DNA from: Candidatus Collierbacteria bacterium GW2011_GWB2_45_17 | Lineage (GTDB): Bacteria > Patescibacteriota > Microgenomatia > UBA1400 > MFAQ01 | Reading direction: 5' to 3' | Length of the DNA: 64,000 nucleotides | NCBI GenBank assembly: GCA_001001485.1 | Contig: LCKO01000001.1 | Span: forward strand, 9,381 to 73,380 | Made by a program: the position numbers and the translations under genes | Notes under the pieces: generated by a model | What the model was told of the DNA's origin: nothing | Seen by the model: the letters and a program-made list of their open reading frames with translations, nothing else | Databases searched by the model: none | Shown here: in pieces, positions 1 through 64,000 of the stretch | Position numbering within the stretch: position 1 is the first letter of the stretch | How the letters are laid out: the number at the start of each line of letters is the position of its first letter

Positions 1-51
1 GAAGCGCGTAAGGAGTATAGGTCAGGCAAAATAAAATCTTGGCCCATTAAA
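1..51 (+). CDS. 3' end of an upstream ORF, probably the antitoxin partner of the RelE/ParE toxin (partial, runs off the window start)
   Basis: Frame 1 reads ...EARKEYRSGKIKSWPIK and stops with a TGA overlapping the ATG of the next ORF (ATGA overlap), the classic TA arrangement. Confidence 0.3.
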
Positions 52-320
52 TGAAAATTTTAGGCACTACTGCCCGATTTGCTAAGAATTTTGCCAAATT
101 ATGTAAATCTCGCGAAAAGAGGTTCAAAATAATTACCGAGAAGAAGATCGAGCTCTTGCAAGTAGATCCAAATCACAATAGTTTGCGTCTTCACAAAATA
201 AATCTGAAAGGAGATCAAGCTTGGAGCATTAGTATCGATATGAAAATACGGGTATTGTTTGTCTACGAAAAAGACGGCATCGTCTTGGTCAATATCGGCA
301 CCCACGACGAAGTCTACTAA
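51..320 (+). CDS. RelE/ParE-family type II toxin
   Basis: 89 aa; conserved LRLHKI...GDQAWSISI...RVLF...VLVNIGTHDEVY pattern of ParE/RelE toxins; 4-nt overlap with upstream partial ORF. Confidence 0.55.
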   Translation: MKILGTTARFAKNFAKLCKSREKRFKIITEKKIELLQVDPNHNSLRLHKINLKGDQAWSISIDMKIRVLFVYEKDGIVLVNIGTHDEVY

Positions 321-325
321 CTTAC

Positions 326-964
326 TCAACAAAATCTATTTTCCTTTCCGCGACCCATTTGTCCTTCGACACCTCTTTCTACAAGGTCTTTGGTTAGATT
401 TTCTGGATTTGTATACAGGATTGTTTCAATCCCTAAATCCTTTGCTGGAATTAAATTATTTTCTAAGTCATCAATAAATATTGATTCTTCAGCTAAGGAG
501 TCGCTAATTTTCAACGCATACTTATAAATTTCTGGATCAGGTTTATTGATTCCTACTTTTGACGAAATAATTAAGTGGTCGAAACTCCCTGAAATATTAT
601 ATTTACTGTCTAAATATGGCCACCACTCGTTCGTTTGATCTGACAAAAGAACTAATTTATAACCCCTTGTTCTTAGTTGAGAGTACAGGTGTGCCACACC
701 CTCGTTTGGAGCAAAAAGATCTAATAATTTTATTCTCAATTCCTTCCAGTCGGTTTTAAGATCGATATTACCTAGAAATTTATTCCAAAAATCTTCTTCC
801 TGAATCTTTCCTGAAAAGTATTCTTTATAGTAAGACAAGAAAGCCGTTTTGCCTTTCTCCACTGGAATGCCTAGTTCTCTATCTAGATAATCCCAAAACA
901 ACCAAATTCCTCTATTTAGATAAACACCACCCAAATCAGATATTATTGTTTTATATTTTGACAT
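326..964 (-). CDS. HAD-superfamily hydrolase
   Basis: N-terminal IISDLGGVYL motif I, SSKVGINKPDPEIY motif III region, FIDD motif IV. Confidence 0.65.
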   Translation of the reverse strand: MSKYKTIISDLGGVYLNRGIWLFWDYLDRELGIPVEKGKTAFLSYYKEYFSGKIQEEDFWNKFLGNIDLKTDWKELRIKLLDLFAPNEGVAHLYSQLRTRGYKLVLLSDQTNEWWPYLDSKYNISGSFDHLIISSKVGINKPDPEIYKYALKISDSLAEESIFIDDLENNLIPAKDLGIETILYTNPENLTKDLVERGVEGQMGRGKENRFC

Positions 965-1044
965 TGTAGATATTATACTTTAGACAATAACTTACCAGAT
1001 ATAAATCTAGTTCAACTTAGTAAAAGCATATATACTAAATCCAG

Positions 1045-2118
1045 ATGGATAATTCTGCCCCAACTTCAGACGCTAATTCAATTGCTCGTCGAGATCTTGA
1101 TATCCTCAATCAGAAACTCGAAGGCGTCGAGATGCCTCCTGAATTGAAGGATAAAGCCCTAGATATGGTCGCTCGTCTGGAACGCATGTTTACCCAAGGG
1201 TTCTACTCCGAAGAGTTTGAAAAAGTCTCACATTACATTGACTGGATCATCAAAATTCCTTGGAATAAAAGAGTCGATCGAGCGATAGACTTAACGGCCA
1301 TCAAAACATCGATGGATAAAAGCCATCACGGCATGGAGTCGGTCAAAGAAAGAATTATCGAGTACATGGCCGTTCTCAAACTTCGTGCTACCAGAAATTT
1401 AGGTGCCGCTCGCGCCCCCATTATCTGTCTCGTCGGTCTCGTCGGTACCGGAAAAACTACTTTTGCTTACGCCCTCTCCGAAGCTCTCGGCCGCCCCATT
1501 GCCCGCATTCCCTTCGGCGGTCTTGGCTCAGCCCGCGACCTTCGCGGTGAGTCTCGTCTCCATATCGAAGCCGAACCGGGCTACGTCGCCCGCGCTCTCT
1601 GTACCGCCGGCGTCAAAAACCCCATTATTCTTCTCGATGAAATTGACCGTGTCACCGAAGAAGCCCGTATGGATATCATGGGTGTACTGGTGGAACTTCT
1701 GGATCCGAGCCAGAACGATCGTTTCCTAGATCACTTTATCGATTATCCGGTCGATCTTTCGGAAGTCATGTTTATCGCCACCGCCAACAACACCGGCAAT
1801 CTGGCCACCGCCGTCATGGATCGTCTCGAACCGATTCAAATGCCCTCCTACACCGACGAAGAAAAAACTCATATTGCCCAAAATTACCTTCTCCCCAAAG
1901 CTCTCTCAGCCGCCGGAATGGATCCGTCTACTATATCTATCGATCCGGCTCTTTGGCCCACTCTCATCCGCCCCCTAGGTTACGACGCCGGTATTCGAAC
2001 TCTGAATCGTACCATCGAGGGTGTAGTACGCAAAGTAGCCACCATGGTGGTCACCGGTCAAGCCAAAACCGTCCAAGTCACCCCCGAAAATGTGAAAGGC
2101 TTCCTCCCCAAATGGTAG
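1045..2118 (+). CDS. Lon-like AAA+ ATPase module only (no N-terminal LON domain, no C-terminal S16 protease domain); possibly truncated lon
   Basis: Collinear with Lon from the helical linker (YIDWIIKIPWNK, HHGMESVKERIIEYMAVLKL) through Walker A GLVGTGKTTF, Walker B ILLDEIDRV, sensor TANN and LGYDAGIRTLNR. The ORF stops at 2118 exactly where a hairpin-repeat cluster begins. Confidence 0.6.
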   Translation: MDNSAPTSDANSIARRDLDILNQKLEGVEMPPELKDKALDMVARLERMFTQGFYSEEFEKVSHYIDWIIKIPWNKRVDRAIDLTAIKTSMDKSHHGMESVKERIIEYMAVLKLRATRNLGAARAPIICLVGLVGTGKTTFAYALSEALGRPIARIPFGGLGSARDLRGESRLHIEAEPGYVARALCTAGVKNPIILLDEIDRVTEEARMDIMGVLVELLDPSQNDRFLDHFIDYPVDLSEVMFIATANNTGNLATAVMDRLEPIQMPSYTDEEKTHIAQNYLLPKALSAAGMDPSTISIDPALWPTLIRPLGYDAGIRTLNRTIEGVVRKVATMVVTGQAKTVQVTPENVKGFLPKW

Positions 2119-2124
2119 TCCATC

Positions 2125-2257
2125 GTCATTGCGAGGAGCAGGGCGACGTGGCTCTCCTGGATACCCCTTGCGGGTAAATCTCACTCCACCAACAAGTCAT
2201 GCCGGACCAGATCCGGCATCCAGGCATTTCTGGATTCTGAATCAAGTTCAGAATGAC
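2125..2257. repeat. Cluster of GTCAT-initiated hairpin repeats (MITE-like): GTCATTGCGAGG..., ...ATCTCACTCCAC, GTCATGCCGGACCAGATCCGGCATCCAG and a TTCTGAATCAAGTTCAGAA hairpin
   Basis: Inverted-repeat stems are seen directly; the same motif families recur at about 10 other loci in the window. Confidence 0.6.
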
Positions 2258-2258
2258 A

Positions 2259-3635
2259 TTATTTTCCGGTCAATAGTTTTTTCATTTCAAATTCCAGTGC
2301 CTCGGCTCGCTTTTTATTTTTTCCGAAAATAATATAAGAGAGATATCCATCATGGAGCAGATTAGAAGAACAAATCACTAGTCCCTCCTTCGATTTTCTG
2401 GAGAAAAGTATTGGTTTCATTAGTTTGTAAAGTTTTCCAAAAGTAAATTTCTTCTTCAAAGGGAGGGTGAACATGTTATTTGATAAAACAAAACTTTTTT
2501 TGGTAAAGTTTCTCCCCACCAGTTCTTTCCCGGCTTCATAAACATGTGTTCCGCCGGTGACTCTCACATTTGACTCACTCAAAAAAACCTCTCCACCCTT
2601 CTCGGCAATAAAATCCACATCAAAATATCCTCGGTAACCATCTTTACTAAATTGTTCACCAATCAAATACCCAATATCCGTAATTCTGGAAGCCACCCTT
2701 TTTGGCAGGACACCCTCACCTATCTCCACCCCACAAAAAATCCCTTTTTCGTCTACCCTCATGCCACAGTAATACAAAAACTCTACCTCACCATCTTGCC
2801 GGATAAAAAATTCGGCGTTTGGAAAGCCTCCACCGATTCTAGGGTTTGGAATCACAAGCGACTCCACGACAATAGGAAATTTTTCCCAATAAGAGTCTCG
2901 ACTGAGTATTTTGATAATTTTTTTCTCACATTGTGCAAAGTTTTTTGGTAAATCTCCTTTACGGAATATCAACACTCCCGCGCCGGAGTGGCCCTTGTTG
3001 GTTTTGATCACCACCCCACCTTCCTTAATGTATTTATTGGCCGCCATTCCGGCTGTATCAATGATTCCCGAACTCACCACTCCGTTCGGCATCTTCAGAT
3101 CGGCTCGGATCGCTCCGTTTATTTGAGTTAGCTGTCGTATCCCGGACTTACTACCATAAAAATTTACCGTCCAGGCATTTGACTCTTCCGGCGCTTCCGA
3201 GGTTCGGACTTCCACCCCATTTTTTCTAAGCGTCTCAACTAGTCTCAAAAAGTATGGCGTAGTTGAATAACCCGTCAAATTTAATCTTTGATACTCTTTA
3301 CCCAATTGAAGTAGTCTTTCCATCACCGTCTTATCGTTCAAGATGTCTTCACAGAGTCTTCCCGAGTGGTTTTTGGGGACCAGAATTTCTAGATCCCGCA
3401 CCATACACAGTTTCTTGTAATACTCGACAAAAAGAGGATCAATGGATCTGGGTGTAATAAAGGTAAACTCGAACTCCTCAGCCATCGAAAAAAGGTCTTT
3501 GTCTGTCAGGTTGGCGTTTTCTTTTATTTCCCAGGCCTGCAATTTTTTGTCTCCGTAAGCCTCAATAAACGGCCAAACGTCTTCCGACAGGTTAAAAATC
3601 CTCACCACTCGCTCTTTATTTTTTCTCTTCTCCAT
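2259..3635 (-). CDS. Hypothetical protein, possibly ATP-grasp fold (carboxylate-amine ligase-like)
   Basis: 458 aa ORF; KGHSGAGVLIF and glycine-rich segments are reminiscent of ATP-grasp enzymes; no firm family assignment. Confidence 0.35.
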   Translation of the reverse strand: MEKRKNKERVVRIFNLSEDVWPFIEAYGDKKLQAWEIKENANLTDKDLFSMAEEFEFTFITPRSIDPLFVEYYKKLCMVRDLEILVPKNHSGRLCEDILNDKTVMERLLQLGKEYQRLNLTGYSTTPYFLRLVETLRKNGVEVRTSEAPEESNAWTVNFYGSKSGIRQLTQINGAIRADLKMPNGVVSSGIIDTAGMAANKYIKEGGVVIKTNKGHSGAGVLIFRKGDLPKNFAQCEKKIIKILSRDSYWEKFPIVVESLVIPNPRIGGGFPNAEFFIRQDGEVEFLYYCGMRVDEKGIFCGVEIGEGVLPKRVASRITDIGYLIGEQFSKDGYRGYFDVDFIAEKGGEVFLSESNVRVTGGTHVYEAGKELVGRNFTKKSFVLSNNMFTLPLKKKFTFGKLYKLMKPILFSRKSKEGLVICSSNLLHDGYLSYIIFGKNKKRAEALEFEMKKLLTGK

Positions 3636-3752
3636 TTCCTATACAGTTTACATGCTATACTATCCCCAGTCCACGGAAACGCTGTTGAGAGTGAATTGTC
3701 TGAGTTCCCCCCAAAACTAACCGTAAACTAGGATTATTAGTATAATAAAATT

Positions 3753-5405
3753 ATGTCTCAACTTAAGTTGATTCCTCTCGGCGGTGTTGGTTCGGTCACC
3801 AAAAATATGTACGTTTACGAATACGGTGATGACCAGTTGGTCATCGACTGCGGTATGGGCTTCCCCAAAGACAATGCTCTTGGTGTGGATTCAGTCATTC
3901 CCGACATTAGTTACTTGGAAAAACCGGGCAAAAGACTGCTCGGTATCGTTCTGACTCACCCTCACATGGATCACATCGGAGGCCTGCCTTACATTCTCCC
4001 TCGTCTCAAAGAGGTTGAGGTCTTTGGTGGCAAGCTAGCCATTGCCATGGCCGAAATTCGGGTTCGTGAGTTTGGCATTCCCAATCGTATGACTCCAGTC
4101 GAGGGAACACTGGATCTGGGACCTTTTCACATTCAGTTTATTCACTCGACTCACTCGGTCCCGAACTGTTTCCATTTATTAATCAAGACTCCGGCCGGAA
4201 CTGTCTATCACGGCGCCGATTACAAGTTTGATCTCACCCCTATCGACAATCTCCCTCCGGATCTAGGAGCCATGGCCGCCGCCGGCAATAACGGTGTCGA
4301 CCTTATGCTTACCGACTGCTTGGGTATCGAAAAGTCCGGTTTTTGTCCTTCGGAGAGAACTTTGATGGGAGCCATCGATAACGAAATCAGAAATACTCAG
4401 GGAAAACTTATCTTCACCACCATGTCTTCATCGATCTCACGATTTCAAATTGCTATCGACTCTTCGGTCAAGTACCATCGTCGCATCGCCATCATTGGTC
4501 GATCCGTCGAACAGAACATTGAGGCCGCCGCCAAAACCGGTTTTATCAAAATCCCGAATGGTGTTTTGATCAAACCTGCCCAGATTGCCGATCTGCCAGC
4601 CAATCAAGTCACCATTCTTATCTCCGGCTCCCAAGGCCAGTCCGGTTCAGCCATGCATCGGCTGGCTAACAACGAACATCGGCTGGCTAACTTGAAAAAA
4701 GGCGACAAGGTTATCATCAGCTCCAACGCTATCCCTGGTACCGGCAACGACGCCGACATTTTTGACCTTATGGACACCTTGTACAAAAACAGTATCGATG
4801 TTGTTTACTCCGGTACTTCGGAAAATCTTCACGTCTCTGGTCATGGCTACCGAGGTGACATGGCTCTACTGGCTCGTTTAATCCGACCCAGGAACATTAT
4901 CCCCATCGGTGGCGATCTCCGTCATATGATGCTTTATAAAAATCTTGCCAAAGATTTGAACATGGATGCAGAAAAGGTTTTTGTACTTTCCGAGGGTCAG
5001 TCCATCATTCTCGAAGACCATGTCGTTAAAGAAGGTCCCAAGTTCGAAACAAAAAATATCTATGTTGATGGTCTGGGTATCGGTGACGTTGGCACCGTGG
5101 TTCTACGTGACCGTCAGGTCATGTCTGAAGATGGCATTCTTCTCACGATTGTCCCCATTAGGCGCGACAACTCCCAGGTGGGCGGTGATATCGAGATTAT
5201 TTCTCGAGGCTTCGTCTATCAAAAGGAGTCTCAAGATCTCATTCGCGATGCCCGCAAGCAGGTGCAAAACTGTCTGAAAGATATCAAGGGACCGGCCACC
5301 GACTGGGGCTTCCTCCGAAAGAAGATCGAAAGCCAGCTGGAAAAATTTGCCTTCGACCATACCCAGCGCCGCCCCCTCGTCATCGCCATTTTGATCGAGG
5401 TTTAG
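3753..5405 (+). CDS. rnj: Ribonuclease J (beta-CASP metallo-beta-lactamase RNase)
   Basis: HPHMDHIGG motif, beta-CASP region, 550 aa, typical RNase J architecture. Confidence 0.8.
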   Translation: MSQLKLIPLGGVGSVTKNMYVYEYGDDQLVIDCGMGFPKDNALGVDSVIPDISYLEKPGKRLLGIVLTHPHMDHIGGLPYILPRLKEVEVFGGKLAIAMAEIRVREFGIPNRMTPVEGTLDLGPFHIQFIHSTHSVPNCFHLLIKTPAGTVYHGADYKFDLTPIDNLPPDLGAMAAAGNNGVDLMLTDCLGIEKSGFCPSERTLMGAIDNEIRNTQGKLIFTTMSSSISRFQIAIDSSVKYHRRIAIIGRSVEQNIEAAAKTGFIKIPNGVLIKPAQIADLPANQVTILISGSQGQSGSAMHRLANNEHRLANLKKGDKVIISSNAIPGTGNDADIFDLMDTLYKNSIDVVYSGTSENLHVSGHGYRGDMALLARLIRPRNIIPIGGDLRHMMLYKNLAKDLNMDAEKVFVLSEGQSIILEDHVVKEGPKFETKNIYVDGLGIGDVGTVVLRDRQVMSEDGILLTIVPIRRDNSQVGGDIEIISRGFVYQKESQDLIRDARKQVQNCLKDIKGPATDWGFLRKKIESQLEKFAFDHTQRRPLVIAILIEV

Positions 5406-5408
5406 CCA

Positions 5409-5440
5409 CTTGACTTCGGGTAATTTTTGGTAGTAAACTT
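5409..5440 (+). promoter_or_regulatory. Promoter-like element CTTGACTTCGGGTAATTTTTGGTAGTAAACT (-35 TTGACT, then a -10-like TAGTAAACT) immediately after the rnj stop, upstream of the HigBA-like cassette
   Basis: Sigma70-like hexamers; a near-identical copy lies at 6634-6664. Confidence 0.4.
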
Positions 5441-5483
5441 GTTGCAGATGTCAATTGACATTATGATAAATTTATCATAAAAT

Positions 5484-5780
5484 ATGAAACTAGAGATCGA
5501 CAAAAGAGTTCTTAATTTTCTCAAAAAAATCCCCCTCAAGGACTCCACGAAGGCTCTTAGTTACATCGAACTCTTCGAAAAATATCAGTTTAATCTGGAC
5601 GCCAGATATTTAAAAAAAGTGTCTGGTCCAGTCTGGGAACTAAGGCCAGGCAGAATAAGGCTTTACTTATTAGTCAAGTCACCCAGACAAATTGTTATTT
5701 ACGCTATTATCAAAAAATCACAAAAAATTACCAAAGCAGATCTAAAAACAATTCAGTCAAGGCTGAGCGAATATCTATGA
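5484..5780 (+). CDS. HigB-like toxin (RelE superfamily, phage Gp49-like/DUF891)
   Basis: 98 aa; VWELRPGRIRLYLLV...IVIYAIIKKSQKITKADL matches the Gp49-like toxin pattern; toxin-first order with a 4-nt overlap to an XRE HTH gene. Confidence 0.65.
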   Translation: MKLEIDKRVLNFLKKIPLKDSTKALSYIELFEKYQFNLDARYLKKVSGPVWELRPGRIRLYLLVKSPRQIVIYAIIKKSQKITKADLKTIQSRLSEYL

Positions 5781-6067
5781 AAACCAACCCAAAAACTATA
5801 TCTGTTTCAGAACTCAAAAAGGAGCTTCTAAAAAATAAAAACTTTAAACTTGAATACGAGTCCAAACTTCCTGAGTCTCAAATTGCCTGTCAAGTAATTG
5901 AGGCAAGGCTTAAACAAAACATGTCCCAGGTTGAGCTTGCAAACAAAATTCATTCCGGTCAGGCAGTTATCTCCCGCTTGGAAAGCTTGAACTCCAAACC
6001 ATCCCTCTCGCTTCTGATCAAAATCGCCAAAGCTCTCGACACAAAAATAAACCTATCGATCGGATAA
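5777..6067 (+). CDS. HTH XRE-family antitoxin (HigA-like)
   Basis: MSQVELANKIHSGQAVISRLE helix-turn-helix; ATGA overlap with the upstream toxin. Confidence 0.65.
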   Translation: MKTNPKTISVSELKKELLKNKNFKLEYESKLPESQIACQVIEARLKQNMSQVELANKIHSGQAVISRLESLNSKPSLSLLIKIAKALDTKINLSIG

Positions 6068-6116
6068 TCACACCCAGCGCCACCTCCTCGTCATCGCGAT
6101 TTTAATCGAGGTCTAA
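6068..6116 (+). repeat. Degenerate copy of the rnj 3' end, about 85% identical to 5357-5405; in frame it still encodes HTQRHLLVIAILIEV*
   Basis: Direct comparison with the rnj terminus CATACCCAGCGCCGCCCCCTCGTCATCGCCATTTTGATCGAGGTTTAG. Confidence 0.6.
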
Positions 6117-6122
6117 ATATTC

Positions 6123-6194
6123 GTCATTCCGAGTTTCGTACCCGAACCGAAGCAATCTCACTCTCTGTCATTCCGGGCTTGACCCGGAATCCAG
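6123..6194. repeat. Two adjacent hairpin repeats: GTCATTCCGAG...GAAGCAATCTCACTC, then GTCATTCCGGGCTTGACCCGGAATCCAG
   Basis: Inverted repeats TTCCGGG/CCCGGAA; the same families occur elsewhere in the window. Confidence 0.6.
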
Positions 6195-6223
6195 AAAATT
6201 AATTATTTTGATAAAATTCACGC

Positions 6224-6625
6224 ATGGTTAAAAATATTTCTATTGCTCTGTTTCACGATAAAGAATCGATTGTAATGCAAGATAGAAAATCTAGGTCAAA
6301 ATATGGTGAGAGGTATGGTTTTTGGGGTGGCGGTGTTGAAATAGGAGAAACTCCCCTAGAATCAATTAAAAGGGAATTAATTGAAGAGCTTGACTACAAA
6401 CCTCCCAAACTAATCTACTGGCGAGACTATAATTTTATTGTTGGCAACGACGACATTATTCTTCATCTGTTTTTATCGCCAATCACTCCAGAGTTACTTA
6501 AATCTCAAGTTTCCGAAGGTGACGGAGTGGTCAACTTTAGTTTTCAAGAAATACTTGCAAGTGAAAAATTTGACAAAATAGATAAAGCTATTATTTCTCT
6601 TTTAATTTCACATCTAAAAACATAA
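6224..6625 (+). CDS. NUDIX hydrolase
   Basis: Nudix box GGGVEIGETPLESIKRELIEELD. Confidence 0.6.
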   Translation: MVKNISIALFHDKESIVMQDRKSRSKYGERYGFWGGGVEIGETPLESIKRELIEELDYKPPKLIYWRDYNFIVGNDDIILHLFLSPITPELLKSQVSEGDGVVNFSFQEILASEKFDKIDKAIISLLISHLKT

Positions 6626-6633
6626 AGTAATCT

Positions 6634-6664
6634 CTTGACTTCGGGTAATATTTGGTGTTAAATT
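6634..6664 (+). promoter_or_regulatory. Second copy of the promoter-like element CTTGACTTCGGGTAATATTTGGTGTTAAATT, upstream of the Bro-N gene
   Basis: Identical to the 5409-5440 element apart from three substitutions. Confidence 0.4.
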
Positions 6665-6670
6665 GTAATT

Positions 6671-7498
6671 ATGGATACTTTAAACAGAATTGCAATTTTT
6701 CGGGGAAAGAAAATTAGAAAAGTTATTTTCCTCAACGAATGGTGGTTTTCTGTAGTAGATATTTGCGGAGCTCTTATCGATAGTCCAGATCCTGGTGCCT
6801 ATTGGAGAAAACTTAAACAAAGACTTATTTCAGAAGGAAGCCAAGTCGTGACATTTTGTCACGGGTTGAAATTACCAGCTCCTGATGGAAAAATGCGCGA
6901 AACAGATTGTGCTAACACCGAAGGCATCTTCCGTATCATCCAGTCCATTCCTTCTCCCAAAGCGGAGCCATTTAAAATGTGGTTAGCTAAAGTTGGTTAC
7001 GAAAGGGTTCAAGAGATAGAAGACCCAGAACTAGCCACCAAACGCACCAGAGCTCTCTACAAGGCCAAAGGCTATCCAGATTCCTGGATCGAAAAACGAA
7101 TGCGGGGTATTGTCATCCGCGAAGAATTAACCGAGGAGTGGCAACAAAGGGGAGTAAGGCAAAAAAAAGATTACGAAATTCTAACTTCCGAAATCTCCAA
7201 AGCCACTTTCGGCGTCACTCCCAAAGAATACAAAAATCTAAAAGGCTTAGAGCGCGAAAATCTAAGAGATCATATGGACGACTTTGAACTCATTTTTACC
7301 ATGTTGGGGGAGCGTTCTACTACCGAAATCCACCGCAATGAAAATTCCCAAGGCGTTCCAAAACTAAAAAAAGATGCCAACAGGGGAGGCAGAGTCGCAG
7401 GCGTTGCCAGAAAAGAGCTCGAAAAAGAAATCGGCAGATCAGTAGTAACAAAAACTAACTTCCTCTCAAAACCTAAAAAGAGATTGAAAGCCAGCTAG
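6671..7498 (+). CDS. Bro-N domain protein (phage antirepressor / DinD-like family)
   Basis: N-terminal FRGKKIRKV...EWWFSVVDICGALID...TEGIFRIIQSIPSPKAEPFKMWLAKV is the Bro-N signature; the C-terminal region is conserved as in Bro-N/DinD-like proteins. Confidence 0.6.
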   Translation: MDTLNRIAIFRGKKIRKVIFLNEWWFSVVDICGALIDSPDPGAYWRKLKQRLISEGSQVVTFCHGLKLPAPDGKMRETDCANTEGIFRIIQSIPSPKAEPFKMWLAKVGYERVQEIEDPELATKRTRALYKAKGYPDSWIEKRMRGIVIREELTEEWQQRGVRQKKDYEILTSEISKATFGVTPKEYKNLKGLERENLRDHMDDFELIFTMLGERSTTEIHRNENSQGVPKLKKDANRGGRVAGVARKELEKEIGRSVVTKTNFLSKPKKRLKAS

Positions 7499-7564
7499 AA
7501 AAATTTGCCTTCGACCACACCCAGCGCCGCCCCCCCAGTCATCGGCATCTTCATCGAGGTCTAG
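7477..7564 (+). repeat. Second, longer copy of the rnj 3' end (about 88% identical to 5318-5405), frameshifted; its first codons supply the stop of the Bro-N gene
   Basis: AAAGCCAGCTAGAAAAATTTGCCTTCGACCACACCCAGCGCCGCC... compared with the rnj terminus. Confidence 0.6.
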
Positions 7565-7580
7565 TTAACTCCTCCATCGT

Positions 7581-7603
7581 CCTGCAAGGACAGTCCTTGC
7601 AGG
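7581..7603. repeat. Perfect 10-bp stem hairpin CCTGCAAGGA-CAG-TCCTTGCAGG, no T-tract
   Basis: Inverted repeat seen directly. Confidence 0.4.
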
Positions 7604-7630
7604 CAAGAAAGCGACAAGGACTAAATAAGT

Positions 7631-8056
7631 TTAGATATCGGAGTTTGATCTGTAGATTACCCCTGAAAAGTAGTTATCAAGAGCATCCTTTGACGCTACA
7701 AATAGATTGTCGGGTAATTTACTTTCTGGGAACCATGTAAGTTCCGAGTGTATCTCCGGCTCCATGTTCTTAGGGGTTCCCTCATAAGACTCGGCTAGGA
7801 ATACAAAAACAATGTAGTGATTTCCCATTTTCATATTTGGGGTTACAGATACCAACTCACTAATTCTTACATTTATTCCGAGCTCCTCTTTACATTCTCG
7901 TGTCACACACTGTTCAAATGTCTCACCAAATTCAATGTGACCACCGGGTAATTCCCATTCTCCAAATCCAAACTCTTTCTTCCTTTTAGATAATAGAATT
8001 TCCCCCTTATCGTTTTTGATAATTATTTGCGTTCCCAAACCAATGTGTTTTTCCAT
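7631..8056 (-). CDS. NUDIX hydrolase
   Basis: Nudix box GGHIEFGETFEQCVTRECKEELG. Confidence 0.65.
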   Translation of the reverse strand: MEKHIGLGTQIIIKNDKGEILLSKRKKEFGFGEWELPGGHIEFGETFEQCVTRECKEELGINVRISELVSVTPNMKMGNHYIVFVFLAESYEGTPKNMEPEIHSELTWFPESKLPDNLFVASKDALDNYFSGVIYRSNSDI

Positions 8057-8058
8057 TT

Positions 8059-8673
8059 TTATATAATTTTTTCTAATTCTACAATGTTTCTTACTACATA
8101 ATCAGGGTTCTTATTTCTGAGTTTTTGCTCCATATTCAGACCCCATGTGACTGCAACAGATTTAACTCCTAGCTCTTTTCCCGCCATAATTTCATTGTAA
8201 CTATCTCCAACTATATAAGTATTATCGAAGTCAAGACTGTTTTTGTTGATTAGTTCCCGAAGGGCATCTGACTTTTCGTGAACCTTAGTCACAACATCGT
8301 CAAAAACACTATCAAGGTTAAATCTCTTTAGCTCAGGAAAAAACGAATCTGGCAAGTCAGACGTAATTACGGCCACATAATCACCCCGATTCTTAATTTT
8401 TTTAATCAGTGCTACTATTCCGGGGAATGCTCCAGCTTCAGGGTAGCCTTTGTCTGACACACCTTCCCTATATGCAGACTGTATTTCTTCAATATCAAGT
8501 TTTGGAAGATATTTTTTAAAAAAGATCATATAAGGCTCTTCCCAGCTCACTTTTAGCTCCTCAGCAGAAAGTTCTCTAATCTCATATTTTCTGAAAATTC
8601 TATTTACTACCCAGTGATGGCTATTAAAAGCATCTTTGATAACTCCAGATCAGTCAAAAATAATATTTTTCAT
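8059..8673 (-). pseudogene. HAD-family hydrolase interrupted by an in-frame TGA at codon 8 (MKNIIFD*SGVIKD...); paralog of the 326-964 HAD
   Basis: The reading frame is continuous from the ATG at 8673 through the ORF-track ORF 8059-8550 except for one TGA at about 8650-8652. The N-terminus matches IISDLGGV of the paralog. TGA is used as a true stop elsewhere in the window (alaS, sortase, rplX). Confidence 0.45.
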
Positions 8674-8729
8674 AGTTTCAATCGATTTTATCTAATAAGA
8701 GCATACATAGTTTATACTAGAAACTATCT

Positions 8730-10865
8730 ATGGCTCGTAAAAAAGGACGCCGTTCTAAACCCTACAAACTAAATCTTAAAAAGGACACCACAAACTCTGT
8801 CTTGGCCGTGATTCTCATGGGGATTGGCGGTCTCATTGCCATCTCATTTTCTCAACAGGGAGATTTGCTTACTAAAATCAACGAAATTGGTCAGCAATTT
8901 TTTGGTTGGCCTCTTCTTTTTCTCCCCTTTATTTTTATCGTCGGGGGTCTCATCATCACTCACGTCAAATTGGCCATTGCCTCCACCCACGTACTTCTTG
9001 GTAGTGTCGTCACCATGGTTTCACTTTCCGGCTTGTTCGGTACCGGTAGTCTGGGTCTCGGGATCAAAGAATCCGTGGTTTCACTTATTTCAGTCCCCGG
9101 GACCATCCTTTTTTATCTCGTAGGTACCGTGATCGGCATTTTTATTCTTTTTGAAACCTCCATCGAAGACCTTTTGGTCCTCGTTCGAAACATCGTCTCC
9201 GGATTGGACGTCGTTACTAGAAAGCTTAGAGGACTTGTCGGTATCAAAGGGAATACTCCTACTTTTTTAAATAAGAGTAACACCGTCAAAATTACCGGGG
9301 GTGATGAACCCGTTACGACTATTTCTCGCCAGACGGTTGAGCCGGTCAAAATTGTCAGCCGTGACCTTGGACATACTACGCAAGCCGTTCTTGAGACCAG
9401 GCGTTTACCGGACGGTGCCTCCGCCGGAGTCTGGCAGTATCCGCCGCTTACCTTGCTAAGTGATCAGAAGCTGGGTAAGGCTGACAGGGGTGACATCAAT
9501 AATAATATCGAAATCATCCAGAACACCTTGGCTTCTTTTGGTATCCAAGCTAAAGTTATGGAGGTTCACCAAGGTCCGGCTGTCTCCCAGTACGCTCTGG
9601 CGATCACCATGGGAACGAAGCTCAGCAAAATCAGTGCTCTTCAGTCCGATTTGGCTTTGGCCCTCTCCGCTCCCCAGGGGCAAATTCGTATCGAAGCCCC
9701 CATCCCTGGTCGCGATTTGGTTGGCATTGAGATTCCCAATCGGTCTCTAGAGTTTGTCTCACTTCGCGAGATGCTTTCCAAAAAAGTCATGCAAGAAAAT
9801 CGTTCCAAAACCGCTTTTTCACTCGGGCTAGATGTTTCCGGTCAAGAAGTTGTCGCCGATCTAGCCAAGATGCCTCACTTGCTCATTGCCGGCACTACCG
9901 GTTCCGGTAAATCTGTCCTAATCAACGCCATCATTTCCTCAATTCTTTTTCGAGCCTCTCCGGAGGAAGTTAAATTCATCATGGTCGACCCCAAACGGGT
10001 GGAACTTACTCCTTACAACGACATCCCCCACCTACTGACTCGAGTGATTACCGACGTTTCTAAAGTCAGTAACGCTCTCGGTTGGTTAGTGGTCGAAATG
10101 GAAAAACGCTACCGCCTTTTTGAAGAGCTGAAAGTCAAAAATATTGCCGGTTACAACGAAACGATCGGTTTTCAGACCATGCCCTTTATCATTGTCATCG
10201 TCGATGAAATGGCCGATATCATGATGTCCAAGAACGCCGGAGAAATTGAGGAAAAAATAGTCCGCCTGGCTCAGATGGCTCGGGCCGTCGGTATCCATCT
10301 GATTCTTTCTACCCAACGTCCCTCTGTCAACATTCTTACCGGTATCATTAAGGCCAATATCCCCGCCCGTATTGCTTTCCAGGTGACCTCCATGATTGAT
10401 TCCCGCGTCATCATCGACACCCCCGGTGCCGAAAAACTCCTTGGCAAAGGAGACATGCTTTACGTTCCGCCGGACATCGCCAAACCAAAACGTATCCAAG
10501 GCGCCTTTGTTTCCGATAAAGAAATTAAGACTCTTCTCGATTTTATTCGCCGCACCGGAGTTACTTCTCAGATGGACGACACCATCATTAAAGCCAAAGA
10601 ATCCCCCGGAACTCTTTCTGCTTCAGGCCAAAACCTAGGCGATGTTGACGACAAATTTGAGGAAGCGGCTCATTTGGTCATCGCTGAAGGTAAGGGTTCC
10701 GCCTCACTCCTTCAAAGACGTCTAGAAATCGGCTATGCCCGCGCCGCCCGCATTCTCGATCAATTGGAAATGGCTGGTGTCCTCGCTCACGCGGAAGGAA
10801 ACAAGCCCAGAGAAATCATTGTTAGTAGTCTGAGTGAAGTTTTTCCCGGTGAAGATAATTCATAA
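8730..10865 (+). CDS. ftsK: DNA translocase FtsK/SpoIIIE
   Basis: N-terminal TM helices, Walker A LLIAGTTGSGKSVLIN, C-terminal gamma domain LLQRRLEIGYARAARILDQLE. Confidence 0.8.
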   Translation: MARKKGRRSKPYKLNLKKDTTNSVLAVILMGIGGLIAISFSQQGDLLTKINEIGQQFFGWPLLFLPFIFIVGGLIITHVKLAIASTHVLLGSVVTMVSLSGLFGTGSLGLGIKESVVSLISVPGTILFYLVGTVIGIFILFETSIEDLLVLVRNIVSGLDVVTRKLRGLVGIKGNTPTFLNKSNTVKITGGDEPVTTISRQTVEPVKIVSRDLGHTTQAVLETRRLPDGASAGVWQYPPLTLLSDQKLGKADRGDINNNIEIIQNTLASFGIQAKVMEVHQGPAVSQYALAITMGTKLSKISALQSDLALALSAPQGQIRIEAPIPGRDLVGIEIPNRSLEFVSLREMLSKKVMQENRSKTAFSLGLDVSGQEVVADLAKMPHLLIAGTTGSGKSVLINAIISSILFRASPEEVKFIMVDPKRVELTPYNDIPHLLTRVITDVSKVSNALGWLVVEMEKRYRLFEELKVKNIAGYNETIGFQTMPFIIVIVDEMADIMMSKNAGEIEEKIVRLAQMARAVGIHLILSTQRPSVNILTGIIKANIPARIAFQVTSMIDSRVIIDTPGAEKLLGKGDMLYVPPDIAKPKRIQGAFVSDKEIKTLLDFIRRTGVTSQMDDTIIKAKESPGTLSASGQNLGDVDDKFEEAAHLVIAEGKGSASLLQRRLEIGYARAARILDQLEMAGVLAHAEGNKPREIIVSSLSEVFPGEDNS

Positions 10866-10867
10866 GT

Positions 10868-11488
10868 ATGAAGACCGTCGGTCAAATCATTTCTCAAGCG
10901 AGACAGAAGAGAGGTTTGTCTATTGACCAACTTTCCGGCCTCACTAAAATAGACTCTAGATACATCTCTGCCCTGGAACAAGATAGATATCAACTGCTTC
11001 CGTCAGAAACCTTTGCCAAGGGCTTTATCAGAAACCTTTGCCAAAGATTGGACTTAAATCCAAACGAATTAATTGCTATCTTCCGTCGGGACTTTCGCCA
11101 TCCGGAACAACCACCCGTCTCAAAACATCGCTCTCGGCTATTTTTGCCCGATAACGCTACCCAGTTTCTTCCTTTTATGGTTGGAGGCGTTGTCTTCCTG
11201 GTTTATCTTATTTTTCAGTTTCGAGCCATCGTTATTCCGCCAAAACTTTCAATTTCTAACCCGGAAAATAATGCCGTTTTAGTGTCTCCGGTAGAGATAG
11301 AGGGAAATACAGCCATCGACGCTACAATCTTCATCAACGAAGATATCAAAATCAAGCCGGACGCTTCCGGACACTTTATCGCTCGCCTTAATTTTCCTCA
11401 AGGCGAAATTGCTATTCAAATAAAAAGTGTCAATCGCTTCTCCCGCTCCGTCACCAAAAACCTTTCGGTCACCATCATCTCCAAATAG
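10868..11488 (+). CDS. RodZ-like cytoskeletal protein (N-terminal HTH, single TM)
   Basis: VGQIISQARQKRGLSIDQLSGLTKIDSRYISALEQDRYQLLP...FAKGFIRNLCQRLDLNPNEL HTH followed by a TM segment. Confidence 0.5.
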   Translation: MKTVGQIISQARQKRGLSIDQLSGLTKIDSRYISALEQDRYQLLPSETFAKGFIRNLCQRLDLNPNELIAIFRRDFRHPEQPPVSKHRSRLFLPDNATQFLPFMVGGVVFLVYLIFQFRAIVIPPKLSISNPENNAVLVSPVEIEGNTAIDATIFINEDIKIKPDASGHFIARLNFPQGEIAIQIKSVNRFSRSVTKNLSVTIISK

Positions 11489-11505
11489 ATCTGATATTAT
11501 TACTT

Positions 11506-11808
11506 ATGACCCTACCTCAAATAATTTCCATGGTTTCTGTAGTTTTACTCACCATCGTCGCCGTCGCAGTTGGAATCCAGCTAATTTACCTCCTCAAAGA
11601 ACTCCGTTACTCACTAGGCCGGATTAATCAGACCATAGACAACGTTTCTAATACTTTTGAGAAAATATCTCAACCGGCTCTCGGACTTTTTGCTATCCTG
11701 GAAGGATTCAAGGAGAGTGGCAAAATTATGGAGACTATCTCTCATCTGCTGGGTAGAGACAAGCCCAAACCTCCGGTAGACATCGACGCTTATGACAACT
11801 CTCTCTGA
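11506..11808 (+). CDS. Small membrane protein, function unknown
   Basis: 100 aa with one TM helix. Confidence 0.4.
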   Translation: MTLPQIISMVSVVLLTIVAVAVGIQLIYLLKELRYSLGRINQTIDNVSNTFEKISQPALGLFAILEGFKESGKIMETISHLLGRDKPKPPVDIDAYDNSL

Positions 11809-12052
11809 TAAACCGAGAGGTGGCCCACTGCCTTTTGCTTTTGGTATTCTCTTTGGCGTCGCCGCCACTTTTCTCTTTGGTACCGATGAGGGTCGCAAGT
11901 TAGTCAAGAAAGTCCTCGATCCATCGTTACCCCCAACTACTCCTCTGATCTTTCCCGAAGAAACCCAGCACCATTCCACTCTTGAATCCCCTCCACCTCC
12001 CTCTCCTTTGGTTCGCCCTGTTCGTCCCGAACCCTTCAAACCCACTCTCTAG
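11792..12052 (+). CDS. Small proline-rich membrane protein (uncertain)
   Basis: 86 aa with a TM helix then a Pro-rich tail; overlaps the previous ORF by 17 nt. Confidence 0.25.
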   Translation: MTTLSDKPRGGPLPFAFGILFGVAATFLFGTDEGRKLVKKVLDPSLPPTTPLIFPEETQHHSTLESPPPPSPLVRPVRPEPFKPTL

Positions 12053-12084
12053 CTGGTCACTCTTAGGCTATAATTTGTCTGAAC

Positions 12085-13917
12085 ATGACCATCAATGAAA
12101 TTCGTCAGAAATATCTGGACTTTATGCAACGGCGGGGGCATGCCTTGACACCTTCCGCTTCCTTGGTTCCCGAAGGCGATGCCACTACCCTTTTTACTTC
12201 AGCCGGCATGCAACCGATGATGCCTTATTTACTTGGAGAAAAACATCCTCTTGGCCCTCGCCTTGTCGACTCTCAAAAATGTTTCCGTTCTCAAGACATT
12301 GAATCGGTTGGAGACAATCGTCATAGTACTTTTTTTGAAATGCTAGGCAACTGGTCTCTCGGTGATTACTTTAAAAAAGAACAACTAAAATATTTTTTCG
12401 AGTTTCTCACCGACCCCAACAAAGGGCTTGGTTTGGATCCTTCCCGACTCTTTGTTACCGCTTTTGAAGGCGACGGTCAAATTAAAAAAGATACCGAAAC
12501 CATTGAAATTTGGCGCGATCTGTTTATCAGAGCCAATCTAAAAAATGTCGATGAGCATATCTTTACTTATCCTGCCAGCAAAAACTGGTGGTCTCGCGCC
12601 AGTGTACCGGAAAAAATGCCTGTGGGGGAGCCAGGCGGTCCGGACTCAGAGGTTTTTTATGACTTCGGTGTGAATCATAGATTTCATGAATCTTCTGCCT
12701 ATAAAAACGGCGAATGTCACCCCAACTGTGATTGCGGCCGCTTTCTGGAGATTGGTAACTCGGTTTTTATGCAGTACCAGAAAAACTCCGATGGCAGTCT
12801 CTCCGAGCTTCCCCAAAAAAATATAGATTTTGGCGGTGGTCTCGTTCGTTTAGCCGCCGCCGTCAACAATGATCCTGACATCTTCCACACTAGTATCTAC
12901 GATCCCATCGTTAAAGAAATCGAAAAATTATCCGGTAAGTCCTATGAAGACGAAGAAAACCAGCCTCCCATGCGGATCATCGCCGATCATCTCACCGCCG
13001 CCACCTTTCTCATCAAAGACGGTATTTTCCCCAGTAACAAAGCTCAGGGGTACGTTCTCCGCCGCCTTCTTCGTCGCGCGGCTGTTAAGCTTCACTTCTT
13101 AATGGGTGGTCGTGAAGGTATTATTCAGCTCGCCGGTATCACTTCGTCGATTATAGAAATTTACAAAAGCATTTACTTTGTCAAAGACGATTCGCTCTAT
13201 GTTCAAGGCGCTATTGCCAATGAGATTAGCCGGTTTGAAAAATCATTGGACAAAGGGATTAAAGAATTGGAAAAGAAAACCGATGTTTCCGGTAAAGACG
13301 CCTTTGACCTTTATCAAAACTACGGTTTTCCTCTGGAGATTACGACCGAGATTTTGGCTCAAATCGGTAAGTCGATAGACACGGAACAATTTCAGAAGGA
13401 ATTTGAAAAACACCAAGAACTCAGCCGAACCGCTTCAATGGGCATGTTCAAAGGCGGTCTGTCCGACCACTCCGCCATCGTGACCGCTTATCACACCGCC
13501 ACCCACTTGCTTCATTCTGCCTTAAGAATAATTTTGGGCACTCATGTAAGTCAAAAAGGCAGCAACATTACCGCCGAGCGTCTCCGATTCGATTTTTTTC
13601 AGCCTGAAAAAATATCCGACGATCAAATAAAATCTATTGAAGATTTAATCAATCAAAAAATATCGGAAAAATTACCAGTTACTCGGGCAGAAATGCCCAA
13701 AGAAAAAGCGATCGCCGAAGGCGCCATGGCTTTTTTTGGTCAAAAATATCCCGACATAGTGAGCGTATTCACCATTGGTGAAGAGCCGAACCATTTTTCC
13801 AAAGAGCTATGTGGAGGTCCGCATGTGGCAAGTCTGGCAGAACTTGCTAAGATAAAGGTAGTCAAACAAGAGTCTTTGGGCGCCGACACCCGACGTCTCT
13901 ATTTACAGTTTGTTTGA
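12085..13917 (+). CDS. alaS: Alanyl-tRNA synthetase, short form lacking the C-Ala domain
   Basis: Class II catalytic core, editing-domain HTATHLLHSALR and CGGPHV zinc motif; 610 aa. Confidence 0.8.
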   Translation: MTINEIRQKYLDFMQRRGHALTPSASLVPEGDATTLFTSAGMQPMMPYLLGEKHPLGPRLVDSQKCFRSQDIESVGDNRHSTFFEMLGNWSLGDYFKKEQLKYFFEFLTDPNKGLGLDPSRLFVTAFEGDGQIKKDTETIEIWRDLFIRANLKNVDEHIFTYPASKNWWSRASVPEKMPVGEPGGPDSEVFYDFGVNHRFHESSAYKNGECHPNCDCGRFLEIGNSVFMQYQKNSDGSLSELPQKNIDFGGGLVRLAAAVNNDPDIFHTSIYDPIVKEIEKLSGKSYEDEENQPPMRIIADHLTAATFLIKDGIFPSNKAQGYVLRRLLRRAAVKLHFLMGGREGIIQLAGITSSIIEIYKSIYFVKDDSLYVQGAIANEISRFEKSLDKGIKELEKKTDVSGKDAFDLYQNYGFPLEITTEILAQIGKSIDTEQFQKEFEKHQELSRTASMGMFKGGLSDHSAIVTAYHTATHLLHSALRIILGTHVSQKGSNITAERLRFDFFQPEKISDDQIKSIEDLINQKISEKLPVTRAEMPKEKAIAEGAMAFFGQKYPDIVSVFTIGEEPNHFSKELCGGPHVASLAELAKIKVVKQESLGADTRRLYLQFV

Positions 13918-16051
13918 CAACCAAGAATCTGTGAATCTAGTTAACCTATTTGGCAATAAATCAAAGCTCCCAGAGCCGGAGTATTTTCTGGCTATCGAAA
14001 TTCACGAATCGCTCATCAAAACCGCCCTCTGGGAAGTTTTAGAAGGCCAACCTGAAGTGGTGAATGTCGGTTCATACGAATCCTGGGCCGATGAAGAGTC
14101 TCTTATCAACGGTGTTGATTCCTCTCTGGATCAGGCTATCAAAGTCATCAAAGGTCAACCCAAGAGAGTTGTTTTTGGTCTACCCGCTTCCTGGATGGAA
14201 GATGAAAAAATCCATTCTACCAAGACTAAACTAGTCACTCGTCTTTGCAAGGAGTTGGGGCTAGAACCCATTGGGGCGGTCACCACCAATCGGGCCATTG
14301 CCCACTTCCTCAAAAAAAGAGAAGGCATGCCCCCCACAGTCATTCTCTTGGAAGTCTATACCAGCAAGGTGGCCGTTTCCTACGTTTATCTTGGAGCCGT
14401 CAATAAAACGGAAGAGGTGGCTAGATCCGGAGATCTGGCTCACGACGTTGAGGAAGGACTTACCAGAATGGATCTTAATAACTATCCCGCTCGTTTCATC
14501 CTGACGAACGGTAACGGCTTGGAAGAAGAGTCGCAACAGATTACGGCTTTTCCTTGGACAGATAGGCTTCCCTTTAAACATATTCCGAAAGTAGAAATAC
14601 TTCCAATAGATTTTTCCATCAAAGCCATTGCCCTTACCGGGGGCATCGAAGCCGTCCAGTCGATTGGTTTCGAAATTAAAGAAGCGGTTGAAGAATCTAA
14701 TTTGGTGGTTCCTGAAAAAACACCTTCGTCAATGGAAGAGCTGGGTTTTTCCTACGAAGAAACCGCTCCTCCTCCCTCCATTTCATTGGCAGAACCGGTA
14801 GAACCCTCTGAAGAAGACCTAGAACCAAAATATGCCTTCTCTGGAGATGAGATCGGCTCGTCACCCCAGAAAAAATTTCACTTTAAAATTGCCCTACCCT
14901 CACTACCTAAAATAAATCTTCCCCACCCTCCTCGTCTGAGTTATCTATTATTCCTGGTCATCCCCGCCATCTTGTTTCTGGGGCTAATCGCTTACTTGTT
15001 TTTGGGCCAGGTCGAGATAGCTATTCACTTCAATCCTCAAAAAGTAAACAGGCAGTTGGGGATCGCTATCGCCGAGACTCTGCAGGAAAGTATACCGACC
15101 TTAATTGCTACCAAGAAAACTTTTTCCGGCTCCGCTCAAGAGTCAATCTCCACTACCGGAACGGCCACGGTCGGCGACAAGGCTACCGGCACCATTACCA
15201 TTGGCAACAAGTCCAGCGCCCCCCTTATCCTCAAGGCCGGGTCCACTGTCAGTAACGACACCGGAAAGTATTCATATATTTTACAAACCGCCGTTACTAT
15301 CGCCTCTGCCAGCGCTGACTCTCTGGACACGATTTCCGGAAAGGCAACCGGTGTCCAGGTCACTGCGACCAAAATTGGCGCCGAACACAATCTTCTCAAA
15401 GGAACCATTTTTAGCGTCGATAGTTTTTCCAAAGCCATTGCCGTAGCCGTTTCCGAATCTGACTTCGCCGGTGGAACTTCTCGCACCGTCAACGCTGTTT
15501 CCAAAGTCGACCAAGATAAATTGCTGGCTACCGGTACCGAAAAAATCAAGATCAAAGTTCAGTCCGACGCTCAAATGGAAAATCCCGAACTAAAAACCCT
15601 ACCTCTTTCCGACATTATTTTTACCAAGAAACAGTTTGACCACAACCTTTCCGAAGAAGCAACTACCGTCAGTCTCACACTGGAAGGCTCATTCGACGCT
15701 CTGGTTTACTCTCAAGGAAGTCTCAATGATTTAGCTACTAATGAATTAAAAAGCCAAATTCCGGCGGGCTCATATATCAAAAAGGAATCGACCACCGTTA
15801 GTTTGGAAAATCCCACTAAATCAGGTGGCATTTACCAATCAAAAGTCATGATTGAAGCCTCTCTTTATCCGGAAATAGACGAGCAAAAACTGGCGGAATT
15901 CATCAAAGGCAAGTCCGTTTCCGGCCTGCGTCATTTCTTTGAACCGATTCCTGGTTTTACCGGAGTCAATATCAAGATTTTCCCTTCCCTGCCGTTCATT
16001 ACCAAGATTCTCCCGCTCCGAAACATTAAGTTCGACCTCGTTAGCAACTGA
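13910..16051 (+). CDS. Membrane protein with an N-terminal actin-like ATPase (FtsA/PilM-family) domain, one TM helix and a large Thr/Ser-rich extracytoplasmic domain
   Basis: LAIEIHESLIKTALWEV start and RVVFGLPASW...LEPIGAVTTNRAIAHF resemble FtsA/PilM; TM at about residue 340. Confidence 0.4.
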   Translation: MFDNQESVNLVNLFGNKSKLPEPEYFLAIEIHESLIKTALWEVLEGQPEVVNVGSYESWADEESLINGVDSSLDQAIKVIKGQPKRVVFGLPASWMEDEKIHSTKTKLVTRLCKELGLEPIGAVTTNRAIAHFLKKREGMPPTVILLEVYTSKVAVSYVYLGAVNKTEEVARSGDLAHDVEEGLTRMDLNNYPARFILTNGNGLEEESQQITAFPWTDRLPFKHIPKVEILPIDFSIKAIALTGGIEAVQSIGFEIKEAVEESNLVVPEKTPSSMEELGFSYEETAPPPSISLAEPVEPSEEDLEPKYAFSGDEIGSSPQKKFHFKIALPSLPKINLPHPPRLSYLLFLVIPAILFLGLIAYLFLGQVEIAIHFNPQKVNRQLGIAIAETLQESIPTLIATKKTFSGSAQESISTTGTATVGDKATGTITIGNKSSAPLILKAGSTVSNDTGKYSYILQTAVTIASASADSLDTISGKATGVQVTATKIGAEHNLLKGTIFSVDSFSKAIAVAVSESDFAGGTSRTVNAVSKVDQDKLLATGTEKIKIKVQSDAQMENPELKTLPLSDIIFTKKQFDHNLSEEATTVSLTLEGSFDALVYSQGSLNDLATNELKSQIPAGSYIKKESTTVSLENPTKSGGIYQSKVMIEASLYPEIDEQKLAEFIKGKSVSGLRHFFEPIPGFTGVNIKIFPSLPFITKILPLRNIKFDLVSN

Positions 16052-16052
16052 C

Positions 16053-16805
16053 ATGTTATATAGCTACCGCAAGGCTACACAGGGTAATCCCCACCCCGGC
16101 CGCCGCATTCCTCTCTATCTCAAGACCATCCCCACTCTGGTTTCTGCCTTGGGGCTCGCCATTCTTGGTGGTGTGGCTTACCCTGTCGTCAGTTATCAAC
16201 TTAATAACTTCCGCTTATTTAATCTGGCTGACTCGGGTCTACTTTCTCCGGTCTATTATCAATCCCAAGCCCAGGATGAGGGTGAGCCTATCGTTGTTTC
16301 AGGGTTAGACTTTACCAAAGCCAGTAGTTGGTTCCCTGGTACCCCTCAAAACAATCTTTTCGCCTCCAAAAAAACTTTCGGAGAAAATGTTCCGGATTTT
16401 TACACTCTTTCTATACCCTCGCTAGGAATTTTTGATGCCACTGTGGCTCTTCGAGATGAAGACCTCACCCAACACTTGGTTCAGTATCCCCAAACAGCCT
16501 TGCCGGGACAGATAGGCTCTCCGGTTATTTTTGGTCATTCGACCTTACCTCAATTTTTTGATCCAAAAAAATACACCACTATTTTTTCAACTCTGCCTAA
16601 GATCAAGGTTGGCTCCGATATATTTGTGACCTACGATGGCGCCGAGTACACTTATCGCATAAGCAAAACCTTTGAGGTCAAGCCCAAAGAACTTTGGGTT
16701 CTGCGTCAAGAATACTCAGACAAAACCCTTAAACTGATTACCTGCGTTCCTCCGGGCACCACTCTGAGACGCCTAGTAGTTGAAGCCAACCTAATTCCAA
16801 ACTGA
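16053..16805 (+). CDS. Sortase-family transpeptidase
   Basis: N-terminal TM, His (VIFGHSTLP), catalytic TLKLITCVPPGTTLRR (TLxTC plus Arg). Confidence 0.65.
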   Translation: MLYSYRKATQGNPHPGRRIPLYLKTIPTLVSALGLAILGGVAYPVVSYQLNNFRLFNLADSGLLSPVYYQSQAQDEGEPIVVSGLDFTKASSWFPGTPQNNLFASKKTFGENVPDFYTLSIPSLGIFDATVALRDEDLTQHLVQYPQTALPGQIGSPVIFGHSTLPQFFDPKKYTTIFSTLPKIKVGSDIFVTYDGAEYTYRISKTFEVKPKELWVLRQEYSDKTLKLITCVPPGTTLRRLVVEANLIPN

Positions 16806-16812
16806 CGTACTC

Positions 16813-16925
16813 GTCATTGCGAGCGTAGCGCGGCAATCTAACTCTAATTATAGTGTCATCCCGGACCTGGATCCGGGATCCATCCCCTCCGTCATTGCGA
16901 GTCTCGTATTCGAGCCGAAGCAATC
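16813..16925. repeat. Three adjacent hairpin repeats: GTCATTGCGAGCGTAGCGCGGCAATC, GTCATCCCGGACCTGGATCCGGGATCCATCCCC and GTCATTGCGAGTCTCGTATTCGAGCCGAAGCAATC
   Basis: Members of the same GTCAT repeat families seen elsewhere in the window. Confidence 0.6.
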
Positions 16926-16956
16926 TAGCATTCGCTATCATTGGCTATCGCTCGCA

Positions 16957-17265
16957 TTGACAATGACAATACAATATAATATAATTACGCAAGTGAAACC
17001 AATTCAATGGGATTCAAACAAGAGTATTAAACTTAAAGAATCTCGAGGTGTTTCCTTTGAAGAGGTCTTCGAACTTGTTTTCAATCGCGAAGTGGTCGCG
17101 ATTGTTGATAATCCAAATCAAAAAAGATACCCGGGGCAGAAGATCATTCTGGTTATCTTCAATTCATATATGCACTGCATACCGTTTGTTGAGGATGAAG
17201 AAAAAATCTTTCTCAAAACAATTTTTGCTAGCCGTAAATATCATAAAAAATATTACAAAAAATGA
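16957..17265 (+). CDS. BrnT toxin (DUF497)
   Basis: IQWDSNKSIKLKESRGVSFEEVFELVF...IILVIFNSYMH...FLKTIFASRKYHKKY fits the BrnT pattern. Confidence 0.65.
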   Translation: MTMTIQYNIITQVKPIQWDSNKSIKLKESRGVSFEEVFELVFNREVVAIVDNPNQKRYPGQKIILVIFNSYMHCIPFVEDEEKIFLKTIFASRKYHKKYYKK

Positions 17266-17537
17266 AATATTACAAACTCACCAAAGAAGAAAAACAAATT
17301 GAAAAAGATCTTATAGCTGGTAAATATGTTCCAGTACCTAACATGGAACAAGAAATTGATCGCTTCCAAAAAATAGCCCAAGCTCAACTCAAAAATAAAA
17401 CTGTTAATTTCCGTATTGCAGGGTCAGAGCTAGAAATCTTTAAATCCAAATCTGGCAAAGTTGGCCTTCCTTATCAGTCTCTACTATCTCTCCTTATTTC
17501 TCAATACAATCGAGATAAATTTTCCATCAAGCTTTAA
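17262..17537 (+). CDS. BrnA antitoxin
   Basis: VNFRIAGSELEIFKSKSGKVGLPYQSLLSLLISQY; 4-nt overlap with BrnT. Confidence 0.65.
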   Translation: MKYYKLTKEEKQIEKDLIAGKYVPVPNMEQEIDRFQKIAQAQLKNKTVNFRIAGSELEIFKSKSGKVGLPYQSLLSLLISQYNRDKFSIKL

Positions 17538-17543
17538 CTTTCC

Positions 17544-17936
17544 ATGCCCATTATTCTTTGTCTTGACCCAGGTACCTCTCACACAGGCCTCGCTATTTCT
17601 GAGGAGGGGATTCTCGCCACACCGGTCGCCACTATTTATGAAAAAGAGTTAGATCAATTGGTCACCAAATTACTGCCCTTTCTAAATCGATATCATCCGG
17701 ACAAAATCGTCATTGGAGTCCCGGAGTATGGTCCAATCGTCAAATTTGCCACAGACTTAAGTGAAAAAATTTACACCGTTTTTCCCAAAGAAATAGTCTT
17801 TTTTCGTGAAGATCTCAGTTCTCACACCGCCAGGAATGTCATGAAAGAGCAAGGGAAAACTCTGACTAAACGAAAGAAAGAAGAGCACCAAACCGCCGCC
17901 GCCCTCATCCTCCAAGACTACCTCGATTCTTTCTAG
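17544..17936 (+). CDS. ruvX: Holliday junction resolvase-like YqgF/RuvX (pre-16S rRNA nuclease)
   Basis: ILCLDPGTSHTGLAISEE RNase H-like start. Confidence 0.7.
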   Translation: MPIILCLDPGTSHTGLAISEEGILATPVATIYEKELDQLVTKLLPFLNRYHPDKIVIGVPEYGPIVKFATDLSEKIYTVFPKEIVFFREDLSSHTARNVMKEQGKTLTKRKKEEHQTAAALILQDYLDSF

Positions 17937-17974
17937 TTTATTCGCAACTTTGATTATGCGATAGAATTGGGTAC

Positions 17975-19033
17975 ATGGAGGCAAAAGTATCAATAGATTC
18001 AGAAAAAACAATAGCTCCCGAAAAAGAATACGAAAAAATTTTAGCCCTTTTTTGCGATAATTCAGGGCTTGACGTAAAAGAAGTAGAAACCAGAATGAAG
18101 TCATCGGGTTTAGACAAAATCGTAACAGGTCCAAAAACTGGATTACTAAAAAAATTATTTCCGGACGAAAAAGATAGAGATCTAAGAGAAATTTTCCAAT
18201 GGATAGAACTGGATAGGGATCACATCATTAAGGGAGGCAAAATATTTCAATGGTTAGATCTAGTTGTTACTTGGACTCAAATTGGGTCTGGTAAAAACAA
18301 ATTTGAACTCTTATTTCCGGTAGTAGCAGACAATGCTTTAGTCCAATTAAAAAAAGAATTACACAATTGGGAAACAAACCTACAATCAATATCGAACGAA
18401 ATTAATAGAGATCCATATCTATTAGAACAAAAAGCTACCGTCACTAAGAGAGTTGGGAGGGTAGATGATACTTTAAGACGAATAAACACCATAGGTATAA
18501 AGGAAATAGCGAAAGGAAGAATTCCTGTTACGAGAGTACTGTCTTTTACCGCAAATGAAGAAAATAATAATCCAGAAATATCACAACTAGCCTTAGACGT
18601 TTTGGTTTCTGAATCGACCTTCGGTATTAACAATCAGTCTAGGTTGGTCAACATGACCCTAGCTGATCTAAATAGGCATAAAGCTTGGCCAGAAAAAGGT
18701 TCCCCCCTGACATCTTGGAGTTTCGCTTCACTAAACAACCATCCAGCCTTGCGAAATATTGCTGTTGAAAAGTCGATAATACAGGTGAGTAGCTTACCCA
18801 TTATGGAACTTTGTTGGTCCAGAGATGCAATTCAAGCCGCAAGTTTAAGAGACGATCTTTATCCTATCCGAAGATGGTACGTTGGTGATGATCTTCACGC
18901 GCCAGCGATGGATAATAAAATGAGGTTAGATGATTTGGGTGAAAGAAATATTCACGCTGGAATTTTTCAATCAGAAGACGAGGCTACAGTATGGGGAAAT
19001 ATCCCAAATCTAGGGGTATTCAACTTGCTTTAA
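17975..19033 (+). CDS. Hypothetical protein, no recognizable family
   Basis: 352 aa ORF; AT-richer than neighbouring genes. Confidence 0.4.
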   Translation: MEAKVSIDSEKTIAPEKEYEKILALFCDNSGLDVKEVETRMKSSGLDKIVTGPKTGLLKKLFPDEKDRDLREIFQWIELDRDHIIKGGKIFQWLDLVVTWTQIGSGKNKFELLFPVVADNALVQLKKELHNWETNLQSISNEINRDPYLLEQKATVTKRVGRVDDTLRRINTIGIKEIAKGRIPVTRVLSFTANEENNNPEISQLALDVLVSESTFGINNQSRLVNMTLADLNRHKAWPEKGSPLTSWSFASLNNHPALRNIAVEKSIIQVSSLPIMELCWSRDAIQAASLRDDLYPIRRWYVGDDLHAPAMDNKMRLDDLGERNIHAGIFQSEDEATVWGNIPNLGVFNLL

Positions 19034-19057
19034 GAATCCATAATATATAATCAATCT

Positions 19058-19264
19058 ATGTTCAAGAATATCATCGCTCCTGTTCAAGCTTGGCTTTTAT
19101 CGCGTGGTACTTGCGTCGGCTGTGGTACTTCGCTCACCGAAGGTCAAAGTAAGCCATCACCAAAGGTCAAAGACACGGATCAAATCACCTGCAAGTGCGG
19201 TCGAGTTTTTATCTACAATTCGAAGACGAATATCTATCGTCGGGCACTTCTAAGTGAGATCTAA
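19058..19264 (+). CDS. Small zinc-ribbon protein (CxxC...CxC)
   Basis: 68 aa; CVGCG and CKCG pairs. Confidence 0.3.
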   Translation: MFKNIIAPVQAWLLSRGTCVGCGTSLTEGQSKPSPKVKDTDQITCKCGRVFIYNSKTNIYRRALLSEI

Positions 19265-19267
19265 ACT

Positions 19268-20248
19268 ATGTTTAAGCGGCTATTTATCGCTACCACCATT
19301 TTGTCCGTTCTCGGATTTTCCTGGTATTTTCAAGCCATGCAACCGGTCACTCGGACAGCGACCTCTCTTTTGGACTTCGAAATCAAACCCGGCACTGGTA
19401 TCGACAAAATCGCCAATGATCTCAGCTCAGCTCAACTAATTAGATCCAGAATCGCTTTCAAACTCACCGTCATTCGTCTGGGTATAGCGAGCAAAATTCA
19501 AGCCGGTTATTTTAAGCTTTCTCCGAACATGGATGCTACCGAAATGGCTCAGGCTTTGCTTCACGCTTATTCTCGCCAGGTCCGTGTGACCATTCCGGAA
19601 GGCTTAAGAAGTGAAGAAATAAACTTTCTTTTTGACAAAGCCTTCAGCCAAATAAAAGAAAATAACTACAATCCATTACAATTTACTTCCCTGACCCGAG
19701 GCAAAGAGGGTCGTCTCTTTCCTGACACTTACGATTTTGCCCCGGAAGCTTCTGCTTCGGACATTGTGAAACGACTGACTAAGCAATTTGAAGAAGTCAC
19801 GGCCGATATTCCTTCGGATAAATTAAATGGCGTCACCACCCTGGCTTCATTACTGGAAAGAGAAGCGGCTTCGTCTGCCGAAATGCCCTTGATCGCCGGA
19901 GTTATCGCCAATCGTTTAAAAATCGGCATGGCTTTGCAAATAGACGCTTCGGTTCAATACGCTTTAGGATCAGCCCGCTGTAAGCAGATCAACTGCGATT
20001 GGTGGGAAAAAGACCTTACCCTTGAAGATCTCAAACTTAAATCTCCCTACAATACTTATCTCAATACCGGACTTCCGCCCACGCCAATAGCCAATCCCGG
20101 CAAAGATGCTCTCTCCGCCGCCTCCGATCCACAGGAAACTTCATCCATGTACTATCTCCATGACTTAAACGGCAAAATTCATTTCGCCGACACCTTCGCC
20201 GAGCACTCCAAAAACATCTGTACCTTCCTCAAAAAAGACTGCAACTAA
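19268..20248 (+). CDS. mltG: Endolytic murein transglycosylase MltG (YceG family)
   Basis: N-terminal TM plus YceG-like domain, YYLHDLNGKIHFADTFAEHSKN. Confidence 0.7.
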   Translation: MFKRLFIATTILSVLGFSWYFQAMQPVTRTATSLLDFEIKPGTGIDKIANDLSSAQLIRSRIAFKLTVIRLGIASKIQAGYFKLSPNMDATEMAQALLHAYSRQVRVTIPEGLRSEEINFLFDKAFSQIKENNYNPLQFTSLTRGKEGRLFPDTYDFAPEASASDIVKRLTKQFEEVTADIPSDKLNGVTTLASLLEREAASSAEMPLIAGVIANRLKIGMALQIDASVQYALGSARCKQINCDWWEKDLTLEDLKLKSPYNTYLNTGLPPTPIANPGKDALSAASDPQETSSMYYLHDLNGKIHFADTFAEHSKNICTFLKKDCN

Positions 20249-20252
20249 TCTC

Positions 20253-20287
20253 GTCATCCCGACCAAAGTGGAGGGATCTCACTCCAC
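20253..20287. repeat. Hairpin repeat GTCATCCCGACCAAAGTGGAGGGATCTCACTCCAC, followed by a bidirectional terminator-like hairpin CCGGCAACCTTTCGGCCACCGG
   Basis: Same ...GGGATCTCACTCCAC family as the copies at 41852, 46334 and 46988. Confidence 0.5.
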
Positions 20288-20322
20288 AAAAAACCGGCAA
20301 CCTTTCGGCCACCGGCAAATGA

Positions 20323-20739
20323 CTACAAATCTCCCCAATGCTCAATTTTTTCGGCCTCGATCTGGCCTCTGATCCTCTTTGTTTCTTCAAAGTCAGCCTT
20401 AAAGTTCACATCATATGCCACCCGGTTAAAATCCCACTTCAGTTTGTAAAGAGCAAAAATCACATCTTCAATGCCTACTCCCTGCCTCATAGCAATCCTC
20501 TCGAACATCCAAAGTGTTCCGAAGGTAGTTACTACGATTATTATCCCTGTGGACAGGACAATCCCGAGCGTGGCAATCAGTATTGCCGATGCTGTGCCTG
20601 CACCCGTTAAGATTGTCTCTTTTGAGAACCATAGGATGACAAAGGAGATTAATAGCAAAAACAAAGTTCGTTCCAGAACACTTAGCCAAAATATTTTCAA
20701 AGCAGCCTCCTTCAGAATTTCCTGTATTGTACCAAACAT
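20323..20739 (-). CDS. Hypothetical membrane protein
   Basis: 138 aa with 3 predicted TM helices. Confidence 0.4.
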   Translation of the reverse strand: MFGTIQEILKEAALKIFWLSVLERTLFLLLISFVILWFSKETILTGAGTASAILIATLGIVLSTGIIIVVTTFGTLWMFERIAMRQGVGIEDVIFALYKLKWDFNRVAYDVNFKADFEETKRIRGQIEAEKIEHWGDL

Positions 20740-20869
20740 CAGATTGACAGGCGCGCAATGTGCCTTTATACTTACGGCACTGTCCTAAACTTGGCTGATA
20801 TTTTTTCCAGTCAGGTTTTTGTATGTTGTCCATCGTTATTTACTCTGCCTAAAAAAACCCAAAATACGG

Positions 20870-23800
20870 ATGATAAAACAAACCAAACGCGAAGATTGGG
20901 GCAATATTGCCTCTAAGTTACCCGAGTCAAACCTAGCCCAAACTCAGCTAGACTCATACAAACAATTTCTCGAAGATGGTATCCGTGAATCACTACTAGA
21001 GCTAAATCCCATCAGGGACTTCACAGGCAAGGTCTTTGAGTTCGAATTTTTAAGTAACCGTGTTGGTCTGCCTAAGTTTTCTCCCAAGCAAGCTATCGAA
21101 AAGGGTGTCACCTTTGAAGCTCCTCTCTGGGCCACGGTCAAACTGACCAACCTCCACACCGCCGCTACTCAACAGCAAGAAATTTTCCTGGGAGACATTC
21201 CTATGATGACCTCCATTGGTACCTTTATCATCAATGGTGTCGAGCGCGTCGTGGTTAACCAGCTCGTCCGCTCTCCTGGTGCCTACTTTACCCGTGAAGT
21301 CGATCCGCACTCCGGTCGTGTCATTCACCAGGCCGAAGTTCGTCCTATGCGTGGATCCTGGCTCGAGTTTATAGTCAGTCGCAACGATCATATCTCCGTC
21401 CGAATCGACCGTCACCGCAAAGTTTCTGCCACTACTCTTATTCGTGCCCTAGGCTTTAGTACCAATGAAGAAATCTTGGCTCTCTTTACCGATGTCGATA
21501 CCGACAAGGAACACCGTTACATTTCTACCACCCTTCTCAAAGACTCCAGTACCAACACCGAAGAAGCTCTTCTCGAGTTCTATCAGAAAGTTCGCCCCGG
21601 TGAGCCGGCGGTGTTAGACAATGCCAAAGCCCTCCTCCACCAGATGTTCTTCGACGCTCGCCGCTACAATCTTGGCTTGGTCGGTCGCTACAAGATGAAT
21701 CGCAAGCTGGGTCTTAATACCCCCATCGACAAGCAACACATTACCTTGACGACTGAGGACTTTATAGGCTCTGTCAAATACTTAATTGGACTTCAAAATG
21801 GCACTGGTAAAACCGACGATATTGATCATCTGGCCAACCGTCGTCTTCGTTGCGTGGGAGAACTAGTCAATCAGACATCTTTCAAAGCTGGACTTCTCAG
21901 ATTGGAGCGATCTATCAAAGAAAAGATGTCTCTCGCCAAGCCCGACGAACTACCTACTCCCGCCGCTTTCGTCAATCCTCGTCCCATTATTTCCGCTATT
22001 ACCGAATTTTTCCGTCGCAACCGACTTTCGTCAATCCTCGATCAGGTCAATCCTCTTTCCGAGATTGATAACCTTCGCCGTATCTCCGTCATGGGACCTG
22101 GTGGCATCACTCGTGAACGCGCCAGTTTCTCCATGCGCGACATCCACTCTTCCCAGTACTCTCGTATCTGTCCGGTTAGGTCTCCCGAAGGACCAAATAT
22201 TGGTTTGGTCACCTATCTGGCTCTTTATGCTCGTATTAATGCTTATGGCTTTTTGGAGGCTCCATACTTACCGGTAAGCAAGATCGTCAAAGGCGGAAAA
22301 ACTACTTTTAAAATCGGCAATGAGGCTGTTTATCTCGCCGCCGATGATGAAGAAGATGCTTATATTACCCACGCCGGCATCGAGAGAGATGGAGACTCTA
22401 TCACTCAGAAATGGGTTCCGGTAAGATACGCCGGTAAGTTTATTGAAGCCGACATCGACAAAGTCCAATACATCGATGTTATTCCCCGCCAGGTGGTTGG
22501 CACCTCCGCCTCTCTGATTCCGTTTATTCAACAGGATGAAGGTACTCGCGCTCTTATGGGAACTCATCACCTTACGCAAGCTCTTCCCCTGGTGAAGCCT
22601 ACCGCTCCCATCGTCGGTACGGGCATGGAGGCCATCACCGCCGCCGGCATGGGTTGGGTGGTTTCATCTGACTTCAATGGTGTAGTTCTTTCTGTTGACG
22701 GCAATCATATTAGTGTCAAGATTTCCGAAAAAGACGCCGTTTCGGCCGCCTCCGGAATTTCCCCTTACGATTACGGCTTCATTGAGATCAAAAAGGATAT
22801 TGTTACTTATCATCTTCGTAAATATCACAACTCTTCTCAAGACACCTGTTACAACCAGCATCCTCTGGTCTCCCTCGGAGACAAACTTAAAAAGGGTGAT
22901 GTCATCATCAACGGTCCTGCTTCGGAAAATGGTGAACTGGCTCTTGGTCAGAATCTTTTGATAGCCTACGCCGCCTTTGAAGGTCTGGGTTACGAAGACG
23001 CTATCGTGGTTTCCGATCGTTGCGTCCGTCAAGATTTACTTTCTTCGGTTCACATCCACGAGCACACTTGCGATGTCATGGATACCAAGCTTGGTGCCGA
23101 AGAACTGACCCGAGATATTCCAAACGTCGCCGAAACCGATCTTCGAAACCTGGGTGAAGACGGCACTATTGCTATCGGTTCCACCGTCGGCCCAAACGAC
23201 ATCTTGGTTGGCAAAATTGCCCCAAAAGGGGAAACTGAGCTTACCGCCGAGGAACGACTCTTGAGGGCCATTTTTGGAGAAAAGGCCAGGGAAGTCAGAG
23301 ACACTTCTTTGCGTATGCCTCATGGTGAACAAGGCACCATTGTTTCGGTGAGAATCTTAAGTCGTGAAGCCGGGGACGAGTTGGACGCCGGTGTCATTCA
23401 ACAAATAAAAATCAAGGTGGCTCAGCTCAGAAAAATCACTGTTGGCGATAAGGTGGCCGGTAGACATGGAAACAAAGGTGTCATTTCCAAGATAGTTTCC
23501 GATGCCGACATGCCTCATCTGGCCGATGGCCGTCCGGTAGATGTCATCATTTCTCCTCTTTCGGTTCTGGCTCGTATGAATCTTGGTCAGCTACTGGAAG
23601 CTCAGCTGGCTTTTGCCGGAGAGAAACTTGGCAAAAGATACTCCGTTCCAGTTTTTGAAAACGTTTCTGAAGCCAAACTAAACAAGACATTGATCGAGGC
23701 CGGCTTACCCATCAATGGCAAAGCTCAGCTTTATGATGGCCGTACCGGTGAACCCTTTGGTCAGGAAACAGCCGTCGGAATAAGTTACATTCTCAAGCTC

Positions 23801-24313
23801 AATCACATGGTTGAGGACAAGACTCATGCGCGCTCCATTGGACCTTACTCTCTAGTCACCCAACAACCTCTTGGAGGCAAAGCTCAAATGGGTGGTCAGC
23901 GTTTAGGAGAAATGGAAGTTTGGGCTCTTGAAGCGCACAAAGCCGCTTACTCCCTGCAAGAAATGCTTACTCTCAAGTCCGATGATGTTGTTGGCCGTTC
24001 CAAAGCTTTTGAAGCTATTGTCAAAGGTGAAACTATCCCGATGTCTTCAATTCCCGAGTCCTTTAAGGTCTTGGTTAAGGAGCTAAACTCTCTTTGTCTC
24101 GCCGTTATTCCTACCGGTCAAGTAGTGGCTCATGTCGAAGAGCCCTTGCCTGTCAAGCCAGAGATTGCCGCCGAGATAGCCGAAGCCACCAGTATGTCCG
24201 ACGAGCTTAAAGTTTCCACCTTCGAGGAAGAAACCGATGAGTCCGGTGAAGACATCGTCGATCCAATAGATGAGGAAGCAGTATTAAACAAAACAACTAA
24301 CAATAATGAATAA
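20870..24313 (+). CDS. rpoB: DNA-directed RNA polymerase beta subunit
   Basis: Unambiguous RpoB similarity along its length; start placed at MIKQTKREDWGNI inside the ORF-track ORF 20819-24313. Confidence 0.9.
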   Translation: MIKQTKREDWGNIASKLPESNLAQTQLDSYKQFLEDGIRESLLELNPIRDFTGKVFEFEFLSNRVGLPKFSPKQAIEKGVTFEAPLWATVKLTNLHTAATQQQEIFLGDIPMMTSIGTFIINGVERVVVNQLVRSPGAYFTREVDPHSGRVIHQAEVRPMRGSWLEFIVSRNDHISVRIDRHRKVSATTLIRALGFSTNEEILALFTDVDTDKEHRYISTTLLKDSSTNTEEALLEFYQKVRPGEPAVLDNAKALLHQMFFDARRYNLGLVGRYKMNRKLGLNTPIDKQHITLTTEDFIGSVKYLIGLQNGTGKTDDIDHLANRRLRCVGELVNQTSFKAGLLRLERSIKEKMSLAKPDELPTPAAFVNPRPIISAITEFFRRNRLSSILDQVNPLSEIDNLRRISVMGPGGITRERASFSMRDIHSSQYSRICPVRSPEGPNIGLVTYLALYARINAYGFLEAPYLPVSKIVKGGKTTFKIGNEAVYLAADDEEDAYITHAGIERDGDSITQKWVPVRYAGKFIEADIDKVQYIDVIPRQVVGTSASLIPFIQQDEGTRALMGTHHLTQALPLVKPTAPIVGTGMEAITAAGMGWVVSSDFNGVVLSVDGNHISVKISEKDAVSAASGISPYDYGFIEIKKDIVTYHLRKYHNSSQDTCYNQHPLVSLGDKLKKGDVIINGPASENGELALGQNLLIAYAAFEGLGYEDAIVVSDRCVRQDLLSSVHIHEHTCDVMDTKLGAEELTRDIPNVAETDLRNLGEDGTIAIGSTVGPNDILVGKIAPKGETELTAEERLLRAIFGEKAREVRDTSLRMPHGEQGTIVSVRILSREAGDELDAGVIQQIKIKVAQLRKITVGDKVAGRHGNKGVISKIVSDADMPHLADGRPVDVIISPLSVLARMNLGQLLEAQLAFAGEKLGKRYSVPVFENVSEAKLNKTLIEAGLPINGKAQLYDGRTGEPFGQETAVGISYILKLNHMVEDKTHARSIGPYSLVTQQPLGGKAQMGGQRLGEMEVWALEAHKAAYSLQEMLTLKSDDVVGRSKAFEAIVKGETIPMSSIPESFKVLVKELNSLCLAVIPTGQVVAHVEEPLPVKPEIAAEIAEATSMSDELKVSTFEEETDESGEDIVDPIDEEAVLNKTTNNNE

Positions 24314-27300
24314 CATCATCGATTTTTCCGGATTACAGATTAGACTGGCGAGCCCCGAAGATATTAAGAGTTGGTCATATGGTTTGGTCACCAAACCGGA
24401 AACAATTAACTACCGAACTCAAAAACCGGAAAAGGACGGCCTTTTCTGTGAACGAATTTTTGGTCCTACTAAAGACTGGGAATGTTATTGTGGTAAGTAC
24501 AAACGAGTTCGTTTCAAAGGTATTGTCTGCGACAAATGCGGTGTTGAAGTTACTCTGAGCCGTGTCCGCCGCGAGCGTATGGGTCACCTTGAGCTGTCTG
24601 CTCCGGTCGCTCACGTTTGGTTTTTCAAAGGCGCTCCCAGCAAACTTTCTTTACTGCTTGATATTTCTCCCAAGGCCCTCACCTCCGTCATCTACTTCAG
24701 TAAATACCTCATCATGTCGGTCGATGAAGCCGGCCGAGAAGAGGCTCTGGCCAACATTGAAACTCAAAAAGAAACCAAGTTAAACGAGGTCCGCACCAAC
24801 TTTGATAAACAGATTGAAGACGTCAAAGATCTGGGAGAAAAGGAAATTAAAGAACTCAAGAAAAAAATAAGAGCTAAAGACGAACTGGAGCTAAAGTCCG
24901 AAGATCTAAAGGTCGATTACAAGCAGAAGGTAGCCAACCTCAGGGAGCAGATGGTCGTTGAACTGGCTTTCACCGAAGAAATCTACAGTAAATTAGGCTC
25001 GTTAATTGAAAGAATTCAAGCCAATTCTCTGGTATCCGATTCGGAGTTTGCCAAGCTAGAGGAATACCGTCTCGTCGATTGGATTGAAGCCGGTATGGGC
25101 TCGGAAGCCCTTCTTGAGGCTTTAAAGAAAATAAATCTCGAAGAACTGGGCTCCAAGTTAAAAGAGGATCTCAATAGCTCTTCGGAAGCCAAAAGACTTC
25201 GGGCCACCAAAAGACTTCAGGTGGTTCGTGGACTTTCCGACGCCAAAATTAAGCCGGAATGGATGATCGTTCAAACTCTTCCGGTTATCCCTCCGGACCT
25301 TCGTCCTATGGTCCAGCTTTCCGGTGGTCGCTTTGCCGCTTCAGACTTAAATGATTTATATCGCCGAGTTATCAATCGCAACAATCGTCTTAAACATCTG
25401 ATCGATCTTGGGGCTCCGGAAATCATTTTGAGAAATGAAAAACGTATGCTTCAGGAAGCCGTCGATTCTTTAATTGATTCTTCCCAAGCCCGTTCTACTC
25501 GCAGGTCACGCACCGGAAAAACCTTAAAGTCTCTTTCCGACATGCTTCGTGGTAAGCAAGGCCGTTTCCGTCAAAACCTTCTCGGTAAGCGCGTCGACTA
25601 TTCAGGTCGTAGTGTTATCGTCGTCGGACCGGAGCTAAAACTTAACCAATGTGGTTTGCCCAAGGACATGGCTCTGGAAATGTTTAAACCCTTTGTACTT
25701 CACGAGATCATCAAACAAGACTTGGCTCCGAATGTCAAAGCCGCCAAAGCTCTCATCGAAAAACGTCTACCGGAAGTTTTTGATATTCTCGAAAAAATTA
25801 CCAAAAAACACCCCGTGCTTCTTAACCGCGCTCCTACATTGCACAAGCTTTCGATTCAAGCTTTTTGGCCGGTACTGGTCGATGGCGCCGCTATTCGTCT
25901 TCATCCTGTCGTCTGTTCCGGTTTTAACGCCGACTTCGACGGAGACCAGATGGCTGTACACGTCCCCCTAACCAAAAAAGCCATTCAAGAAGCCAAGAAT
26001 CACATGCTTCCTCAATACAACCTGGTCAAGCCTTCTGCCGGTAACCCGGTTTCTATTCCTGACTCCAAGGAAATGGCCATCGGTGTTTACTATCTCACAT
26101 CCATAGATACCAAATTGGCCCCATACAGCATGCCGTTTTCCTCTCCCACCGAAGCCATCACTGCCACTCAGACAGGTGTGGTCAACGTCCGTCAGCTAAT
26201 ATTGGTGAGACTTCATCCGGAAGAAAGCAGTGAGCTTACCGAAACTACTGTTGGCCGTATTATTTTCAATAAAATTCTCCCCAAAGAGTGGAAATTCCTA
26301 AATCACAATCTACCTCGTAAAGAAATTTCCGCCATGTTCCATCGTGCGATTCGCGAGCTAGACATCAAGCGAGTTGTCAGATTAATTGATAATGTCAAAG
26401 ATATTGGTTTCCACTACTCAACCGTTTCCGGTCTTTCCTTTGCCATCACCGACAATGAAATGTACTCTGACAAAGCGGCCTTTATCGAAGGTGGAAACGT
26501 CAAGGCTAAAGAGATCGAAGAAAACTTTAACTCCGGTTTGATCACCAATGAAGAAAGACGAAAGCTTACTATTCAAATGTGGATGGATACTGCCGACGAT
26601 CTGGCCGAAAAAACCTGGCAGGAATTTTCTGAAGATAATCCGGTTCGCTTAATTATCGATACCGGCATGGGACGTATTACCAAAAATACCATCAAACAAC
26701 TCTCCGCTATGCGTGGTATCAACGTCGATCCTCTCGGCAATATGGTTGAGCTACCCACCAAGGGAAACTTCCGTGAAGGTCTTTCTATCTTTGAATACGT
26801 TACCTCCATTCGTGGTTCCCGAAAGGGTCTTACCGACACCGCTCTTCGTACTGCCGATGCCGGTTACTTGACTCGTCGCCTGGTCGATGTCAGCCATGAT
26901 GCTATTATTCGAGCAGAAGAATGCGGCACCGAAGAGTTTCTCACCATCTCTACCGATGGTACTCGTGGAAAAGTCTTCGAAAAGAGCATTACTTCCAGGT
27001 TTTCGGCCAAAAAAGTTGTTGCTCCCGAAACACGCAAAGTTCTTGTTTCTGCAGGTGAAATGATCACCGAAGATGTCGCCGCCGCTATCGTCAAGTCGGG
27101 TATCAAAGAGGTCGAAATCCGCTCTCCGCTCACTTGTAAGATGCGCTTCGGTCTTTGTGCCAAGTGTTACGGTAATAATTTAGCTAACAATGCTCCAGCG
27201 GTCATTGGAGATCCGGTTGGTGTCACTGCCGCCCAATCCATCGGTGAGCCTGGAACCCAGCTTACTATGCGTACCAAACACTCCGGAGGTGTCGCCGGTG

Positions 27301-28016
27301 TCGACGTTACCCAGGGTCTGCCTAGAGTTACCGAACTTTTTGAAGTCCGTATGCCCAAACTGGTTGCTCCTCTAGCCGAAGTCTCGGGCAAGGCCAAAAT
27401 TGTCGAAACCGACAACGGCAACCTAATTACTATTACCCCTACCGGCAAAAAAGAAGATCGCAAAGAGTATCTCATTCCTTTAGCCATGCATCTTAAGGTC
27501 GAAGATGGTGATCTTGTAGCCGTTGGAACTCAACTGGCCTCAGGAGGGGTGGACATTAGAGAACTTTTGAAGATCAAGGGTTTGAGAGCCGCTCAAAACT
27601 ACCTTATTGCCGAGATTCAATCAATTTATGAATCTCAAGGTATCAGCATTCACGACAAACACTTTGAAGTCATCACTAGAAAAATGTGCGACTATGTTCG
27701 AATTGACTCCGTTGGAGACTCAAGCCTCGTCGCCGGAGACGTTATCAGTCGAGGCAGTTACGAAATGGCCAATGAAGGCGTTATCGCTCAAGGAGGAGAG
27801 CCTGCCACCGCCACCAATCTTATTCTTGGTACCATTCGCGCCGCTCTACACACCGACAGTTGGCTTTCAGCCGCCTCTTTCCAAGACACCACCAGTGTCT
27901 TAACCGACGCCGCGGTTCAGGGAAAAGTTGACCATCTCGTGGGTATGAAGGAAAACGTTATTATTGGCCGCTTGGTTCCCACCAGCAAACTCCGTGCCAG
28001 GATCGAGAATATCTGA
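24306..28016 (+). CDS. rpoC: DNA-directed RNA polymerase beta' subunit
   Basis: NADFDGDQM catalytic motif, zinc-binding Cys clusters, 1236 aa. Confidence 0.9.
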
Positions 28017-28035
28017 TAAAATACACGAGCAAACA

Positions 28036-28458
28036 ATGCCTACCACGAATCAATTAATCAAGTCCGGCCGGGTGAGTAACGCCCGAAAAATAAAAACCAC
28101 CGCTCTTCGTAAGAGTTTTAACTCGGTCAAGCGTCGAATGGTTGTCACCCAAAGTCCTCAAAAGGCTGGGGTCTGTTTACAGGTCAAGACCATGACTCCC
28201 AAAAAACCAAACTCCGCATTACGGAAGATTGCCCGAGTGAGACTGTCAAACAAACAAGAAGTGACCGCTTACATCATGGGTGAAGGTCACAACTTAGCCG
28301 AGCACAGTATCGTCCTGATTCGCGGTGGTCGAGTTCGAGATCTTCCTGGTGTGAAGTTTCATATTATTAGAGGTAAGCTCGATACCGGTGGCATTGAAAA
28401 ACGCCGCACCTCCCGCAGTAAATACGGCACCAAACGCCCCTCAGTAGCAAAGAAATAA
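28036..28458 (+). CDS. rpsL: 30S ribosomal protein S12
   Basis: [12 protein letters not shown]...[10 protein letters not shown]. Confidence 0.9.
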
Positions 28459-28460
28459 AT

Positions 28461-28937
28461 ATGCGATCCAAAAAAACCCCACCTAAAAAAGTCCAATTTG
28501 ATCCGATTTACGGTAGTCCCTTAGTGGCCAAGTTAATCGCCTGTGTTATGGAAGACGGTCGAAAATCTGTCGCCGCCAAACAAGTTTACAAGGCTATTGA
28601 CATTGTCGCCGAGCAAACCAAGCAAGATGGAGTCGAGTATCTTCACACATCTCTGGACAACATCAAGCCGACTATCGAAGTCCGCTCCCGTCGTGTTGGA
28701 GGCGCTTCCTATCAAGTACCTACTCCTATCCGTCCGGAACGTCGTGACTCTCTGGCCATCCGCTGGCTCATCAATGCCGCCAAAGCTAGAGGCGCCAATC
28801 CTTACCGTACCCTTGCCGACAAACTCGCCGCCGAAATCGTGGAATCTCACGAAAATGCCGGCGCCGCCATCAAAAAGAAGCTCGACACTCACAAGCAAGC
28901 TGAGGCGAATAAGGCATTCGCTCACTTTAGATGGTAA
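28461..28937 (+). CDS. rpsG: 30S ribosomal protein S7
   Basis: S7 signature; 158 aa. Confidence 0.9.
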   Translation: MRSKKTPPKKVQFDPIYGSPLVAKLIACVMEDGRKSVAAKQVYKAIDIVAEQTKQDGVEYLHTSLDNIKPTIEVRSRRVGGASYQVPTPIRPERRDSLAIRWLINAAKARGANPYRTLADKLAAEIVESHENAGAAIKKKLDTHKQAEANKAFAHFRW

Positions 28938-29022
28938 TCCTATAGCATTATTACAGGACTACAATTTTTCATATTTGTGTTTCGGTATTGATTAGTTTTA
29001 ACTTTGGGTTTATTATGGATAT

Positions 29023-29871
29023 GTGATCACAAATTACTGCCCGATTTGTGGAGAATTGGTATTTAAAAAGCGAAAATTTTGTTCGGTTAAATGTAAGTCT
29101 GAAAGTCAAAATCAAAAGATTGAGTTAGAATGCACTGGTTGCGGTAACCATTTCAGGATATTGCCATATTTACAAAGGAAATCTAATTACTGCTCCGTCT
29201 CTTGCTATCACGACTCCACTAGGAAAAAAGAAATTAAAAATTGTCCGGTTTGCAGGAAGAATTTTTCAGTTATGGCGTGTTTAGTAAAGAAAGGTTTTGG
29301 AATTTATTGTTCTCAGAAATGTCGTTATAAAATTCACAGGAAGACTCAAGTTTGTTATCGATGCGGAAAGGAGTTTACTAGGGCATTATCATTATCTATT
29401 AAATATACAAAGTCATTTTGCAGTAAAAAGTGTTGCGACGACTCAACAAGGGAATATGTTTCGATATCGTGCCGCAATTGTCAGAAAATGATCTCAATTC
29501 CAAGAAGCACAATTAATCGAGGTAAGGGAGGATTCTGCTCCTGGTACTGTTATATCCACTATAAAGGCGAAACATCAATCGAAAAGATTGTGAGAATCCG
29601 ACTAAAAAAGGCCAAAATACCATTTGAACAAGAAGTTAAAATCGGTAAATACCATTCAGATTTTATGATCCAAAACACCAACATTCTGATTGAATGTGAT
29701 GGTGATTACTGGCACGGATTACCTTCAGCAATTGCCAAAGATAAGGTTCGAGATTTGATATTACGGACAAAAGGGTATGAAGTGCTTCGATTTACCGAGA
29801 CCGAGATAAAAAAGACAAAAGGAAACTGTGTTATTAATCAATTATCACAAAGGACAGACGTTAAGCAATGA
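29023..29871 (+). CDS. Zinc-ribbon-repeat protein with a C-terminal DUF559 (Vsr-like / restriction-endonuclease-fold) nuclease domain
   Basis: Five repeats of CxxC...x10-15...(F/Y)CSxxC, then IVRIRLKKAKIPFEQEV...SDFMIQNTNILIECDGDYWHG...DKVRDLILRTKGYEVLRFTETEI (DUF559 pattern). Confidence 0.55.
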   Translation: MITNYCPICGELVFKKRKFCSVKCKSESQNQKIELECTGCGNHFRILPYLQRKSNYCSVSCYHDSTRKKEIKNCPVCRKNFSVMACLVKKGFGIYCSQKCRYKIHRKTQVCYRCGKEFTRALSLSIKYTKSFCSKKCCDDSTREYVSISCRNCQKMISIPRSTINRGKGGFCSWYCYIHYKGETSIEKIVRIRLKKAKIPFEQEVKIGKYHSDFMIQNTNILIECDGDYWHGLPSAIAKDKVRDLILRTKGYEVLRFTETEIKKTKGNCVINQLSQRTDVKQ

Positions 29872-30811
29872 ATTCCCTCTCCAAAAAATACTGGGTCAAA
29901 CAAAAGCGGTATTCACTTTCCCGTTTAAATGGTTTCACCATTTTCTTTTGTTTCTGAGTCAGTTTTTCAAAATCTTTTTCGGTCAAGTGGGCCAGTATCA
30001 GGACATCACTTCGTCTCAGTTCTATACCCGTCTCTTTCTTTATTTGCTCTAGTATCTCTATCTGTACCGGCGCGTATTTTTGATAAACATAATCGGCGGT
30101 GAAAGTACTAAATACTTTATCGGCGATAATTAAGGACAAAATATTCTTAAACCACTTGGTGCCATAAAGAGTCTTTACCGGCTCCCGGGTGAAGGTAAAT
30201 CCAACTCGATAGTAAAACAATCCAAAAGGTTTGCTCATCGAGGTTAATACCGCCACGATATTTGGATGGGTATAGTCGAATTTATGTCTCTTGGTCAAAC
30301 CTAAATATGCCAAATCCACAATTACTTTATGTCCCAGATCCGCAATTTGATTAATTAAAGTGTCCACCAAAATATTTCCATCTCTACCGGATGGATTTGA
30401 GATAAACCAATACCCCGGTTTCAATTTCATTATCGTTTCGAAATCCTCCGGTATTTCTTGTACTTTTAGGCCAAGGCCTACGGCGCATTCCCGATAACCC
30501 TCATACTCTCCCTCCAGAGTATAAATTGGTGACTCCGGATGGTCTTTTTTGATTCTCGAAAGCAGGTGATATATTCCCTCACTCGAGCCACCGGTGGGGT
30601 AGCGGTATTCAAAGCTTTCCAAACCCTGAACGTCTTTTTTATAGAAATTAATCATCTTCTCAATGATTGGTTTCTCGTAGTCATCGAGTCCCGGCTTAAT
30701 CGATTTCAAAAATTCTCCATGTGGGAACTCTGCTGTAATCTCCGAAATCAGTTTCCTAATTTCCGGAAAGTAGTAAGAATAAACGGCTCGAATCGCTTTT
30801 AATTTCTTCAT
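29861..30811 (-). CDS. Class I/II PLP-dependent aminotransferase-fold enzyme (HisC/CobD-like, short)
   Basis: ISNPSGRDGNILV (NPxNPTG-like) and SMSKPFGLFYYRVGF (PLP-lysine motif). The probable start is the internal Met giving a 4-nt ATGA overlap with the upstream radical SAM gene; the ORF track extends to 30838. Confidence 0.55.
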   Translation of the reverse strand: MKKLKAIRAVYSYYFPEIRKLISEITAEFPHGEFLKSIKPGLDDYEKPIIEKMINFYKKDVQGLESFEYRYPTGGSSEGIYHLLSRIKKDHPESPIYTLEGEYEGYRECAVGLGLKVQEIPEDFETIMKLKPGYWFISNPSGRDGNILVDTLINQIADLGHKVIVDLAYLGLTKRHKFDYTHPNIVAVLTSMSKPFGLFYYRVGFTFTREPVKTLYGTKWFKNILSLIIADKVFSTFTADYVYQKYAPVQIEILEQIKKETGIELRRSDVLILAHLTEKDFEKLTQKQKKMVKPFKRESEYRFCLTQYFLEREFIA

Positions 30812-31683
30812 AGAATAATTGCCCCTTTGTATTGCCAATCAAATCGAATGTGTCCGTCGGGGAAGAAGATCATCTGTCGAATGTCATCCGTTCCGGGTTT
30901 TATCGTTAGAGCATCTGTCAAACAAACATTTTGTCCGGCGACATCATAGATTCTTGAGTTGTGTTCGTAAGAAAGAAGTAATCTCCCTTCCTTTTCCAGC
31001 CAGTCATTTATGTCCGCAATTTTCTTAGGAGTTAGCATCATCTTCACCGTATCTGTTTTATATTTCTCACTTTCCGAATTTTCCGGCGCAGCCACCGGTC
31101 TCAGAGACACTTGCTCCACTCCCCACTTGTTAGCCATCTCCACCATTTTTTTGGCCTCTTTGGGAGTGTCGATATGATCTTTGATCAGGACTACCGAAAA
31201 TCTTACGGAGTAGCCAATTTTATGCAGTTTGGCGATTATCTTTCCCAAATCCGGATATATTTTTTTACCGGGCACATAATTGGCTCTATTTTTCTCCGGA
31301 TCATAGTGCACCACCGATATCGAGATAATGGACAATCCAAGTTCAAACCACTCTTTTAAATATTTCTCATAACTTTTTTCTTGTTCGGAAAACAAAATAG
31401 CATTTGTCTGTAGTTCCAGAATAGGGAAGTCATATTTCTGAAGGTGTTTCAAATATTCGGTCAGCTGATCGGGGTATAAAGTCGGCTCACCCTTGCCGGT
31501 AAGCAGTACTGTCGTAATGTTATTTATCTGGGCAATCCTACAAGCTTTGTGAAAGTTGTGCCAGTTTATCAAGGTGGGTTTGGTGCCAATTCCCCTTATT
31601 CCCGTCATTTTCGAAACACAAAAGGGACAACTGGCATTACAAATGGCATTCCCCGACACTACCGTAAAAGTCTGTATCTTCAT
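30808..31683 (-). CDS. Radical SAM enzyme
   Basis: CNASCPFC (CxxxCxxC) near the N-terminus, TVLLTGKGEPTLYP glycine-rich SAM motif; 291 aa, no SPASM extension. Confidence 0.65.
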   Translation of the reverse strand: MKIQTFTVVSGNAICNASCPFCVSKMTGIRGIGTKPTLINWHNFHKACRIAQINNITTVLLTGKGEPTLYPDQLTEYLKHLQKYDFPILELQTNAILFSEQEKSYEKYLKEWFELGLSIISISVVHYDPEKNRANYVPGKKIYPDLGKIIAKLHKIGYSVRFSVVLIKDHIDTPKEAKKMVEMANKWGVEQVSLRPVAAPENSESEKYKTDTVKMMLTPKKIADINDWLEKEGRLLLSYEHNSRIYDVAGQNVCLTDALTIKPGTDDIRQMIFFPDGHIRFDWQYKGAIIL

Positions 31684-31801
31684 CTTAGTGTATATATTAC
31701 ACTAATAAAGAAGAATTGTCAAATATATCCAATTTAGCCACTATATACCTAGTGGAGTATAATCACCTTAGTACATTTCCAAACTCTTACGGAGGTAAAT
31801 C

Positions 31802-32233
31802 ATGTTTGAATGGTTATTTGGTTATAAAATTGATCCTCAAACCACGGTTGAGTGTTGGTTCCTTGAGTCCTATTCCATTACAGAAGAAAGTGCCAAGGGA
31901 AATCGTACTTTGGCCTACACCACCACTTGGAAAGAATACCAGTACAAGAGCCTTATCCATCCGAAGAACAAATTCGGTCCGAAAGATACCTTAGTGGTCA
32001 TAGGTCTTAACGTCAATCTAACCTCAGATTATAATTTTTTCACAAAGGAAGATTTCGAAAACCGAGCCAAGAATGTGCCAATCAGGAACGAAGAGGAGAG
32101 AGCTGCCTGGATCGATCGCATGCTTGAAACTCTTCCTTCAAAAAAAGAAAGTTTGGACAAATTAATTACGAAAATTGAGTCTTTGCGGGAAGGACTTTCC
32201 ACACTCGTCGATGAGCTACATTCACTTTCCTAG
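31802..32233 (+). CDS. Hypothetical protein with a canonical SD (GGAGG)
   Basis: 143 aa; SD 7 nt upstream of the ATG; its leader is duplicated upstream of the MttB gene. Confidence 0.4.
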   Translation: MFEWLFGYKIDPQTTVECWFLESYSITEESAKGNRTLAYTTTWKEYQYKSLIHPKNKFGPKDTLVVIGLNVNLTSDYNFFTKEDFENRAKNVPIRNEEERAAWIDRMLETLPSKKESLDKLITKIESLREGLSTLVDELHSLS

Positions 32234-32243
32234 AAGATAATTT

Positions 32244-32272
32244 AAAACCCCGATCAATTTTCGGGGTTTTTT
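32244..32272 (+). terminator. Intrinsic terminator AAAACCCCGATCAATTTTCGGGGTTTTTT
   Basis: GC stem then T-tract directly after the 32233 stop. Confidence 0.6.
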
Positions 32273-32338
32273 GTGCCTAATCATAAAGCGTATAATCACG
32301 CCAGTACATTTCCAATTTATTCTTCCAAAGGAGGCTCT

Positions 32339-33796
32339 ATGAAGCCAAAACTGACCTTGCTCGATGATGAATTGATTGCACGCGTCACTGACGAAGCTTT
32401 TCAATTATTGATGAGTCCGGGAATCAAAGTCCAAAATGTCGAAGCCCGTGAGCTACTTCGCTCCGCCGGAGCCGAAGTCGACGAGACCACTCTGGTTGCC
32501 CGGATTCCGAAATCTCTGGTCTTCACATCCCTCAAAACCGTGCCTCGTCATTTTCATCTTTATGATTATCAAGGCAACCAAAAAGTTCACTACGGCGGCG
32601 ACTCGGTTCACTTCGATCCAGGCTCCTCAGGCACCAATATTTTAGACACGGTGACTTTAGAGCATCGGCCAGCGCAAACTCAAGATCTTCTTCGGGTTAT
32701 CAAAGTGGTCGAAGGTCTTTCCGAGTACGACGCTCAGTCCACGGCTATTGTTTGTAGCGATGTGCCGAAAGAGATCCAAGATCTCTATCGCTTATATCTG
32801 GTTTTACTTTTCTCCGGGAAACCCATCGTCACCGGAGCCTTCTCCAATGAGAACGTCGAGCACATGATCGATATACTGGCCATCATTCCCGGTAGCCGCG
32901 AAAATCTGCGGCGTTTCCCCCGTGCCATATTCGATGTTTGCCCGTCGCCTCCACTCATTTGGTCCAATTTTGGCTCAGGCAATCTTATTGCTCTGGCGCG
33001 TGCCGGCGTTCCGGCCGAAATGGTTTCTATGCCCCTTGCTGGTGTGGCCGCCCCCGTGACCCTCATTGGCTCCGTCACTCAGCACGCGGCCGAGTGCCTC
33101 AGTGGGATCGTCATTCACCAATTAGCCGAAGCCGGCTCTCCCATTGTTTGGGGAGGTGCTCCGGCCATCTTCGACATGCGCAAAGGTGGCACTCCCATGG
33201 GTGCGATCGAGACCGCTATGATCGATAGCTCATATACCCAAGTCGGTAAATCCTTGGGACTTCCCACCCACGCCTATTTAGGCGGTTCCGATTCTAAGTT
33301 GGTCGACGGTCAAGCCGGCTTCGAAAGTGGCATGTCCATTCTTGTGGGCGCCCTCAGCGGTATCAATATGATCTCCGGTGCAGGTATGATCGACTCGCTT
33401 CTTTGTATGAGTCCGGAAAAACTGGTTATCGATGCCGAGTGCATTGCCATGGCTCGTCGAATGCTGAGGGGAATCGACACTCCGACCGAGACTCTAGCCT
33501 CAGGCTTTTATGAAGGTATAGACTTCAAAGGAAACTTTCTCAAGCAGAGAATTACCTCTGACCTATTCCGAAAGGAACAGCATCTCCCCAGCTCGGTAGT
33601 AGATCGGGATTCAGTTCGCGGCTGGAAAGCTTCAGGCAGTCTGGATACTTTTGCCCGAGCCAAGCTCGAGGTTGATAGACTTGTTGCCTCTTATCATCGT
33701 CCACAGCTAGACCCTTCTCAGGAAAAAGCCATTCGCGATCTTGTTGCCTCCTTCGCCCGCGAGGCCGGTATGCCCGCTCTCCCCCCTCTAGACTAA
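32339..33796 (+). CDS. MttB-superfamily (trimethylamine / glycine-betaine:corrinoid) methyltransferase, non-Pyl form
   Basis: Collinear similarity to MttB: AECLSGIVIHQL, GGAPAIFDMRKGGTPMG, LVIDAECIAMARRMLRGIDTPTETLA. The gene is visibly more GC-rich than its neighbours. SD AAAGGAGG upstream of the Met at 32339; the ORF-track ORF starts at 32273. Confidence 0.75.
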   Translation: MKPKLTLLDDELIARVTDEAFQLLMSPGIKVQNVEARELLRSAGAEVDETTLVARIPKSLVFTSLKTVPRHFHLYDYQGNQKVHYGGDSVHFDPGSSGTNILDTVTLEHRPAQTQDLLRVIKVVEGLSEYDAQSTAIVCSDVPKEIQDLYRLYLVLLFSGKPIVTGAFSNENVEHMIDILAIIPGSRENLRRFPRAIFDVCPSPPLIWSNFGSGNLIALARAGVPAEMVSMPLAGVAAPVTLIGSVTQHAAECLSGIVIHQLAEAGSPIVWGGAPAIFDMRKGGTPMGAIETAMIDSSYTQVGKSLGLPTHAYLGGSDSKLVDGQAGFESGMSILVGALSGINMISGAGMIDSLLCMSPEKLVIDAECIAMARRMLRGIDTPTETLASGFYEGIDFKGNFLKQRITSDLFRKEQHLPSSVVDRDSVRGWKASGSLDTFARAKLEVDRLVASYHRPQLDPSQEKAIRDLVASFAREAGMPALPPLD

Positions 33797-33839
33797 ATAC
33801 TTGCTAAACTACAAACAAATACCTTAAAAAAGGAGAAAA

Positions 33840-34328
33840 ATGTCTAAGTACTACGACATTGTAGTTATCAAAAGTTTCTCTATGGTTGCAGATGAATCGA
33901 CGGATGAAATTTTCAGAATGAACTTCGCTAAAGATGTCAGATCAAAACGCCTCGTTATAACTCATGCTCATCAATTAATAATTTTTAGCGTAGAGGCTAA
34001 AAGAATTGATCTCAATGCTGTCAAACGATTTGAAAATTTCCTCAGATCAAACGGTTTCACCAAGCTTTTTTCGGCAGTATACTCAGATAAAATGTCTGAT
34101 CTAGACGCCCGCTTCTTTACGATCAGATTGCATTCCAAGAATTTTTCCGATATGAAAGATCTGCTAATTTCCAAAATCGAAAAAGCCATCGGTGGAAAAC
34201 TCAAGGTTTACCACGACGAAATATACTATTTTCATTTGACCAAGTCCCAAATAAAGTCCAGACGTTTGGTTAGGCTAATAGACGATCTAGTCTTCTCTCC
34301 CGCAATCGAAATAGTCATCTGTATCTAA
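33840..34328 (+). CDS. Hypothetical protein (SD AGGAG upstream)
   Basis: 162 aa ORF with an SD. Confidence 0.4.
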   Translation: MSKYYDIVVIKSFSMVADESTDEIFRMNFAKDVRSKRLVITHAHQLIIFSVEAKRIDLNAVKRFENFLRSNGFTKLFSAVYSDKMSDLDARFFTIRLHSKNFSDMKDLLISKIEKAIGGKLKVYHDEIYYFHLTKSQIKSRRLVRLIDDLVFSPAIEIVICI

Positions 34329-34354
34329 CACTCCTCACAAGGGGGTGTTTTTTT
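34328..34354 (+). terminator. Intrinsic terminator ACACTCCTCACAAGGGGGTGTTTTTTT
   Basis: 7-bp stem with one G-U pair, plus T-tract. Confidence 0.45.
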
Positions 34355-34497
34355 GGCACAATAAAGTCTAGCTATTTGCCAGACTCCTTCTTGAAAAACT
34401 TCTTCACTCTCTGGTGGGCGCCTTTTGGGGCACGTTCGTAGGGGCGGGGTTTCCCCGTCCAACAACAACCCCAAAGAAAATTTGCTAACATAAATTC

Positions 34498-34827
34498 ATG
34501 TCCTCTGTCGATTTTTACCTCGACCATCGCAACAATAGTCCTGTCAGTGACTTTTTAGACAAAAACAAAGAGGTCAAAGTCAAAGCTTTAATTATCATCA
34601 AAAACATCATCGAGTTTGGCCTTTCCACCGCCATTCCCCACATCAAGAAACTCTCGGGTCTTCCTCTCTGGGAAATTCGTATCTTAGGCAAAAGCAACGC
34701 TCGCATTCTTTATGTCCACAAGGTTAAGAATCAAATAATTCTCCTCCACGCTTTCAAAAAGAAAACTAACAAAACTCCCACCAAAGAAACAAACATCGCT
34801 CTCAATCGCCTCAAAGATATCACTTGA
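34498..34827 (+). CDS. HigB-like toxin (Gp49-like/DUF891), second copy
   Basis: LWEIRILGKSNARILYVHKVKNQIILLHAFKKKTNKTPTKE. Confidence 0.65.
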   Translation: MSSVDFYLDHRNNSPVSDFLDKNKEVKVKALIIIKNIIEFGLSTAIPHIKKLSGLPLWEIRILGKSNARILYVHKVKNQIILLHAFKKKTNKTPTKETNIALNRLKDIT

Positions 34828-34860
34828 CATCTATATCCTATACGATATACAATTAGAACC

Positions 34861-35139
34861 ATGAACCTCCTCTCTTTTGACCAATATTTATCTGATAGCC
34901 TCAAAGATCCAGCATTCAAGAAACTCTGGGAAAAAGCCGACCCTGAATACCAGCTCTCCAGGCAAATAATCAAGGCCAGACTAGAGGCAAAAATGTCTCA
35001 AAAAGACCTCGCCAAAAAGGCTCACACCACTCAAGCCATCATTTCTCGTCTCGAAAACTCCAGCTTCAACCCCTCCCTCTCATTTCTCAAAAAAATCGCC
35101 ATTGCTCTCAACACCCCTCTCCATATCTCTCTTCCCTAA
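34861..35139 (+). CDS. HTH XRE-family antitoxin (HigA-like), second copy
   Basis: MSQKDLAKKAHTTQAIISRLE HTH; paralog of 5777-6067. Confidence 0.65.
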   Translation: MNLLSFDQYLSDSLKDPAFKKLWEKADPEYQLSRQIIKARLEAKMSQKDLAKKAHTTQAIISRLENSSFNPSLSFLKKIAIALNTPLHISLP

Positions 35140-35155
35140 CCTGTAAATCTCTCCC

Positions 35156-35180
35156 GCTCACCTCATTGGTGGGCTTTTTG
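35156..35180 (+). terminator. Terminator-like hairpin GCTCACCTCATTGGTGGGCTTTTT
   Basis: 7-bp stem plus T-tract between the antitoxin and fusA. Confidence 0.35.
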
Positions 35181-35196
35181 TGGTAAAATTAGCCTC

Positions 35197-37317
35197 GTGA
35201 ATATTGTCGGAAAAAAAGTTCCCCTTGATCGTGTTAGAAATACGGGTATTATCGCGCACATCGATGCCGGCAAGACCACCACTACCGAACGTATTCTTTT
35301 TTATACCGGTAAGTCATATAAAATTGGCGATATCGATGATGGTAATACCCAGATGGACTGGATGGACCAAGAAAAAGAGCGGGGTATAACGATCGTCTCC
35401 GCGGCCACCACCGCTTTTTGGACCCCTGTTTTGCCCCATGCCCGCTTCAAAGAAGAGCATCGCTTCAACATCATTGATACTCCGGGCCACGTCGATTTTA
35501 CGGCTGAGGTCGAGCGTTCTCTTCGTGTTCTCGATGGAGGCGTTATTGTTCTGGATGCCGGCTCCGGTGTCCAGTCTCAAACCGAAACCGTTTGGCGTCA
35601 AGCCGACAAATACCACGTTCCTCGCATTGCTTTTATCAACAAAATGGACGTTCTGGGAGCCGATTACATGGCTACCATCAAGGATGTGCATGAGAAACTC
35701 GGTGCCAAAACGGCCGTCATGGCTCTGCCTCTAGGTGTCGAAAACACTTTCCGCGGTATTGTTCTCCTTCTCGAGAGGGAAACTATTGTCTGGAAAGGCG
35801 ACGAAACCGGTGCTCTGTACGAAGTTACCGAAGGCTTCCCTGAGGAGATGAAAGACGAGTGTGAGCTCGAACGTGCCAAATTGATCGAATCCATTGTCGA
35901 ATTTGATGAAGTCCTCATGGGCGAGTATCTTGATGGTCAAGAACCGAGCCTGGACGCCCTCAAGACCGCTCTCCGGACAGCCACCTGTGCCAATCAGATC
36001 GTTCCTGTCTTTCCCGGTTCGTCCCTTCGCAACAAAGGCGTCCAGCCTCTTCTTGACGCCGTGGTTGATTTTTTACCTTCCCCACTAGACAAGCCCACCA
36101 TTACCGGTACCAATCCCGAAACCAACGAAGAGGAAACTCGTCTAGCCGACCCTGCCGAACCTTTCTCAGCCCTAGCTTTCAAGATTCAGGCCGATCCTCA
36201 TGTTGGTAAGCTGACTTATCTTAGAATATACTCCGGCAAAATTACCTCAGGTTCATTTGTTTATAATGCCTCCAAGCGCGAGCGCGAGAGACTTGGTCGT
36301 TTGATGCTCATGCACGCCAACACTCGTGAAGAAGTTAGCGAAGCCGGTGCCGGAGAAATTGTCGGCGTCGTCGGTCTCAAAGCCACCAAAACCGGCGACA
36401 CTCTTTGCGACGAATACAAGCCCTTGGTTCTGGAATCCATCAATTTTCCTGATCCGGTCATTTCTCTAGCCATTGAGCCCAAAACCAAAGCCGATCAAGA
36501 AAAGCTGGATGTGGCTCTGAGTCGTCTAGCCGAGGAAGATCCCACTTTCCGCATCAAAACCGATCACGAAACCGGCCAAACCGTTATCTCCGGCATGGGT
36601 GAACTTCATCTGGAAATATTGGTTGACCGTCTTCGCCGTGAGTTTAAGGTCGAGGCCTCTACCGGTGCTCCTCAAGTGGCTTACCGCGAAACTATCACCA
36701 AACCAGCTCGAGGAGAAGGTAAGTACATCCGCCAATCAGGTGGTCGAGGCCAATATGGTCACTGTATTCTCGTCATTACTCCCAAAACCAGAGGAGAGGG
36801 TTTTACTTTTACCAACAAGATCGTTGGCGGCACCATTCCCAAGGAATTTATCTCCCCAATCGAAAAAGGTGTTCGTGAAGCTCTCGACAACGGTGTTATT
36901 TCCGGTTTCCCTTTGGTTGATCTTGACGTCGCTGTTATAGACGGTTCCTTTCATGAGGTGGACTCTTCCGAAATGTCTTTCAAGATTGCCGGTTCCATGG
37001 CTCTTCAGGACGCCGTCAAAGCCGCCGGGCCGGTCATCCTCGAACCGATTATGAAGGTAGAAGTTACCACTCCCGAAGGTAACATGGGTGACATTATCGG
37101 GGACCTTTCCTCTCGCCGGGCCCAAATCGCCGGTTCCGCCCAACGGGGCAACGCTCGAGTTATCACCGCCACCGTGCCTCTTTCGGAGCTTTCCGCCTAC
37201 GCCACCGCCATTCGTTCTTTAACCGCCGGCCGAGCCAACTACTACATGGAACCCAGTCATTATCAGGAGCTTCCAAACAGTTTGGCGGCCAAGTTATTGA
37301 AAAACCCGACAAACTAG
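35197..37317 (+). CDS. fusA: Elongation factor G
   Basis: GTG start; [10 protein letters not shown]-domain motifs; 706 aa. Confidence 0.9.
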
Positions 37318-37384
37318 AGTAAAATCTGCTAAAATAAATAGGCTCGAAAAAAAGTAATTATAAAATATTAAACAATTAAACAAA

Positions 37385-38560
37385 ATGGCAACATATCAAA
37401 GAACCAAACCCCACGTTAATATTGGCACCATCGGTCACGTTGACCACGGCAAGACGACCCTTACTGCCGCCATTACCACTACTTTAGCCACCGCCGGCTT
37501 AGCCACAGCGCTTCCCTTTGATCAGATCGATAAATCTCCAGAGGAGAGAGAACGTGGAGTTACGATTCAGATTTCTCACGTCCCTTACGAAACCAAAAAA
37601 CGCCACTACGCCCACATCGATTGCCCGGGTCACCGAGACTACATCAAAAATATGATCACCGGTGCCGCTCAGATGGATGGTGCTATCTTGGTCGTCGCCG
37701 CTACCGATGGCCCTATGCCTCAAACCAACGAGCACTTGCTTTTGGCCAAACAAGTTAATGTTCCCAGATTAGTCGTCGCTCTCAACAAAATCGACGCTGT
37801 TTCCGATCCCGAACTCATCGAGCTGGTGGAGATGGAAATCCGCGAAAAACTAAAAAAATACGGTTTTGAAGAGGACACTCCCATTATCCGAGTTTCCGCT
37901 CTTAAAGCACTTGAAGGCGACAAAGATGCTCAAGCAGACATCATGAAACTCATGGACACGGTTGATGAATGGATCCCGGATCCGGTTCGTGAACTCGACA
38001 AACCCTTCCTCATGCCTGTTGAAGATGTTTTCTCAATCAAAGGTCGAGGTACTGTGGTTACCGGTCGTATCGAAACCGGTGTCGTTAAAGTTGGTGAAGA
38101 AATTGAAATCGTCGGTATCAAAGATACTCGTAAATCCGTTATTACCGGTGTGGAAATGTTCCACCAACAGCTTGAGCAAGGTCAAGCCGGTGACAACGTC
38201 GGTCTTTTGCTTCGCGGAATCGAAAAGGATGATGTCCAAAGAGGTCAAGTTCTATCCAAGCCTGGTTCGATCAAGCCTCACACCAAGTTCGAAGCCGAAG
38301 TTTATATCCTAGGCAAAGATGAAGGTGGCCGTCACACTCCTATGTTTACGGGCTACAAACCCCAGTTCTTCATCCGCACCACCGATGTTACCGGAGAAGT
38401 CAAACTGGCCGAAGGTGTCGAAATGATCATGCCTGGAGACTACGCCAAGATGTCTGTCGAGCTTATTCAACCCATCGCCATGACCGATGGCCAGCGCTTC
38501 GCCATTCGCGAAGGCGGTCTAACCGTCGGAGCCGGGGCTATTACCAAGGTGATTGCCTAA
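37385..38560 (+). CDS. tuf: Elongation factor Tu
   Basis: [19 protein letters not shown] motifs. Confidence 0.95.
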
Positions 38561-38594
38561 GACAAAAGTAACCGCACCTTTATTCTTCTAGATC

Positions 38595-38906
38595 ATGACA
38601 GACCAACCACGCATTCGCGTCAAACTCAAGTCATTTGACCATCGGGTTATTGATGAAGCCGCCAAAAAGATTATTCAGGCCGCTTTAGTTTCCGGTGCCC
38701 AAGTGGTTGGACCTGTGCCTCTGCCCACCAAGAAGAAAGTTATCGTCGTTACTGCTTCTCCTCATACGGACAAAGATAGTCGCGAGCAGTTTGCCATCCT
38801 GACTCACAAGCGGTTAATCGATATTGTCAATCCAACCAATAAAACTATCGACTCACTTCAACATTTGGATCTCCCTGCCGGTGTCGGCATCGAAATTAAA
38901 ATGTAA
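38595..38906 (+). CDS. rpsJ: 30S ribosomal protein S10
   Basis: S10 signature. Confidence 0.9.
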
Positions 38907-38938
38907 ATATATGTCGAAAACATTAAATAATTACAAAT

Positions 38939-39505
38939 ATGTTAAATCAAGTATACGCCACCAAAAAGGCCATGACTCAGGCCTTCTCGGAAGGAAAGCG
39001 GATCCCCTTGACCGTTCTGACGGTGGTTCCTCACGTAGTTATCGCCCATAAAACCGTTGAGAAAGATGGCTACTCTGCCGTCATTTTGAGTGTTCGCCCC
39101 AAAAAGATTAAAGAAGTTTTGTCTCACGACGTTCTTGAATCAAAAACCGAAATTAATCTTTCCGAAATTCTCATTCCAGGTTCCACTGTTAGTGTGATGG
39201 CCAGTTCCAAGGGCAAAGGCACTTCGGGAGTGATGAAACGTTGGGGCATGCATGGAGGCCCCAGAACTCATGGCCAGTCAGATCGGCAGCGAGCTCCCGG
39301 CTCCATCGGTCGTGGTACTACTCCGGGTCGAGTTCTTCCGGGTAAGCACATGGCCGGTCGAATGGGAAATACCAACACTTCAGTCAAAAATCTTAAAATC
39401 CATTCTTTTGATCCTGCCACCGGCATTCTTGAAATTACTGGCTGTATCTCCGGTGGTCGTGGAGCTCTGGCTTTGATTACCATCACCAAAAAATATGGCT
39501 ACTAA
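38939..39505 (+). CDS. rplC: 50S ribosomal protein L3
   Basis: L3 signature. Confidence 0.85.
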   Translation: MLNQVYATKKAMTQAFSEGKRIPLTVLTVVPHVVIAHKTVEKDGYSAVILSVRPKKIKEVLSHDVLESKTEINLSEILIPGSTVSVMASSKGKGTSGVMKRWGMHGGPRTHGQSDRQRAPGSIGRGTTPGRVLPGKHMAGRMGNTNTSVKNLKIHSFDPATGILEITGCISGGRGALALITITKKYGY

Positions 39506-40103
39506 AAAACCAACCACCACCATTTCGAACCAACCAGATCTTTCGGTGTTTGCTCAAGTAGAGGTCAAACCCTCCCTAATCACTCAAGCTTTACATGTTT
39601 ATCGCGAAAACAGTCATCGTGGTGTTTCTAAAACTAAAACCAGAGGCGAAATCAATGCCACCAAGAAAAAAGTTTATAAACAAAAAGGTACCGGTAACGC
39701 CCGTCACGGCGCCAAGTCTGCCCCTATTTTTGTTGGCGGTGGTGTCGTCTTTGGACCAACCGGTTTGAAGTCCGCTCCCAAGTCTCTCAATCAGAAAATG
39801 AAAGTCAAAGCTCTGGCAGGCATCCTCAGTCTTTATCAAAAGGAAAACCGTCTATCACTGGTCAGCGCCACCGAAATAAAAGAAACCTCTACCAAGTCGG
39901 CTCAAAAAGCTTTGGGTAGGGATGAGGCCGCTTTTGTGTTCTTCTCCGAAAAACCCGGCCTTCTGAAAGCCGTTTCCAACCTGGAAAATATTATTATTCT
40001 TTCGGCCAGACGCTTAAATGTTTACTCGGTCGCGAGCTCCCCCAAAATATTCTTGACTACCTCGGCCTACGAACACTTGATTACTCGATTAAAACTTATC
40101 TAA
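39495..40103 (+). CDS. rplD: 50S ribosomal protein L4
   Basis: L4 signature. Confidence 0.85.
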   Translation: MATKKPTTTISNQPDLSVFAQVEVKPSLITQALHVYRENSHRGVSKTKTRGEINATKKKVYKQKGTGNARHGAKSAPIFVGGGVVFGPTGLKSAPKSLNQKMKVKALAGILSLYQKENRLSLVSATEIKETSTKSAQKALGRDEAAFVFFSEKPGLLKAVSNLENIIILSARRLNVYSVASSPKIFLTTSAYEHLITRLKLI

Positions 40104-40104
40104 A

Positions 40105-40413
40105 ATGTCCACTCCCTTAATCCACCAAAATACCATTCTTAAGCCTGTCGTTACCGAGAAAAGCCACTCTTTAGCCATTCTGGACAAGTATGTTTTTCAG
40201 GTCGACCCGAGTGCCAGCAAGTATCAGATCAAAAAAGCGGTTGAGGATCTCTTTAAGGTCAATGTTGTCTCCATTAATACGATCAAACATGCCTCCCGCA
40301 AAATCAAATCACCCAAAACTGGCCGCCACCTTTCCGTGCCTTCAGACAAAAAAGCGGTTGTTCAGATCAAAAAAGGCCAAAAAATCGAGATTTTTAACTC
40401 TCTTAAGTCATAA
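40105..40413 (+). CDS. rplW: 50S ribosomal protein L23
   Basis: L23 signature. Confidence 0.85.
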   Translation: MSTPLIHQNTILKPVVTEKSHSLAILDKYVFQVDPSASKYQIKKAVEDLFKVNVVSINTIKHASRKIKSPKTGRHLSVPSDKKAVVQIKKGQKIEIFNSLKS

Positions 40414-40418
40414 TAAAC

Positions 40419-41174
40419 ATGAAAACCATACCTAAAAAACTTATCAAGCTAAATCCTAAATCTTCGGGACGCAATTCTTCTGGTAAAATAACCGTTCGAC
40501 ATCAGGGTGGTCGTGAAAAGCGTTTTCTCCGTCATATCGACTGGAAGAGGAACCTTGCACTCACCGCTCGAGTTGAATCTATCCAGTACGATCCCAATCG
40601 CACTTCCGATATCGCCCTTTTAGTTTATGTGAGCGGCATCAAAGACTACATTCTGGCCCCCCAAGGCCTCAAAGTCGGAGATACCGTTATTTCTTCCGAA
40701 GCCGCCGAAATTAAGGTTGGTAATTGTTTACCCCTAAAGAACATCCCCATTGGGATCGAGATTCACAATCTTGAAATTGTCCCCGGCAAAGGCGCTCAAA
40801 TGGTCAGAAGTGCCGGAAACACCGCTACCGTCCAAAGCAAGGAAGGCAATGTTGTCGTGGTCAAACTTCCTTCCGGGGAAATTCGTCAATTCGATGGCAC
40901 TTGTAAAGCCACCATTGGTGCTCTCAGCAATCCTCATCACAAAGAAGAAATCCTTGGTAAAGCTGGCCGCAAACGCCACATGGGTGTCAGGCCGACAGTC
41001 AGAGGTGTGGCTCAGGATCCCCGCTCTCATCCTCACGGTGGTGGAGAGGGACGTAGTGGCATCGGTATGAAGTCTCCTAAATCTCCTTGGGGCAAGAGAA
41101 CTTTAGGAAAACGCACTCGAGATCGCAAAAAATATAGCAATAAACTGATTATTAAACGTCGTTACGTCAAGTAA
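40419..41174 (+). CDS. rplB: 50S ribosomal protein L2
   Basis: L2 signature (GRNSSGKITVRHQGG, HPHGGGEG). Confidence 0.9.
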   Translation: MKTIPKKLIKLNPKSSGRNSSGKITVRHQGGREKRFLRHIDWKRNLALTARVESIQYDPNRTSDIALLVYVSGIKDYILAPQGLKVGDTVISSEAAEIKVGNCLPLKNIPIGIEIHNLEIVPGKGAQMVRSAGNTATVQSKEGNVVVVKLPSGEIRQFDGTCKATIGALSNPHHKEEILGKAGRKRHMGVRPTVRGVAQDPRSHPHGGGEGRSGIGMKSPKSPWGKRTLGKRTRDRKKYSNKLIIKRRYVK

Positions 41175-41191
41175 AATTAAATTAAATAAAC

Positions 41192-41476
41192 ATGTCTAGA
41201 AGTTCAATCAAAGGTCCATTCGTAGACGAAAAGCTCATTGTCAAAATTGAGCGACTTAAACTGGCCGGCAAGAAAGAACCCATCAAAACTTGGGCCAGAT
41301 CGTCTCAGATACCTCCGGAATTTGTCGGCTACACTTTCGCTGTTCACAACGGCAAAATTTTTAAAGAAGTTTTCATTACCGAGGACATGGTCGGTCACCG
41401 TCTAGGTGAGTTTTCTTTAACCAGAAATTTCCGAGGACATGGTCGGATCGTCAAAAGAACTCTATCCAAAACCTAA
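41192..41476 (+). CDS. rpsS: 30S ribosomal protein S19
   Basis: S19 signature. Confidence 0.9.
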
Positions 41477-41482
41477 AGCTCT

Positions 41483-41923
41483 ATGGCCACTAAAACAATT
41501 AAACAACTTGTCATCGCCAAAGCCAGTCACGCGCTTTCTTCTCCGCGTAAAACCAATCTGGTGCTTAAGGCCATTGTCGGTAGACCGGCACTTTTGGCAA
41601 TTAAACAATTGGCCGTCATTCCCAAGAGGGCCGGAGAACCTGTTGTTCAATTAATTAAACAGGCCATCGGTAATGCCGTTTCCAGATTTCAAGCCTCACC
41701 AGACAGTTTAATCATCGACTCCGCTTTCGCTACCAAAGGTCGTGTTCTAAAACGCGCTCACATCGGCGGTCGAGGTAAAACCAAGCCTTACGAACGCACC
41801 ACTTCACACTTGACTCTATATCTACGAGTTCTGACCCCCAAAGCCATCCCTGTCATCCCGAGCGCAGTCGAGGGATCTCACTCCACCAAGAAAGTCGTTA
41901 AATCTACCAAAAAAACAAAATAA
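41483..41923 (+). CDS. rplV: 50S ribosomal protein L22 with an extended C-terminus that contains an in-frame hairpin repeat
   Basis: L22 core; the tail ...PVIPSAVEGSHSTKKVVKSTKKTK is encoded by GTCATCCCGAGCGCAGTCGAGGGATCTCACTCCAC. Confidence 0.85.
   Translation: MATKTIKQLVIAKASHALSSPRKTNLVLKAIVGRPALLAIKQLAVIPKRAGEPVVQLIKQAIGNAVSRFQASPDSLIIDSAFATKGRVLKRAHIGGRGKTKPYERTTSHLTLYLRVLTPKAIPVIPSAVEGSHSTKKVVKSTKKTK
41852..41886. repeat. Hairpin repeat GTCATCCCGAGCGCAGTCGAGGGATCTCACTCCAC embedded in-frame in the rplV 3' end
   Basis: Same family as the copies at 20253, 46334 and 46988. Confidence 0.6.
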
Positions 41924-41925
41924 TC

Positions 41926-42579
41926 ATGGGAAAAAAAGTTAACCCAATCGCTTTTAGAACCGGCTACATCTTTCCCACCAAGTCGATCTGGTTTGCCAAT
42001 TTTAGAAACTACGCCAAGTATGTTTTGGAAGACAACAAGATCAGACGCTTTTTGGAAGCCAAGTTAAAGCTCGCCGGTATCACCAGTATCGAGATCAAAC
42101 GCTCGATCAATTCGGTTGATATTTTTATGAACGTTTCCCGCCCCGGCGTCGTTATTGGTCGTGGCGGTTCTTCTCTGGAAATTCTCAAAAAAGACATCGA
42201 AAAGCTCCTTAAAATTAATCCCAAGGCCAAAAACGCCGTCAAGATTAATCTTCACCCCCTAGAGATTAAAAATCCCGACATGAACTCAGCCATCATTGCC
42301 GATCGTCTAGCCAACCAATTGGAACACCGTTATCCTTTCCGTCGTGCCGCCAACCAAGCCATCGAAAAGGTTATGGCTTCCGGAGCCAAAGGTGTCAAAC
42401 TCGTTTTTGCCGGTCGTATCGATGGCGCCGAAATTGCCCGTGTCGAAAAGTTCAAACAAGGTCGAATTCCTACTCAAACCTTACGTGCCAACATTGATTA
42501 CATAGAGAAAAAAGCTCTTACCCGTTCCGGGTATGTTGGCATCAAAGTTTGGATTTATTCAGGCGACATCATCAGCTAA
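41926..42579 (+). CDS. rpsC: 30S ribosomal protein S3
   Basis: S3 signature. Confidence 0.9.
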   Translation: MGKKVNPIAFRTGYIFPTKSIWFANFRNYAKYVLEDNKIRRFLEAKLKLAGITSIEIKRSINSVDIFMNVSRPGVVIGRGGSSLEILKKDIEKLLKINPKAKNAVKINLHPLEIKNPDMNSAIIADRLANQLEHRYPFRRAANQAIEKVMASGAKGVKLVFAGRIDGAEIARVEKFKQGRIPTQTLRANIDYIEKKALTRSGYVGIKVWIYSGDIIS

Positions 42580-42615
42580 GTCCTATCAACCAACAACTAA
42601 TAACAAAGAACTAAC

Positions 42616-43029
42616 ATGTTACAACCAGGGAGACGCAAATATCGAAAAGAGTTTAGAGGTAGTATGGGAGGCGTTGCCACTCGTACCCATGAACTCTCTT
42701 ACGGAGACTTCGGGATCAAAGCCTTAGAATGTGGTTGGCTATCGGCCAACGAAATTGAATCTGCTCGCCGCACCATCACTCACCACACTAAACGGGTCGG
42801 TAAATTTTTCCTTCGTGTTTTTCCTCACAAACCTATCGGTCACAAGACTCCTGGTGCTCGTATGGGTTCCGGCAAGTCGGATGTGTCAGGCTACGTTGCC
42901 GTCGTCAAGCCCGGGCAGATACTGATGGAGCTTTCCGGAGTAACCAGAGAAATTGCCACCGAAGCCATCCGTCTCGCCGGCCACAAACTCTCCGTTAAAA
43001 CCAAATTAATTGAAAAAGAAAATGCCTAA
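42616..43029 (+). CDS. rplP: 50S ribosomal protein L16
   Basis: L16 signature. Confidence 0.9.
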   Translation: MLQPGRRKYRKEFRGSMGGVATRTHELSYGDFGIKALECGWLSANEIESARRTITHHTKRVGKFFLRVFPHKPIGHKTPGARMGSGKSDVSGYVAVVKPGQILMELSGVTREIATEAIRLAGHKLSVKTKLIEKENA

Positions 43030-43201
43030 AACAAAGACCGTTACCTCCACCACGACCCTTGAAGAGCTCAAAATTAAGTTAGCGAGCATCAAGCTTAATA
43101 TCCGTGCCGGTATCGAAAAAAATACCAACGCTCACAAGAAGACCAAAGTCCAAATTGCTCAGCTCTTGACTAAGAACAATCAACCAATAACTAATAACTA
43201 A
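43010..43201 (+). CDS. rpmC: 50S ribosomal protein L29; its C-terminal NQPITNN is encoded by an AACTAA-type tract
   Basis: L29 signature. Confidence 0.8.
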   Translation: MKKKMPKTKTVTSTTTLEELKIKLASIKLNIRAGIEKNTNAHKKTKVQIAQLLTKNNQPITNN

Positions 43202-43202
43202 A

Positions 43203-43430
43203 ATGAAACACCTACTCGGCACTGTTAAAAGCGACAAAAATATTAAAACCGCCATCGTTGATGTCGTCAGATTCAAAGTTCACCCCAAATACCTGAAACG
43301 TATCAAGGTCAATAAGTCTTACGCTGTCCAAAACGACCTCGGCGCCAAAGTCGGGAATCGTGTCCGTCTCGAAGAAACTCGTCCCATTAGTAAAACCAAA
43401 CGTTGGAAAATCTCTAAAATTATAAAATAA
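43203..43430 (+). CDS. rpsQ: 30S ribosomal protein S17
   Basis: S17 signature. Confidence 0.9.
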
Positions 43431-43431
43431 T

Positions 43432-43806
43432 ATGATTCAACTAAGATCCGTCCTTAACATTGCCGACAACTCCGGAGCCAAACAGATCAAGGTCATTTTG
43501 GTTCATGGAGGCTCTCACCGTCGCTTCGGTCGCATTGGTGACGTGGTTACCGCCGCTGTCGAAGGTGCCTCTGCCGATGGCACAGTCAAAGACAAGCAGG
43601 TGGTCAAAGCCGTGCTCGTCCGCACTCGCAAGGAAACCCGCCGGCCGGACGGTACCTACGTTCGCTTTGACGACAACGCCGCTGTTATTATTGACTCAAT
43701 TGCGAGTAAGCTCCCTTTGGGAACTCGTATCTTTGGCCCCATCGCCCGTGAGGTAAAAGATGCCGGTTTCTCCAAGATTGCCTCACTCGCCCCCGAAGTC
43801 GTCTAA
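43432..43806 (+). CDS. rplN: 50S ribosomal protein L14
   Basis: L14 signature. Confidence 0.9.
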
Positions 43807-43811
43807 CAATC

Positions 43812-43849
43812 GTCATTGCGAGTCTCGTATTCGAGCCGAAGCAATCCAG
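43812..43849. repeat. Hairpin repeat GTCATTGCGAGTCTCGTATTCGAGCCGAAGCAATCCAG between rplN and rplX
   Basis: Same family as the 16813 and 46920 elements. Confidence 0.6.
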
Positions 43850-43871
43850 AAAAAATAAAACTATAAAACAT

Positions 43872-44195
43872 ATGTTCAAATTCAAAATCAACGATACTGT
43901 TCAGATCACCGCCGGCAAAGACAAGGGGCGCAGTGGTAAAGTCCTAAAAGTCCTGCCAGTCGACCAAAAAGTCTTGGTGGAGGGGATTAATCTTTACAAA
44001 AAACACATCAAGCCCAAAGGTAACGAAGCCGGTACCATCCTGACACTTCCTCGTGCTCTATCCACTGCTTCCGTTGCTCTCATCTGCCCGAGCTGTGGCA
44101 AGCCCACCAGGGTCGGCTTTGATGCCTCCCAAACCCCCAAAGTCAGAATTTGTCACAAGTGTCGTCAGATAATTACCAGTGAAATCAAAAAATGA
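43872..44195 (+). CDS. rplX: 50S ribosomal protein L24 with a C-terminal C4 zinc-ribbon extension
   Basis: KOW domain, then CPSCGKPT...CHKCRQ. Confidence 0.85.
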   Translation: MFKFKINDTVQITAGKDKGRSGKVLKVLPVDQKVLVEGINLYKKHIKPKGNEAGTILTLPRALSTASVALICPSCGKPTRVGFDASQTPKVRICHKCRQIITSEIKK

Positions 44196-44740
44196 TTCAA
44201 AATTTAAAAGAAAAATATTTAAAAGAAATTCGTCCGGTCCTCCAAAAAGAGTTGGGTCTTTCCTCTGTTGAGGCCGTTCCCAAGATCACCAAGATCACGG
44301 TCAACACCAGCTCCAAGGACTTCAAAACCGACAAAGACTTGCTGGCCAAAACCAAGGACTGGATGAGCAAGATCACCGGCCAAGCTCCATTGGAGACCAA
44401 GTCGAGATCCAGTATCGCCGCCTTCAATTTGCGCGAAGGTGAGGTAGTTGGTTTAAAAACTACACTTCGAGGCACCAGAATGTATGACTTCCTGGAAAAG
44501 CTCATCTCCATCGTTCTCCCGCGTCTAAAAGATTTTCAAGGTATCTCCACTAAAGCCTTCGACAACAAAGGCAACTACACCATTGGTTTTCCCGAACAAA
44601 TAGTGTTTCCCGAGGTCGAATATGATAAAATCGGGAGGATTCAAGGGCTAGAAGTGACCGTCTCCACCAGTGCGAAAGACTCCAAAACCTCTTTGATGTT
44701 CTTAAGAGTCTTAGGCATGCCTTTTACCAAGGAGTCATAA
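44192..44740 (+). CDS. rplE: 50S ribosomal protein L5
   Basis: L5 signature. Confidence 0.9.
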
Positions 44741-44750
44741 AATATTTAAG

Positions 44751-44936
44751 ATGGCTAAAAAAAGCAAAATTGCTAAAACACTTAAACTTGCCGGTCACAG
44801 CACCCGTGATCACCGTCGTTGCCAGCTCTGCGGCCGACCTCGTGGTGTCATCCGTATCTTCGGTCTTTGCCGTCTCTGCTTCAGAGAAATGGCTCACCGA
44901 GGAGAGTTACCCGGTGTTTTCAAAATGTCAAAATAA
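44751..44936 (+). CDS. rpsN: 30S ribosomal protein S14, zinc-binding type Z
   Basis: 61 aa; CQLCGRP...CRLCFRE. Confidence 0.9.
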
Positions 44937-44937
44937 T

Positions 44938-45327
44938 ATGGATACTACCGCCGACTTTTTAACTATCATCCGCAATGGCTACCTCGCCAAAAAAGACACA
45001 GTGGTTGTCGAATTTTCCAAAGCCAGAGAGGAACTCACTAAGATTCTTAAGACAGAGGCTTTTATCGTCGATTACTCAGTCGAAAAAGCTAAACCCGTTA
45101 ACAAACTCATCATTAATCTTCGTTATTTCGACAAGGGCCTGCCTGCCGTTACCGGTATCAAGAAAATCACCAAACCTAGTGTCCGAATTTACTCTGGGTA
45201 CAATCAAATTCCACGAACTCTCTCCGGCGCCGGCACTACCATTCTGACTACCTCGGCTGGTTATATGACCGGCAAGACCGCTCGTGAAAAACATCTTGGC
45301 GGCGAAGTTATTTGTCAAATTTGGTAA
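44938..45327 (+). CDS. rpsH: 30S ribosomal protein S8
   Basis: S8 signature; start at MDTTADFLTIIRNG (the ORF-track ORF 44770-45327 has an over-extended 5' end). Confidence 0.85.
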   Translation: MDTTADFLTIIRNGYLAKKDTVVVEFSKAREELTKILKTEAFIVDYSVEKAKPVNKLIINLRYFDKGLPAVTGIKKITKPSVRIYSGYNQIPRTLSGAGTTILTTSAGYMTGKTAREKHLGGEVICQIW

Positions 45328-45330
45328 CAA

Positions 45331-45399
45331 ATACCAACTAAACTAACCATTAACCAATAACTAATAACCATTAACCAATAACTAAGCACTAATAACTAA
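45331..45399. repeat. AACTAA-rich low-complexity tract with two direct repeats of ACCATTAACCAATAACTAA
   Basis: Similar AACTAA(T/G)AAC tracts at 42581-42615, 43180-43202, 56971-57005 and 59385-59426. Confidence 0.45.
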
Positions 45400-45400
45400 C

Positions 45401-45952
45401 ATGAGCCGCATTGGACGAAAACCACTATATCTTCCCGAAACTGTCAAGCTTGAAACTTACGAGACCTCGTTGAAGTTCACCGGCCCGAAGGGTACTCTGG
45501 AATCAGTCGTTCCTAAAGGTATCAAGGTCGAAATCAAAGGTAGTGTTATAAACTTTACTAGAGACAACAACATACCGGCCACCCGTGCCCTACACGGCCT
45601 AGCTCGCCGATTAGCCCAGAACTGCGTTACTGGCGTCACCGACGGTTTTTCAAAAGACCTTCTGTTGGTCGGAACCGGTTATCGTGTTTCTCCTCACGCC
45701 GAAGGTCTTTCCTTCTCGGTCGGTTACTCTCATCCGGTTATTTTCAAAAAGGTTGAAGGTGTTACCATTACCACCGAAGGTCAAGATAAAATCAAGGTTA
45801 CCGGCATCGACAAACAACTGGTTGGCCAAGTCGCCGCCAATATCCGCGAGATTAGAAAACCCGAGCCTTACAAAGGCAAGGGGATTCGCTATGTCGACGA
45901 AGTCATCCTCAAGAAGCAAGGTAAAACAGCTACCAAAACCGCCGCCGTTTAA
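45401..45952 (+). CDS. rplF: 50S ribosomal protein L6
   Basis: L6 signature. Confidence 0.9.
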   Translation: MSRIGRKPLYLPETVKLETYETSLKFTGPKGTLESVVPKGIKVEIKGSVINFTRDNNIPATRALHGLARRLAQNCVTGVTDGFSKDLLLVGTGYRVSPHAEGLSFSVGYSHPVIFKKVEGVTITTEGQDKIKVTGIDKQLVGQVAANIREIRKPEPYKGKGIRYVDEVILKKQGKTATKTAAV

Positions 45953-45960
45953 AACCAAAA

Positions 45961-46332
45961 ATGAAAAAGCTAAACGATAAACAATCCAGAGCCGGCCGCA
46001 TCCGATCCAAATTGCTCGCCCGCACCACTCGTCCTCGTCTGACGGTCAGTCGTAGCAATCAAAATATTTTTGCCCAAATTATCGATCAAACCGGTAAGGT
46101 TCTGGCTGCCTTTGGTTCAGCGTCATTGCGAGGAGGTCGCCTCAGACGACCGACGAAGCAATCTATAAAAATGACCAAAACGGAAATGGCTACCGAAGTT
46201 GGTAAGAAACTTGGCGAAATAGCCAAAAACAAAAAAATTTCCACTGTCGTTTTTGATCGTGGTTCTTACCGTTTTCATGGCCGTGTCAAAACCCTCGCCG
46301 AAGCCGTCCGCGCCACCGGCATCAAATTCTAA
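45961..46332 (+). CDS. rplR: 50S ribosomal protein L18 carrying an in-frame hairpin-repeat insertion
   Basis: L18 core; the inserted segment SLRGGRLRRPTKQS is encoded by GTCATTGCGAGGAGGTCGCCTCAGACGACCGACGAAGCAATC. Confidence 0.85.
   Translation: MKKLNDKQSRAGRIRSKLLARTTRPRLTVSRSNQNIFAQIIDQTGKVLAAFGSASLRGGRLRRPTKQSIKMTKTEMATEVGKKLGEIAKNKKISTVVFDRGSYRFHGRVKTLAEAVRATGIKF
46122..46163. repeat. Hairpin repeat (GTCATTGCGAG...GAAGCAATC family) inside the rplR coding sequence, in frame
   Basis: Sequence identity to the intergenic copies. Confidence 0.6.
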
Positions 46333-46333
46333 C

Positions 46334-46368
46334 GTCATTCCGACCGAAGCGGAGGAATCTCACTCCAC
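46334..46368. repeat. Hairpin repeat GTCATTCCGACCGAAGCGGAGGAATCTCACTCCAC
   Basis: Same family as the 20253, 41852 and 46988 copies. Confidence 0.6.
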
Positions 46369-46396
46369 TAAATAAACAAATATAAAATAAAACAAA

Positions 46397-46915
46397 ATGG
46401 CCTACACAGGAAATACAAACAACAGCAATCGAGGCGGCGGTCGTCCGGCTCCAGAAGGCTTCGAACAAGTCCTTCAGATCCGTCGCGTCAGCAAGAAGAC
46501 TCAGGGTGGTACCAATGTCTCCTTCTCTGCGTTAGTGGTGACCGGGGACAAAAAAGGTAAAGTTGGTCTAGGTTTAGCCAAGGCTCCCAACGTCGCTGAT
46601 GCTATCAAAAAAGCCATTCGTCTCAGTAACCGAGACTTGGTTCAAGTTCCCCTGGTCGATGGTACTATCCCCTACGAAACCAACTCCAAGTACGGCGCCG
46701 CCAAAGTTCTTTTCCGCCCGGCTCCCAAGGGTACCGGTCTTATCGCCGGTTCATCCGTCCGCGCCGTGGTTGAAGCCGCCGGTATTACCGACATCGTTTG
46801 CAAGGTTTTGGGTACCAACAACAAGACCAGCAACGCCAGGGCTACTTTCAAAGCTCTCAAACAGATCGAAACTCTAGGTAAAAAATACCAATTGCTCAAA
46901 GCCCTGAGGGCGTAG
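46397..46915 (+). CDS. rpsE: 30S ribosomal protein S5
   Basis: S5 signature. Confidence 0.9.
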   Translation: MAYTGNTNNSNRGGGRPAPEGFEQVLQIRRVSKKTQGGTNVSFSALVVTGDKKGKVGLGLAKAPNVADAIKKAIRLSNRDLVQVPLVDGTIPYETNSKYGAAKVLFRPAPKGTGLIAGSSVRAVVEAAGITDIVCKVLGTNNKTSNARATFKALKQIETLGKKYQLLKALRA

Positions 46916-46919
46916 CCCC

Positions 46920-47022
46920 GTCATTGCGAGTTTCGGTACTCCGAACCGTGGCAATCCAGAACAATAAATATAATATACAAATTAATTGTCATCCCGAGCG
47001 AAGTCGAGGGATCTCACTCCAC
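46920..47022. repeat. Two hairpin repeats (GTCATTGCGAGTTTCGGTACTCCGAACCGTGGCAATCCAG and GTCATCCCGAGCGAAGTCGAGGGATCTCACTCCAC) occupying the position where rpmD (L30) would normally lie
   Basis: No L30-like ORF lies between rpsE and rplO. Confidence 0.6.
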
Positions 47023-47030
47023 AAAACAAT

Positions 47031-47483
47031 ATGAAAATGCTTTTATCCAATCTTCCCAAAATAATCGAAACTCCCAAAAAGCGCCTTGGACGAGGCTTTG
47101 GCTCTGGTGTCGGCGGTCACACCGTCGGACGTGGTCAAAAAGGTCAAAAAACCCGCGGTATTATCCCTCTTTGGTTTGAGGGCGGTCAGCTTCCCTTGGT
47201 CCGCCGGACTCCTTTCATCAAGGGTAAGCACCGTTTCCAGGTTATCAAGCCTCAGCCTATCACCGTCAACTTCGATCGCCTCGACAAGTTTGCCGAAAAC
47301 TCGGTCGTAGACGCCCTTTTCCTTGCCACTGCCCTCAAGGTGAGCGAGAAAGAAGCCAAGCGCGGCTTCAAGATTATCGCTACCGGTAAGCTCACCAAAC
47401 CCTTCCAAATCGCCGTCCCGGCCTCCGCGGGGGCCATCAAGGCTATTGAGAAGGCCGGCGGCAAGTTCCTCGCCTCCAAATAG
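47031..47483 (+). CDS. rplO: 50S ribosomal protein L15
   Basis: L15 signature; start at MKMLLSNL (the ORF-track 5' extension translates the repeat). Confidence 0.85.
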   Translation: MKMLLSNLPKIIETPKKRLGRGFGSGVGGHTVGRGQKGQKTRGIIPLWFEGGQLPLVRRTPFIKGKHRFQVIKPQPITVNFDRLDKFAENSVVDALFLATALKVSEKEAKRGFKIIATGKLTKPFQIAVPASAGAIKAIEKAGGKFLASK

Positions 47484-47566
47484 CGTCACCCCACTCTTGA
47501 CTTTAGACCTATAATTTGATATAGTTTCAGTATAGGTTCACACTAAAACTAACGTTGGAGGTAAAG

Positions 47567-47905
47567 ATGTACACTGTTGATGATTTTGCAAAGGATATGC
47601 ATGCGGATGTATGGGCGATTCGAGGCAGGCTCTTGGAAATAACTTCAAAATGTCTCCAATGGGGTGAATTAAGCGTCAAACACTTAAAGCTTAAGGATGC
47701 CAAAGTAGTTGGGAACGTGCTCTTTCTTCGCTTTGTTGCTAGCAACGATTATTTGGCGATTGATCCAGTTGAGAAAAGAATCTACCAGGCCAATTACGAT
47801 CTCAAGGAAGTTCCTGGAAAGCACGAGATAGATCTATCTATCATCAATAATATTTCCAAAGAGCTTAAAACTCGGTATTCAAAGGCTAGCCCTGTCAGCT
47901 TTTAA
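47567..47905 (+). CDS. Hypothetical protein A of the rplO|secY island (SD GGAGG)
   Basis: 113 aa from the Met at 47567 (the ORF-track ORF starts at 47555); SD then ATG; followed by a strong terminator. Confidence 0.45.
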   Translation: MYTVDDFAKDMHADVWAIRGRLLEITSKCLQWGELSVKHLKLKDAKVVGNVLFLRFVASNDYLAIDPVEKRIYQANYDLKEVPGKHEIDLSIINNISKELKTRYSKASPVSF

Positions 47906-47916
47906 ATATATGCAGA

Positions 47917-47946
47917 CAAAACCATTCCCCCCGGGAGTGGTTTTTT
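47917..47946 (+). terminator. Intrinsic terminator AAAACCATTCCCCCCGGGAGTGGTTTTTTG followed by a -10-like CTATAAT
   Basis: Long GC stem plus T-tract. Confidence 0.6.
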
Positions 47947-47988
47947 GCTATAATATCCCAGAACATTAAAATTCCAGGAGGTATACCC

Positions 47989-48417
47989 GTGTTTAACATT
48001 CGTTTTCAGAATCTACCCAAGCTTGTCTTTAACCCGCGCCTTTTCGCTTTTGAACCTGCCCATGTGGACACGCTCCGCCAAGTTATCGGCACACTCTTAA
48101 GATGCCCGCCGGAACTACCCCAACTCTTAATTGAAAGATCGGAGTGCTTTATTTTGGAAGACAAAAGCCTCGTAGCGGCCCCCGTACGGATTATCGTCGA
48201 GTGGTACTCTGAACGCCCTAGTTCCGACACTATTTTTGGCCTGGCTCTGGCCTTTTACAACTTTCTAAAAGCTTATGGCTTTGAAGCAGGTCTGACAGTC
48301 ATCTTTTCCGGTATTTCCGAAGGTGACGCCTTCATTGAGAAAGATGGTCGTTTGATTTCCGCTCCCCGTCTCCCCACTCCACATTTTAACTATCGTGGCT
48401 TTCAAGGCAAACGCTAA
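47989..48417 (+). CDS. Hypothetical protein B (GTG start, SD GGAGG)
   Basis: 142 aa ORF, no recognizable family. Confidence 0.45.
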   Translation: MFNIRFQNLPKLVFNPRLFAFEPAHVDTLRQVIGTLLRCPPELPQLLIERSECFILEDKSLVAAPVRIIVEWYSERPSSDTIFGLALAFYNFLKAYGFEAGLTVIFSGISEGDAFIEKDGRLISAPRLPTPHFNYRGFQGKR

Positions 48418-48426
48418 AGGAGATTT

Positions 48427-48801
48427 ATGAAATCTTTGCTCACCTTAAACAATCTCGGCTACGCCAGAGACGTTTCCGGGGGACCAGAATGTAATTGCGA
48501 CCTCGGGGTATTCATTTTCGCCTCCGAACAAAGCCTCAAAATACGCACCTATTTCTATCTGAAGAATCAGTCGGAAAAACAATTGGTCATCGGTAAGTTG
48601 GTGGATGGTGTCAATGATAGTGCGGATCTAGACCATGGCAAGCTAACCTTCAGGTTCGAAAGTAACGGACACGTTGAACTCTCCTGGGAAAACCAAGAAG
48701 GCCATCAAACTGCCACCTTCAATGAAATTGCTTTGGTCCAGCTTATGGAAGTCGAATGGGTCCGAACCCTCGTCAAAAACCGCACCGCCAGCTATCTCTA
48801 A
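48427..48801 (+). CDS. Hypothetical protein C (SD AGGAG)
   Basis: 124 aa ORF, no recognizable family. Confidence 0.45.
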   Translation: MKSLLTLNNLGYARDVSGGPECNCDLGVFIFASEQSLKIRTYFYLKNQSEKQLVIGKLVDGVNDSADLDHGKLTFRFESNGHVELSWENQEGHQTATFNEIALVQLMEVEWVRTLVKNRTASYL

Positions 48802-48807
48802 TCTTTA

Positions 48808-48833
48808 CGCCACCCTTCACTGGGTGGTTTTTG
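48808..48833 (+). terminator. Intrinsic terminator GCCACCCTTCACTGGGTGGTTTTTG followed by a -10-like TTACAAT
   Basis: GC stem plus T-tract. Confidence 0.55.
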
Positions 48834-48872
48834 TTACAATACTCGGGAACATTCAAATTTCAAGGAGGTCAA

Positions 48873-49469
48873 GTGGATAAAAATTCAATCCTTCATCAGA
48901 TCAACATCGATTTTTTTATACTTTCAGCCACTGTCGTTCAAGATCTCAAAATGATCGCTCTTTGCCGATCCCCTTACTACAAGCACCCTATTGGTTGTCC
49001 AAACTGGGATCACAAAGACGGTTGTCCGCCCCATACCAAACGTTTTTTATCAGTCTATGAGCCGACAGTTTACATCGCCATTGCTCGCTTGGATTTTGGT
49101 AAGTATCTGAAACTTAAAGAAAAAATTCATCCGGGGTGGACAGAGAAAGCTTTAAAAAACCCTCGTCACTGGCAAGGTCACCTAAGAGCCGCTCTCAGAA
49201 ATTTTCTAACTCCGGACAAAATCCACACCGGCTTCGAAATAGTTAAAAATGCGGAAGCCATGGGCATCAATTTGTTCGAAACCTGTGCCAATGCCGGCTT
49301 CGTTCTCGAAAGAGATCCGAAAAATTATGTTTGCCACCTTAATCTCTTGGCTAAACCCACCACCCCTCACCGGGTGGTTTTTTGTTTCGTGGCACCGTGT
49401 CACAGTGTTACCGTGCCACACACCTTATCATTCTCGACCGACTATAATTTAACAAATGGATCTTATTAG
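48873..49469 (+). CDS. Hypothetical Cys-rich protein D (GTG start after AGGAGG); its 3' end reads through a terminator hairpin
   Basis: CRSPYYKHPIGCPNWDHKDGCPP Cys/Pro motif. The upstream part of the ORF-track ORF 48756-49469 was rejected because it spans the preceding terminator and promoter. Confidence 0.4.
   Translation: MDKNSILHQINIDFFILSATVVQDLKMIALCRSPYYKHPIGCPNWDHKDGCPPHTKRFLSVYEPTVYIAIARLDFGKYLKLKEKIHPGWTEKALKNPRHWQGHLRAALRNFLTPDKIHTGFEIVKNAEAMGINLFETCANAGFVLERDPKNYVCHLNLLAKPTTPHRVVFCFVAPCHSVTVPHTLSFSTDYNLTNGSY
49353..49384 (+). terminator. Intrinsic terminator AAACCCACCACCCCTCACCGGGTGGTTTTTTG; followed by a second hairpin GTGGCACCG...CGTGCCAC and a -10-like TATAAT about 9 nt before the ATG at 49456
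   Basis: GC stem plus T-tract. Confidence 0.55.
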
Positions 49470-50343
49470 AAAAATTATTATGGATCTCTGCAAATTCTCT
49501 CCTCGTCAAGGAGAGAACGAGGTCAGAACTGCCCAGTATTTGGAGAACTTTTTGACTCAGAGAAAAATCAACTTCACTTCTCAGTATTTCAAAACCGAAA
49601 TCCCCAATGTTATTCACGCGGAACTCTATCTAGATGGCCAAAGGATACCATGTCTCGGAAAATCATTCGTCGGTGGCATGATTACTTCCAAGGATCAAAT
49701 CGATTTTAGTCCGTATTCAGACTATATCGAAACTATCACTTTTCGGCCCATTCCCACAGTTGCCATTTCCAGGACAAACGCTAAATTCCTAGAGAAAGCC
49801 AACCACGTCCGCGGGGAAGTTGTAGTTGAGAAATATTTATTCCAATCAAGAAACATATTAGTTGGCGATACCATTAATCCCAAAAAAATTATTTTTGCTC
49901 ACTACGATGGTCTTGGTGGGGGAGCAGTGGACAACGCTGGCAGTGTCGCCATTTGTCTCGAACTCTTAATTGAAAACCCTGAACTGTTATCCGAGAACTT
50001 ATTTGTTTTTGCTGGCAACGAAGAACTCAGTTACGACTCTGGAGACTACTGGGGCAAGGGCTACCGTGAATTTGAAAATGAATATCTCACCCTACTAAAA
50101 TCCGCTCTGGAGATTGTGGTTGTCGATGGCGTCGGGGTCAGCCCTCCTGTTATTGTTTCCGAAGACCGAGAAGATGTCTTTCCAATCAATCATTTCGACG
50201 AGTTCTCATCAAAAATTACCTGGCTTTCCAGCATCCAATCAGAAGTCCTCAAATGCTATCACTGTTTGGAAGATACACTTGACAAGTTAAATTTCGGCCA
50301 TTTCGAAGAAACCAGAAAAATGTTAGAAAAGATGTTAGGATAA
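49456..50343 (+). CDS. M28-family zinc peptidase-like protein
   Basis: IIFAHYDGLGGGAVDNAGSVAICLELL resembles the M28/M20 metal-binding segment; N-terminal region SPRQGENEVRTAQYLENFL as in aminopeptidases. Confidence 0.5.
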   Translation: MDLIRKIIMDLCKFSPRQGENEVRTAQYLENFLTQRKINFTSQYFKTEIPNVIHAELYLDGQRIPCLGKSFVGGMITSKDQIDFSPYSDYIETITFRPIPTVAISRTNAKFLEKANHVRGEVVVEKYLFQSRNILVGDTINPKKIIFAHYDGLGGGAVDNAGSVAICLELLIENPELLSENLFVFAGNEELSYDSGDYWGKGYREFENEYLTLLKSALEIVVVDGVGVSPPVIVSEDREDVFPINHFDEFSSKITWLSSIQSEVLKCYHCLEDTLDKLNFGHFEETRKMLEKMLG

Positions 50344-50346
50344 ATT

Positions 50347-50544
50347 ATGACCAATAAATTTAAAAACCTGAAGCCGTATATAGTCAGGACATCAGAAAAT
50401 AATGCATATACTATCCCGAAACTGGTAAGGGGGGAAAAACGCGATAAAATGATTTCCGAAATGGTTGAACTAATCAAAGAAAATAAGAAAATTATTGACG
50501 ATCTCAAATCATCCTCGAAACCAGATGGGTATCTTTTTGGATGA
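50347..50544 (+). CDS. AbrB/MazE-type (swapped-hairpin) antitoxin-like protein
   Basis: 65 aa; IVRTSENNAYTIPKLVRGE resembles SpoVT/AbrB DNA-binding antitoxins; immediately precedes and overlaps a PIN gene. Confidence 0.45.
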   Translation: MTNKFKNLKPYIVRTSENNAYTIPKLVRGEKRDKMISEMVELIKENKKIIDDLKSSSKPDGYLFG

Positions 50545-51094
50545 AAATTTCAAAGAATCAGTAAGAGGTAAATATTGCCTGTTGGATAATGATTTTCTTG
50601 GTGCCTTATTCAATGACAATTCTCTATTCCTTGCGATGAAGGACCTTTTAAATGACTATCCCTTTGTATACGATAATCTGACAAGTTTTGAATTCTTAAG
50701 AGATATCTATGTTCCTAGTCAGATAGTACTCAGGGAAAAATTTTTATCGAAGGATTTATTGTTTCCTCTCTCTGATCATCAAGAAATATATACAAAGACT
50801 CAAACCAATGCTCTCATCCTTTCCAAGATTTATGCCCAAAATAATTCAAAGTTAAATCAGAAGGGTTCAGCAAGTTTTACCGATATTTTTTTAGCTTCTA
50901 GATTAATGTCTTTGGGGAGTAAATACTTACTTATTACCGGAAATAAAAAAGACTTTCCCAATTATATCTTTGATACAAAAGGCATCATTACAAACGAGGA
51001 GGCAAGCGGAGCTCTAAGAAGCTACTCACTTCTATCATTTGATCCGGATAAATTTGATAAGTGTTTCAAGGAATTAGGCGGGGTGGGCAATTAA
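50525..51094 (+). CDS. PIN-domain nuclease-like toxin (VapC-like)
   Basis: CLLDNDFLGALFND near the N-terminus and LLITGNKKDF near the C-terminus fit the PIN acidic motifs. The ORF-track ORF starts at 50495; Met at 50525 chosen. Confidence 0.45.
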   Translation: MGIFLDENFKESVRGKYCLLDNDFLGALFNDNSLFLAMKDLLNDYPFVYDNLTSFEFLRDIYVPSQIVLREKFLSKDLLFPLSDHQEIYTKTQTNALILSKIYAQNNSKLNQKGSASFTDIFLASRLMSLGSKYLLITGNKKDFPNYIFDTKGIITNEEASGALRSYSLLSFDPDKFDKCFKELGGVGN

Positions 51095-51124
51095 ACCTAG
51101 AGCTGGTAGAATAAGAATCACGAC

Positions 51125-52405
51125 ATGAATACTTTATTAGCCCCCTTGCGCGCCTTATTCAAGATTAAAGATCTCAGGAATCGCCTTATTTTTACCGCGA
51201 TTATTATTGCTATTTTTCGTTTAGTGGCTCACATTCCGGCTCCCGGAATCAATTTAGCCGCTCTGAAACAGCTTTTTGATGGTTCTGCCTTCCTCTCCCT
51301 TCTTGATATTTTTTCTGGCGGTACGCTGACTAATTTTTCCGTCATGGCTCTTGGTCTTAATCCCTACATCAACGCCTCTATCATTATGCAGATGATGGGT
51401 ATGGTCGTTCCCAAGTTGGAAGAGCTGCAAAAAGAAGGGGACTATGGTCGCCAGAAAATTAATCAATACACTCGCCTTTTAACTATCCCTCTTTGTTTCT
51501 TTCAAGGGATCGCTTTAATATTTCTTCTTCGGGGTCAAGGACTTACCACCACCACCGATCCTCTAAAACTCGCCGCCATTGTCTTTACCCTCGCCGCCGG
51601 CACTTCATTTCTCATCTGGCTCGGTGAACAGCTCAACGACTATGGTGTGGGCAACGGTATTAGTTTGATTATCTTTGTCGGTATCGTTACCCGTTTGCCG
51701 GTCGCCGCCGCTCAAATGTTAGCCACTATTGACCCCACCAAAATATTTACTTACTTAATTTTTGCTTTTTTTGCTATCGCCTCGGTCTATGCCATTGTCC
51801 GCGTCGGCGAAGCCGTTCGCGAAGTTCCCATCCAATCGGCGAGACGCGGCGCCTCTTTTACCTCGACATTGGGCAATCACCTGCCTCTCCGTCTAAATCA
51901 AGCCGGCGTGATCCCGATTATCTTCGCTGTTTCTTTTATGTTGATTCCGAATCTTCTTGGTCGGGTCTTCGCCGGTTCTGGTCAAGCCTGGTTAGCCGGA
52001 GTCTCCCGAAACATTACTCTCTATTTGGCGCCGGAATCCATTCTTTATAATGCCCTCTACTTTGGTTTAGTAGTTGCCTTTTGTTATTTCTATACTGCCG
52101 TGGTTTTTAATCCCGAAAAAATCGCCAAGGATCTTCGTCAGTCCGGCTCTTTTATTCCCGGTATCCGTCCCGGTCCCAACACGGTTGATTACCTAAATTT
52201 TGTTCTAAATAGAATTACTTTGGTAGGAGCCTCATTTTTGGGTCTGGTGGCCGTCTTTCCCTCCATTATTTCCGGGATGACCGGCATTACCGGGTTGGCC
52301 ATCGGCGGCACCGGTATCTTAATCGTCGTCTCCGTCGTTCTGGAAATTCTTAAATCCATCAACTCTCAGCTCTACATGTACAGTTACGATAAATTTCTCG
52401 ACTAA
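51125..52405 (+). CDS. secY: Preprotein translocase SecY
   Basis: 10 TM helices, SecY signature. Confidence 0.9.
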
Positions 52406-52460
52406 AATGAAAATAATTTCAGCAAGACTAGTCTCTGGCTAGCAAGTGACAAATCAATAA

Positions 52461-53294
52461 ATGGTCAAGAAAAGATACAATCTCAAAGTTAAAGGCCTTG
52501 AAATAAGTATTTTTCAAATAGACAACTCTGATTACGTTTCCCTTACCGATATGGCCAAGTACAAAGATATTTTTAGAAGCGATTATATTTTGCAAAATTG
52601 GATTAGAGGCAAGCATGTCATAGAGTTTCTCGGACTATGGGAAAAACTTTACAACAAAAACTTTAAACCCATCGAATTCGATGGGTTTATGTCAGAGTCA
52701 GGGTCAAACAGTTTTGTCCTGACACCAAAAAAGTGGATCGAGAAAACAAATGCCATCGGTATTATTTCCAGAGTTGGTCGGGGGGGAGGAACCTATGCCC
52801 ACAAAGATATTGCCTTTGAGTTTGCTTCATGGATAAGTGTTGAATTTAAACTATATCTTATTAAAGAATTTCAAAGACTCAAAGAAGAAGAGGGTCTTCG
52901 GTTAGAACAAGGTTGGGATACCAAGCGCACTCTTGCCAAAATAAATTACAAAATTCACACCGATTCTATCAAAGAACATATCATTCCCACAGTTATACCA
53001 AAAACCAAGTCGAGTACAATTTACGCCAACGAAGCAGACGTATTAAACGTAGCTTTATTTGGTCAAACAGCCAAAGATTGGCGAGTAAAAAATCCAAACA
53101 AAGATGGCAATATTCGAGACTACGCTAATGTAATGCAACTAATCATCTTGGTCAATCTGGAAAGTTTTAATGCTGAACTAATTAGGCGAGGTATTTCACA
53201 ATCTGTAAGGTTAGTTGAATTAAACAAAGTTGCAATCTTTCAAGCAAGATCGTTAATAGGTAACAGCCAAATTAATAAAATAGGTAAAATATAA
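52461..53294 (+). CDS. KilA-N domain protein
   Basis: GGTYAHKDIAFEFASWISVEFKLYLIKEF is the conserved KilA-N core. Confidence 0.6.
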   Translation: MVKKRYNLKVKGLEISIFQIDNSDYVSLTDMAKYKDIFRSDYILQNWIRGKHVIEFLGLWEKLYNKNFKPIEFDGFMSESGSNSFVLTPKKWIEKTNAIGIISRVGRGGGTYAHKDIAFEFASWISVEFKLYLIKEFQRLKEEEGLRLEQGWDTKRTLAKINYKIHTDSIKEHIIPTVIPKTKSSTIYANEADVLNVALFGQTAKDWRVKNPNKDGNIRDYANVMQLIILVNLESFNAELIRRGISQSVRLVELNKVAIFQARSLIGNSQINKIGKI

Positions 53295-53296
53295 AT

Positions 53297-53857
53297 ATGA
53301 ACATCATTATTCTCGGTCCACAAGGATCCGGCAAGGGCACTCAAGCCCAGTTACTGGCCGAAAAATTTGGTTTAACCAATATTTCTTCCGGAAAACTTCT
53401 TCGTGAGGAAGCCAAAAATGATACCGAAAAAGGCAGATTGGTTGCCGACCTTCTCACTACCGGCGCTCTTCTTCCCTTCGACACCGTCCTTGAAGTCACC
53501 GAGCCAGTACTACTTCAGGCAAAATCCGGATTTATTATCGATGGCACCCCGCGAGACTTAATGCAAGCTGAGTATCTTGATTGGTATCTATTAGAGCGTC
53601 AGATAAATATCGACAAGGTGATCCTTCTGAACATTCCTAGAGAAGTTAGTCTGGATAGACTGTCCAAAAGAGCCAAAATTGAAAACCGCTCCGATGATAC
53701 TCCGGAAGCCATTCACGAAAGACTGGATATTTACGAGAGAGAAACCCTTCCCGTTGTCGAGTATTATCGAAAACAAGGAAAACTTATCGAAATCGATGGT
53801 ACCCCCGATATTCAAAGTATCTTCCTAGACATTGTCACCAAACTATCCACCAAATGA
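53297..53857 (+). CDS. adk: Adenylate kinase
   Basis: GPQGSGKGTQ P-loop; 186 aa. Confidence 0.9.
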   Translation: MNIIILGPQGSGKGTQAQLLAEKFGLTNISSGKLLREEAKNDTEKGRLVADLLTTGALLPFDTVLEVTEPVLLQAKSGFIIDGTPRDLMQAEYLDWYLLERQINIDKVILLNIPREVSLDRLSKRAKIENRSDDTPEAIHERLDIYERETLPVVEYYRKQGKLIEIDGTPDIQSIFLDIVTKLSTK

Positions 53858-54588
53858 CCAAACTTCAAGTTATGACCGAAGGCGGCAAGCGTCTGGGTCG
53901 GATCAAAAGTCAGTTGGCTGATATGGTCAAAGAAGGTGTTACTCCTCTGGAAATTGATAATTTTGCCGAGAAACTCATTAGTGAAGGAGGAGATAAACCT
54001 TCATTCAAGATGGTTCAGGGCTACAAGTACTCTACCTGTATCAATATCAACGCCGGCATGGTTCATGGAATCCCCGGGAAAACCCCTTTTAGACCAGGTG
54101 ATGTAGTCAAAGTAGATATGGGACTTTTTCATGAAGGTTATCATCTTGATACCTCCACCACCATTCAAATTCCTCCTTATACCCCTGAAGTCAGCAAATT
54201 CCTTAAGGTCAGCCAAGAGTCTCTCAAAGCCGCTATCTTTGCCGCCACTCCCGGTAACACTGTTTACGACCTTGGAGTGGCCATGCAGACCGTGGCGGAA
54301 AGCGCGGGCTACAACGTCATTCGTGACCTCACCGGCCATGGGATCGGCCGTCAGCTTCACATGGAGCCTTTTATTCCTTGCTTCGCCGACAAGAGAAACA
54401 AGAAGTTTGTTCTGGCCGTAGACCAGACCGTGGCTATCGAGGCTATGGTAACTATGGGGGACTGGCATCTGGTCGAAGATCCGGACGGCTGGACTCTGTC
54501 TACCCAAGACGGCTCTCTCACGGCCATGTTCGAAGAAACCGTCTACCTCACCCCCAACGGTCCCCTCATCCTCACCGCCGTGTGTTAA
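53854..54588 (+). CDS. map: Methionine aminopeptidase type I
   Basis: Pita-bread fold motifs. Confidence 0.85.
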   Translation: MTKLQVMTEGGKRLGRIKSQLADMVKEGVTPLEIDNFAEKLISEGGDKPSFKMVQGYKYSTCININAGMVHGIPGKTPFRPGDVVKVDMGLFHEGYHLDTSTTIQIPPYTPEVSKFLKVSQESLKAAIFAATPGNTVYDLGVAMQTVAESAGYNVIRDLTGHGIGRQLHMEPFIPCFADKRNKKFVLAVDQTVAIEAMVTMGDWHLVEDPDGWTLSTQDGSLTAMFEETVYLTPNGPLILTAVC

Positions 54589-54630
54589 AATACCCATCTT
54601 CTCGCAACTTAAAATTATAGGAGGCTTCCC

Positions 54631-55008
54631 GTGTCCAAAAACAAAGTTCTTGTCCTTCATTCCGCAGACAGTTCTGCTCGAGCCGAAACTTTCAAAAAAT
54701 GGCTGGAAAACCTGGATTTTAGTGTTTCAACCATGAACGACTTAAACAAATCAGAATCCGAGTCCGCCTACCGTCTTTTACAAAAAGCGATCGAAGGAAA
54801 CGATCGTGTTGTTATCTTGGTTTCCACCGGGATTTTTAACAGTTGTGTTCTGAGGTTTGGTATAGGCTACGCCCTCGGTGCCGGCAAGAAGATAGTCTCA
54901 GTCGTCAAGGACACCGATAGGGTTATTATGCCCTCTTGGTACGCCAATCTATTTGTACCGTTAAATAGCTACGACGAGGGCGAAATCTGGTCCAAACTGA
55001 AAAAATAA
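54631..55008 (+). CDS. Small TIR-like / SLOG (nucleoside 2-deoxyribosyltransferase-like) fold protein
   Basis: KVLVLHSADSS (TIR beta-A-like), then DRVVILVSTGIFNSCVLRFGIGYALGAGKKIV; SD AGGAGG with GTG start; own terminator. Confidence 0.4.
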   Translation: MSKNKVLVLHSADSSARAETFKKWLENLDFSVSTMNDLNKSESESAYRLLQKAIEGNDRVVILVSTGIFNSCVLRFGIGYALGAGKKIVSVVKDTDRVIMPSWYANLFVPLNSYDEGEIWSKLKK

Positions 55009-55012
55009 CTTC

Positions 55013-55037
55013 CCAGCCCCCGAAAGGGGGCTTTTTC
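55013..55037 (+). terminator. Intrinsic terminator AGCCCCCGAAAGGGGGCTTTTT
   Basis: 7-bp GC stem, GAAA loop, T-tract. Confidence 0.65.
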
Positions 55038-55105
55038 TAGCCAAGATTAGCCACTAGCCTAAGCAATATTTGACATTCCGTACACATCGTCATAATATAT
55101 AAGTA

Positions 55106-55402
55106 GTGAAATTTGACTGGAATCCAGACAAAAACAAGCTTTTAAAATTAACCAGAGGGATTGATTTTCAATCAATTGTGCGGGCCATAAAGAAAAAGAA
55201 GGTCTTGTTAGATACGCCACACTTTGATCAAATCAGGTATCCAAAACAAAGAATATTAATTATTTCTATCAAAAGTTACGCCTATATTGTCCCATATGTT
55301 CAAAATGGACCAACACGATTTTTAAAAACTATTTATCCAAGTCGCCGATATTATAAAAAATATTTAAAAAATGCCCAAAAAGCCAAAATTCGATCCCTTT
55401 AA
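55106..55402 (+). CDS. BrnT toxin (DUF497), second copy
   Basis: MKFDWNPDKNKLLKLTRGIDFQSIV...RILIISIKSYAY...FLKTIYPSRRYYKKY. Confidence 0.65.
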   Translation: MKFDWNPDKNKLLKLTRGIDFQSIVRAIKKKKVLLDTPHFDQIRYPKQRILIISIKSYAYIVPYVQNGPTRFLKTIYPSRRYYKKYLKNAQKAKIRSL

Positions 55403-55673
55403 AAACCTAGTTCTGGACGAGTACGAACAAGAATTGGAAGATAGTATCCCAGACGACATTGTATTAACTCCACCCTCACCAGCTAGGCTTGCTATACTCA
55501 AGAAAGCCGCCGAAAATACTCTCAGAGACTTAGAACTTCAAAAAAAGAGCAAAAACATCAATTTGAGAGTCACCGAGGCCACCTTTCGCAACCTAAAATC
55601 AAAGGCCACCAGGCTCGGTTTGCCATATCAAACTCTAGCCTCTAGTATTCTTCACCAATACTCCAGTAAATAG
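55371..55673 (+). CDS. BrnA antitoxin, second copy
   Basis: INLRVTEATFRNLKSKATRLGLPYQTLASSILHQY. Confidence 0.65.
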   Translation: MPKKPKFDPFKNLVLDEYEQELEDSIPDDIVLTPPSPARLAILKKAAENTLRDLELQKKSKNINLRVTEATFRNLKSKATRLGLPYQTLASSILHQYSSK

Positions 55674-55738
55674 TACCCAAATTAGCCACTAGTCAAATGT
55701 GGCTAACTTTGGTACAATACCGTTTGCACAACTAAAAT

Positions 55739-55957
55739 ATGGCTAAAAACCAGATGACTGAGGTAAACGGAGTCGTCTCCGAGTCGCTACCCAATATGCA
55801 GTTTCGGGTAACTCTCGAAGATGGCAGAGAAATCTTGGCTCATCTTGCTGGCAGAATGCGGCTTCATCGCATTCGCGTCATGCCCGGGGACAAAGTAAAG
55901 CTCGAAATGAGCGAATACGACCTGGACAAAGGCAGGATAGTTTACAGATCAAGCTAG
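55739..55957 (+). CDS. infA: Translation initiation factor IF-1
   Basis: S1-like OB fold; 72 aa. Confidence 0.9.
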
Positions 55958-56003
55958 ATTCCGTTTCACTCACCAATAATTATTTAAATAAACTAAAACG
56001 CGC

Positions 56004-56117
56004 ATGCGGGTTCAATCGTCCGTCAGACCTCGTTGCAAGAATTGCAAAATTATTAAACGCCATGGTAAGGTGTTGGTCATTTGTACCAATCCCCGCCATA
56101 AACAACGCCAAGGATAA
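56004..56117 (+). CDS. rpmJ: 50S ribosomal protein L36 (not in the ORF track; found by manual translation)
   Basis: ATGCGGGTTCAATCG... translates to [37 protein letters not shown]. Confidence 0.8.
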
Positions 56118-56120
56118 CCC

Positions 56121-56546
56121 ATGCCCAGACTTTCCGGTATCGATATTCCCAACGAAAAAAGAATTGATATCTCTCTAACCTATATCTATGGTGTCGGTGA
56201 TATGGTCGCCAAAGATATCCTCAAAAAATCCAAGGTGGCTCCTCATATTCGTACCAAAGATCTCTCCGGAGAAGAGTTAAAAAGTATTCAAACTGTCTTA
56301 GACACTCTCCCCACCGAAGGAGAACTTCGTAAAATGGTGCGCGATAATATCGAAACTCTCAAAAGAATTCAAGCCTACCGAGGGACAAGACACTCTATGG
56401 GTCTTCCGGTTAGAGGCCAACGGACCAAAACCAACGCCCGTACCAGAAAAGGCAAGCGAAAGACCATTGGTGCTATCTCCAAAGAAGCCTCTACCGCTAT
56501 CTCCCCCGCTCCGGCCGCCAAGGCTCCTGTAGCCAAAAAGAAATAA
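56121..56546 (+). CDS. rpsM: 30S ribosomal protein S13
   Basis: S13 signature. Confidence 0.9.
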   Translation: MPRLSGIDIPNEKRIDISLTYIYGVGDMVAKDILKKSKVAPHIRTKDLSGEELKSIQTVLDTLPTEGELRKMVRDNIETLKRIQAYRGTRHSMGLPVRGQRTKTNARTRKGKRKTIGAISKEASTAISPAPAAKAPVAKKK

Positions 56547-56556
56547 CTAAAACCAC

Positions 56557-56970
56557 ATGCCAGAAGAAAAACCCATCATCAAACCGGTCTTAAAAAACAA
56601 AAAAGCCTCCGCCATTCATTTTAAAAGCGGTCAGGGTAAAATGTATGTCAAGTCTACCTTCAATACAACCTATGTTACTTTTACCGACACCACGGGCAAC
56701 ACTGTTTGTTGGAGTAGCGCCGGCACTTGTGGTTTCAAAGGGGCCAAGAGATCCACTCCGTTTGCGGCTACCACCATTATTGAAGAAGGTCTTCGAAAAG
56801 CCAAAACTCTAGGCCTAACTAACATCGATGTCTATCTCAAAGGCCCCGGACCAGGGAAAGACGCCGCTCTTCGTGTTCTAAAGACCTCCGGTGCCGAAAT
56901 CAATATGCTGGCCGACACCACTCCCATTCCCCACAACGGCTGTCGCCCCAGAAAACATCGCCGAGTCTAA
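56557..56970 (+). CDS. rpsK: 30S ribosomal protein S11
   Basis: S11 signature. Confidence 0.9.
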   Translation: MPEEKPIIKPVLKNKKASAIHFKSGQGKMYVKSTFNTTYVTFTDTTGNTVCWSSAGTCGFKGAKRSTPFAATTIIEEGLRKAKTLGLTNIDVYLKGPGPGKDAALRVLKTSGAEINMLADTTPIPHNGCRPRKHRRV

Positions 56971-57005
56971 ACCAAGAACTAATAACCAATAACTAAAAAT
57001 AAAAC

Positions 57006-57629
57006 ATGGCCAAATACATCGATCCCAAATGCAGACTTTGTCGCCGAGAAGGTGAAAAGCTTTATTTGAAAGGTGCCCGTTGTTTCACCCCCAAATGTCC
57101 CATTGAAAAAAGAGGCGGTCAAATCCCCGGTCAGCACGGCAAAAAAAGAACCCGTGGTCGTATTTCCGGCTATGGCATTCAGCTTCGTGAAAAACAAAAG
57201 GCCAAACGCCTTTATGGTGTTCTCGAAGGCCAGTTCCATCGCTACTACGAGCTCGCTATCAAATCAAAAGACAACACCGCCGAAATGTTGGTCCAGCTCT
57301 TGGAATCCCGTTTAGACAATATCTGTTACCGCCTAGGTTTTACTCTTTCCAGATCACTTGCTCGTCAATTAGTTACTCATGGCAACGTTCTGGTCGATGG
57401 TAAAAAGGTCGATGTACCCTCATTTCAAACCAAACCCGGTATGATTATCTCTCTTCCTGCCCATGCCGCTAAGTTCGACTTTGTCGCTCCTAATCTGATC
57501 GAAAAAAATGCCCCCGCCAAGTGGCTTTCTCGTGTGGGCACACAGGGTAAAATCGACCGTCTACCAGGAAGAGACGAAGTTGGCACGGACATGAAGACCA
57601 ATCTCATTATTGAGTTCTACTCAAGATAA
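57006..57629 (+). CDS. rpsD: 30S ribosomal protein S4
   Basis: S4 signature. Confidence 0.9.
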   Translation: MAKYIDPKCRLCRREGEKLYLKGARCFTPKCPIEKRGGQIPGQHGKKRTRGRISGYGIQLREKQKAKRLYGVLEGQFHRYYELAIKSKDNTAEMLVQLLESRLDNICYRLGFTLSRSLARQLVTHGNVLVDGKKVDVPSFQTKPGMIISLPAHAAKFDFVAPNLIEKNAPAKWLSRVGTQGKIDRLPGRDEVGTDMKTNLIIEFYSR

Positions 57630-58557
57630 TTTATTAACAATTAGTCACAAAAAAATGTTAGAACCAAACTTCAAAATCACCCTTAAGGACAAAGAGATAA
57701 ACTCTGCCGAGGTCATTATCGAACCGCTTCCCCAAAACTTTGGTCACACCATGGGCAATGCTCTTCGTCGTGTTTTATTAACCTCTCTTGAAGGCGGTGC
57801 CGCCGTGAGAGTCAAAATTGACGGCGTTTCTCACCAGTTTTCTACCCTCACAGGTCTCAAAGAAGATATCCTCGAGTTTGTTCTCAATCTTAAGACTTTA
57901 AACTTTTTTGTCGATTCCGACGAACCGGTCGACATCAAGCTCAAAGCCACCGGAATCAAAGTCGTTAAAGCCTCCGATCTTGATTTGCCCTCAAACGTCA
58001 CCATTGCTAACTCCGGTACCGTTCTGGCGAACCTTACCTCTCCAAAATCAAAACTGTCTGCCGTGATTACCGTTTCTAGAGGCATGGGCTATGTCGGTTC
58101 CGAGGACAACGCCACCAACGAAATAGGTGTAATCCCCTTGGATGCCTCTTTTTCTCCGGTTATCAAAGCCAACTACACCGTCGAAGCCGCCCGTGTCGGG
58201 CGTTCCAGTAACTACGATAAAGTTCGCTTGAGTCTCACGACCGATGGTACCATTACCCCTGAAGAAGCAGTCAGAAGCGCCGCTCGAATCCTCACCGGTT
58301 TCTATGACTACGTTAACTCAGCCGAGGCTTATGTGATCGAGAAGAAGTCTTCTCACGAAGCCACTACCGCCGGCTTCGTCGACGACCTCGACCTTCCCAC
58401 TCGTGTTTTAAACGCCCTAAAAAAGGCTGGCTTTAACAAACTAGCCGATCTCAAAACTCTCACTCTCGCCGACTTAAGGAAAGTTAAAAATCTAGGCGAA
58501 AAATCAGCCATACAAGTGGTTGAAAAAGCCGGGGAAAAAGGTATCGACATTATCTAA
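57610..58557 (+). CDS. rpoA: DNA-directed RNA polymerase alpha subunit
   Basis: Alpha N-terminal domain and C-terminal domain; 315 aa. Confidence 0.9.
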   Translation: MSSTQDNLLTISHKKMLEPNFKITLKDKEINSAEVIIEPLPQNFGHTMGNALRRVLLTSLEGGAAVRVKIDGVSHQFSTLTGLKEDILEFVLNLKTLNFFVDSDEPVDIKLKATGIKVVKASDLDLPSNVTIANSGTVLANLTSPKSKLSAVITVSRGMGYVGSEDNATNEIGVIPLDASFSPVIKANYTVEAARVGRSSNYDKVRLSLTTDGTITPEEAVRSAARILTGFYDYVNSAEAYVIEKKSSHEATTAGFVDDLDLPTRVLNALKKAGFNKLADLKTLTLADLRKVKNLGEKSAIQVVEKAGEKGIDII

Positions 58558-58563
58558 CACAAC

Positions 58564-58977
58564 ATGGGACGCCGACATCACTCAAAACTAGCCAAACTCA
58601 ACCGCAGTACCAAGGAGAGAAAGTCTCTCTTCAAGATACAGCTCCGTCAGCTCATCGAACTTGGCAAAATCACTACTACTGTGGCAAAAGCCAAAGTGAT
58701 CAAACGTCTTTTTGACAAGTTGGCGGCCAAAGCCACCGACGGTACCCTGGCCGTGAGACGCAATATCGCGGCCCAGCTCAGTAGCCCCAAGACTGCCAAC
58801 AGACTGGTTGATTTCATTATTCCCATCATGGGTGGCCGACGTAGTGGCTTCACCAGTATCCAAAAGGTGGGTATCCGCAAAGGCGACTCCACTCTGACTG
58901 CCTCCTTAACTCTAGTGGTTCCTCTTCCCCCAGAGCCGGAAAAGATTAAGAAAGTCATTAAAGCAAAAACCAAATGA
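58564..58977 (+). CDS. rplQ: 50S ribosomal protein L17
   Basis: L17 signature. Confidence 0.85.
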   Translation: MGRRHHSKLAKLNRSTKERKSLFKIQLRQLIELGKITTTVAKAKVIKRLFDKLAAKATDGTLAVRRNIAAQLSSPKTANRLVDFIIPIMGGRRSGFTSIQKVGIRKGDSTLTASLTLVVPLPPEPEKIKKVIKAKTK

Positions 58978-59423
58978 ACACTACTACCCTCAAATTCTCT
59001 GACGTGAAACACAATTGGCACTTAGTTGATATAGATGGTCAAATTCTCGGCCGGGTAGCCGTTCAAATTGCTAAACTTCTCACCGGCAAAGGTAAGGCTC
59101 TGACCGGCGATCATCTCGATAACGGTGATTTTGTCGTCGCCATTAATGCAGCCAAGTTCAAAGTCACCGGCAAAAAGATGGCCGATAAAATGTATTATTC
59201 TCACTCCGGCTTCCCAGGTGGTTTCAAAGAGATCACTCTGGCCCAGCTCGCTGAAAAGGACGCTCGAAGGGTCATCGAAAAGGCCGTTAAGGGAATGCTC
59301 CCGAAGAACAAACTCCAGCAAACTCGCCTCAGGCGCCTTAAACTTTATCTCGACGACAAACATCCCTATGCTGTCGAACTAGGACTCAAAACTAAGAACC
59401 AAGAACTAACAACTAAGAACTAA
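58974..59423 (+). CDS. rplM: 50S ribosomal protein L13; its C-terminal KTKNQELTTKN is encoded by an AACTAAGAAC tract
   Basis: L13 signature. Confidence 0.85.
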   Translation: MNTTTLKFSDVKHNWHLVDIDGQILGRVAVQIAKLLTGKGKALTGDHLDNGDFVVAINAAKFKVTGKKMADKMYYSHSGFPGGFKEITLAQLAEKDARRVIEKAVKGMLPKNKLQQTRLRRLKLYLDDKHPYAVELGLKTKNQELTTKN

Positions 59424-59426
59424 TAT

Positions 59427-59903
59427 ATGGCTCAAAAACTATCCAAAAAATCCAAAATCGCTATCAAACCGGTAAAAACAGTTCCCGTTAAAAAAGGTAC
59501 TCTCACCATGCCCAAAGAATTCTTTTCCGCCGTCGGTCGTCGCAAAACCGCCATCGCTCGTGTTCGTCTCTGGTCCGGTAAGCAAGAATTAACTGTCAAC
59601 GGCAAACCCATCTCCGAGTATTTCAAAGGAGAGTCTTTCAAAAGAATCTATCAATCACCATTCTTGGTGACCGACACTCTTAGTCAATTCACCGGTAGTA
59701 TCAAAGTAGTGGGCAGCGGGCTTATGGGTCAAGTAGGTGCTTTGGTACACGGTTTGTCCCGCACTCTGGTCAAGATTGACGAAGCCCACAAATTACCTCT
59801 CCGGGAAAAAGGTTTCATCACTCGAGATCCCCGTATGAAAGAGACTCGAAAAGCCGGTCAGGGTGGCCGAGCTCGCGCCAAGAAGCAATCCCCCAAACGT
59901 TAA
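59427..59903 (+). CDS. rpsI: 30S ribosomal protein S9
   Basis: S9 signature, C-terminal ...KKQSPKR. Confidence 0.9.
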   Translation: MAQKLSKKSKIAIKPVKTVPVKKGTLTMPKEFFSAVGRRKTAIARVRLWSGKQELTVNGKPISEYFKGESFKRIYQSPFLVTDTLSQFTGSIKVVGSGLMGQVGALVHGLSRTLVKIDEAHKLPLREKGFITRDPRMKETRKAGQGGRARAKKQSPKR

Positions 59904-59911
59904 ATTATCCT

Positions 59912-60020
59912 GTAGGGGCTGGGTTCACCCTGCCCGTACGTGTGTCATTGCGAATCTCGTACTCGAGCTGTGGCAATCTCACCCCACTGTCATCCCGGAC
60001 TTGATCCGGGATCCATCCCC
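59912..60020. repeat. Hairpin repeat cluster: GTAGGGGC...GCCCGTAC, GTCATTGCGAATCTCGTACTCGAGCTGTGGCAATC and GTCATCCCGGACTTGATCCGGGATCCATCCCC
   Basis: Same families as the 16813 cluster. Confidence 0.6.
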
Positions 60021-60057
60021 TGTTACAATACCCCATAACCCATTTAGGAGGCGCACC

Positions 60058-60462
60058 TTGGACATCGTAATTGAAGTAAAAAATGTCGGCCAAAATTTTA
60101 AACCAGAACAGGTTTCTCTTAAGTATTTGTTGACTGACGTTCTCAAGTTCTTTGAGCAGGCAGTCTATCCGATAAAACTTGACGGTAAGGTACGCGCAAT
60201 CTTTATTCCCGCCAAGAAACTTGAGTTCAATCCAGAAACCGGAACAATGATTCCCGCCGAACGGGTTGAGGTCATTATCAAATATGAATACGTCAAGGGT
60301 GGTGCCCAGCCACCAATGATCAGTGATTTTCATGACAGTGCCATAGAGATTGTCAAAGACGTAATGTTATTTTTAGATCACACCAACAACAGTGACCTGT
60401 TTCTTCCAGCCATCCATATCGTCGTGAGTTTGTCCAGCCCTCAGTACTTTGTTCGAATATAA
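60058..60462 (+). CDS. Hypothetical protein (TTG start 7 nt after AGGAGG)
   Basis: 135 aa from the TTG; the upstream part of the ORF-track ORF 59863-60462 translates the repeat cluster. Confidence 0.4.
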   Translation: MDIVIEVKNVGQNFKPEQVSLKYLLTDVLKFFEQAVYPIKLDGKVRAIFIPAKKLEFNPETGTMIPAERVEVIIKYEYVKGGAQPPMISDFHDSAIEIVKDVMLFLDHTNNSDLFLPAIHIVVSLSSPQYFVRI

Positions 60463-60465
60463 CCA

Positions 60466-60490
60466 CCACCCCTCGCAAGAGGGGCTTTTA
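60466..60490 (+). terminator. Intrinsic terminator CACCCCTCGCAAGAGGGGCTTTT
   Basis: 6-bp GC stem, GCAA loop, T-tract. Confidence 0.6.
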
Positions 60491-60510
60491 GTATAAAATG
60501 GGTGTAAATT

Positions 60511-61329
60511 ATGACAAACGAATCGATAGTTATTTTTGAAAGTATAAAAAGGGTTAACGATGACAACAACGAGTTTTGGACGGCTCGAGCAATGGCTCGC
60601 GAGCTTGGTTATTCTGAATACCGTCATTTTTTACCAGTCATAGAAAAGGCGAAGCTTTCATGTAAAAATAGCGGTCAATCAATCAAAGATCATTTCGAGG
60701 ACTTCCTCGACATGATCGAACTTGGTAAAACAGCATCAAGAGAAATGTTAGACATTAAACTTTCCAGATATGCTTGTTATCTCATCATGCAAAATGCTGA
60801 TCCCTCAAAAGAGATCGTTGCCCTAGGGCAAACCTATTTTGCTATCCAAGCCAGAAAACAAGAGGTCCAAGAGCAGATTGTAGAAGACATAAAGAGAGTC
60901 GATCTCAGGGGAGAAATATCAATTCACAACAAACATCTCGCCGAAGCGGCCAGTATGGCCGGAGTGAGAAACTACGGATTGTTTACCAATTATGGCTATA
61001 GGGGTTTGTATGGTGGTAGGACGATGCAGGATATACAAAGGGTTAAAGGACTAAAGAAATCTCAGCAAATTCTTGACCATATGGGCAGTGAAGAACTAGC
61101 GGCAAATTTATTTAGAGCCACTCAAACAGATGCCAAAATCCGGCGTGAGAACATCCAAGGAGAAGCAAGGGCAAACGAAGCTCATCTTCAGGTAGGAAAA
61201 AAAGTCAGACAGACAATAAAAGATATTGGTGGTACCATGCCGGAAATCCTACCAGTCTCAGATGCAATAAATAAAGCCAAGACCAGAATAAAAAGAGGAG
61301 GAATCTCGTTGATAGAGGTAAAACCATGA
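60511..61329 (+). CDS. DNA-damage-inducible protein D (DinD)-like protein
   Basis: LSRYACYLIMQNADP, LGQTYFAIQARKQE, GYRGLYGG, KGLKKSQQILDHMGSEELAANLFRATQTDAKI match the DinD family. Confidence 0.6.
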   Translation: MTNESIVIFESIKRVNDDNNEFWTARAMARELGYSEYRHFLPVIEKAKLSCKNSGQSIKDHFEDFLDMIELGKTASREMLDIKLSRYACYLIMQNADPSKEIVALGQTYFAIQARKQEVQEQIVEDIKRVDLRGEISIHNKHLAEAASMAGVRNYGLFTNYGYRGLYGGRTMQDIQRVKGLKKSQQILDHMGSEELAANLFRATQTDAKIRRENIQGEARANEAHLQVGKKVRQTIKDIGGTMPEILPVSDAINKAKTRIKRGGISLIEVKP

Positions 61330-62279
61330 AAATTTCCTGGCTCATTTTTTTATTCCTCATTATATTTTTGTCTCCCCTCCTCTTTAGTCAAAAAAATCCT
61401 TCTTCTGTCATCTCCGAAGGTGTTCTTGAGCAACCATCTGTCATCCGAGATCTAAAATCTGAGAACTCTGTTTTTACCCTCCTCTTCGGAGGAGATGTCA
61501 TGCTCGGCCGTTCGGTCAATACGAGAATTATCAAGTATGCCGATTTTTCCTGGCCTTTCCGAAAAATAACCTCTCTGTTTTCGGAGGCGGATTTAACTAT
61601 GGTCAATCTCGAATCTCCCTTTCAAACCGGATGCAAGCCGACTGATAAAGGTATGATTTTTTGCGCCGATCCCCGCTCGGTTGAGGGCTTAACCACTGCC
61701 GGCATTGATATCGTCAATCTGGCCAACAATCACATCAATAATCAGGGCCAGGAGGGGATCGACGAAACGATCAATATTTTAAATAAGAATAATATTGCTT
61801 ATGTAGGGGCGAGGCGTGACTCGTCCGTCGTTTTCAACATCAAAAATACCAAAATTGCCTTCCTGGGATTCACCGATATCGCTTCCGGTTCCAAAGATGT
61901 TTCTACTGCCTCACCGGACAGCATTAAGTCCCAAATTTCTGAGGCCAAAAAATCAGCCGACCTAGTCATTACCACTTTTCACTGGGGCAATGAGTATAGT
62001 CAGCGTTCTCTTCATCAGGTAGAGTTGGCTCACTTGGCGATCAATTCCGGCGCCGATGTGGTGATCGGACATCATCCTCATTGGGTGCAGGAAACCGAAG
62101 AATATAAAGGTAAACCCATCTACTACTCCTTAGGAAATTTAGTCTTCGATCAGATGTGGTCCGAAGAAACCCGAAAGGGCTTGGTTGTTAGCCTTATCTT
62201 CTCAGGTAATCAATTGGTAAATAAAGAAGAAATCCCCATAAAGATTTTTGATTACGGTCAGCCAAACTTGGTAAATTAA
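61326..62279 (+). CDS. CapA/PgsA-family metallophosphatase (poly-gamma-glutamate-synthesis-like)
   Basis: Signal/TM start, FGGDVMLGR, NLE, GHHPHW motifs. Confidence 0.65.
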   Translation: MKISWLIFLFLIIFLSPLLFSQKNPSSVISEGVLEQPSVIRDLKSENSVFTLLFGGDVMLGRSVNTRIIKYADFSWPFRKITSLFSEADLTMVNLESPFQTGCKPTDKGMIFCADPRSVEGLTTAGIDIVNLANNHINNQGQEGIDETINILNKNNIAYVGARRDSSVVFNIKNTKIAFLGFTDIASGSKDVSTASPDSIKSQISEAKKSADLVITTFHWGNEYSQRSLHQVELAHLAINSGADVVIGHHPHWVQETEEYKGKPIYYSLGNLVFDQMWSEETRKGLVVSLIFSGNQLVNKEEIPIKIFDYGQPNLVN

Positions 62280-62350
62280 ATTAAAATAAATCCAAACAAT
62301 ATAGATAGAACTAGACGTACGGATAAAAATTGATATATCAACCTATATTG

Positions 62351-62422
62351 TCGGGGCACCCGGAATTGAACCGAGATCATGTCGACCCCATCGACACATA
62401 CTAGCCGTTATACTATGCCCCG
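62351..62422 (-). tRNA. tRNA-Pro (anticodon GGG)
   Basis: Manual fold of the reverse complement: acceptor CGGGGCA/TGCCCCG with discriminator A (C1-G72 and A73 are typical of bacterial tRNA-Pro); D-loop AACGGCTA; anticodon stem TGTCG/CGACA with loop ATGGGGT (U33, anticodon GGG, G37); T-arm CTCGG-TTCAATT-CCGGG; no encoded CCA. Confidence 0.7.
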
Positions 62423-62479
62423 AAGAATATATTCTACCATGTACTTGACATTTCGGGTTATATTTGTATAAATTAATAT

Positions 62480-63343
62480 ATGTATGAGATCGAAGTAATC
62501 TGTGACCACTGTAAAAAAGAATTTGAGAGACCATTAGGGAGATTCAACGAAGCCGTGAAGTTTGGCTGGAAACAATTTTGTTCGGCAGAATGCCAATCAA
62601 AATCAAAGTCTAAAAAGATATCAAAAATCTGTGATAATCCAGTGTGCCATAAATCAATATTGGCTAAGAAAACAACCAGCTATACATACTGTTCGAGAAA
62701 TTGTAGCGCAACTCACAACAATTTATTGAGGTTAAAACCATTTGTTTTGGAAAAGTGTGCCAATAAAAACTGTAACAATTTTCTCAGAAATCACGAATGT
62801 AAGTATTGTTCTAGAGATTGTGTCAATAAGTCCAAAAAAGGTCTGTCTTCGTATTCAAAAGAAAAACTAATACAAATTATTCAAAAGTTTCAACTAGATA
62901 ATGGAAGAATTCCTACCAAAGCAGAACTAGGATATCTCAATAGACCTGCAAGAAACATTTTTGGTTCTTGGAACAAAGCTGTTAAAGCTGCCGGCTTCAT
63001 ACCCAACAAAGTCATTTTTTCTAAAAAGTTTACAGCCAACGATGGTCATATCTGTGATTCTTTGTCAGAAAAAATCGTCGACGATTGGTTATCCGCTAGA
63101 AGCATAAAGCATGAAGTTCACATTAGGTATCCCTGGAAAAACGGTATGTCCGCAGACTTCAAGATTGGTAAATATTGGGTAGAGTTATTTGGTCTTACAG
63201 GTCAACTTAAAAAGTACGATAGCTTAATGAGAACAAAGTTAGAATTAATCAAACAATATAATCTCAAGCTAATCAGTTTGTACTTATCAGACATTTTTCC
63301 CGTTAACCATCTTGATAAAAAATTATCCCTATTGCGAAAATAA
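62480..63343 (+). CDS. Zinc-ribbon-repeat protein with a homing-endonuclease-associated-repeat-like segment and a C-terminal DUF559-like nuclease domain; paralog of 29023-29871
   Basis: Three CxxC...(F/Y)CSxxC repeats as in 29023-29871; GRIPTKAELGYLNRPARNIFGSWNKAVKAAGF; the C-terminal ADFKIGKYWVELFGL...QYNLKLISLYLSDI aligns with the DUF559 block of the paralog. Confidence 0.5.
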   Translation: MYEIEVICDHCKKEFERPLGRFNEAVKFGWKQFCSAECQSKSKSKKISKICDNPVCHKSILAKKTTSYTYCSRNCSATHNNLLRLKPFVLEKCANKNCNNFLRNHECKYCSRDCVNKSKKGLSSYSKEKLIQIIQKFQLDNGRIPTKAELGYLNRPARNIFGSWNKAVKAAGFIPNKVIFSKKFTANDGHICDSLSEKIVDDWLSARSIKHEVHIRYPWKNGMSADFKIGKYWVELFGLTGQLKKYDSLMRTKLELIKQYNLKLISLYLSDIFPVNHLDKKLSLLRK

Positions 63344-63367
63344 CCCCAATAGTTATAATGATTTTAA

Positions 63368-64000
63368 ATGCTAAAGAAAATCAAAAAAACCAAAGAGGAG
63401 AAAATCGTTGCTAAACCGGTAGATAACAGCGCTCGTCTCACCGCCGTCAAGATCGCCATGCAACAAATCACTAAACAGTTCGGTGAAGGAGCCATCATGC
63501 ACATGGGCTCGGATCGTGTCGGCGAAAAAATTCCGGTCATTTCTTCCGGTTCAATTGGTTTGGACATTGCTCTGGGGGTAGGTGGTTTTCCCAAGGGGAG
63601 AATTGTCGAAATCTACGGCCCGGAGGCTTCCGGTAAGACTACCGTTGCTCTCCACGCTATTGCCGAAGCTCAAAAAGCCGGTGGTATAGCCGCCTTTATA
63701 GACGCAGAGCACGCTGTTGATCCTTCCCGCGCCAAATCCATCGGAGTTGATCTGGACAGCTTACTTCTTTCTCAGCCGGACAACGGTGAACAGGCCTTAG
63801 AAATTGCCGAAACTCTCATCCGCTCCGGCGGTGTGGATGTTGTGGTTATCGATTCGGTCGCCGCCTTGGTTCCCAAGTCCGAGATCGAAGGTGAAATGGG
63901 GGACGCGTCTATGGGTATGCAAGCCAGGTTAATGAGCCAGGCTCTACGTAAGATTACCGGCGCCATCTCCAAGAGCAAGTGTATTGTCATCTTTACCAAT
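63368..64000 (+). CDS. recA: Recombinase RecA (5' part; runs off the window end)
   Basis: GPEASGKTT Walker [16 protein letters not shown] motifs. Confidence 0.9.

Follow-up and report, generated by a model that had tools for sequence, protein, structure and literature searches.

Results

A putative nuclease gene lies between rpsG and fusA

We analyzed a stretch of 64 kb (the window) in which the str operon genes rpsG and fusA are separated by an open reading frame for a putative nuclease and by a block of variable DNA (Table 1). Both flanking genes were recognized by Pfam, rpsG through Ribosomal_S7 with an E-value of 6.9e-53. The initial annotation had placed the nuclease reading frame directly after rpsG, and this was confirmed by the distance of 85 bp between the rpsG stop and the GTG start. 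A protein with 100% identity to the product is public under the name 'Protein containing DUF559', from Candidatus Collierbacteria bacterium GW2011_GWA2_44_99.

In the orthologs, the spacer between rpsG and the nuclease gene ranged from -1 to 104 bp (18 loci measured). By eye, the orthologous spacers carried sites resembling TTGACx-17-TAtaAT together with a recurrent TTCGG motif. A consensus scan of the window spacer found one weak site where four were expected by chance. Since the promoter match in the window was thus no better than chance, the argument for a promoter rests on the orthologous spacers, in which it consists of consensus matches only. In genome L001, a hairpin and then a T-run could be read in the sequence just 3' of rpsG, and in some genomes the terminator-like hairpin belongs to the cassette. 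The GC content of the nuclease gene was 29-40%, which is 6-12 points under the mean of the locus in each of the six loci that were checked. We rejected low GC as a sign of recent transfer, since all lineages share it and the protein has a high content of Lys, Cys, Ile and Asn.

Table 1. Features of the rpsG-fusA region and of the related gene near recA (positions in the window)
Feature	Position (nt)	Strand	Residues (aa)	Description
rpsG	28461-28937	+		Ribosomal protein S7; conserved left flank
rpsG-nuclease gene spacer	28938-29022	+		85 bp; promoter-like site TTGATT-17-TATTAT at 28988-29016
Nuclease gene	29023-29871	+	282	GTG start; five fingers and DUF559/EDxHD-type nuclease (putative)
Finger array	29038-29550	+	6-176	Five CxxC...[FY]CSxxC fingers
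Finger 1	29038-29094	+	6-24	CxxC-x(10-19)-[FY]CSxxC
Finger 2	29131-29205	+	37-61	CxxC-x(10-19)-[FY]CSxxC
Finger 3	29242-29322	+	74-100	CxxC-x(10-19)-[FY]CSxxC
Finger 4	29353-29433	+	111-137	CxxC-x(10-19)-[FY]CSxxC
Finger 5	29470-29550	+	150-176	CxxC-x(10-19)-[FY]CSxxC
Vsr-like/EDxHD nuclease domain	29566-29832	+	182-270	Pfam, PDB profile match and Foldseek
Variable cargo up to fusA	29861-35196			Aminotransferase-like gene (-), radical SAM gene (-), 143-aa ORF, MttB-family gene, 162-aa ORF, 109-aa ORF and HTH pair
fusA	35197-37317	+		EF-G; conserved right flank
recA-adjacent gene (p2)	62480-63343	+		Distant relative; three fingers, HNH_repeat, divergent Vsr-like domain

The product combines a finger array with a Vsr-like nuclease domain

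The finger pattern occurred elsewhere in the window only once, in p2, as judged by a six-frame scan. Of the 20 finger cysteines, 19 were invariant in an alignment of 21 family members and the remaining one was at least 90% conserved, indicating that the five repeats did not arise by chance. The finger region (aa 1-181) had a net charge of +27 (37 K+R versus 10 D+E) and, in the AF2 model, every finger unit formed a beta-hairpin followed by a helix. All Pfam matches to the fingers stayed under the cut-off: those to DUF2116 (PF09889, 'probable treble clef') had E-values of 0.02-0.055 and those to zf-FCS (PF06467)/zf-FLZ had E-values above 9. The MYM finger structure 2das was matched weakly (E 0.079). 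The initial annotation had called the units zinc ribbons. Five Cys4 repeats are indeed present, but on the AF2 model and the weak Pfam and PDB matches they look like treble-clef fingers of the FCS/MYM/TRASH type rather than classical ribbons. The finger region also matched two phage families of 'HNH endonuclease', phrog_1271 (2.4e-12) and phrog_559 (7.9e-9).

Over aa 187-270, two Pfam models scored above their cut-offs, MTES_1575 (PF18741; 6.1e-12, 45.9 bits against 38.2) and DUF559 (PF04480; 1.8e-11, 44.3 bits against 20.6). The best PDB match by family profile was 3r3p_A, the catalytic domain of I-Bth0305I (E 5.6e-9), followed by 3HRL (8.7e-7). The fold comparison by Foldseek, for which the AF2 model (pLDDT 88) was used, likewise gave 3r3p as the best match (TM 0.77, rmsd 2.9 A). 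The putative active site comprises E187, D213, E224, D226, H231 and D240, which align in this order with E170/D196/E206/N208/H213/D222 of I-Bth0305I (mapping after PMC3239194). Among the 21 members, E187, D213, E224 and D240 were invariant and H231 was at least 90% conserved. The DUF559/Vsr-like domain proposed from the sequence at the outset was thereby borne out, with its EDxHD catalytic residues retained, and so was the proposed likeness to homing endonucleases, as the nearest characterized relative, I-Bth0305I, is a genuine member of that class. The Vsr structures 1vsr and 1cw0 were matched only marginally by the profile (E about 0.2) and Pfam Vsr (PF03852) had no match in the window protein; kinship to the Vsr mismatch endonuclease is at the level of the fold only. 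The sole PADLOC match was to a model named 'homing endonuclease'. Foldseek additionally matched Vsr-like proteins of the Toxoplasma and Tetrahymena mitoribosomes.

More distant proteins with fingers and DUF559, at 28-36% identity, occur in phages, where they have classic homing contexts: one was intein-borne (L111), one lay between the halves of a split intein (L117), one occurred with NUMOD3 (L161) and one was situated between phage capsid and portal genes (L008). Among those read, the number of fingers varied from 2 to 6-7. The architecture is widespread, with matches to 517 cluster representatives at 50% identity (E<=1e-30).

The gene p2 had been regarded as a paralog at an equivalent island boundary. 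Its position is indeed between tRNA-Pro (62350-62422 on the minus strand) and recA, 24 bp upstream of the latter (start 63368), but it belongs to a separate recA-linked family and nothing indicated that it marks an island boundary. Its fingers are one CxxC and two Cx4C units, and its product matched Pfam HNH_repeat instead of DUF559. In BLASTP against the nuclease gene product, similarity was confined to the fingers (E 0.003), while hhalign gave a probability of 98% for a stretch covering the fingers and the beginning of the nuclease domain. The best fold match of the p2 model was again 3r3p (TM 0.73, E 9.5e-3). In the p2 family alignment we read no catalytic His, and the equivalent of D226 was apparently not conserved. 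We found that this family is much larger, CPR-wide and usually located next to recA; p2 is therefore a distant homolog of the nuclease gene that belongs to another family.

The gene is locked to rpsG and borders variable DNA

All full-length homologs of about 40% identity or more for which upstream DNA was available were directly 3' of rpsG and on the same strand (22 of 22 distinct loci besides the window, giving 23 distinct copies in total), and the gene was free-standing. An association with a conserved neighbor had been anticipated, and the orthologs proved to be fixed to the 3' side of rpsG rather than scattered at random locations. The carriers belong to a clade of Microgenomates-type CPR bacteria. 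In L097, L099 and L101, the nuclease gene was the only insert between rpsG and fusA. Searches of contigs and viral contigs found no viral or non-rpsG copy of the rpsG-linked orthogroup. Insertion by a transposon or integrase or within an intron was unsupported, as the locus showed no sign of flanking repeats, terminal inverted repeats or a transposase, and the only Rfam match in 27500-36000 was a sub-threshold PYLIS inside mttB, with no intron found.

An S7 scan of genome contigs returned mostly unrelated phyla, and its informative in-clade genomes were only L011, L012, L014 and L021, all four of which lack the gene. The closest relative of the window, L011, is without it even though its S7 is 93% and its EF-G about 93% identical. 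In the EF-G tree, carriers (+) and non-carriers (-) interleaved, as in (L011-, window+), L012-, L001+, in (L014-, L094+) and in a further group (L021-, L105+, L103+, L099+, L097+). Clean empty junctions of 12 bp and about 150 bp were present in L021 and L014, respectively. When the last 48 nt of rpsG were compared between 17 carriers and 4 non-carriers as a possible target or immunity signature, no diagnostic positions were seen.

The DNA between the nuclease gene and fusA was different in every genome, with lengths from 0.13 kb to over 5.6 kb. Three close pairs had DNA homology that extended from rpsG through the nuclease gene and stopped at the 3' end of this gene. Between the window and L011, homology ended exactly at the rpsG stop codon, and homology to relatives was picked up again at 35178/35208, by fusA; the window cargo itself had no DNA homology to L011, L012 or L001. 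The variable DNA therefore starts at the 3' end of the nuclease gene, in agreement with the island edge placed here by the initial annotation. The accompanying suggestion that such nucleases seed islands we keep as a proposal only, because cargo fills the rpsG-fusA gap also in L011 and L012, which lack the gene. Within the window cargo, the GC content of the MttB-family gene reached 58%. The radical SAM protein had weak viperin-like similarity, and the cargo also contained a toxin-like ORF paired with an HTH gene; toxin genes were seen in other loci as well.

Inheritance and selection

Pairwise distances of the nuclease gene, which saturate at deeper levels, tracked those of S7 (r=0.73), RpoC (0.71) and EF-G (0.67) with Mantel p<=4e-4, and the nearest neighbors were the same for the nuclease gene and the host genes. 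Such co-divergence is the expectation of plain vertical inheritance. Discordant pairs were also found: L105 versus L097/L099/L103 had EF-G distances of 0.19-0.22 and nuclease gene distances of 0.59-0.61, L103 versus L104 had an S7 distance of 0.06 and a nuclease gene distance of 0.22, and L007/L106 was another such pair. The dN/dS values of 0.07-0.12 were similar to those of S7, although they are rough since dS was near saturation (0.9-2.7). Of the 23 distinct copies, 22 were intact, and the one in L092 had an in-frame stop and is possibly broken. Selfish homing genes typically show a cycle of invasion, decay and loss. Judged from the sequences, this cycle was not evident here because L092 was the only copy with an in-frame stop. 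Taken together, the tracking of host distances, the dN/dS of about 0.1 and the near absence of decayed copies point to a gene that has long been resident and mostly passed on vertically, and not to one that homes horizontally with high frequency.

Discussion

The reading that we prefer, and to which we give about an even chance, is that the gene constitutes a long-resident, free-standing homing-type nuclease cassette encoding a putative site-specific DNA endonuclease. The mostly vertical inheritance and strong purifying selection suggest a long-term resident that is possibly partly domesticated. The sequences establish the domain identities, the conservation of catalytic residues and zinc ligands, the fixed position, the presence or absence of the gene in close relatives, the loss of homology at its 3' end and the homing contexts of more distant relatives, whereas cleavage of DNA, a target site, homing and any causal role in creating the variable region are inferred. 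In the mechanism we propose, the five basic, FCS/treble-clef-like fingers would read a long DNA site and the Vsr-like EDxHD-type domain would provide catalysis. The cassette, made up of a promoter-like site, the ORF and sometimes a terminator-like hairpin, occupies the junction between rpsG and fusA, which in the str operon is normally tight. The enzyme would cut cassette-free or variant alleles of the rpsG|fusA junction, and recombination using the highly conserved sequences of rpsG and fusA on either side would mend the break. In this way the cassette and any DNA on its 3' side could be copied into the genome that was cut. The outcome would be a gene locked to one site, with a patchy distribution and with a hotspot of cargo swapping on its 3' side.

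The same data could tentatively be read as a domesticated host nuclease, an interpretation with a smaller but appreciable probability. The gene would then be a former homing endonuclease that has become a vertical gene of the CPR clade, for instance in DNA repair or recombination, staying after rpsG by inertia and sometimes being lost. Its co-divergence with RpoC, S7 and EF-G, a dN/dS comparable to that of a ribosomal protein, the intactness of nearly all copies and the failure to find the orthogroup in viral contigs are all in line with this, and the finger and Vsr-like family of p2, conserved across CPR beside recA, indicates that such proteins can be stable residents. However, the gene is missing from four or more in-clade genomes, the closest relative among them, and two of these genomes have clean empty junctions. 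The gene also has promoter-like and terminator-like signals of its own and splits an otherwise tight operon, some of its distances are discordant (L105 versus L097/L099/L103; L103 versus L104), and its nearest relatives are mobile nucleases.

We consider it improbable that the gene is a defense or restriction-type nuclease whose fingers recognize foreign DNA, such as that of phages, and which anchors a small defense island between rpsG and fusA. The DUF559/MTES_1575 domain does have the restriction-endonuclease fold, and both the cargo, with its toxin-like ORF and HTH pair and weakly viperin-like radical SAM protein, and the toxin genes at other loci would fit such a role. Yet the only PADLOC match was to the 'homing endonuclease' model and not to a defense system, no conserved methylase or other partner for immunity lay alongside, the neighbors differed in every genome and were missing altogether in L097 and L099, and defense genes are not normally site-locked over such divergence. 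Very unlikely, in our estimate, is an RNA- or ribosome-associated protein in which a Vsr-like (RAP/FASTK-like) domain and the FCS fingers bind or cut RNA. FCS fingers can bind RNA, and this explanation would account for the fixed place between translation genes of the str operon. It would also accommodate the Foldseek matches to mitoribosomal proteins, and the title of one paper presents FASTKD4 as a Vsr-like regulator of a mitochondrial mRNA (PMC11879112). Against it, the complete EDxHD active site of a DNA nuclease is conserved, and a DNA homing endonuclease is the best match in both sequence and fold. Moreover, transcription of the gene seems to be independent of the operon, and close relatives can do without it.

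The homing-type cassette that we prefer can be compared with several known systems. Typical DUF559 proteins are short and single-domain or have other N-terminal domains, and we know of no description of a fixed genomic position or a finger array for them. NGO0050 (PDB 3HRL, DUF559/REase_MTES_1575) is a 104-residue chain without fingers, whereas the rpsG-linked protein matches both Pfam models and carries the array. I-Bth0305I (PDB 3R3P) is the prototype of the EDxHD (Vsr-like) homing endonucleases (PMC3239194), a family that Dassa et al. 2009 were the first to describe (cited in PMC3384342). With it the rpsG-linked protein shares the catalytic fold, the E-D-x-H-D residues, an extra acidic residue and a bipartite layout of N-terminal DNA-binding part and C-terminal nuclease. 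EDxHD members are known as free-standing genes, within inteins and from 'fractured' genes, and the distant finger and DUF559 relatives have the same range of contexts. In contrast, I-Bth0305I binds DNA through NUMOD/HTH motifs rather than five FCS-type fingers and resides in a group I intron of a phage recA rather than in an intergenic position on a bacterial chromosome. Its target cleavage has been demonstrated, whereas the rpsG-linked protein is known from sequence, and its gene shows long co-divergence with the host.

As an intergenic cassette between conserved genes, the locus resembles the free-standing Seg/Mob endonucleases of T-even phages ('intronless homing'). Those enzymes are GIY-YIG or HNH proteins of phage genomes with a very sporadic distribution, whereas the present one is of the EDxHD type, sits in a cellular chromosome and is stably co-inherited with its left flank. 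In phages, nuclease genes have been described at genetic exchange boundaries (PMC10055350), and there, as at the rpsG-fusA locus, similarity between relatives breaks down beside the nuclease gene. With Vsr (PDB 1VSR, 1CW0), the protein has in common a distantly related fold and the metal-binding Asp and His, but its architecture is different and nothing suggests recognition of T:G mismatches. The tandem finger array with a separate cleavage domain recalls engineered zinc-finger nucleases. These consist of C2H2 fingers and the FokI domain, whereas the units found here are Cys4 fingers of about 37 aa that look like FCS/treble-clef fingers.

The public DUF559 annotation and the published link between DUF559 and EDxHD homing endonucleases were already known. 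In the literature searched, three aspects appear to be new: the tandem Cys4 FCS-type array as the presumed DNA-binding module of an EDxHD family, the fixed place of one orthogroup between rpsG and fusA in CPR bacteria that are deeply diverged, and the coincidence of the nuclease gene with the left border of a cargo region that is hypervariable. A bolder extension, which we regard as rather unlikely, is that finger and EDxHD proteins are natural modular zinc-finger nucleases in which each finger may read a few bp. The rpsG-linked member would then repeatedly break the rpsG|fusA junction and turn it into a recombination hotspot, where the most conserved genes serve as homology arms for the exchange of accessory genes in genome-reduced CPR bacteria.

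The gene splits one of the most conserved bacterial operons, yet selection on it is as strong as on a ribosomal protein. If cleavage of empty junctions takes place, the locus would be a chromosomal and long-lived case of homing without an intron. Such cleavage would also provide CPR bacteria with a mechanism for exchanging accessory genes, and the array of fingers would be a candidate for a new programmable DNA-recognition scaffold.

Domain structure and active site

The gene between rpsG and fusA encodes a 282-aa protein (GTG start) that has an exact match among public proteins, in Candidatus Collierbacteria bacterium GW2011_GWA2_44_99 (CPR/Microgenomates); the sole annotation of that public protein is "Protein containing DUF559". 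The DUF559 domain proposed in the initial annotation was borne out, since Pfam REase_MTES_1575 (6.1e-12) and DUF559 (1.8e-11) both matched aa 187-270 above their cut-offs. We searched a profile of 21 full-length family members (A1) against all PDB sequences. The top match was the catalytic domain of I-Bth0305I (3r3p, E 5.6e-9), the prototype of the Vsr-like EDxHD homing endonucleases, followed by the DUF559 protein NGO0050 (3hrl, 8.7e-7) and later by Vsr (E about 0.2). The AlphaFold2 model (mean pLDDT 88) consisted of five hairpin-plus-helix units and then an alpha/beta domain; Foldseek against the PDB again ranked 3r3p best (TM 0.77, rmsd 2.9 A), above Vsr-like mitoribosomal proteins, 3hrl and Vsr. 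The EDxHD residues of I-Bth0305I are E170, D196, H213 and D222, with an additional acidic E206 (PMC3239194). Using this numbering and an HMMER alignment, we mapped E170/D196/H213/D222/E206 to E187/D213/H231/D240/E224, and N208 to D226. Residues E183, E187, Q203, E204, D213, F214, E224, C225, D226, G227, Y229, W230, D240 and E259 were invariant in the nuclease part of A1 and H231 was nearly so. This correspondence indicates that the EDxHD-family active site is complete and conserved. PADLOC returned only its "homing endonuclease" model for the protein (1.1e-4) and no defence system.

Five CxxC-x(10-19)-[FY]CSxxC units (aa 6-24, 37-61, 74-100, 111-137 and 150-176) make up the finger region, and the pattern occurred only once elsewhere in the whole window, in a second finger gene beside recA (p2). 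In A1, 19 of the 20 finger cysteines were invariant and the last was at least 90% conserved. The region is strongly basic, with 37 K+R against 10 D+E across 181 aa. It matched phrog_1271 (2.4e-12) and phrog_559 (7.9e-9), phage families labelled HNH endonuclease; in phages the same finger module is thus joined to different nuclease domains. The A1 profile also reached the MYM-type zinc finger 2das in the PDB (E 0.079). The five repeats reported earlier are thus present, but they are better described as fingers of FCS/MYM/TRASH-like treble-clef type, with sub-threshold Pfam support, than as zinc ribbons.

Linkage to rpsG

The gene was said to follow rpsG immediately, and we found it to start 85 bp after it; the promoter match ahead of it was no better than chance. 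Five contexts of homologs with 43-69% identity were read, and in all five the gene directly followed rpsG in the same orientation, with different downstream neighbours each time. We widened the survey by a metagenome scan with A1, then tblastn with marker proteins. All full-length homologs of at least about 40% identity with upstream DNA lay after rpsG, at 22 further distinct loci (L091 and L001, being the same sequence, were counted as one). The gap to rpsG ranged from -1 to 104 bp (18 loci measured, window included). None of the homologs at or below 35% identity was beside rpsG.

The rpsG and fusA genes are normally adjacent and stand about 6.2 kb apart in the window. At three carrier loci (L097, L099, L101) the nuclease gene was the sole insert, with fusA about 0.13-0.16 kb further on; at the others, unrelated genes took up 0.5 to more than 5.6 kb. 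Read by eye, the L097 and L099 cassette runs from TTGACT-17-TATAGAT through the ORF and a GC-rich hairpin with a T-run to a TGCGATAAT element. In the stretch leading up to fusA (L097, 6828-6990; L099, 6840-6967), the element follows this terminator-like hairpin and lies a few bases ahead of the fusA ATG. This arrangement suggests re-promotion of fusA where the cassette split the operon, possibly with a very short leader.

Empty junctions and cargo

To find relatives without the gene, we scanned genomes with S7 of the window and then ran tblastn; four in-clade genomes lacked it. One, Collierbacteria RIFOXYD2_FULL_45_13 (L011), is 93% identical to the window in S7 and about 93% in EF-G; the only cargo common to both is a 155-aa ORF, 32% identical to the 143-aa ORF of the window. 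The gap of L012 holds a helicase-like ORF (motifs read by eye), the spacer of L014 is about 150 bp, and in L021 only 12 bp separate the rpsG stop from the fusA ATG. Carriers (+) and non-carriers (-) interleave in a neighbour-joining tree of EF-G (W, window): (L011-, W+), L012-, L001+; (L014-, L094+); (L021-, L105+, L103+, L099+, L097+). Nealsonbacteria and non-CPR bacteria fell outside and lacked the gene.

Window and L011 DNA were homologous exactly up to the rpsG stop and again from about 20 bp before fusA. With the carrier L001 the homology took in the nuclease gene as far as 29834 and was then absent until fusA, and L103 and L104 showed the same pattern. These breaks indicate that the left (rpsG) block and the nuclease gene are inherited together and that the hypervariable segment starts at the 3' end of the gene. 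Since L011 and L012 contain cargo and lack the gene, the rpsG-fusA gap is a general hotspot. No flanking repeats or intron were found around the nuclease gene.

Features of the window and of two rpsG-fusA gaps lacking the nuclease gene
Feature	Position	Strand	Comment
rpsG	28461-28937		left neighbour
Nuclease gene	29023-29871	+	fingers and DUF559
Aminotransferase-like gene	29861-30838	-	convergent; overlaps nuclease gene 3' end by 11 bp
Radical-SAM gene	30808-31683	-	31-bp overlap with aminotransferase-like gene
26-nt direct repeat	31757-31782, 32290-32315		88% identical; flanks 143-aa ORF
143-aa ORF	31802-32233		between radical-SAM and MttB-family genes
MttB-family gene	32273-33796		trimethylamine methyltransferase-like
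PYLIS_3 match	33284-33383		sub-threshold
162-aa ORF			in rpsG-fusA gap
109-aa ORF	34498-34827		just before fusA
92-aa XRE-type HTH protein	34861-35139		just before fusA
fusA	start 35197		right neighbour of gap
BRO-N domain protein	60511-61329		two genes upstream of tRNA-Pro and p2
p2	62480-63343	+	24 bp upstream of recA
L011 rpsG-fusA gap	10478-13062		three other ORFs
L012 rpsG-fusA gap	10478-12798		687-aa helicase-like ORF

The window cargo spans 29872-35196. Within it, the MttB-family gene looks foreign, its GC content reaching up to 58% against about 45% in the surrounding genome region; a match in it to the Rfam pyrrolysine insertion element PYLIS_3 scored 29.2 bits, under the gathering threshold of 38. 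The radical-SAM protein is weakly similar to prokaryotic viperins (PADLOC pVip 5.8e-8) and MoaA, under curated cut-offs. The 109-aa ORF and the XRE-type gene look like a toxin-antitoxin pair, and toxin-antitoxin genes were also seen in or near the gap of L001, L003 and L004.

Residence and mobility

A serious rival to homing is domestication for a host function. Several results favor long, mostly vertical residence of the gene. Over 18 loci, nuclease-protein p-distances correlated with S7 p-distances (r 0.73; Mantel test, p about 2e-4), with the same nearest-neighbour pairs, and the RpoC C-terminal 680 aa (r 0.71) and EF-G (r 0.67) gave the same result. The mean distance was 0.54 for the nuclease protein against 0.44 for S7, only slightly faster evolution. 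The dN/dS was 0.07-0.12 (S7, 0.03-0.15; four close pairs, rough values with dS near saturation). In a single copy, L092 (1035-1829), an in-frame stop separates finger 5 from the nuclease domain (..FCSRKCF*DYNGETSIE..); it is possibly a pseudogene or a sequencing error. Against residence stand the patchy distribution, the clean empty sites, the autonomous appearance of the cassette and the discordant pairs: L105 differed from L097, L099 and L103 by 0.19-0.22 in EF-G but by 0.59-0.61 in the nuclease gene, L103 from L104 by 0.06 in S7 but by 0.22 in the nuclease gene, and L007 and L106 were closer in the nuclease gene than in host proteins. The data fit repeated loss of an ancient gene as well as renewed, site-specific invasion from one relative to another. 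Under homing, the nuclease would cleave empty rpsG/fusA junctions, which would be repaired via the conserved flanks; we infer this as the most economical explanation of both position-locking and patchiness.

Distant relatives in phages

The more distant relatives sit in homing contexts. Finger and DUF559 proteins with 28-36% identity were present in phage contigs; P0026 (L008) is encoded on the opposite strand between capsid and portal genes, a copy with about seven fingers (L116) has neighbours that look like phage structural genes, without Pfam identification, and another (L121) adjoins a terminase gene that holds an intein. In the phage contig L117 (2079-6125), Pfam placed the gene between an ORF that ends in the N-terminal Hint part of an intein and one that starts with the C-terminal splicing part; the host of this split intein is a portal/Mu-F protein, and an ADP-ribosyltransferase ORF comes next. 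Such a "fractured gene" arrangement has been described for the EDxHD family (PMC3384342). By Pfam, L111 (5247-8090, phage contig) carries the finger and nuclease region within the intein of a Mu-F-like protein, and L161 carries DUF559 together with two fingers and NUMOD3 motifs. Scanning viral contigs gave 198 relatives, none above 37% identity. An exhaustive profile search returned 517, 6,738 and 32,454 cluster representatives at E<=1e-30, 1e-10 and 1e-3, indicating that the architecture is common; our literature search found no study characterising it.

The second finger gene beside recA

The initial annotation called p2 a paralog at an equivalent position. It does lie between tRNA-Pro (minus strand) and recA, but its homology is distant and its history separate: BLASTP similarity to the nuclease-gene protein was confined to the fingers (E 0.003), and Pfam found HNH_repeat ("homing endonuclease associated repeat", 6.3e-12) only and no DUF559. 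Profile-profile comparison joined the two families across the finger region and the beginning of the nuclease domain (98% probability, E 1.9e-13). The best fold match of the p2 AF2 model (pLDDT 82) was also 3r3p (TM 0.73, E 9.5e-3), and PADLOC matched PDC-S69 and a PD-(D/E)xK model. In the p2 family E197, D226 and E235 are invariant and the catalytic His is absent. The family (272 matches at E<=1e-3) occurs in Collier-, Davies-, Nealson- and Spechtbacteria and Parcubacteria-group genomes. We read six distinct contexts. In four the gene was recA-adjacent, directly upstream in the window, L173 (5001-5825) and L174 (4001-4885) and divergent in L176 (4001-4849); in the other two it lay on the opposite strand, a short way upstream of the str operon (L171/L172, 5001-5858; L175, 4001-4870). 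The nearest relative with a solved structure, I-Bth0305I, has recA as its target. BRO-N domain proteins are common in phages, and the BRO-N gene near p2 hints at a further inserted segment there.

Overall, the best-supported reading is that the nuclease gene is a free-standing, zinc-finger-guided cassette for a predicted site-specific endonuclease of EDxHD type, long resident at the rpsG/fusA junction of a Microgenomates clade, where it sits at the left edge of a cargo region prone to recombination. Both the assignment to DUF559 and the connection of DUF559 with EDxHD enzymes were already known; three features appear to be new, namely a finger array as the presumed recognition module, the strict linkage to rpsG and the role at the boundary.

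Follow-up and report, generated by a model that had tools for sequence, protein, structure and literature searches.

A lone MttB-superfamily methyltransferase gene in Candidatus Collierbacteria, probably an old acquisition from Chloroflexota

CPR genomes are reductive and cofactor biosynthesis is generally thought to be absent from CPR bacteria (Patescibacteria), which are also commonly believed to possess almost no C1 or cofactor-dependent metabolism. The presence of a B12-type methyltransferase gene (mttB) in a genome of this group raises the question of where the gene came from, how long it has been there, and whether its product could act without partner proteins. I addressed this with a computational analysis of a 64-kb window, i.e., the whole stretch of DNA analysed (64,000 nucleotides), and of related loci. 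A sequence-only reading of this DNA had described the host as metabolically minimal, which agrees with its identity: it is a groundwater CPR bacterium with a tiny genome, and the identical MttB and EF-G proteins have been deposited for Candidatus Collierbacteria (GW2011_GWB1_45_35 / GWB2_45_17), the former as KKT55962.1/KKT96159.1 under the name 'MttB6'. A literature search on MttB in Collierbacteria, Patescibacteria/CPR or Anaerolineae returned nothing relevant.

The gene lies in a slot between rpsG and fusA in six related genomes (the window, L082/L083, L085, L004, L010 and L014), and it is the only component of the accessory segment in this slot that is common to all six. The features of the locus are as follows, in window coordinates:

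28461..28937, forward: rpsG (ribosomal protein S7, by annotation), left edge of the slot
28938..35196, unstranded: variable accessory segment of 6.2 kb between rpsG and fusA, with a GC of 0.39–0.40 when mttB is left out
29023..29871, forward: DUF559/MTES_1575 endonuclease-like gene with an N-terminal Cys-rich segment (annotation)
29861..30838, reverse: aminotransferase class I/II-like gene (weak match), overlapping the end of the radical SAM gene and sharing its distribution
30808..31683, reverse: gene for a 291-aa radical SAM protein whose subfamily is unspecific, oriented divergently from mttB and adjoining it only in the window, L082/L083 and L085
31735..31774, forward: putative ancestral promoter/leader of the rSAM-mttB intergenic region, now before the 143-aa ORF (promoter-like site, motif, alignment with L082/L085)
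31802..32233, forward: 143-aa ORF (ORF143), a lineage-specific insertion between promoter and mttB, absent from L082/L085
32244..32270, unstranded: GC-rich hairpin with flanking A/T runs, AAAACCCCG...CGGGGTTTT, separating ORF143 from the mttB promoter/leader
32291..32310, forward: conserved -10 box (TATAAT) and leader element ATAATCACGCCAGTAC(ATTT), from alignment and pattern search
32327..32334, forward: Shine-Dalgarno AAAGGAGG, whose GGAG is kept in 6/6 CPR orthologous loci
32339..33796, forward: coding sequence of a non-pyrrolysine MttB-superfamily methyltransferase, 485 aa (ORF, PF06253, PDB matches, fold and pocket mapping)
33840..34328, forward: 162-aa ORF with its own Shine-Dalgarno, absent from relatives
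34327..34349: terminator-like hairpin after the 162-aa ORF
34498..35139, forward: Gp49/HigB-like toxin (34498..34827) and HTH_3 antitoxin (34861..35139), by annotation
35156..35174: terminator-like hairpin after the toxin-antitoxin pair
35197..37317, forward: fusA (EF-G, by annotation), right edge of the slot

The mttB reading frame ends in TAA and contains no internal stop. Its start was placed at the ATG at 32339, rather than at a GTG at 32273, because the orthologues begin at the same methionine, and the Shine-Dalgarno sequence ends 4 nt upstream of this ATG. The product matches the PF06253 (MTTB) profile with an E-value of 5.3e-85 (285.7 bits, for a cutoff of 25), residues 3–471 covering profile positions 29–494 of 500. 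The best PDB sequence match is the Methanosarcina barkeri MttB (7xcl, 1.2e-57), followed by MtgB (9yce/2qne, about 1e-53). A structure predicted with AlphaFold (pLDDT 72.9, pTM 0.77) possesses the TIM barrel and the C-terminal dimerisation extension of the solved MttB and MtgB structures, and Foldseek aligned it to 7xcl, 7xcn, 2qne and 9yce with TM scores of 0.74–0.77 and E-values down to 3.5e-27, the M. barkeri MttB again being the best fold (TM 0.76). The active-site loops and the loop spanning residues 378–431 are of low confidence in this model; since the conserved active-site loops have a pLDDT below 50, I read the pocket from sequence alignments to 9yce and 7xcl. The model and the alignments together indicate that the mttB product is an intact TIM-barrel methyltransferase of the MttB superfamily, belonging to a non-pyrrolysine subfamily abundant in Anaerolineales (Chloroflexota). 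The earlier claims of a full-length alignment to MttB/MtgB-type enzymes and of a strong Shine-Dalgarno sequence are both borne out.

I then compared the protein to the characterized members of the superfamily. In the M. barkeri MttB (7xcl/7xcn), Gly110 and Tyr364 activate pyrrolysine and are 100% conserved in the pyrrolysine-containing enzymes (PMC9842639). The Collierbacteria gene has no in-frame UAG, and its product has Gly316 (GGT) at the position of Pyl334, Ser346 at that of Tyr364 and Ser96 at that of Gly110; its score for the TIGR02369 equivalog is 348.1 bits, for a cutoff of 525. The C-terminal loop involved in dimerisation and in contacting the corrinoid protein, known from the MttB-MttC complex (PMC9842639), is however present and conserved.

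MtgB from Desulfitobacterium hafniense shares the superfamily and the fold, is likewise a non-pyrrolysine enzyme, and aligns over the full length (27% identity in the Foldseek alignment). Its glycine-betaine-binding motif has been defined experimentally as Y97, R312, H348 and F356 (PMC13080624). All four residues differ in the window protein, which has S96, H311, S346 and L354 instead, as do all 18 sequences of the CPR clade. The arginine equivalent to R312 binds the substrate carboxylate, and is conserved in the demethylases of acidic quaternary amines MtcB, MtpB, MtyB and MthB (PMC13080624); in the window protein, which was compared to these enzymes via MtgB, His311 aligns with R312 within a block of good conservation (GLPTHAY versus GVPSRSG).

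The pocket has its counterpart in Chloroflexota. The orthologues from Anaerolineales and other Chloroflexota, annotated as 'trimethylamine methyltransferase family protein' (e.g., P0073 in L084 and P0104 in L169), are 63–73% identical to the window protein over the full length, and the scans retrieved hundreds of Chloroflexota members of the subfamily with the S/H/S/L pocket. These four residues are identical in 18/18 CPR and 87/87 Chloroflexota sequences, with the exception of a Q at H311 in 1/87. Judging from the alignments, the pocket agrees with that of the Chloroflexota orthologues at 4/4 positions and with that of the glycine-betaine enzyme MtgB (Y/R/H/F) at 0/4. The CPR enzyme may bind the same methylated amine-type substrate as the Chloroflexota orthologues, rather than glycine betaine.

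The gene had been described as conspicuously GC-rich, with GCC/GGC/GAC-rich codons, and as a recent acquisition from a high-GC donor. With a GC of 0.526, mttB does stand above the genes on either side (0.386 to its left and 0.404 to its right) and above the window mean (0.447), but these AT-rich neighbours are accessory genes of unusually low GC. Of all 75 window genes, only two have a higher GC (z = 1.58 for mttB), and for GC3 it comes ninth (0.537, z = 1.06); its GC is close to that of core genes such as fusA (0.511), tuf (0.495) and rplN (0.547). Its amino acids combined with host codon usage predict a GC of 0.501, leaving a residual of +0.025 (z = 1.0), so most of the excess is explained by amino-acid composition. 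Its synonymous choices fit the core-gene model, at +0.115 nats per codon compared to +0.19 for fusA and −0.15 for the neighbours. GCC (28) and GGC (18) are indeed its commonest codons, but GAC (13) is not preferred to GAT (17). The gene is thus GC-rich relative to its immediate surroundings only, and I rejected composition as proof of transfer, as GC, GC3, composition-corrected GC and the codon-choice likelihood ratio all fall within the range of the host core genes. A high-GC donor is also overstated, since the donor-type loci have a median GC of 0.54 and a gene GC3 of 0.66, with a wide range.

The phylogeny does point to a transfer. In a tree built by neighbour joining only, the 18 CPR sequences are monophyletic (95/100 bootstraps), and in 94/100 bootstraps they lie three or more nodes deep among the Anaerolineales/Chloroflexota orthologues, which form both the sister group and a paraphyletic stem of the CPR clade. 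The distribution in the recipient is restricted: among the best 80 of 475 genome relatives, only three loci (L004, L010 and L014) are of the CPR type. The opposite direction, in which the subfamily would be native to CPR bacteria and have been passed to Chloroflexota, has no specific observation in its favour beyond the general point that polarising a transfer needs a rooted tree. It is very improbable given the depth of the nesting and this distribution, and given that Chloroflexota possess tandem paralogues and the complete set of partners.

This tree also bears on the integrity of the contig. The nearest relatives outside the clade are from Chloroflexota, and one public MAG includes a related contig (L010) under a wrong label, as might be seen if a Chloroflexota gene had been misjoined to a CPR contig through chimeric assembly or binning contamination. 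However, the window arrangement was read in 24 independent contigs, the protein is indexed in 34 blocks of the assembly collection, and six diverged genomes, obtained in different studies, all have mttB between rpsG and fusA. The codon usage is also host-like. A chimera is refuted, with next to no probability remaining.

If mttB was transferred, was this recent? A recent arrival from a donor of high GC, which would still show as a compositional island, could account for the contrast in GC with the surroundings, for the mobile-type genes in the variable insert (the DUF559 endonuclease and the toxin-antitoxin pair), and for the higher GC of the closest non-CPR relatives. It is nonetheless very unlikely, and largely refuted. 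The composition is that of the host core; the CPR copies have a GC of 0.478–0.543, below the donor median of 0.561; and the best identity to any non-CPR sequence is only 73%. The copies in the shared slot are 67–88% identical in amino acids, synonymous divergence is saturated within the CPR clade (dS of 1.3 to >4), and MttB distances scale with core-protein distances (r = 0.79). The phylogeny that had been proposed as a check therefore upholds the horizontal origin, and the slot and sequence comparisons argue for a real but old transfer from Anaerolineales-type Chloroflexota.

The surroundings of mttB have been remodelled, while its upstream signals have been retained. Each CPR locus contains the -10 box and leader element (conserved form ATAATCACSCCAGTWC) a single time, always in the same position before mttB, and 0/159 other loci contain it. 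In the window, a second copy of the element (ATAATCACCTTAGTAC, with two mismatches) is found at 31735..31774, indicating that the mttB promoter/leader was duplicated when ORF143 was inserted. The hairpin at 32244..32270 looks like a terminator, and analogous hairpins are found upstream of mttB in L004 and L014. Another hairpin, spotted by eye in the alignment and potentially sequestering the Shine-Dalgarno (CUUCC-AAA-GGAGG), was discarded as it is not kept in L004, L010 and L014. I likewise discarded the radical SAM and aminotransferase-like pair as functional partners, since both genes are absent from these three loci; in NCBIfam they have only far-sub-threshold matches to MoaA, HisC and CobD, and the aminotransferase-like protein is unrelated to the aminotransferase found near a donor cluster.

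The gene stands alone in this lineage, and CPR genomes are reductive, so that it could be seen as a decaying remnant of a once complete cluster, with no current function. This is refuted, and barely credible: the reading frame is intact in every lineage, dN/dS is 0.05–0.14 over saturated dS, and the promoter/leader and Shine-Dalgarno are conserved. Of 165 columns near-invariant in the donors, 144 are kept in the CPR clade, and site-wise entropy is correlated between the two clades (rho = 0.67). Only two clade-fixed changes were identified, L243I and A316G, both conservative; the latter lies at the pyrrolysine-equivalent position, which is Gly in 18/18 CPR copies and Ala in 82/87 donors. Within the CPR clade, the loop contacting the corrinoid protein shows the same degree of constraint as the remainder of the protein.

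I next looked for the partners of a corrinoid-dependent methyltransferase. An HMM scan of all ORFs of at least 80 aa in the 64-kb window found no corrinoid- or pterin-binding protein, and Pfam annotation of the window plus 10 kb past each end (about 84 kb) revealed no corrinoid protein and no pterin-binding methyltransferase, in keeping with the earlier remark that no cognate corrinoid protein or THF methyltransferase is nearby. Neither partner lies beside mttB in any of the six CPR loci, and a metagenome scan for further CPR contexts yielded only two more loci with the CPR synteny (L089 and L099), both without a partner. Searched against Rfam, the window and four CPR loci gave no hit at gathering score, either to a cobalamin riboswitch or to any other family. 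In L004 and L014, proteins of 188–199 aa are encoded upstream of mttB. Their length would suit a corrinoid protein, but they were rejected as candidates, as Pfam gives hits to DUF1361 and coiled-coil-like hits instead. The canonical three-component mechanism is thus without a demonstrated partner in this organism.

The contrast with Chloroflexota is marked. There, a corrinoid protein (B12-binding_2 and B12-binding domains, both lacking at the CPR loci) is encoded within 10 kb in 68/79 loci, and a pterin-binding methyltransferase in 32/79. The orthologues are clustered with a GntR regulator, the corrinoid protein, MttB paralogues, peptidases (of the M20, M19 and S9 families) and the pterin-binding methyltransferase, with annotated examples in L084, P0011 and L169, whereas the CPR copy is solitary, with its own promoter/leader and the Gly described above.

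These observations are, I consider, probably best explained by a single old transfer of a lone Chloroflexota mttB into a CPR ancestor, followed by vertical inheritance with retention of the corrinoid methyltransferase function. In these Chloroflexota, the orthologue is one of two to eight MttB paralogues in a GntR/corrinoid-protein/MttB/peptidase/pterin-binding-methyltransferase cluster, a classical three-component system passing methyl groups from substrate to corrinoid to tetrahydrofolate. One copy would have entered the rpsG-fusA gap of an ancestor of a Collierbacteria lineage once, unaccompanied by either the corrinoid protein or the pterin-binding enzyme, gained or retained its own promoter/leader and Shine-Dalgarno, and descended vertically since under strong purifying selection. 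The enzyme would move a methyl group from its substrate to the Co(I) of a corrinoid, which may be bound to a protein whose gene lies elsewhere in the genome, or be scavenged.

A distant partner has precedents. In the MtgBCD(E) systems of Ruegeria pomeroyi and other aerobic marine bacteria, several PF06253 genes per genome, up to seven, are unlinked and share a single MtgC/MtgD encoded elsewhere, and B12 auxotrophs whose genomes are reduced also retain systems of this type (PMC12478193). In those genomes, however, MtgC and MtgD are demonstrably present, while neither was found in the approximately 84 kb surrounding the Collierbacteria mttB.

It may alternatively be that no dedicated corrinoid protein is needed in the CPR host, free or host-derived corrinoid or another methyl acceptor being used instead, in which case the orphan state would itself be functional. 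That mttB is alone in all six genomes, with no partner in the 84 kb, is consistent with this, as is the consideration that a lone transferred gene would be useful immediately only if it did not require a co-transferred partner. In addition, MttB-family enzymes such as MtgB methylate free cob(I)alamin in vitro (PMC13080624), and the Gly at the pyrrolysine-equivalent position sets the CPR copies apart from their donors. However, the A316G change is conservative, the constraint on the protein is unaltered and its corrinoid-protein-contact loop is not relaxed; a corrinoid could not turn over without a second methyltransferase; and there are well-documented cases of unlinked partners in other bacteria (PMC12478193). 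I regard this alternative as unlikely.

A more specific form of this idea seems to me quite unlikely, namely that a CPR episymbiont has long kept a single substrate-specific module from Anaerolineales, possibly its host or neighbour, perhaps with neither its own corrinoid protein nor its own methyl-corrinoid:THF methyltransferase, and operates it with host corrinoid, a host corrinoid protein, or a non-canonical acceptor, for instance feeding methionine/SAM regeneration. If true, a B12-type methyltransferase would be working in a minimal cell as a genuine 'orphan'.

The finding is of modest interest, as the gene was already deposited and annotated, it is well established that CPR genomes acquire metabolic genes by transfer, and MttB homologues are often found unlinked. 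Nonetheless, a B12-type methyltransferase has been kept across several species of this lineage under strong purifying selection, and this long-term constraint suggests that these Collierbacteria use a methylated amine-type compound together with a corrinoid. Such a use would bear on what they take from their partners, and the Anaerolineales signal in the donor may hint at the organisms with which they live.

The mttB open reading frame (32339-33796, + strand) encodes 485 amino acids, ends in TAA and has no internal stops. Orthologue N-termini begin at the methionine encoded at 32339, with M1, P3, K4 and L5 almost invariant, and the Shine-Dalgarno sequence AAAGGAGG (32327-32334), already remarked upon in the sequence-only reading, lies 4 bases 5' of this ATG. 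I therefore placed the start at 32339, and rejected the longer frame opening with GTG at 32273. The Pfam family PF06253 (MTTB) spans the protein end to end (E=5.3e-85; 285.7 bits, cutoff 25), M. barkeri MttB (7xcl, 1.2e-57) and D. hafniense MtgB (9yce/2qne, ~1e-53) were matched in the structure database, and an AlphaFold model (pLDDT 72.9, pTM 0.77) superposes on the solved MttB/MtgB structures with TM scores of 0.74-0.77. The initial description as an MttB/MtgB-type methyltransferase is therefore correct. The pLDDT is below 50 at residues 96-98, 233-239, 275-291, 314-356 and 378-431; these lowest-confidence regions are the most sequence-conserved active-site loops and the dimerisation loop, and low alignment diversity (all sequences at least 69% identical) together with monomer modelling is the likely cause.

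Annotated database entries already exist for the gene: an identical protein, named 'MttB6', is found in NCBI from Candidatus Collierbacteria GW2011_GWB1_45_35 / GWB2_45_17 and Microgenomates GW2011_GWC1_44_23, as is an identical EF-G. Among the papers of the literature library searched, none discusses it. The 90%-identity cluster containing the 485-residue MttB also holds 31-56-residue Yersinia phage holin fragments, apparently a quirk of the clustering or the database with no bearing on the biology of the window.

The glycine-betaine binders of MtgB, identified by mutagenesis and crystallography, are Y97, R312, H348 and F356 (PMC13080624); these align with S96, H311, S346 and L354 here, and the same residues are present in all 18 sequences of the Collierbacteria-lineage (CPR) clade and in the 87 Chloroflexota orthologues, except for a Gln at H311 in 1 of the 87. 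R312 is reported to be conserved across every characterised member that acts on acidic quaternary amines (PMC13080624), whereas the window protein has His at this position. Pyrrolysine in Pyl-MttB is replaced by Gly316 (GGT), the Pyl-activating Gly110 and Tyr364 by Ser96 and Ser346, and the TIGR02369 score (348) is under the cutoff of 525. An identity as Pyl-MttB was rejected on these grounds, and as MtgB since all four glycine-betaine-binding positions differ; the residues thus place the protein in an uncharacterised subfamily, neither Pyl-MttB nor MtgB.

The gene sits in a 6.2-kb insert among core genes:

28461-28937: rpsG, left edge of the insert
28938-35196: insert, in the order DUF559-type endonuclease-like, aminotransferase-like, radical SAM, 143-residue ORF, mttB, 162-residue ORF, Gp49/HTH pair
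35197-37317: fusA, right edge of the insert

The aminotransferase-like (29861-30838, - strand) and radical SAM (30808-31683, - strand) genes lie on the strand opposite to mttB; drawn from their first start codons, they overlap by 31 nt. An NCBIfam search of this pair, which is conserved in the window, L082/L083 and L085, gave only far-sub-threshold MoaA, HisC and CobD matches. The identical arrangement recurs in 24 contigs that are independent of one another and come from 34 index blocks, which rules out an assembly artefact. The slot also holds mttB in five other genomes, all diverged from the window:

Related loci with mttB between rpsG and fusA (window slot: 28938-35196)
L082/L083: metagenome contigs; MttB identity 81%, EF-G identity 94%; L082 slot 7650-11600
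L085: metagenome contig; MttB identity 80%
L004: Patescibacteria MAG CALRDV01; MttB identity 72%, EF-G identity 92%; slot 8100-12880
L014: Ca. Collierbacteria GW2011_GWB1_44_6; MttB identity 72%, EF-G identity 92%; slot 1-4950
L010: carries a Pseudomonadales label but clearly belongs to this lineage; MttB identity 71%, EF-G identity 92%; slot 1-6400

The L010 contig (CAYGCQ010000016.1, 'uncultured Pseudomonadales bacterium') is probably mis-binned in a public MAG, since it has synteny of the Collierbacteria type (mttB-...-fusA-tuf-rpsJ), the EF-G identity listed and a GC of 0.43. Cargo varies, with the radical SAM pair in three genomes and DUF1361 plus hypothetical proteins in others; mttB is the only component common to all genomes compared. 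The gap is a hot spot of variable accessory genes in this lineage (DUF559 endonuclease-like, radical SAM and aminotransferase-like, DUF1361, toxin-antitoxin and hypothetical genes).

The window otherwise carries rpoB-rpoC-rpsL-rpsG, fusA-tuf and the S10/spc/alpha ribosomal operons, the remainder being almost all information-processing genes, in line with the metabolically minimal CPR/Patescibacteria host first proposed. The ribosomal super-operon is interrupted a second time, between rplO and secY (47555-51094), by five ORFs with no or weak Pfam matches (Peptidase_M28, E=1e-4; DUF2284, E=1e-3). Phage-type DNA-binding or nuclease domain proteins lie among core genes at 52461-53294, 6671-7498, 60511-61329 and 62480-63343 (KilA-N between secY and adk, two Bro-N, and HNH_repeat immediately ahead of recA), and toxin-antitoxin-like pairs at 5484-6067, 34498-35139, 55371-55673 and 16957-17537 (two Gp49/HTH_3, a CopG-like antitoxin, and overlapping ORFs of ~100 residues without annotation). 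A 713-residue ORF immediately following alaS (13910-16051) has only a sub-threshold Baseplate_J-like match (E=0.002).

A recent transfer from a high-GC donor had been proposed from composition. The GC of mttB (0.526) is indeed conspicuous against the AT-rich accessory segment around it (0.386 left, 0.404 right; window 0.447), but among the 75 window genes it ranks only 3rd (z=1.58), and 9th for GC3 (0.537, z=1.06), with core genes at comparable values (fusA 0.511, tuf 0.495, rplN 0.547, and the AAA/Lon-lid-domain protein gene at 1045-2118, 0.510). Amino-acid composition and host codon usage predict 0.501, leaving a residual of +0.025 (z=1.0). Synonymous codon choice, scored as a core-gene versus an AT-rich accessory model, gives +0.115 nats/codon, against +0.19 for fusA, +0.17 for tuf and -0.15 for the mttB neighbours. 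GCC and GGC are the commonest codons, as had been noted, but GAC is not favoured over GAT. Composition thus groups mttB with host core genes, and is no evidence for a recent foreign origin.

Horizontal acquisition is nevertheless upheld, on phylogenetic grounds. There are very many homologues at 63-73% identity, and nearly all the named ones belong to Anaerolineales or to further Chloroflexota. A neighbour-joining tree was built from 113 sequences and rooted with distant paralogues; over 100 bootstraps the 18 CPR sequences are monophyletic (95/100) and lie at least 3 nodes deep among Chloroflexota orthologues (94/100), which supports one Chloroflexota-to-CPR transfer. This transfer is old, not recent, because identity within the clade goes down to 67%, pairwise dS is 1.3 to >4 (saturated; dN/dS 0.05-0.14), and MttB distances rise in proportion to those of the concatenated core proteins (r=0.79, rate 2-3x, grouping broadly congruent). 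The GC of the CPR copies (0.478-0.543) is also lower than the median of the donors (gene 0.561, GC3 0.657), which fits amelioration of the original composition. To call the donor "high-GC" was an overstatement.

Nothing in the sequences suggests decay or new function in the CPR copy. Among 165 donor-invariant columns (at least 97% identical in the 87 Chloroflexota orthologues), 144 are kept in at least 90% of CPR sequences and most others by a majority; only two substitutions are clade-fixed, L243I and A316G, each of them conservative. Between the two clades, site-wise entropies are correlated (rho=0.67). The dimerisation loop gives the main corrinoid-protein contacts in the MttB-MttC crystal structure (PMC9842639), and residues 378-436, which align with it, are under no less constraint in the CPR clade than the remainder of the protein.

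The 5' region is likewise conserved:

32291-32310: -10 box and leader of mttB, from alignment of six CPR lineages
31759-31774: second leader copy, in the ancestral intergenic region before the 143-residue ORF
32244-32270: terminator-like hairpin between this ORF and mttB

The element (ATAAT-YMCSCCAGYWC-TTT, ~30-45 nt 5' of the ATG) is common to the six lineages, and a pattern search found it once, at the same place, in each of 10/10 CPR loci and in 0/159 others. About 40 nt of the mttB promoter/leader (GTATAATCAC..AGTACATTTCCAA) is present twice in the window, in 31684-31801 and 32234-32338. The distal copy retains the ancestral radical SAM-mttB intergenic sequence, now 5' of the 143-residue ORF and alignable with L082 and L085, while the upstream portion of the proximal copy is replaced by the hairpin; insertion of the ORF and hairpin thus duplicated the promoter/leader. 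Its conservation while coding synonymous sites are saturated indicates a functional element, and mttB is as such an independent, maintained transcription unit rather than a gene carried along passively with the str operon.

What differs from the donors is the company of the gene. A local HMM scan found a corrinoid protein (B12-binding_2 + B12-binding) in 68/79 Chloroflexota-type loci, on the same strand and at most a few kb upstream, and a pterin-binding methyltransferase in 32/79, many loci lacking partners being short contigs. The annotated order is GntR-FCD, corrinoid protein, 2-4 MTTB paralogues, peptidases (S9, M20, M19) and Pterin_bind, a classical three-component system of substrate methyltransferase, corrinoid protein and methylcorrinoid:THF methyltransferase. 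The peptidases give a weak hint that the substrates may be methylated compounds derived from amino acids or peptides. In three Anaerolineales clusters (L084 6118-16956, L169 5321-14793 and the P0011 locus) a single corrinoid protein is accompanied by 2-4 divergent MTTB paralogues (~24% and ~67% identical to the query type) and by M20, S9 and M19 peptidases, which suggests a system, not previously characterised, that demethylates several methylamine or peptide-derived substrates.

In contrast, neither partner is encoded in the CPR loci, the 64-kb window or 10 kb beyond each end, as the sequence-only reading had noticed near the gene. An Rfam scan at gathering thresholds gave no cobalamin riboswitch, and reported no family in the window, not even tRNA; ARAGORN places a tRNA-Pro(GGG) at 62350-62422 (- strand).

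All characterised family members are known to transfer methyl to corrinoid Co(I). Given this chemistry and the retained donor-type constraints, the enzyme most likely still moves a methyl group from its subfamily's substrate to the Co(I) of a corrinoid. Unlinked or scavenged partners would be a plausible source of carrier and downstream acceptor, by analogy with PF06253 genes that can occur several per genome, without linkage to the one MtgC/MtgD they share, also in streamlined bacteria that are B12 auxotrophs (PMC12478193), and with MtgB, assayed in vitro by methylation of free cob(I)alamin (PMC13080624). Alternatively, and less probably, the CPR cell may truly be without partners, using host-derived corrinoid or a different acceptor. 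The interest of this observation is modest, but would be raised if a closed genome showed no corrinoid partner, or if the substrate of the Chloroflexota/CPR subfamily were identified.

Follow-up and report, generated by a model that had tools for sequence, protein, structure and literature searches.

How do short hairpin-forming repeats come to lie in frame inside essential ribosomal protein genes, and do the residues that they encode serve the protein? The question is raised by a ribosomal-protein operon of a Collierbacteria-like bacterium of the candidate phyla radiation (CPR), which is strewn with such repeats. An earlier note had proposed that copies of a MITE-like hairpin repeat contribute extra segments to L22 (uL22) and L18 (uL18), the products of rplV and rplR.

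The window, by which we mean the whole 64-kb stretch of DNA that was analysed, contains 17 GTCAT-headed hairpin repeats of 29–45 nt. All but one are on the plus strand (16/17), and 15 of the 17 are intergenic; the other two are intragenic, in rplV and rplR. The three sub-types distinguished in the earlier note are real. Type A has the layout GTCATTGCGAG, inner hairpin, GAAGCAATC; type B runs from GTCATCCCGAG to GGGATCTCACTCCAC and type C from GTCATCCCGGA to TCCGGGATCCA. Elements were present at all nine intergenic positions named there, and six copies were added to them, at 2196 (plus), 2257 (minus), 6167, 16855, 16891 and 59989. The pattern GTCATYSCGRS matches 12 times, always on the plus strand, against 0.38 expected from shuffles. 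A 5-nt complement of the stem start follows 29 of 134 GTCAT sites (baseline 8.6%; p = 3e-6), an excess that agrees with the 17 copies found. Searches of the window with nhmmer models of all three sub-types gave no additional convincing copies. The copies and the two host genes are as follows.

2124–2192, plus strand: type A, its 3' stem holding a nested mini-hairpin (TACCC..GGGTA), 5 nt past the stop of ORF 1045–2118
2195–2223, plus strand: type C (ATGCCGGA/TCCGGCAT), joined tail to tail in a dimer with the copy at 2229–2258
2229–2258, minus strand: type C, abutting the stop of the minus-strand ORF 2259–3635
6122–6194, plus strand: type A and type C in a head-to-tail array, 6 nt past the stop of a gene-end remnant
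16812–16928, plus strand: array of types A, C and A, beginning 6 nt past the stop of the sortase ORF 15939–16805
20252–20287, plus strand: type B, 3 nt past the stop of ORF 19268–20248
41483–41923, plus strand: rplV (uL22), 146 aa, Lys-rich and variable in its C-terminal tail (ORF; PF00237 in homologues)
41851–41886, plus strand: type B in frame in the rplV tail, matching the intergenic copy at 46987
43811–43849, plus strand: type A, 4 nt past the rplN stop; relative L003 has type B at the same site
45961–46332, plus strand: rplR (uL18), 123 aa, against 113–115 aa in relatives without the insert (ORF, homologue comparison)
46121–46173, plus strand: type A in frame in rplR, 3' extension included (comparison of filled and empty alleles)
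46333–46368, plus strand: type B immediately past the rplR stop; the site holds type A in L003 and is empty in L002
46919–47022, plus strand: type A 3 nt past the rpsE stop and type B upstream of rplO
59943–60016, plus strand: array of types A and C, 39 nt past the rpsI stop

The copies share a tag and a stem start. The 5' tag is CGTC in nine copies, TGTC in seven and AGTC in one (C/TGTC in 16/17), and the stem begins with AT, as complementary A-T and T-A pairs, in 17/17. In the type C alignment these are columns 5/26 and 6/25, invariant as AU and UA. The hairpin is under constraint: the 8-bp type C stem is 100% paired in eight copies, around a loop of 5–6 nt, and five of its eight pairs have compensatory double changes, a result matched by 0/500 shuffles. 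Types A and B, both intragenic copies included, have a 5-bp outer stem enclosing either an internal loop with an inner hairpin or a 12-nt loop. A CCA tail follows all type C copies and the type A copies at 43812 and 46920; in the remaining type A and B copies the tail is CTA or CTCACTCCAC. An element thus consists of an unpaired C/TGTC head and an AT..AT stem around an inner hairpin or loop that varies; its tail is short and reads CCA or, in this lineage, CTCACTCCAC. Apart from one inverted dimer (2196/2257), the copies are singletons or head-to-tail arrays. Inverted dimers of such elements were also seen at proteobacterial loci. Read forward, the 17 copies are open in 44 of their 51 frames; read in reverse, in 25 of 51. 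No Rfam covariance model reached its gathering score in the window or at 14 loci, where matches were at chance level only (E up to 10).

By tag and stem start, the elements fit the CGTC-tagged REP superfamily and would be new members of it (Di Nocera et al., 2013, BMC Genomics 14:522). Members have an unpaired C/TGTC head, a stem beginning with AT and a CCA tail, with CGTC, TGTC and CCTC as tag variants. Their stem is 8–9 bp, their loop 4–5 nt, and most are inverted dimers. They are multi-copy, lie mostly near ORF 3' ends in several phyla and have no dedicated transposase; in-frame copies inside genes are already known (Di Nocera et al., 2013). The window elements share the tag, the AT..AT stem start, the multiple copies and a placement mostly between genes, near where the preceding ORF ends. 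They differ in their CPR/Patescibacteria host, which is not listed in that study; in the 5-bp outer stems of types A and B, with internal loop and inner hairpin or 12-nt loop; in the long CTCACTCCAC tail on many copies; in occurring as singletons and head-to-tail arrays where the superfamily is mostly inverted dimers; and in their intragenic targets, since ribosomal protein genes are not among the intragenic copies listed by Di Nocera et al. (2013). We found no report in the literature of repeat-derived segments in ribosomal proteins for this family. The GTCATTGCGAG..GAAGCAATC motif itself occurs in at least 120 DNA stretches from many phyla, and among viral contigs at least 120 stretches contain it as well.

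Rickettsia RPEs offer the closest precedent for in-frame palindromes. Classic RPEs are about 150 bp long and add 30–50 aa to host proteins, whereas the window segments add 10–17 aa, and the RPE host is an obligate intracellular alphaproteobacterium where ours is a free-living or episymbiotic CPR bacterium. Like the two intragenic window copies, RPEs are stop-free palindromes in frame in housekeeping genes and absent from orthologues. The window's reverse-frame peptides WIPDQVRDD, GFRVKPGMT and ..RND share the end motifs of the R. conorii REP peptides WIPWSNHGMT and LDSRFRGND. The parallel, already drawn in the earlier note, is more than analogy: RPE-6 is CGTC-1 and RPE-4 is CGTC-4 in the same superfamily (Di Nocera et al., 2013). 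These peptide end motifs and that family assignment are the only ties in sequence between the window elements and RPEs.

The intergenic copies follow stop codons closely. Distances from stop codon to element are 5, 0, 6, 6, 3, 4, 0, 3 and 39 nt, that is, 0–6 nt for eight of nine arrays. In the ribosomal-protein operons the elements sit in intercistronic spacers, in the same orientation as the genes. With this orientation, and with starts that are mostly 0–6 nt past a stop codon, they would be transcribed within the polycistronic mRNA. E. coli REP/BIME elements are likewise extragenic palindromes just past stop codons, transcribed with the upstream gene, and those no more than 15 nt from the stop codon stall ribosomes (cited in PMC12306157). 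By analogy, hairpins so near stop codons may act on termination or mRNA stability. We rejected a role as intrinsic terminators: no element coincides with any of the nine terminator-like sites in 41000–47600, a number at chance level, and the sequence downstream of the elements is A-rich rather than a U tract. The GTAG REP/RAYT system was also rejected. E. coli REPs carry the RAYT-linked tag GTAG, whereas the window tag is C/TGTC; a RAYT gene association is known for GTAG REPs and none for CGTC elements; and the 20 small window ORFs tested contain no Y1_Tnp, RAYT, IS or other transposase domain.

Neither intragenic copy contains a stop codon, and both keep the frame (ORFs 41483–41923 and 45961–46332), as the earlier note had read them. 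In rplR the copy spans 46121–46163, with the CGTC tag, an ATTGC..GCAAT outer stem and a GGTCG..CGACC inner hairpin; with the 3' extension CTATAAAAATG the altered stretch reaches ..SIKM at 46173. The ancestral ..K-KFKG (KKFKG) has become RGGRLRRPTKQSIKM, a net gain of 10 residues. Comparison of filled and empty alleles shows that about 22 nt were replaced, with no target-site duplication at the junction. What had been read as a 42-nt insertion is better described as a replacement that carries a 3' extension; the segment is element-derived, except that its first two 'inserted' residues (S, L) are present in insert-free relatives. Such a replacement junction without target duplication is predicted by no standard transposition model. 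The copy matches the family pattern in full (nhmmer, E = 3e-7) and keeps the family fold (−14.3 kcal/mol, z −1.66). An AF2 model shows the insert as a loop of low confidence (mean pLDDT 51 at residues 61–70, below 50 at residues 59–62). This loop is a length-variable place among aligned homologues, and alignment with Lactococcus uL18 (5myj) leaves a 13-aa gap at the insert site.

In rplV the element has a TGTC tag, an ATCCC..GGGAT stem and a CTCACTCCAC tail, and encodes VIPSAVEGSHST. It is 95% identical over 39 nt to the intergenic copy at 46987. The element does lie in the L22 tail, but internally, and the terminal KKVVKSTKKTK is ancestral. Folding, suggested in the earlier note as a check, gave a result for rplR that rplV did not share: the rplV fold is weak and not thermodynamically significant (−6.9 kcal/mol, z about 0). 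At the same tail place, uL22 relatives have no element, another sub-type or a decayed copy (in L128 the stem has become ACAGC..GCAAG). Among uL22 homologues, whose tails are otherwise K/A/P/V-rich and variable, a scattered subset has peptides that derive from the element.

Both segments are lineage-specific in alignments of orthologues. Homologues of uL18 at 57–82% identity are 113–115 aa long and read GS.SLK-.FKGTKTE, and SLRG..TKQSIKM is found only in a small group of close relatives. The insert is absent even from relatives whose rplR DNA is 90–92% identical. Three pairs with and without it have near-equal backgrounds: L002/L001 (92.5% rplR DNA identity), L127/L129 (89.7%) and P0001/P0007 (compared at the protein level). 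Equal residues in repeat-free relatives, which would have made the segments ancestral, were not seen, and the central proposal that both derive from a dispersed hairpin repeat stands. Variants of rplR differ in length by +21, +24, +30 and +45 nt, each a multiple of 3, and all four length classes (seven sequenced alleles) are in frame without a stop codon. In L125 the stem has decayed (ATTAC..ACAAT). In L127 the codons that flank the insert resemble those of L126 and the background resembles L129, a recombination tract by which the insert moved between lineages.

These observations are best explained, with good though not complete confidence, by small non-autonomous CGTC-tagged REP elements that are translated as tolerated passengers and are not adaptive protein modules. 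Two copies would have landed in length-tolerant places of essential genes, the Lys-rich C-terminal tail of uL22 and the uL18 loop between strand 3 and the next helix. All three forward frames are nearly always open, and no length change survives unless it is a multiple of three; the copies would therefore be read through, adding about 10–14 residues to the proteins. Conservation of the frame is what suggests that the segments in uL18 and uL22 are translated, and they are probably near-neutral. Decay in some lineages, absence in close relatives and recombination between lineages argue for passengers over adaptive modules. Against this explanation, no enzyme that mobilises CGTC-tagged elements is known and none was seen in the ORFs tested, the rplR junction fits no standard transposition model, and the rplV hairpin is not thermodynamically significant.

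Conservation of the arms complicates this reading. Among five rplR alleles the arms are 92–100% identical while the flanks are 68–79% identical, and the stems are invariant while the loops vary; third-codon positions are variable at 2 of 12 sites in the arms versus 88 of 106 in the flanks (Fisher p = 6e-6). Arms so much more conserved than the host gene do not fit a purely neutral, old passenger. They call for lateral spread in the recent past, for ectopic gene conversion or for selection that acts on the nucleotides themselves. If selection is the answer, the intragenic hairpins would be kept as RNA or DNA elements (for pausing, processing or stability) and the added residues would be a by-product. 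The family fold of the rplR copy and the conservation of the motif across phyla agree with this. We nevertheless think it fairly unlikely, because the insert is absent from close relatives, L125 and L128 have decayed stems, the fold of type B is no better than that of shuffles, and recombination plus concerted evolution with other genomic copies explains the conserved arms equally well.

A further reading is that CGTC hairpins are actively exchanged at fixed sites in a ~0.7–0.8 Mb CPR genome by a host-encoded, transposase-free route, for which targeted gene conversion and template switching are candidates. Different sub-types occupy the same spacer or codon in different relatives, copies at non-orthologous loci are more similar than orthologous copies, and the rplR replacement is well defined, with arms that stay near-invariant while synonymous sites saturate; all three point to active exchange. 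We consider this reading unlikely.

It is very unlikely that these are classical MITEs, which have terminal inverted repeats and target-site duplications and which an IS transposase moves in trans. The elements are small, repeated, non-coding and variably present among relatives, and bacterial MITEs (Correia, ERIC, Chunjie) are similarly small and non-autonomous, can lie within operons and are sometimes fused in frame with genes. MITEs are usually 100 bp or more, however, and the label 'MITE-like' had to be dropped: at 29–45 nt the elements are below that range, the hairpin is their only inverted repeat, the rplR target bases are replaced instead of duplicated, and the tested ORFs yielded no Y1/IS domain. 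We give almost no credence to the extra residues being ancestral, coincidentally repeat-like or assembly chimeras from collapsed repeats: the shortness of the repeats alone speaks for this, whereas the insert-free state is the widespread one, the DNA matches an intergenic copy in rplV and the full family pattern in rplR, and the same insertions recur in independent assemblies (ENA, Logan and JGI samples). Removal of the segments from mRNA or protein, leaving mature uL18 and uL22 normal, is just as hard to credit: the hairpin flanks could in principle serve as processing sites, but an excised segment need not keep the frame, which all rplR length classes do, and there is no Rfam match and 10–17 aa is too short for inteins.

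The elements would extend a cross-phylum family of CGTC-tagged REPs to the candidate phyla radiation, with repeat-derived segments tolerated by two universally conserved ribosomal proteins. Such repeats yield spurious 'hypothetical proteins' (..ARND.. and ..GMT peptides), cause length polymorphism in marker proteins of CPR phylogeny and can break assemblies. If exchange is active, essential ribosomal genes would be struck repeatedly at the same codon, and with so small a gene set in CPR bacteria the long-sought machinery that mobilises CGTC REPs could be identified. Hairpin entry into genes can be followed in a clean natural experiment, that of alleles with and without the insert on almost the same background; and since CPR gene content is minimal, there are fewer candidates for what moves the hairpins.

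The motif GTCATYSCGRS matches 12 times in the window, all 12 on the + strand, where 0.38 matches are expected. Broader scans and nhmmer models bring the total to 17 copies, which fall into the three sub-types (A, B and C) that the earlier note had described. At 29 of 134 GTCAT sites the next five bases are followed by their complement (baseline 8.6%, p = 3e-6), and the surplus of such sites equals the element count. The elements are real, as that note held; their limits have moved relative to its own.

Hairpin elements of the window (start positions, or full extent for the copies within genes)
41851-41886, + strand: type B copy within rplV (start 41852 in the type B series)
46121-46173, + strand: type A copy within rplR (start 46122 in the type A series)
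2125, 6123, 16813, 16891, 43812, 46122, 46920, 59944, + strand: type A
20253, 41852, 46334, 46988, + strand: type B
2196, 6167, 16855, 59989, + strand: type C
2257, minus strand: type C

The base before each copy is C or T (A in a single exception), giving a C/TGTC head, and the stem starts with AT in every copy. The type C hairpin pairs over 8 bp, closes in a loop of 5-6 nt and is followed by CCA as its tail, with folding energies of -6.4 to -13 kcal/mol (-12 to -13 for GC-rich stems). In eight copies, taken from the window and from relatives, its stem is 100% paired, and 5/8 pairs have compensatory double changes, a level attained by 0/500 shuffles. In type A, a 5-bp outer stem (ATTGC/GCAAT) is combined with a purine-rich internal loop (GAG/GAA) and an inner hairpin that varies, its arms differing by copy yet staying self-complementary (TCTCG/CGAGC, TTTCGG/CCGAAC, GGTCG/CGACC). 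In type B the stem measures 5 bp and the loop 12 nt, and single-sequence folding puts this type at the level of shuffled sequence (z about 0). Many type A and B copies end 3' in CTCACTCCAC.

CGTC-tagged REPs are defined by an unpaired CGTC/TGTC head, an AT stem start, 8-9 bp stems with 4-5 nt loops and a CCA tail; they lie near ORF 3' ends, are sometimes intragenic and in frame, and have no dedicated transposase (Di Nocera et al., 2013). The same paper places Rickettsia RPE-6 and RPE-4, along with Neisseria dRS3, in this superfamily. Type C of the window shows every structural feature of this definition. Types A and B, to which both intragenic copies belong, have the same head and AT start and, in part, the same tail, but differ by interrupted stems; they are variants of the family. 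The window elements are REPs of the CGTC superfamily rather than MITEs, and the 'MITE-like' label first given to them is dropped, given these features and the lack of a target-site duplication at rplR. Twenty small window ORFs contain no Y1 or other transposase domain. The list of intragenic copies in Di Nocera et al. (2013) includes no ribosomal protein, and our literature search found no paper tying REPs or palindromic elements to Patescibacteria or CPR; the literal GTCATTGCGAG returned just unrelated primer matches.

At least 120 stretches of genomic DNA and at least 120 of viral contigs contain the pattern GTCATTGCGAG-N5-35-GAAGCAATC. Hosts among the matches listed include Alpha-, Gamma- and Deltaproteobacteria, Chloroflexi, Bacteroidota, Cyanobacteria, Planctomycetota, Zixibacteria, Patescibacteria, Sporomusa and Helicobacter; the proteobacterial copies listed are often inverted pairs.

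Two RNA identities were considered and rejected. No copy is followed by a U tract or scores as an intrinsic terminator. A hammerhead-like core (GUC .. GAG-hairpin-GAA) fails on inspection, with neither a separate stem I nor a CUGANGA box. At gathering score, Rfam returned no family for the window or for 14 loci; with the cut-off relaxed to E up to 10, 41700-47100 yielded no meaningful match.

Two smaller palindromes were seen alongside. A mini-hairpin of ~22-24 nt (TACCC-loop-GGGTA) sits within a CGTC element's 3' stem at window 2152-2180 and at 11056-11080 of L003, the locus of a relative. The two different copies carry it at the same internal place, which suggests that a further tiny element inserts into the CGTC element. 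In the coding region of ruvX (17708-17740), CGTCATTGGA..TCCAATCGT combines a CGTC head with a 6-bp stem; it may have arisen by chance or be an old copy that has diverged.

Neither intragenic copy breaks the frame, as proposed earlier, or contains a stop codon; their segments, SLRGGRLRRPTK and VIPSAVEGSHSTK, are presumably translated. The uL18 segment is indeed lineage-specific: homologues at 57%-82% identity are 113-115 aa long, read GS.SLK-.FKGTKTE and lack the insert, and SLRG..TKQSIKM occurs in the closest uL18 group only. The DNA examined came from seven relatives with the insert and three without it. In the empty allele the sequence is CTA TCG CTC AAA AAA TTC AAA GGC and in the filled allele CTG TCA TTG CGA GGA GCC AAA GCG ACG AAG CAA TCT ATA AAA ATG; therefore ~22 nt were swapped for 45-54 nt. 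The junction has no target duplication, and a MITE with target-site duplication is rejected from these alleles. Pure insertion followed by point mutations is also rejected, as just 9/22 central positions match the empty allele once 21 nt are taken out for the comparison. The in-frame, repeat-derived segment stands, and the event is a replacement, not the clean insertion first supposed. The 3' extension CTATAAAAAT of the rplR element also follows an intergenic copy (L126:7914, in another relative), so it moved together with the element.

All rplR length variants are multiples of three: +21 nt (L003, L002, L126, L127), +30 nt with an additional inner hairpin (window and P0001, a relative's protein), +45 nt with a decayed outer stem (L125) and +24 nt with the core swapped for other small palindromes (L128). 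Pairs with and without the insert are 92.5% (L002/L001) and 89.7% (L127/L129) identical in rplR outside it. In L127 the codons that flank the insert are L126-like, a sign of allelic recombination and not of fresh insertion; this tract weakens the case for at least three independent insertions at one rplR codon. Among five insert-bearing alleles, flank identity is 68-79% (93% for window vs L003), and third-codon positions vary at 88/106 in flanks vs 2/12 in arm codons (p = 6e-6). An AF2 model of uL18 (mean pLDDT 80.5) places the insert in a loop between strand 47-52 and helix 73-90, at the confidence minimum. This loop is where length differs among aligned homologues, and Lactococcus uL18 (5myj, chain BR) has a 13-residue alignment gap exactly there; the insertion point falls between SLK and TKTE.

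Microgenomates uL22 tails are K/A/P/V-rich, very variable in length and end in ..TTKK(S/T)K. The rplV element lies in the tail, as described earlier, but internally, with the last 11 residues ancestral. Element-derived peptides occur in a scattered subset of Microgenomates proteins: VIPSAVEESHS, as in the window, in P0121, P0122 and P0124; VIARSxxDxAI in six; and VIASGTKQS, VISSVVKES and VIASLVPEPKQSHS in one each. In DNA, the same tail position holds type B (window, L003), an orthologous type A copy (L001, L126), a decayed form of that copy (L128), a different type A copy accompanied by another palindrome (L125) or no element (L127 and L129, 125-aa proteins). Each of the two copies is a lineage-specific replacement that keeps the frame, in a protein segment that tolerates changes in length; the copies are polymorphic, recombine between lineages and have decayed in some. 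The original observation is confirmed and its interpretation supported, with corrections (REP not MITE, replacement at rplR, boundaries).

Other palindromes also occur in uL22 tails. The peptide ..LPAGRQA.. (P0123, P0132, P0182; L020 near 4877) derives from a GCCTGC..GCAGGC-type palindrome. In L125 rplV (5525-5560) a perfect palindrome, GTCTCCCCT-GTCA-AGGGGAGAC, is in frame (PVSPVKGRDG), upstream of the same protein's CGTC element.

Intergenic copies turn over between close genomes. Window and L003 carry different sub-types in the spacers after rplN and after rplR and differ by element presence after rpsC, and the L003 copy after rpsE is identical to the window copy after rplN. Non-orthologous copies are therefore more alike than orthologous ones, which indicates mobility or ectopic conversion. 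A second repeat family, A-rich and stop-rich (AACTAATAAC / AACCAATAAC type), fills spacers just ahead of start codons (window 42575-42616, 43169-43210, 45339-45401, 56964-57005, 59384-59439). It alternates with the hairpin cassette at orthologous spacers: after rpsC it is in the window and the hairpin in L003, and after rplR it is in L002 and the hairpin in the window.

The G+C content of the window is 44.7%, and its + strand encodes the str, S10, spc and alpha ribosomal-protein operons. Its uL18 and uL22 have their closest named relatives in Candidatus Collierbacteria (Microgenomates, candidate phyla radiation). At 47555-51094, ~6 successive ORFs separate rplO from secY, at a point where the spc operon is usually uninterrupted; the four at 47555-47905, 47989-48417, 48427-48801 and 50495-51094 have no Pfam match. 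L003, L126, L127 and L129 have differing sets of unknown ORFs there, so the interval looks like a variable island within the operon. A 125-aa ORF between map and infA (54631-55008), in a conserved operon, has a weak TIR / ThsB-like match (E = 6e-5, under the Pfam cut-off).

In eight of nine intergenic arrays of the window, the first element starts 0-6 nt past a stop codon (5, 0, 6, 6, 3, 4, 0 and 3 nt; 39 nt in the remaining array). The sole minus-strand copy adjoins the stop of a minus-strand gene. Relatives' operons show equally tight spacing, and L003 has one minus-strand copy between two + genes. A universal rule of placement directly after a co-oriented stop is not upheld: among 140 elements from other phyla, 38 are at co-oriented ORF ends vs 26 at opposite ones. 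Since this bias is weak, the tight spacing is a trait of this lineage or its short spacers.

Some arrays adjoin other features. The array at 6122 begins 6 nt past the stop codon of a 47-nt remnant (6069-6115) that matches the 3' end of ORF 3753-5405 at 87% identity and has a related copy at 7517-7563. A triple array lies downstream of a sortase gene (15939-16805) and directly before a BrnT-like toxin ORF (weak Pfam match) and a small ORF (16957-17537). Mechanical ORFs at 16738-16941 (-) and 59863-60040 (+) are mostly translated repeat copies (..RNDGGDGSRIQVRDD..YARNDE; ..VIANLVLELWQSHPTVIPDLIRDP..), which would yield spurious 'hypothetical proteins'.

The elements are hairpin-constrained repeats transcribed within operons, and uL18 and uL22 appear to tolerate the added segments. 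According to work cited in PMC12306157, REPs of E. coli act on termination or on 3' stability when they lie within 15 nt of a stop codon. The intergenic copies would lie inside the footprint of a terminating ribosome and, for that reason, may likewise influence termination or 3' stability.
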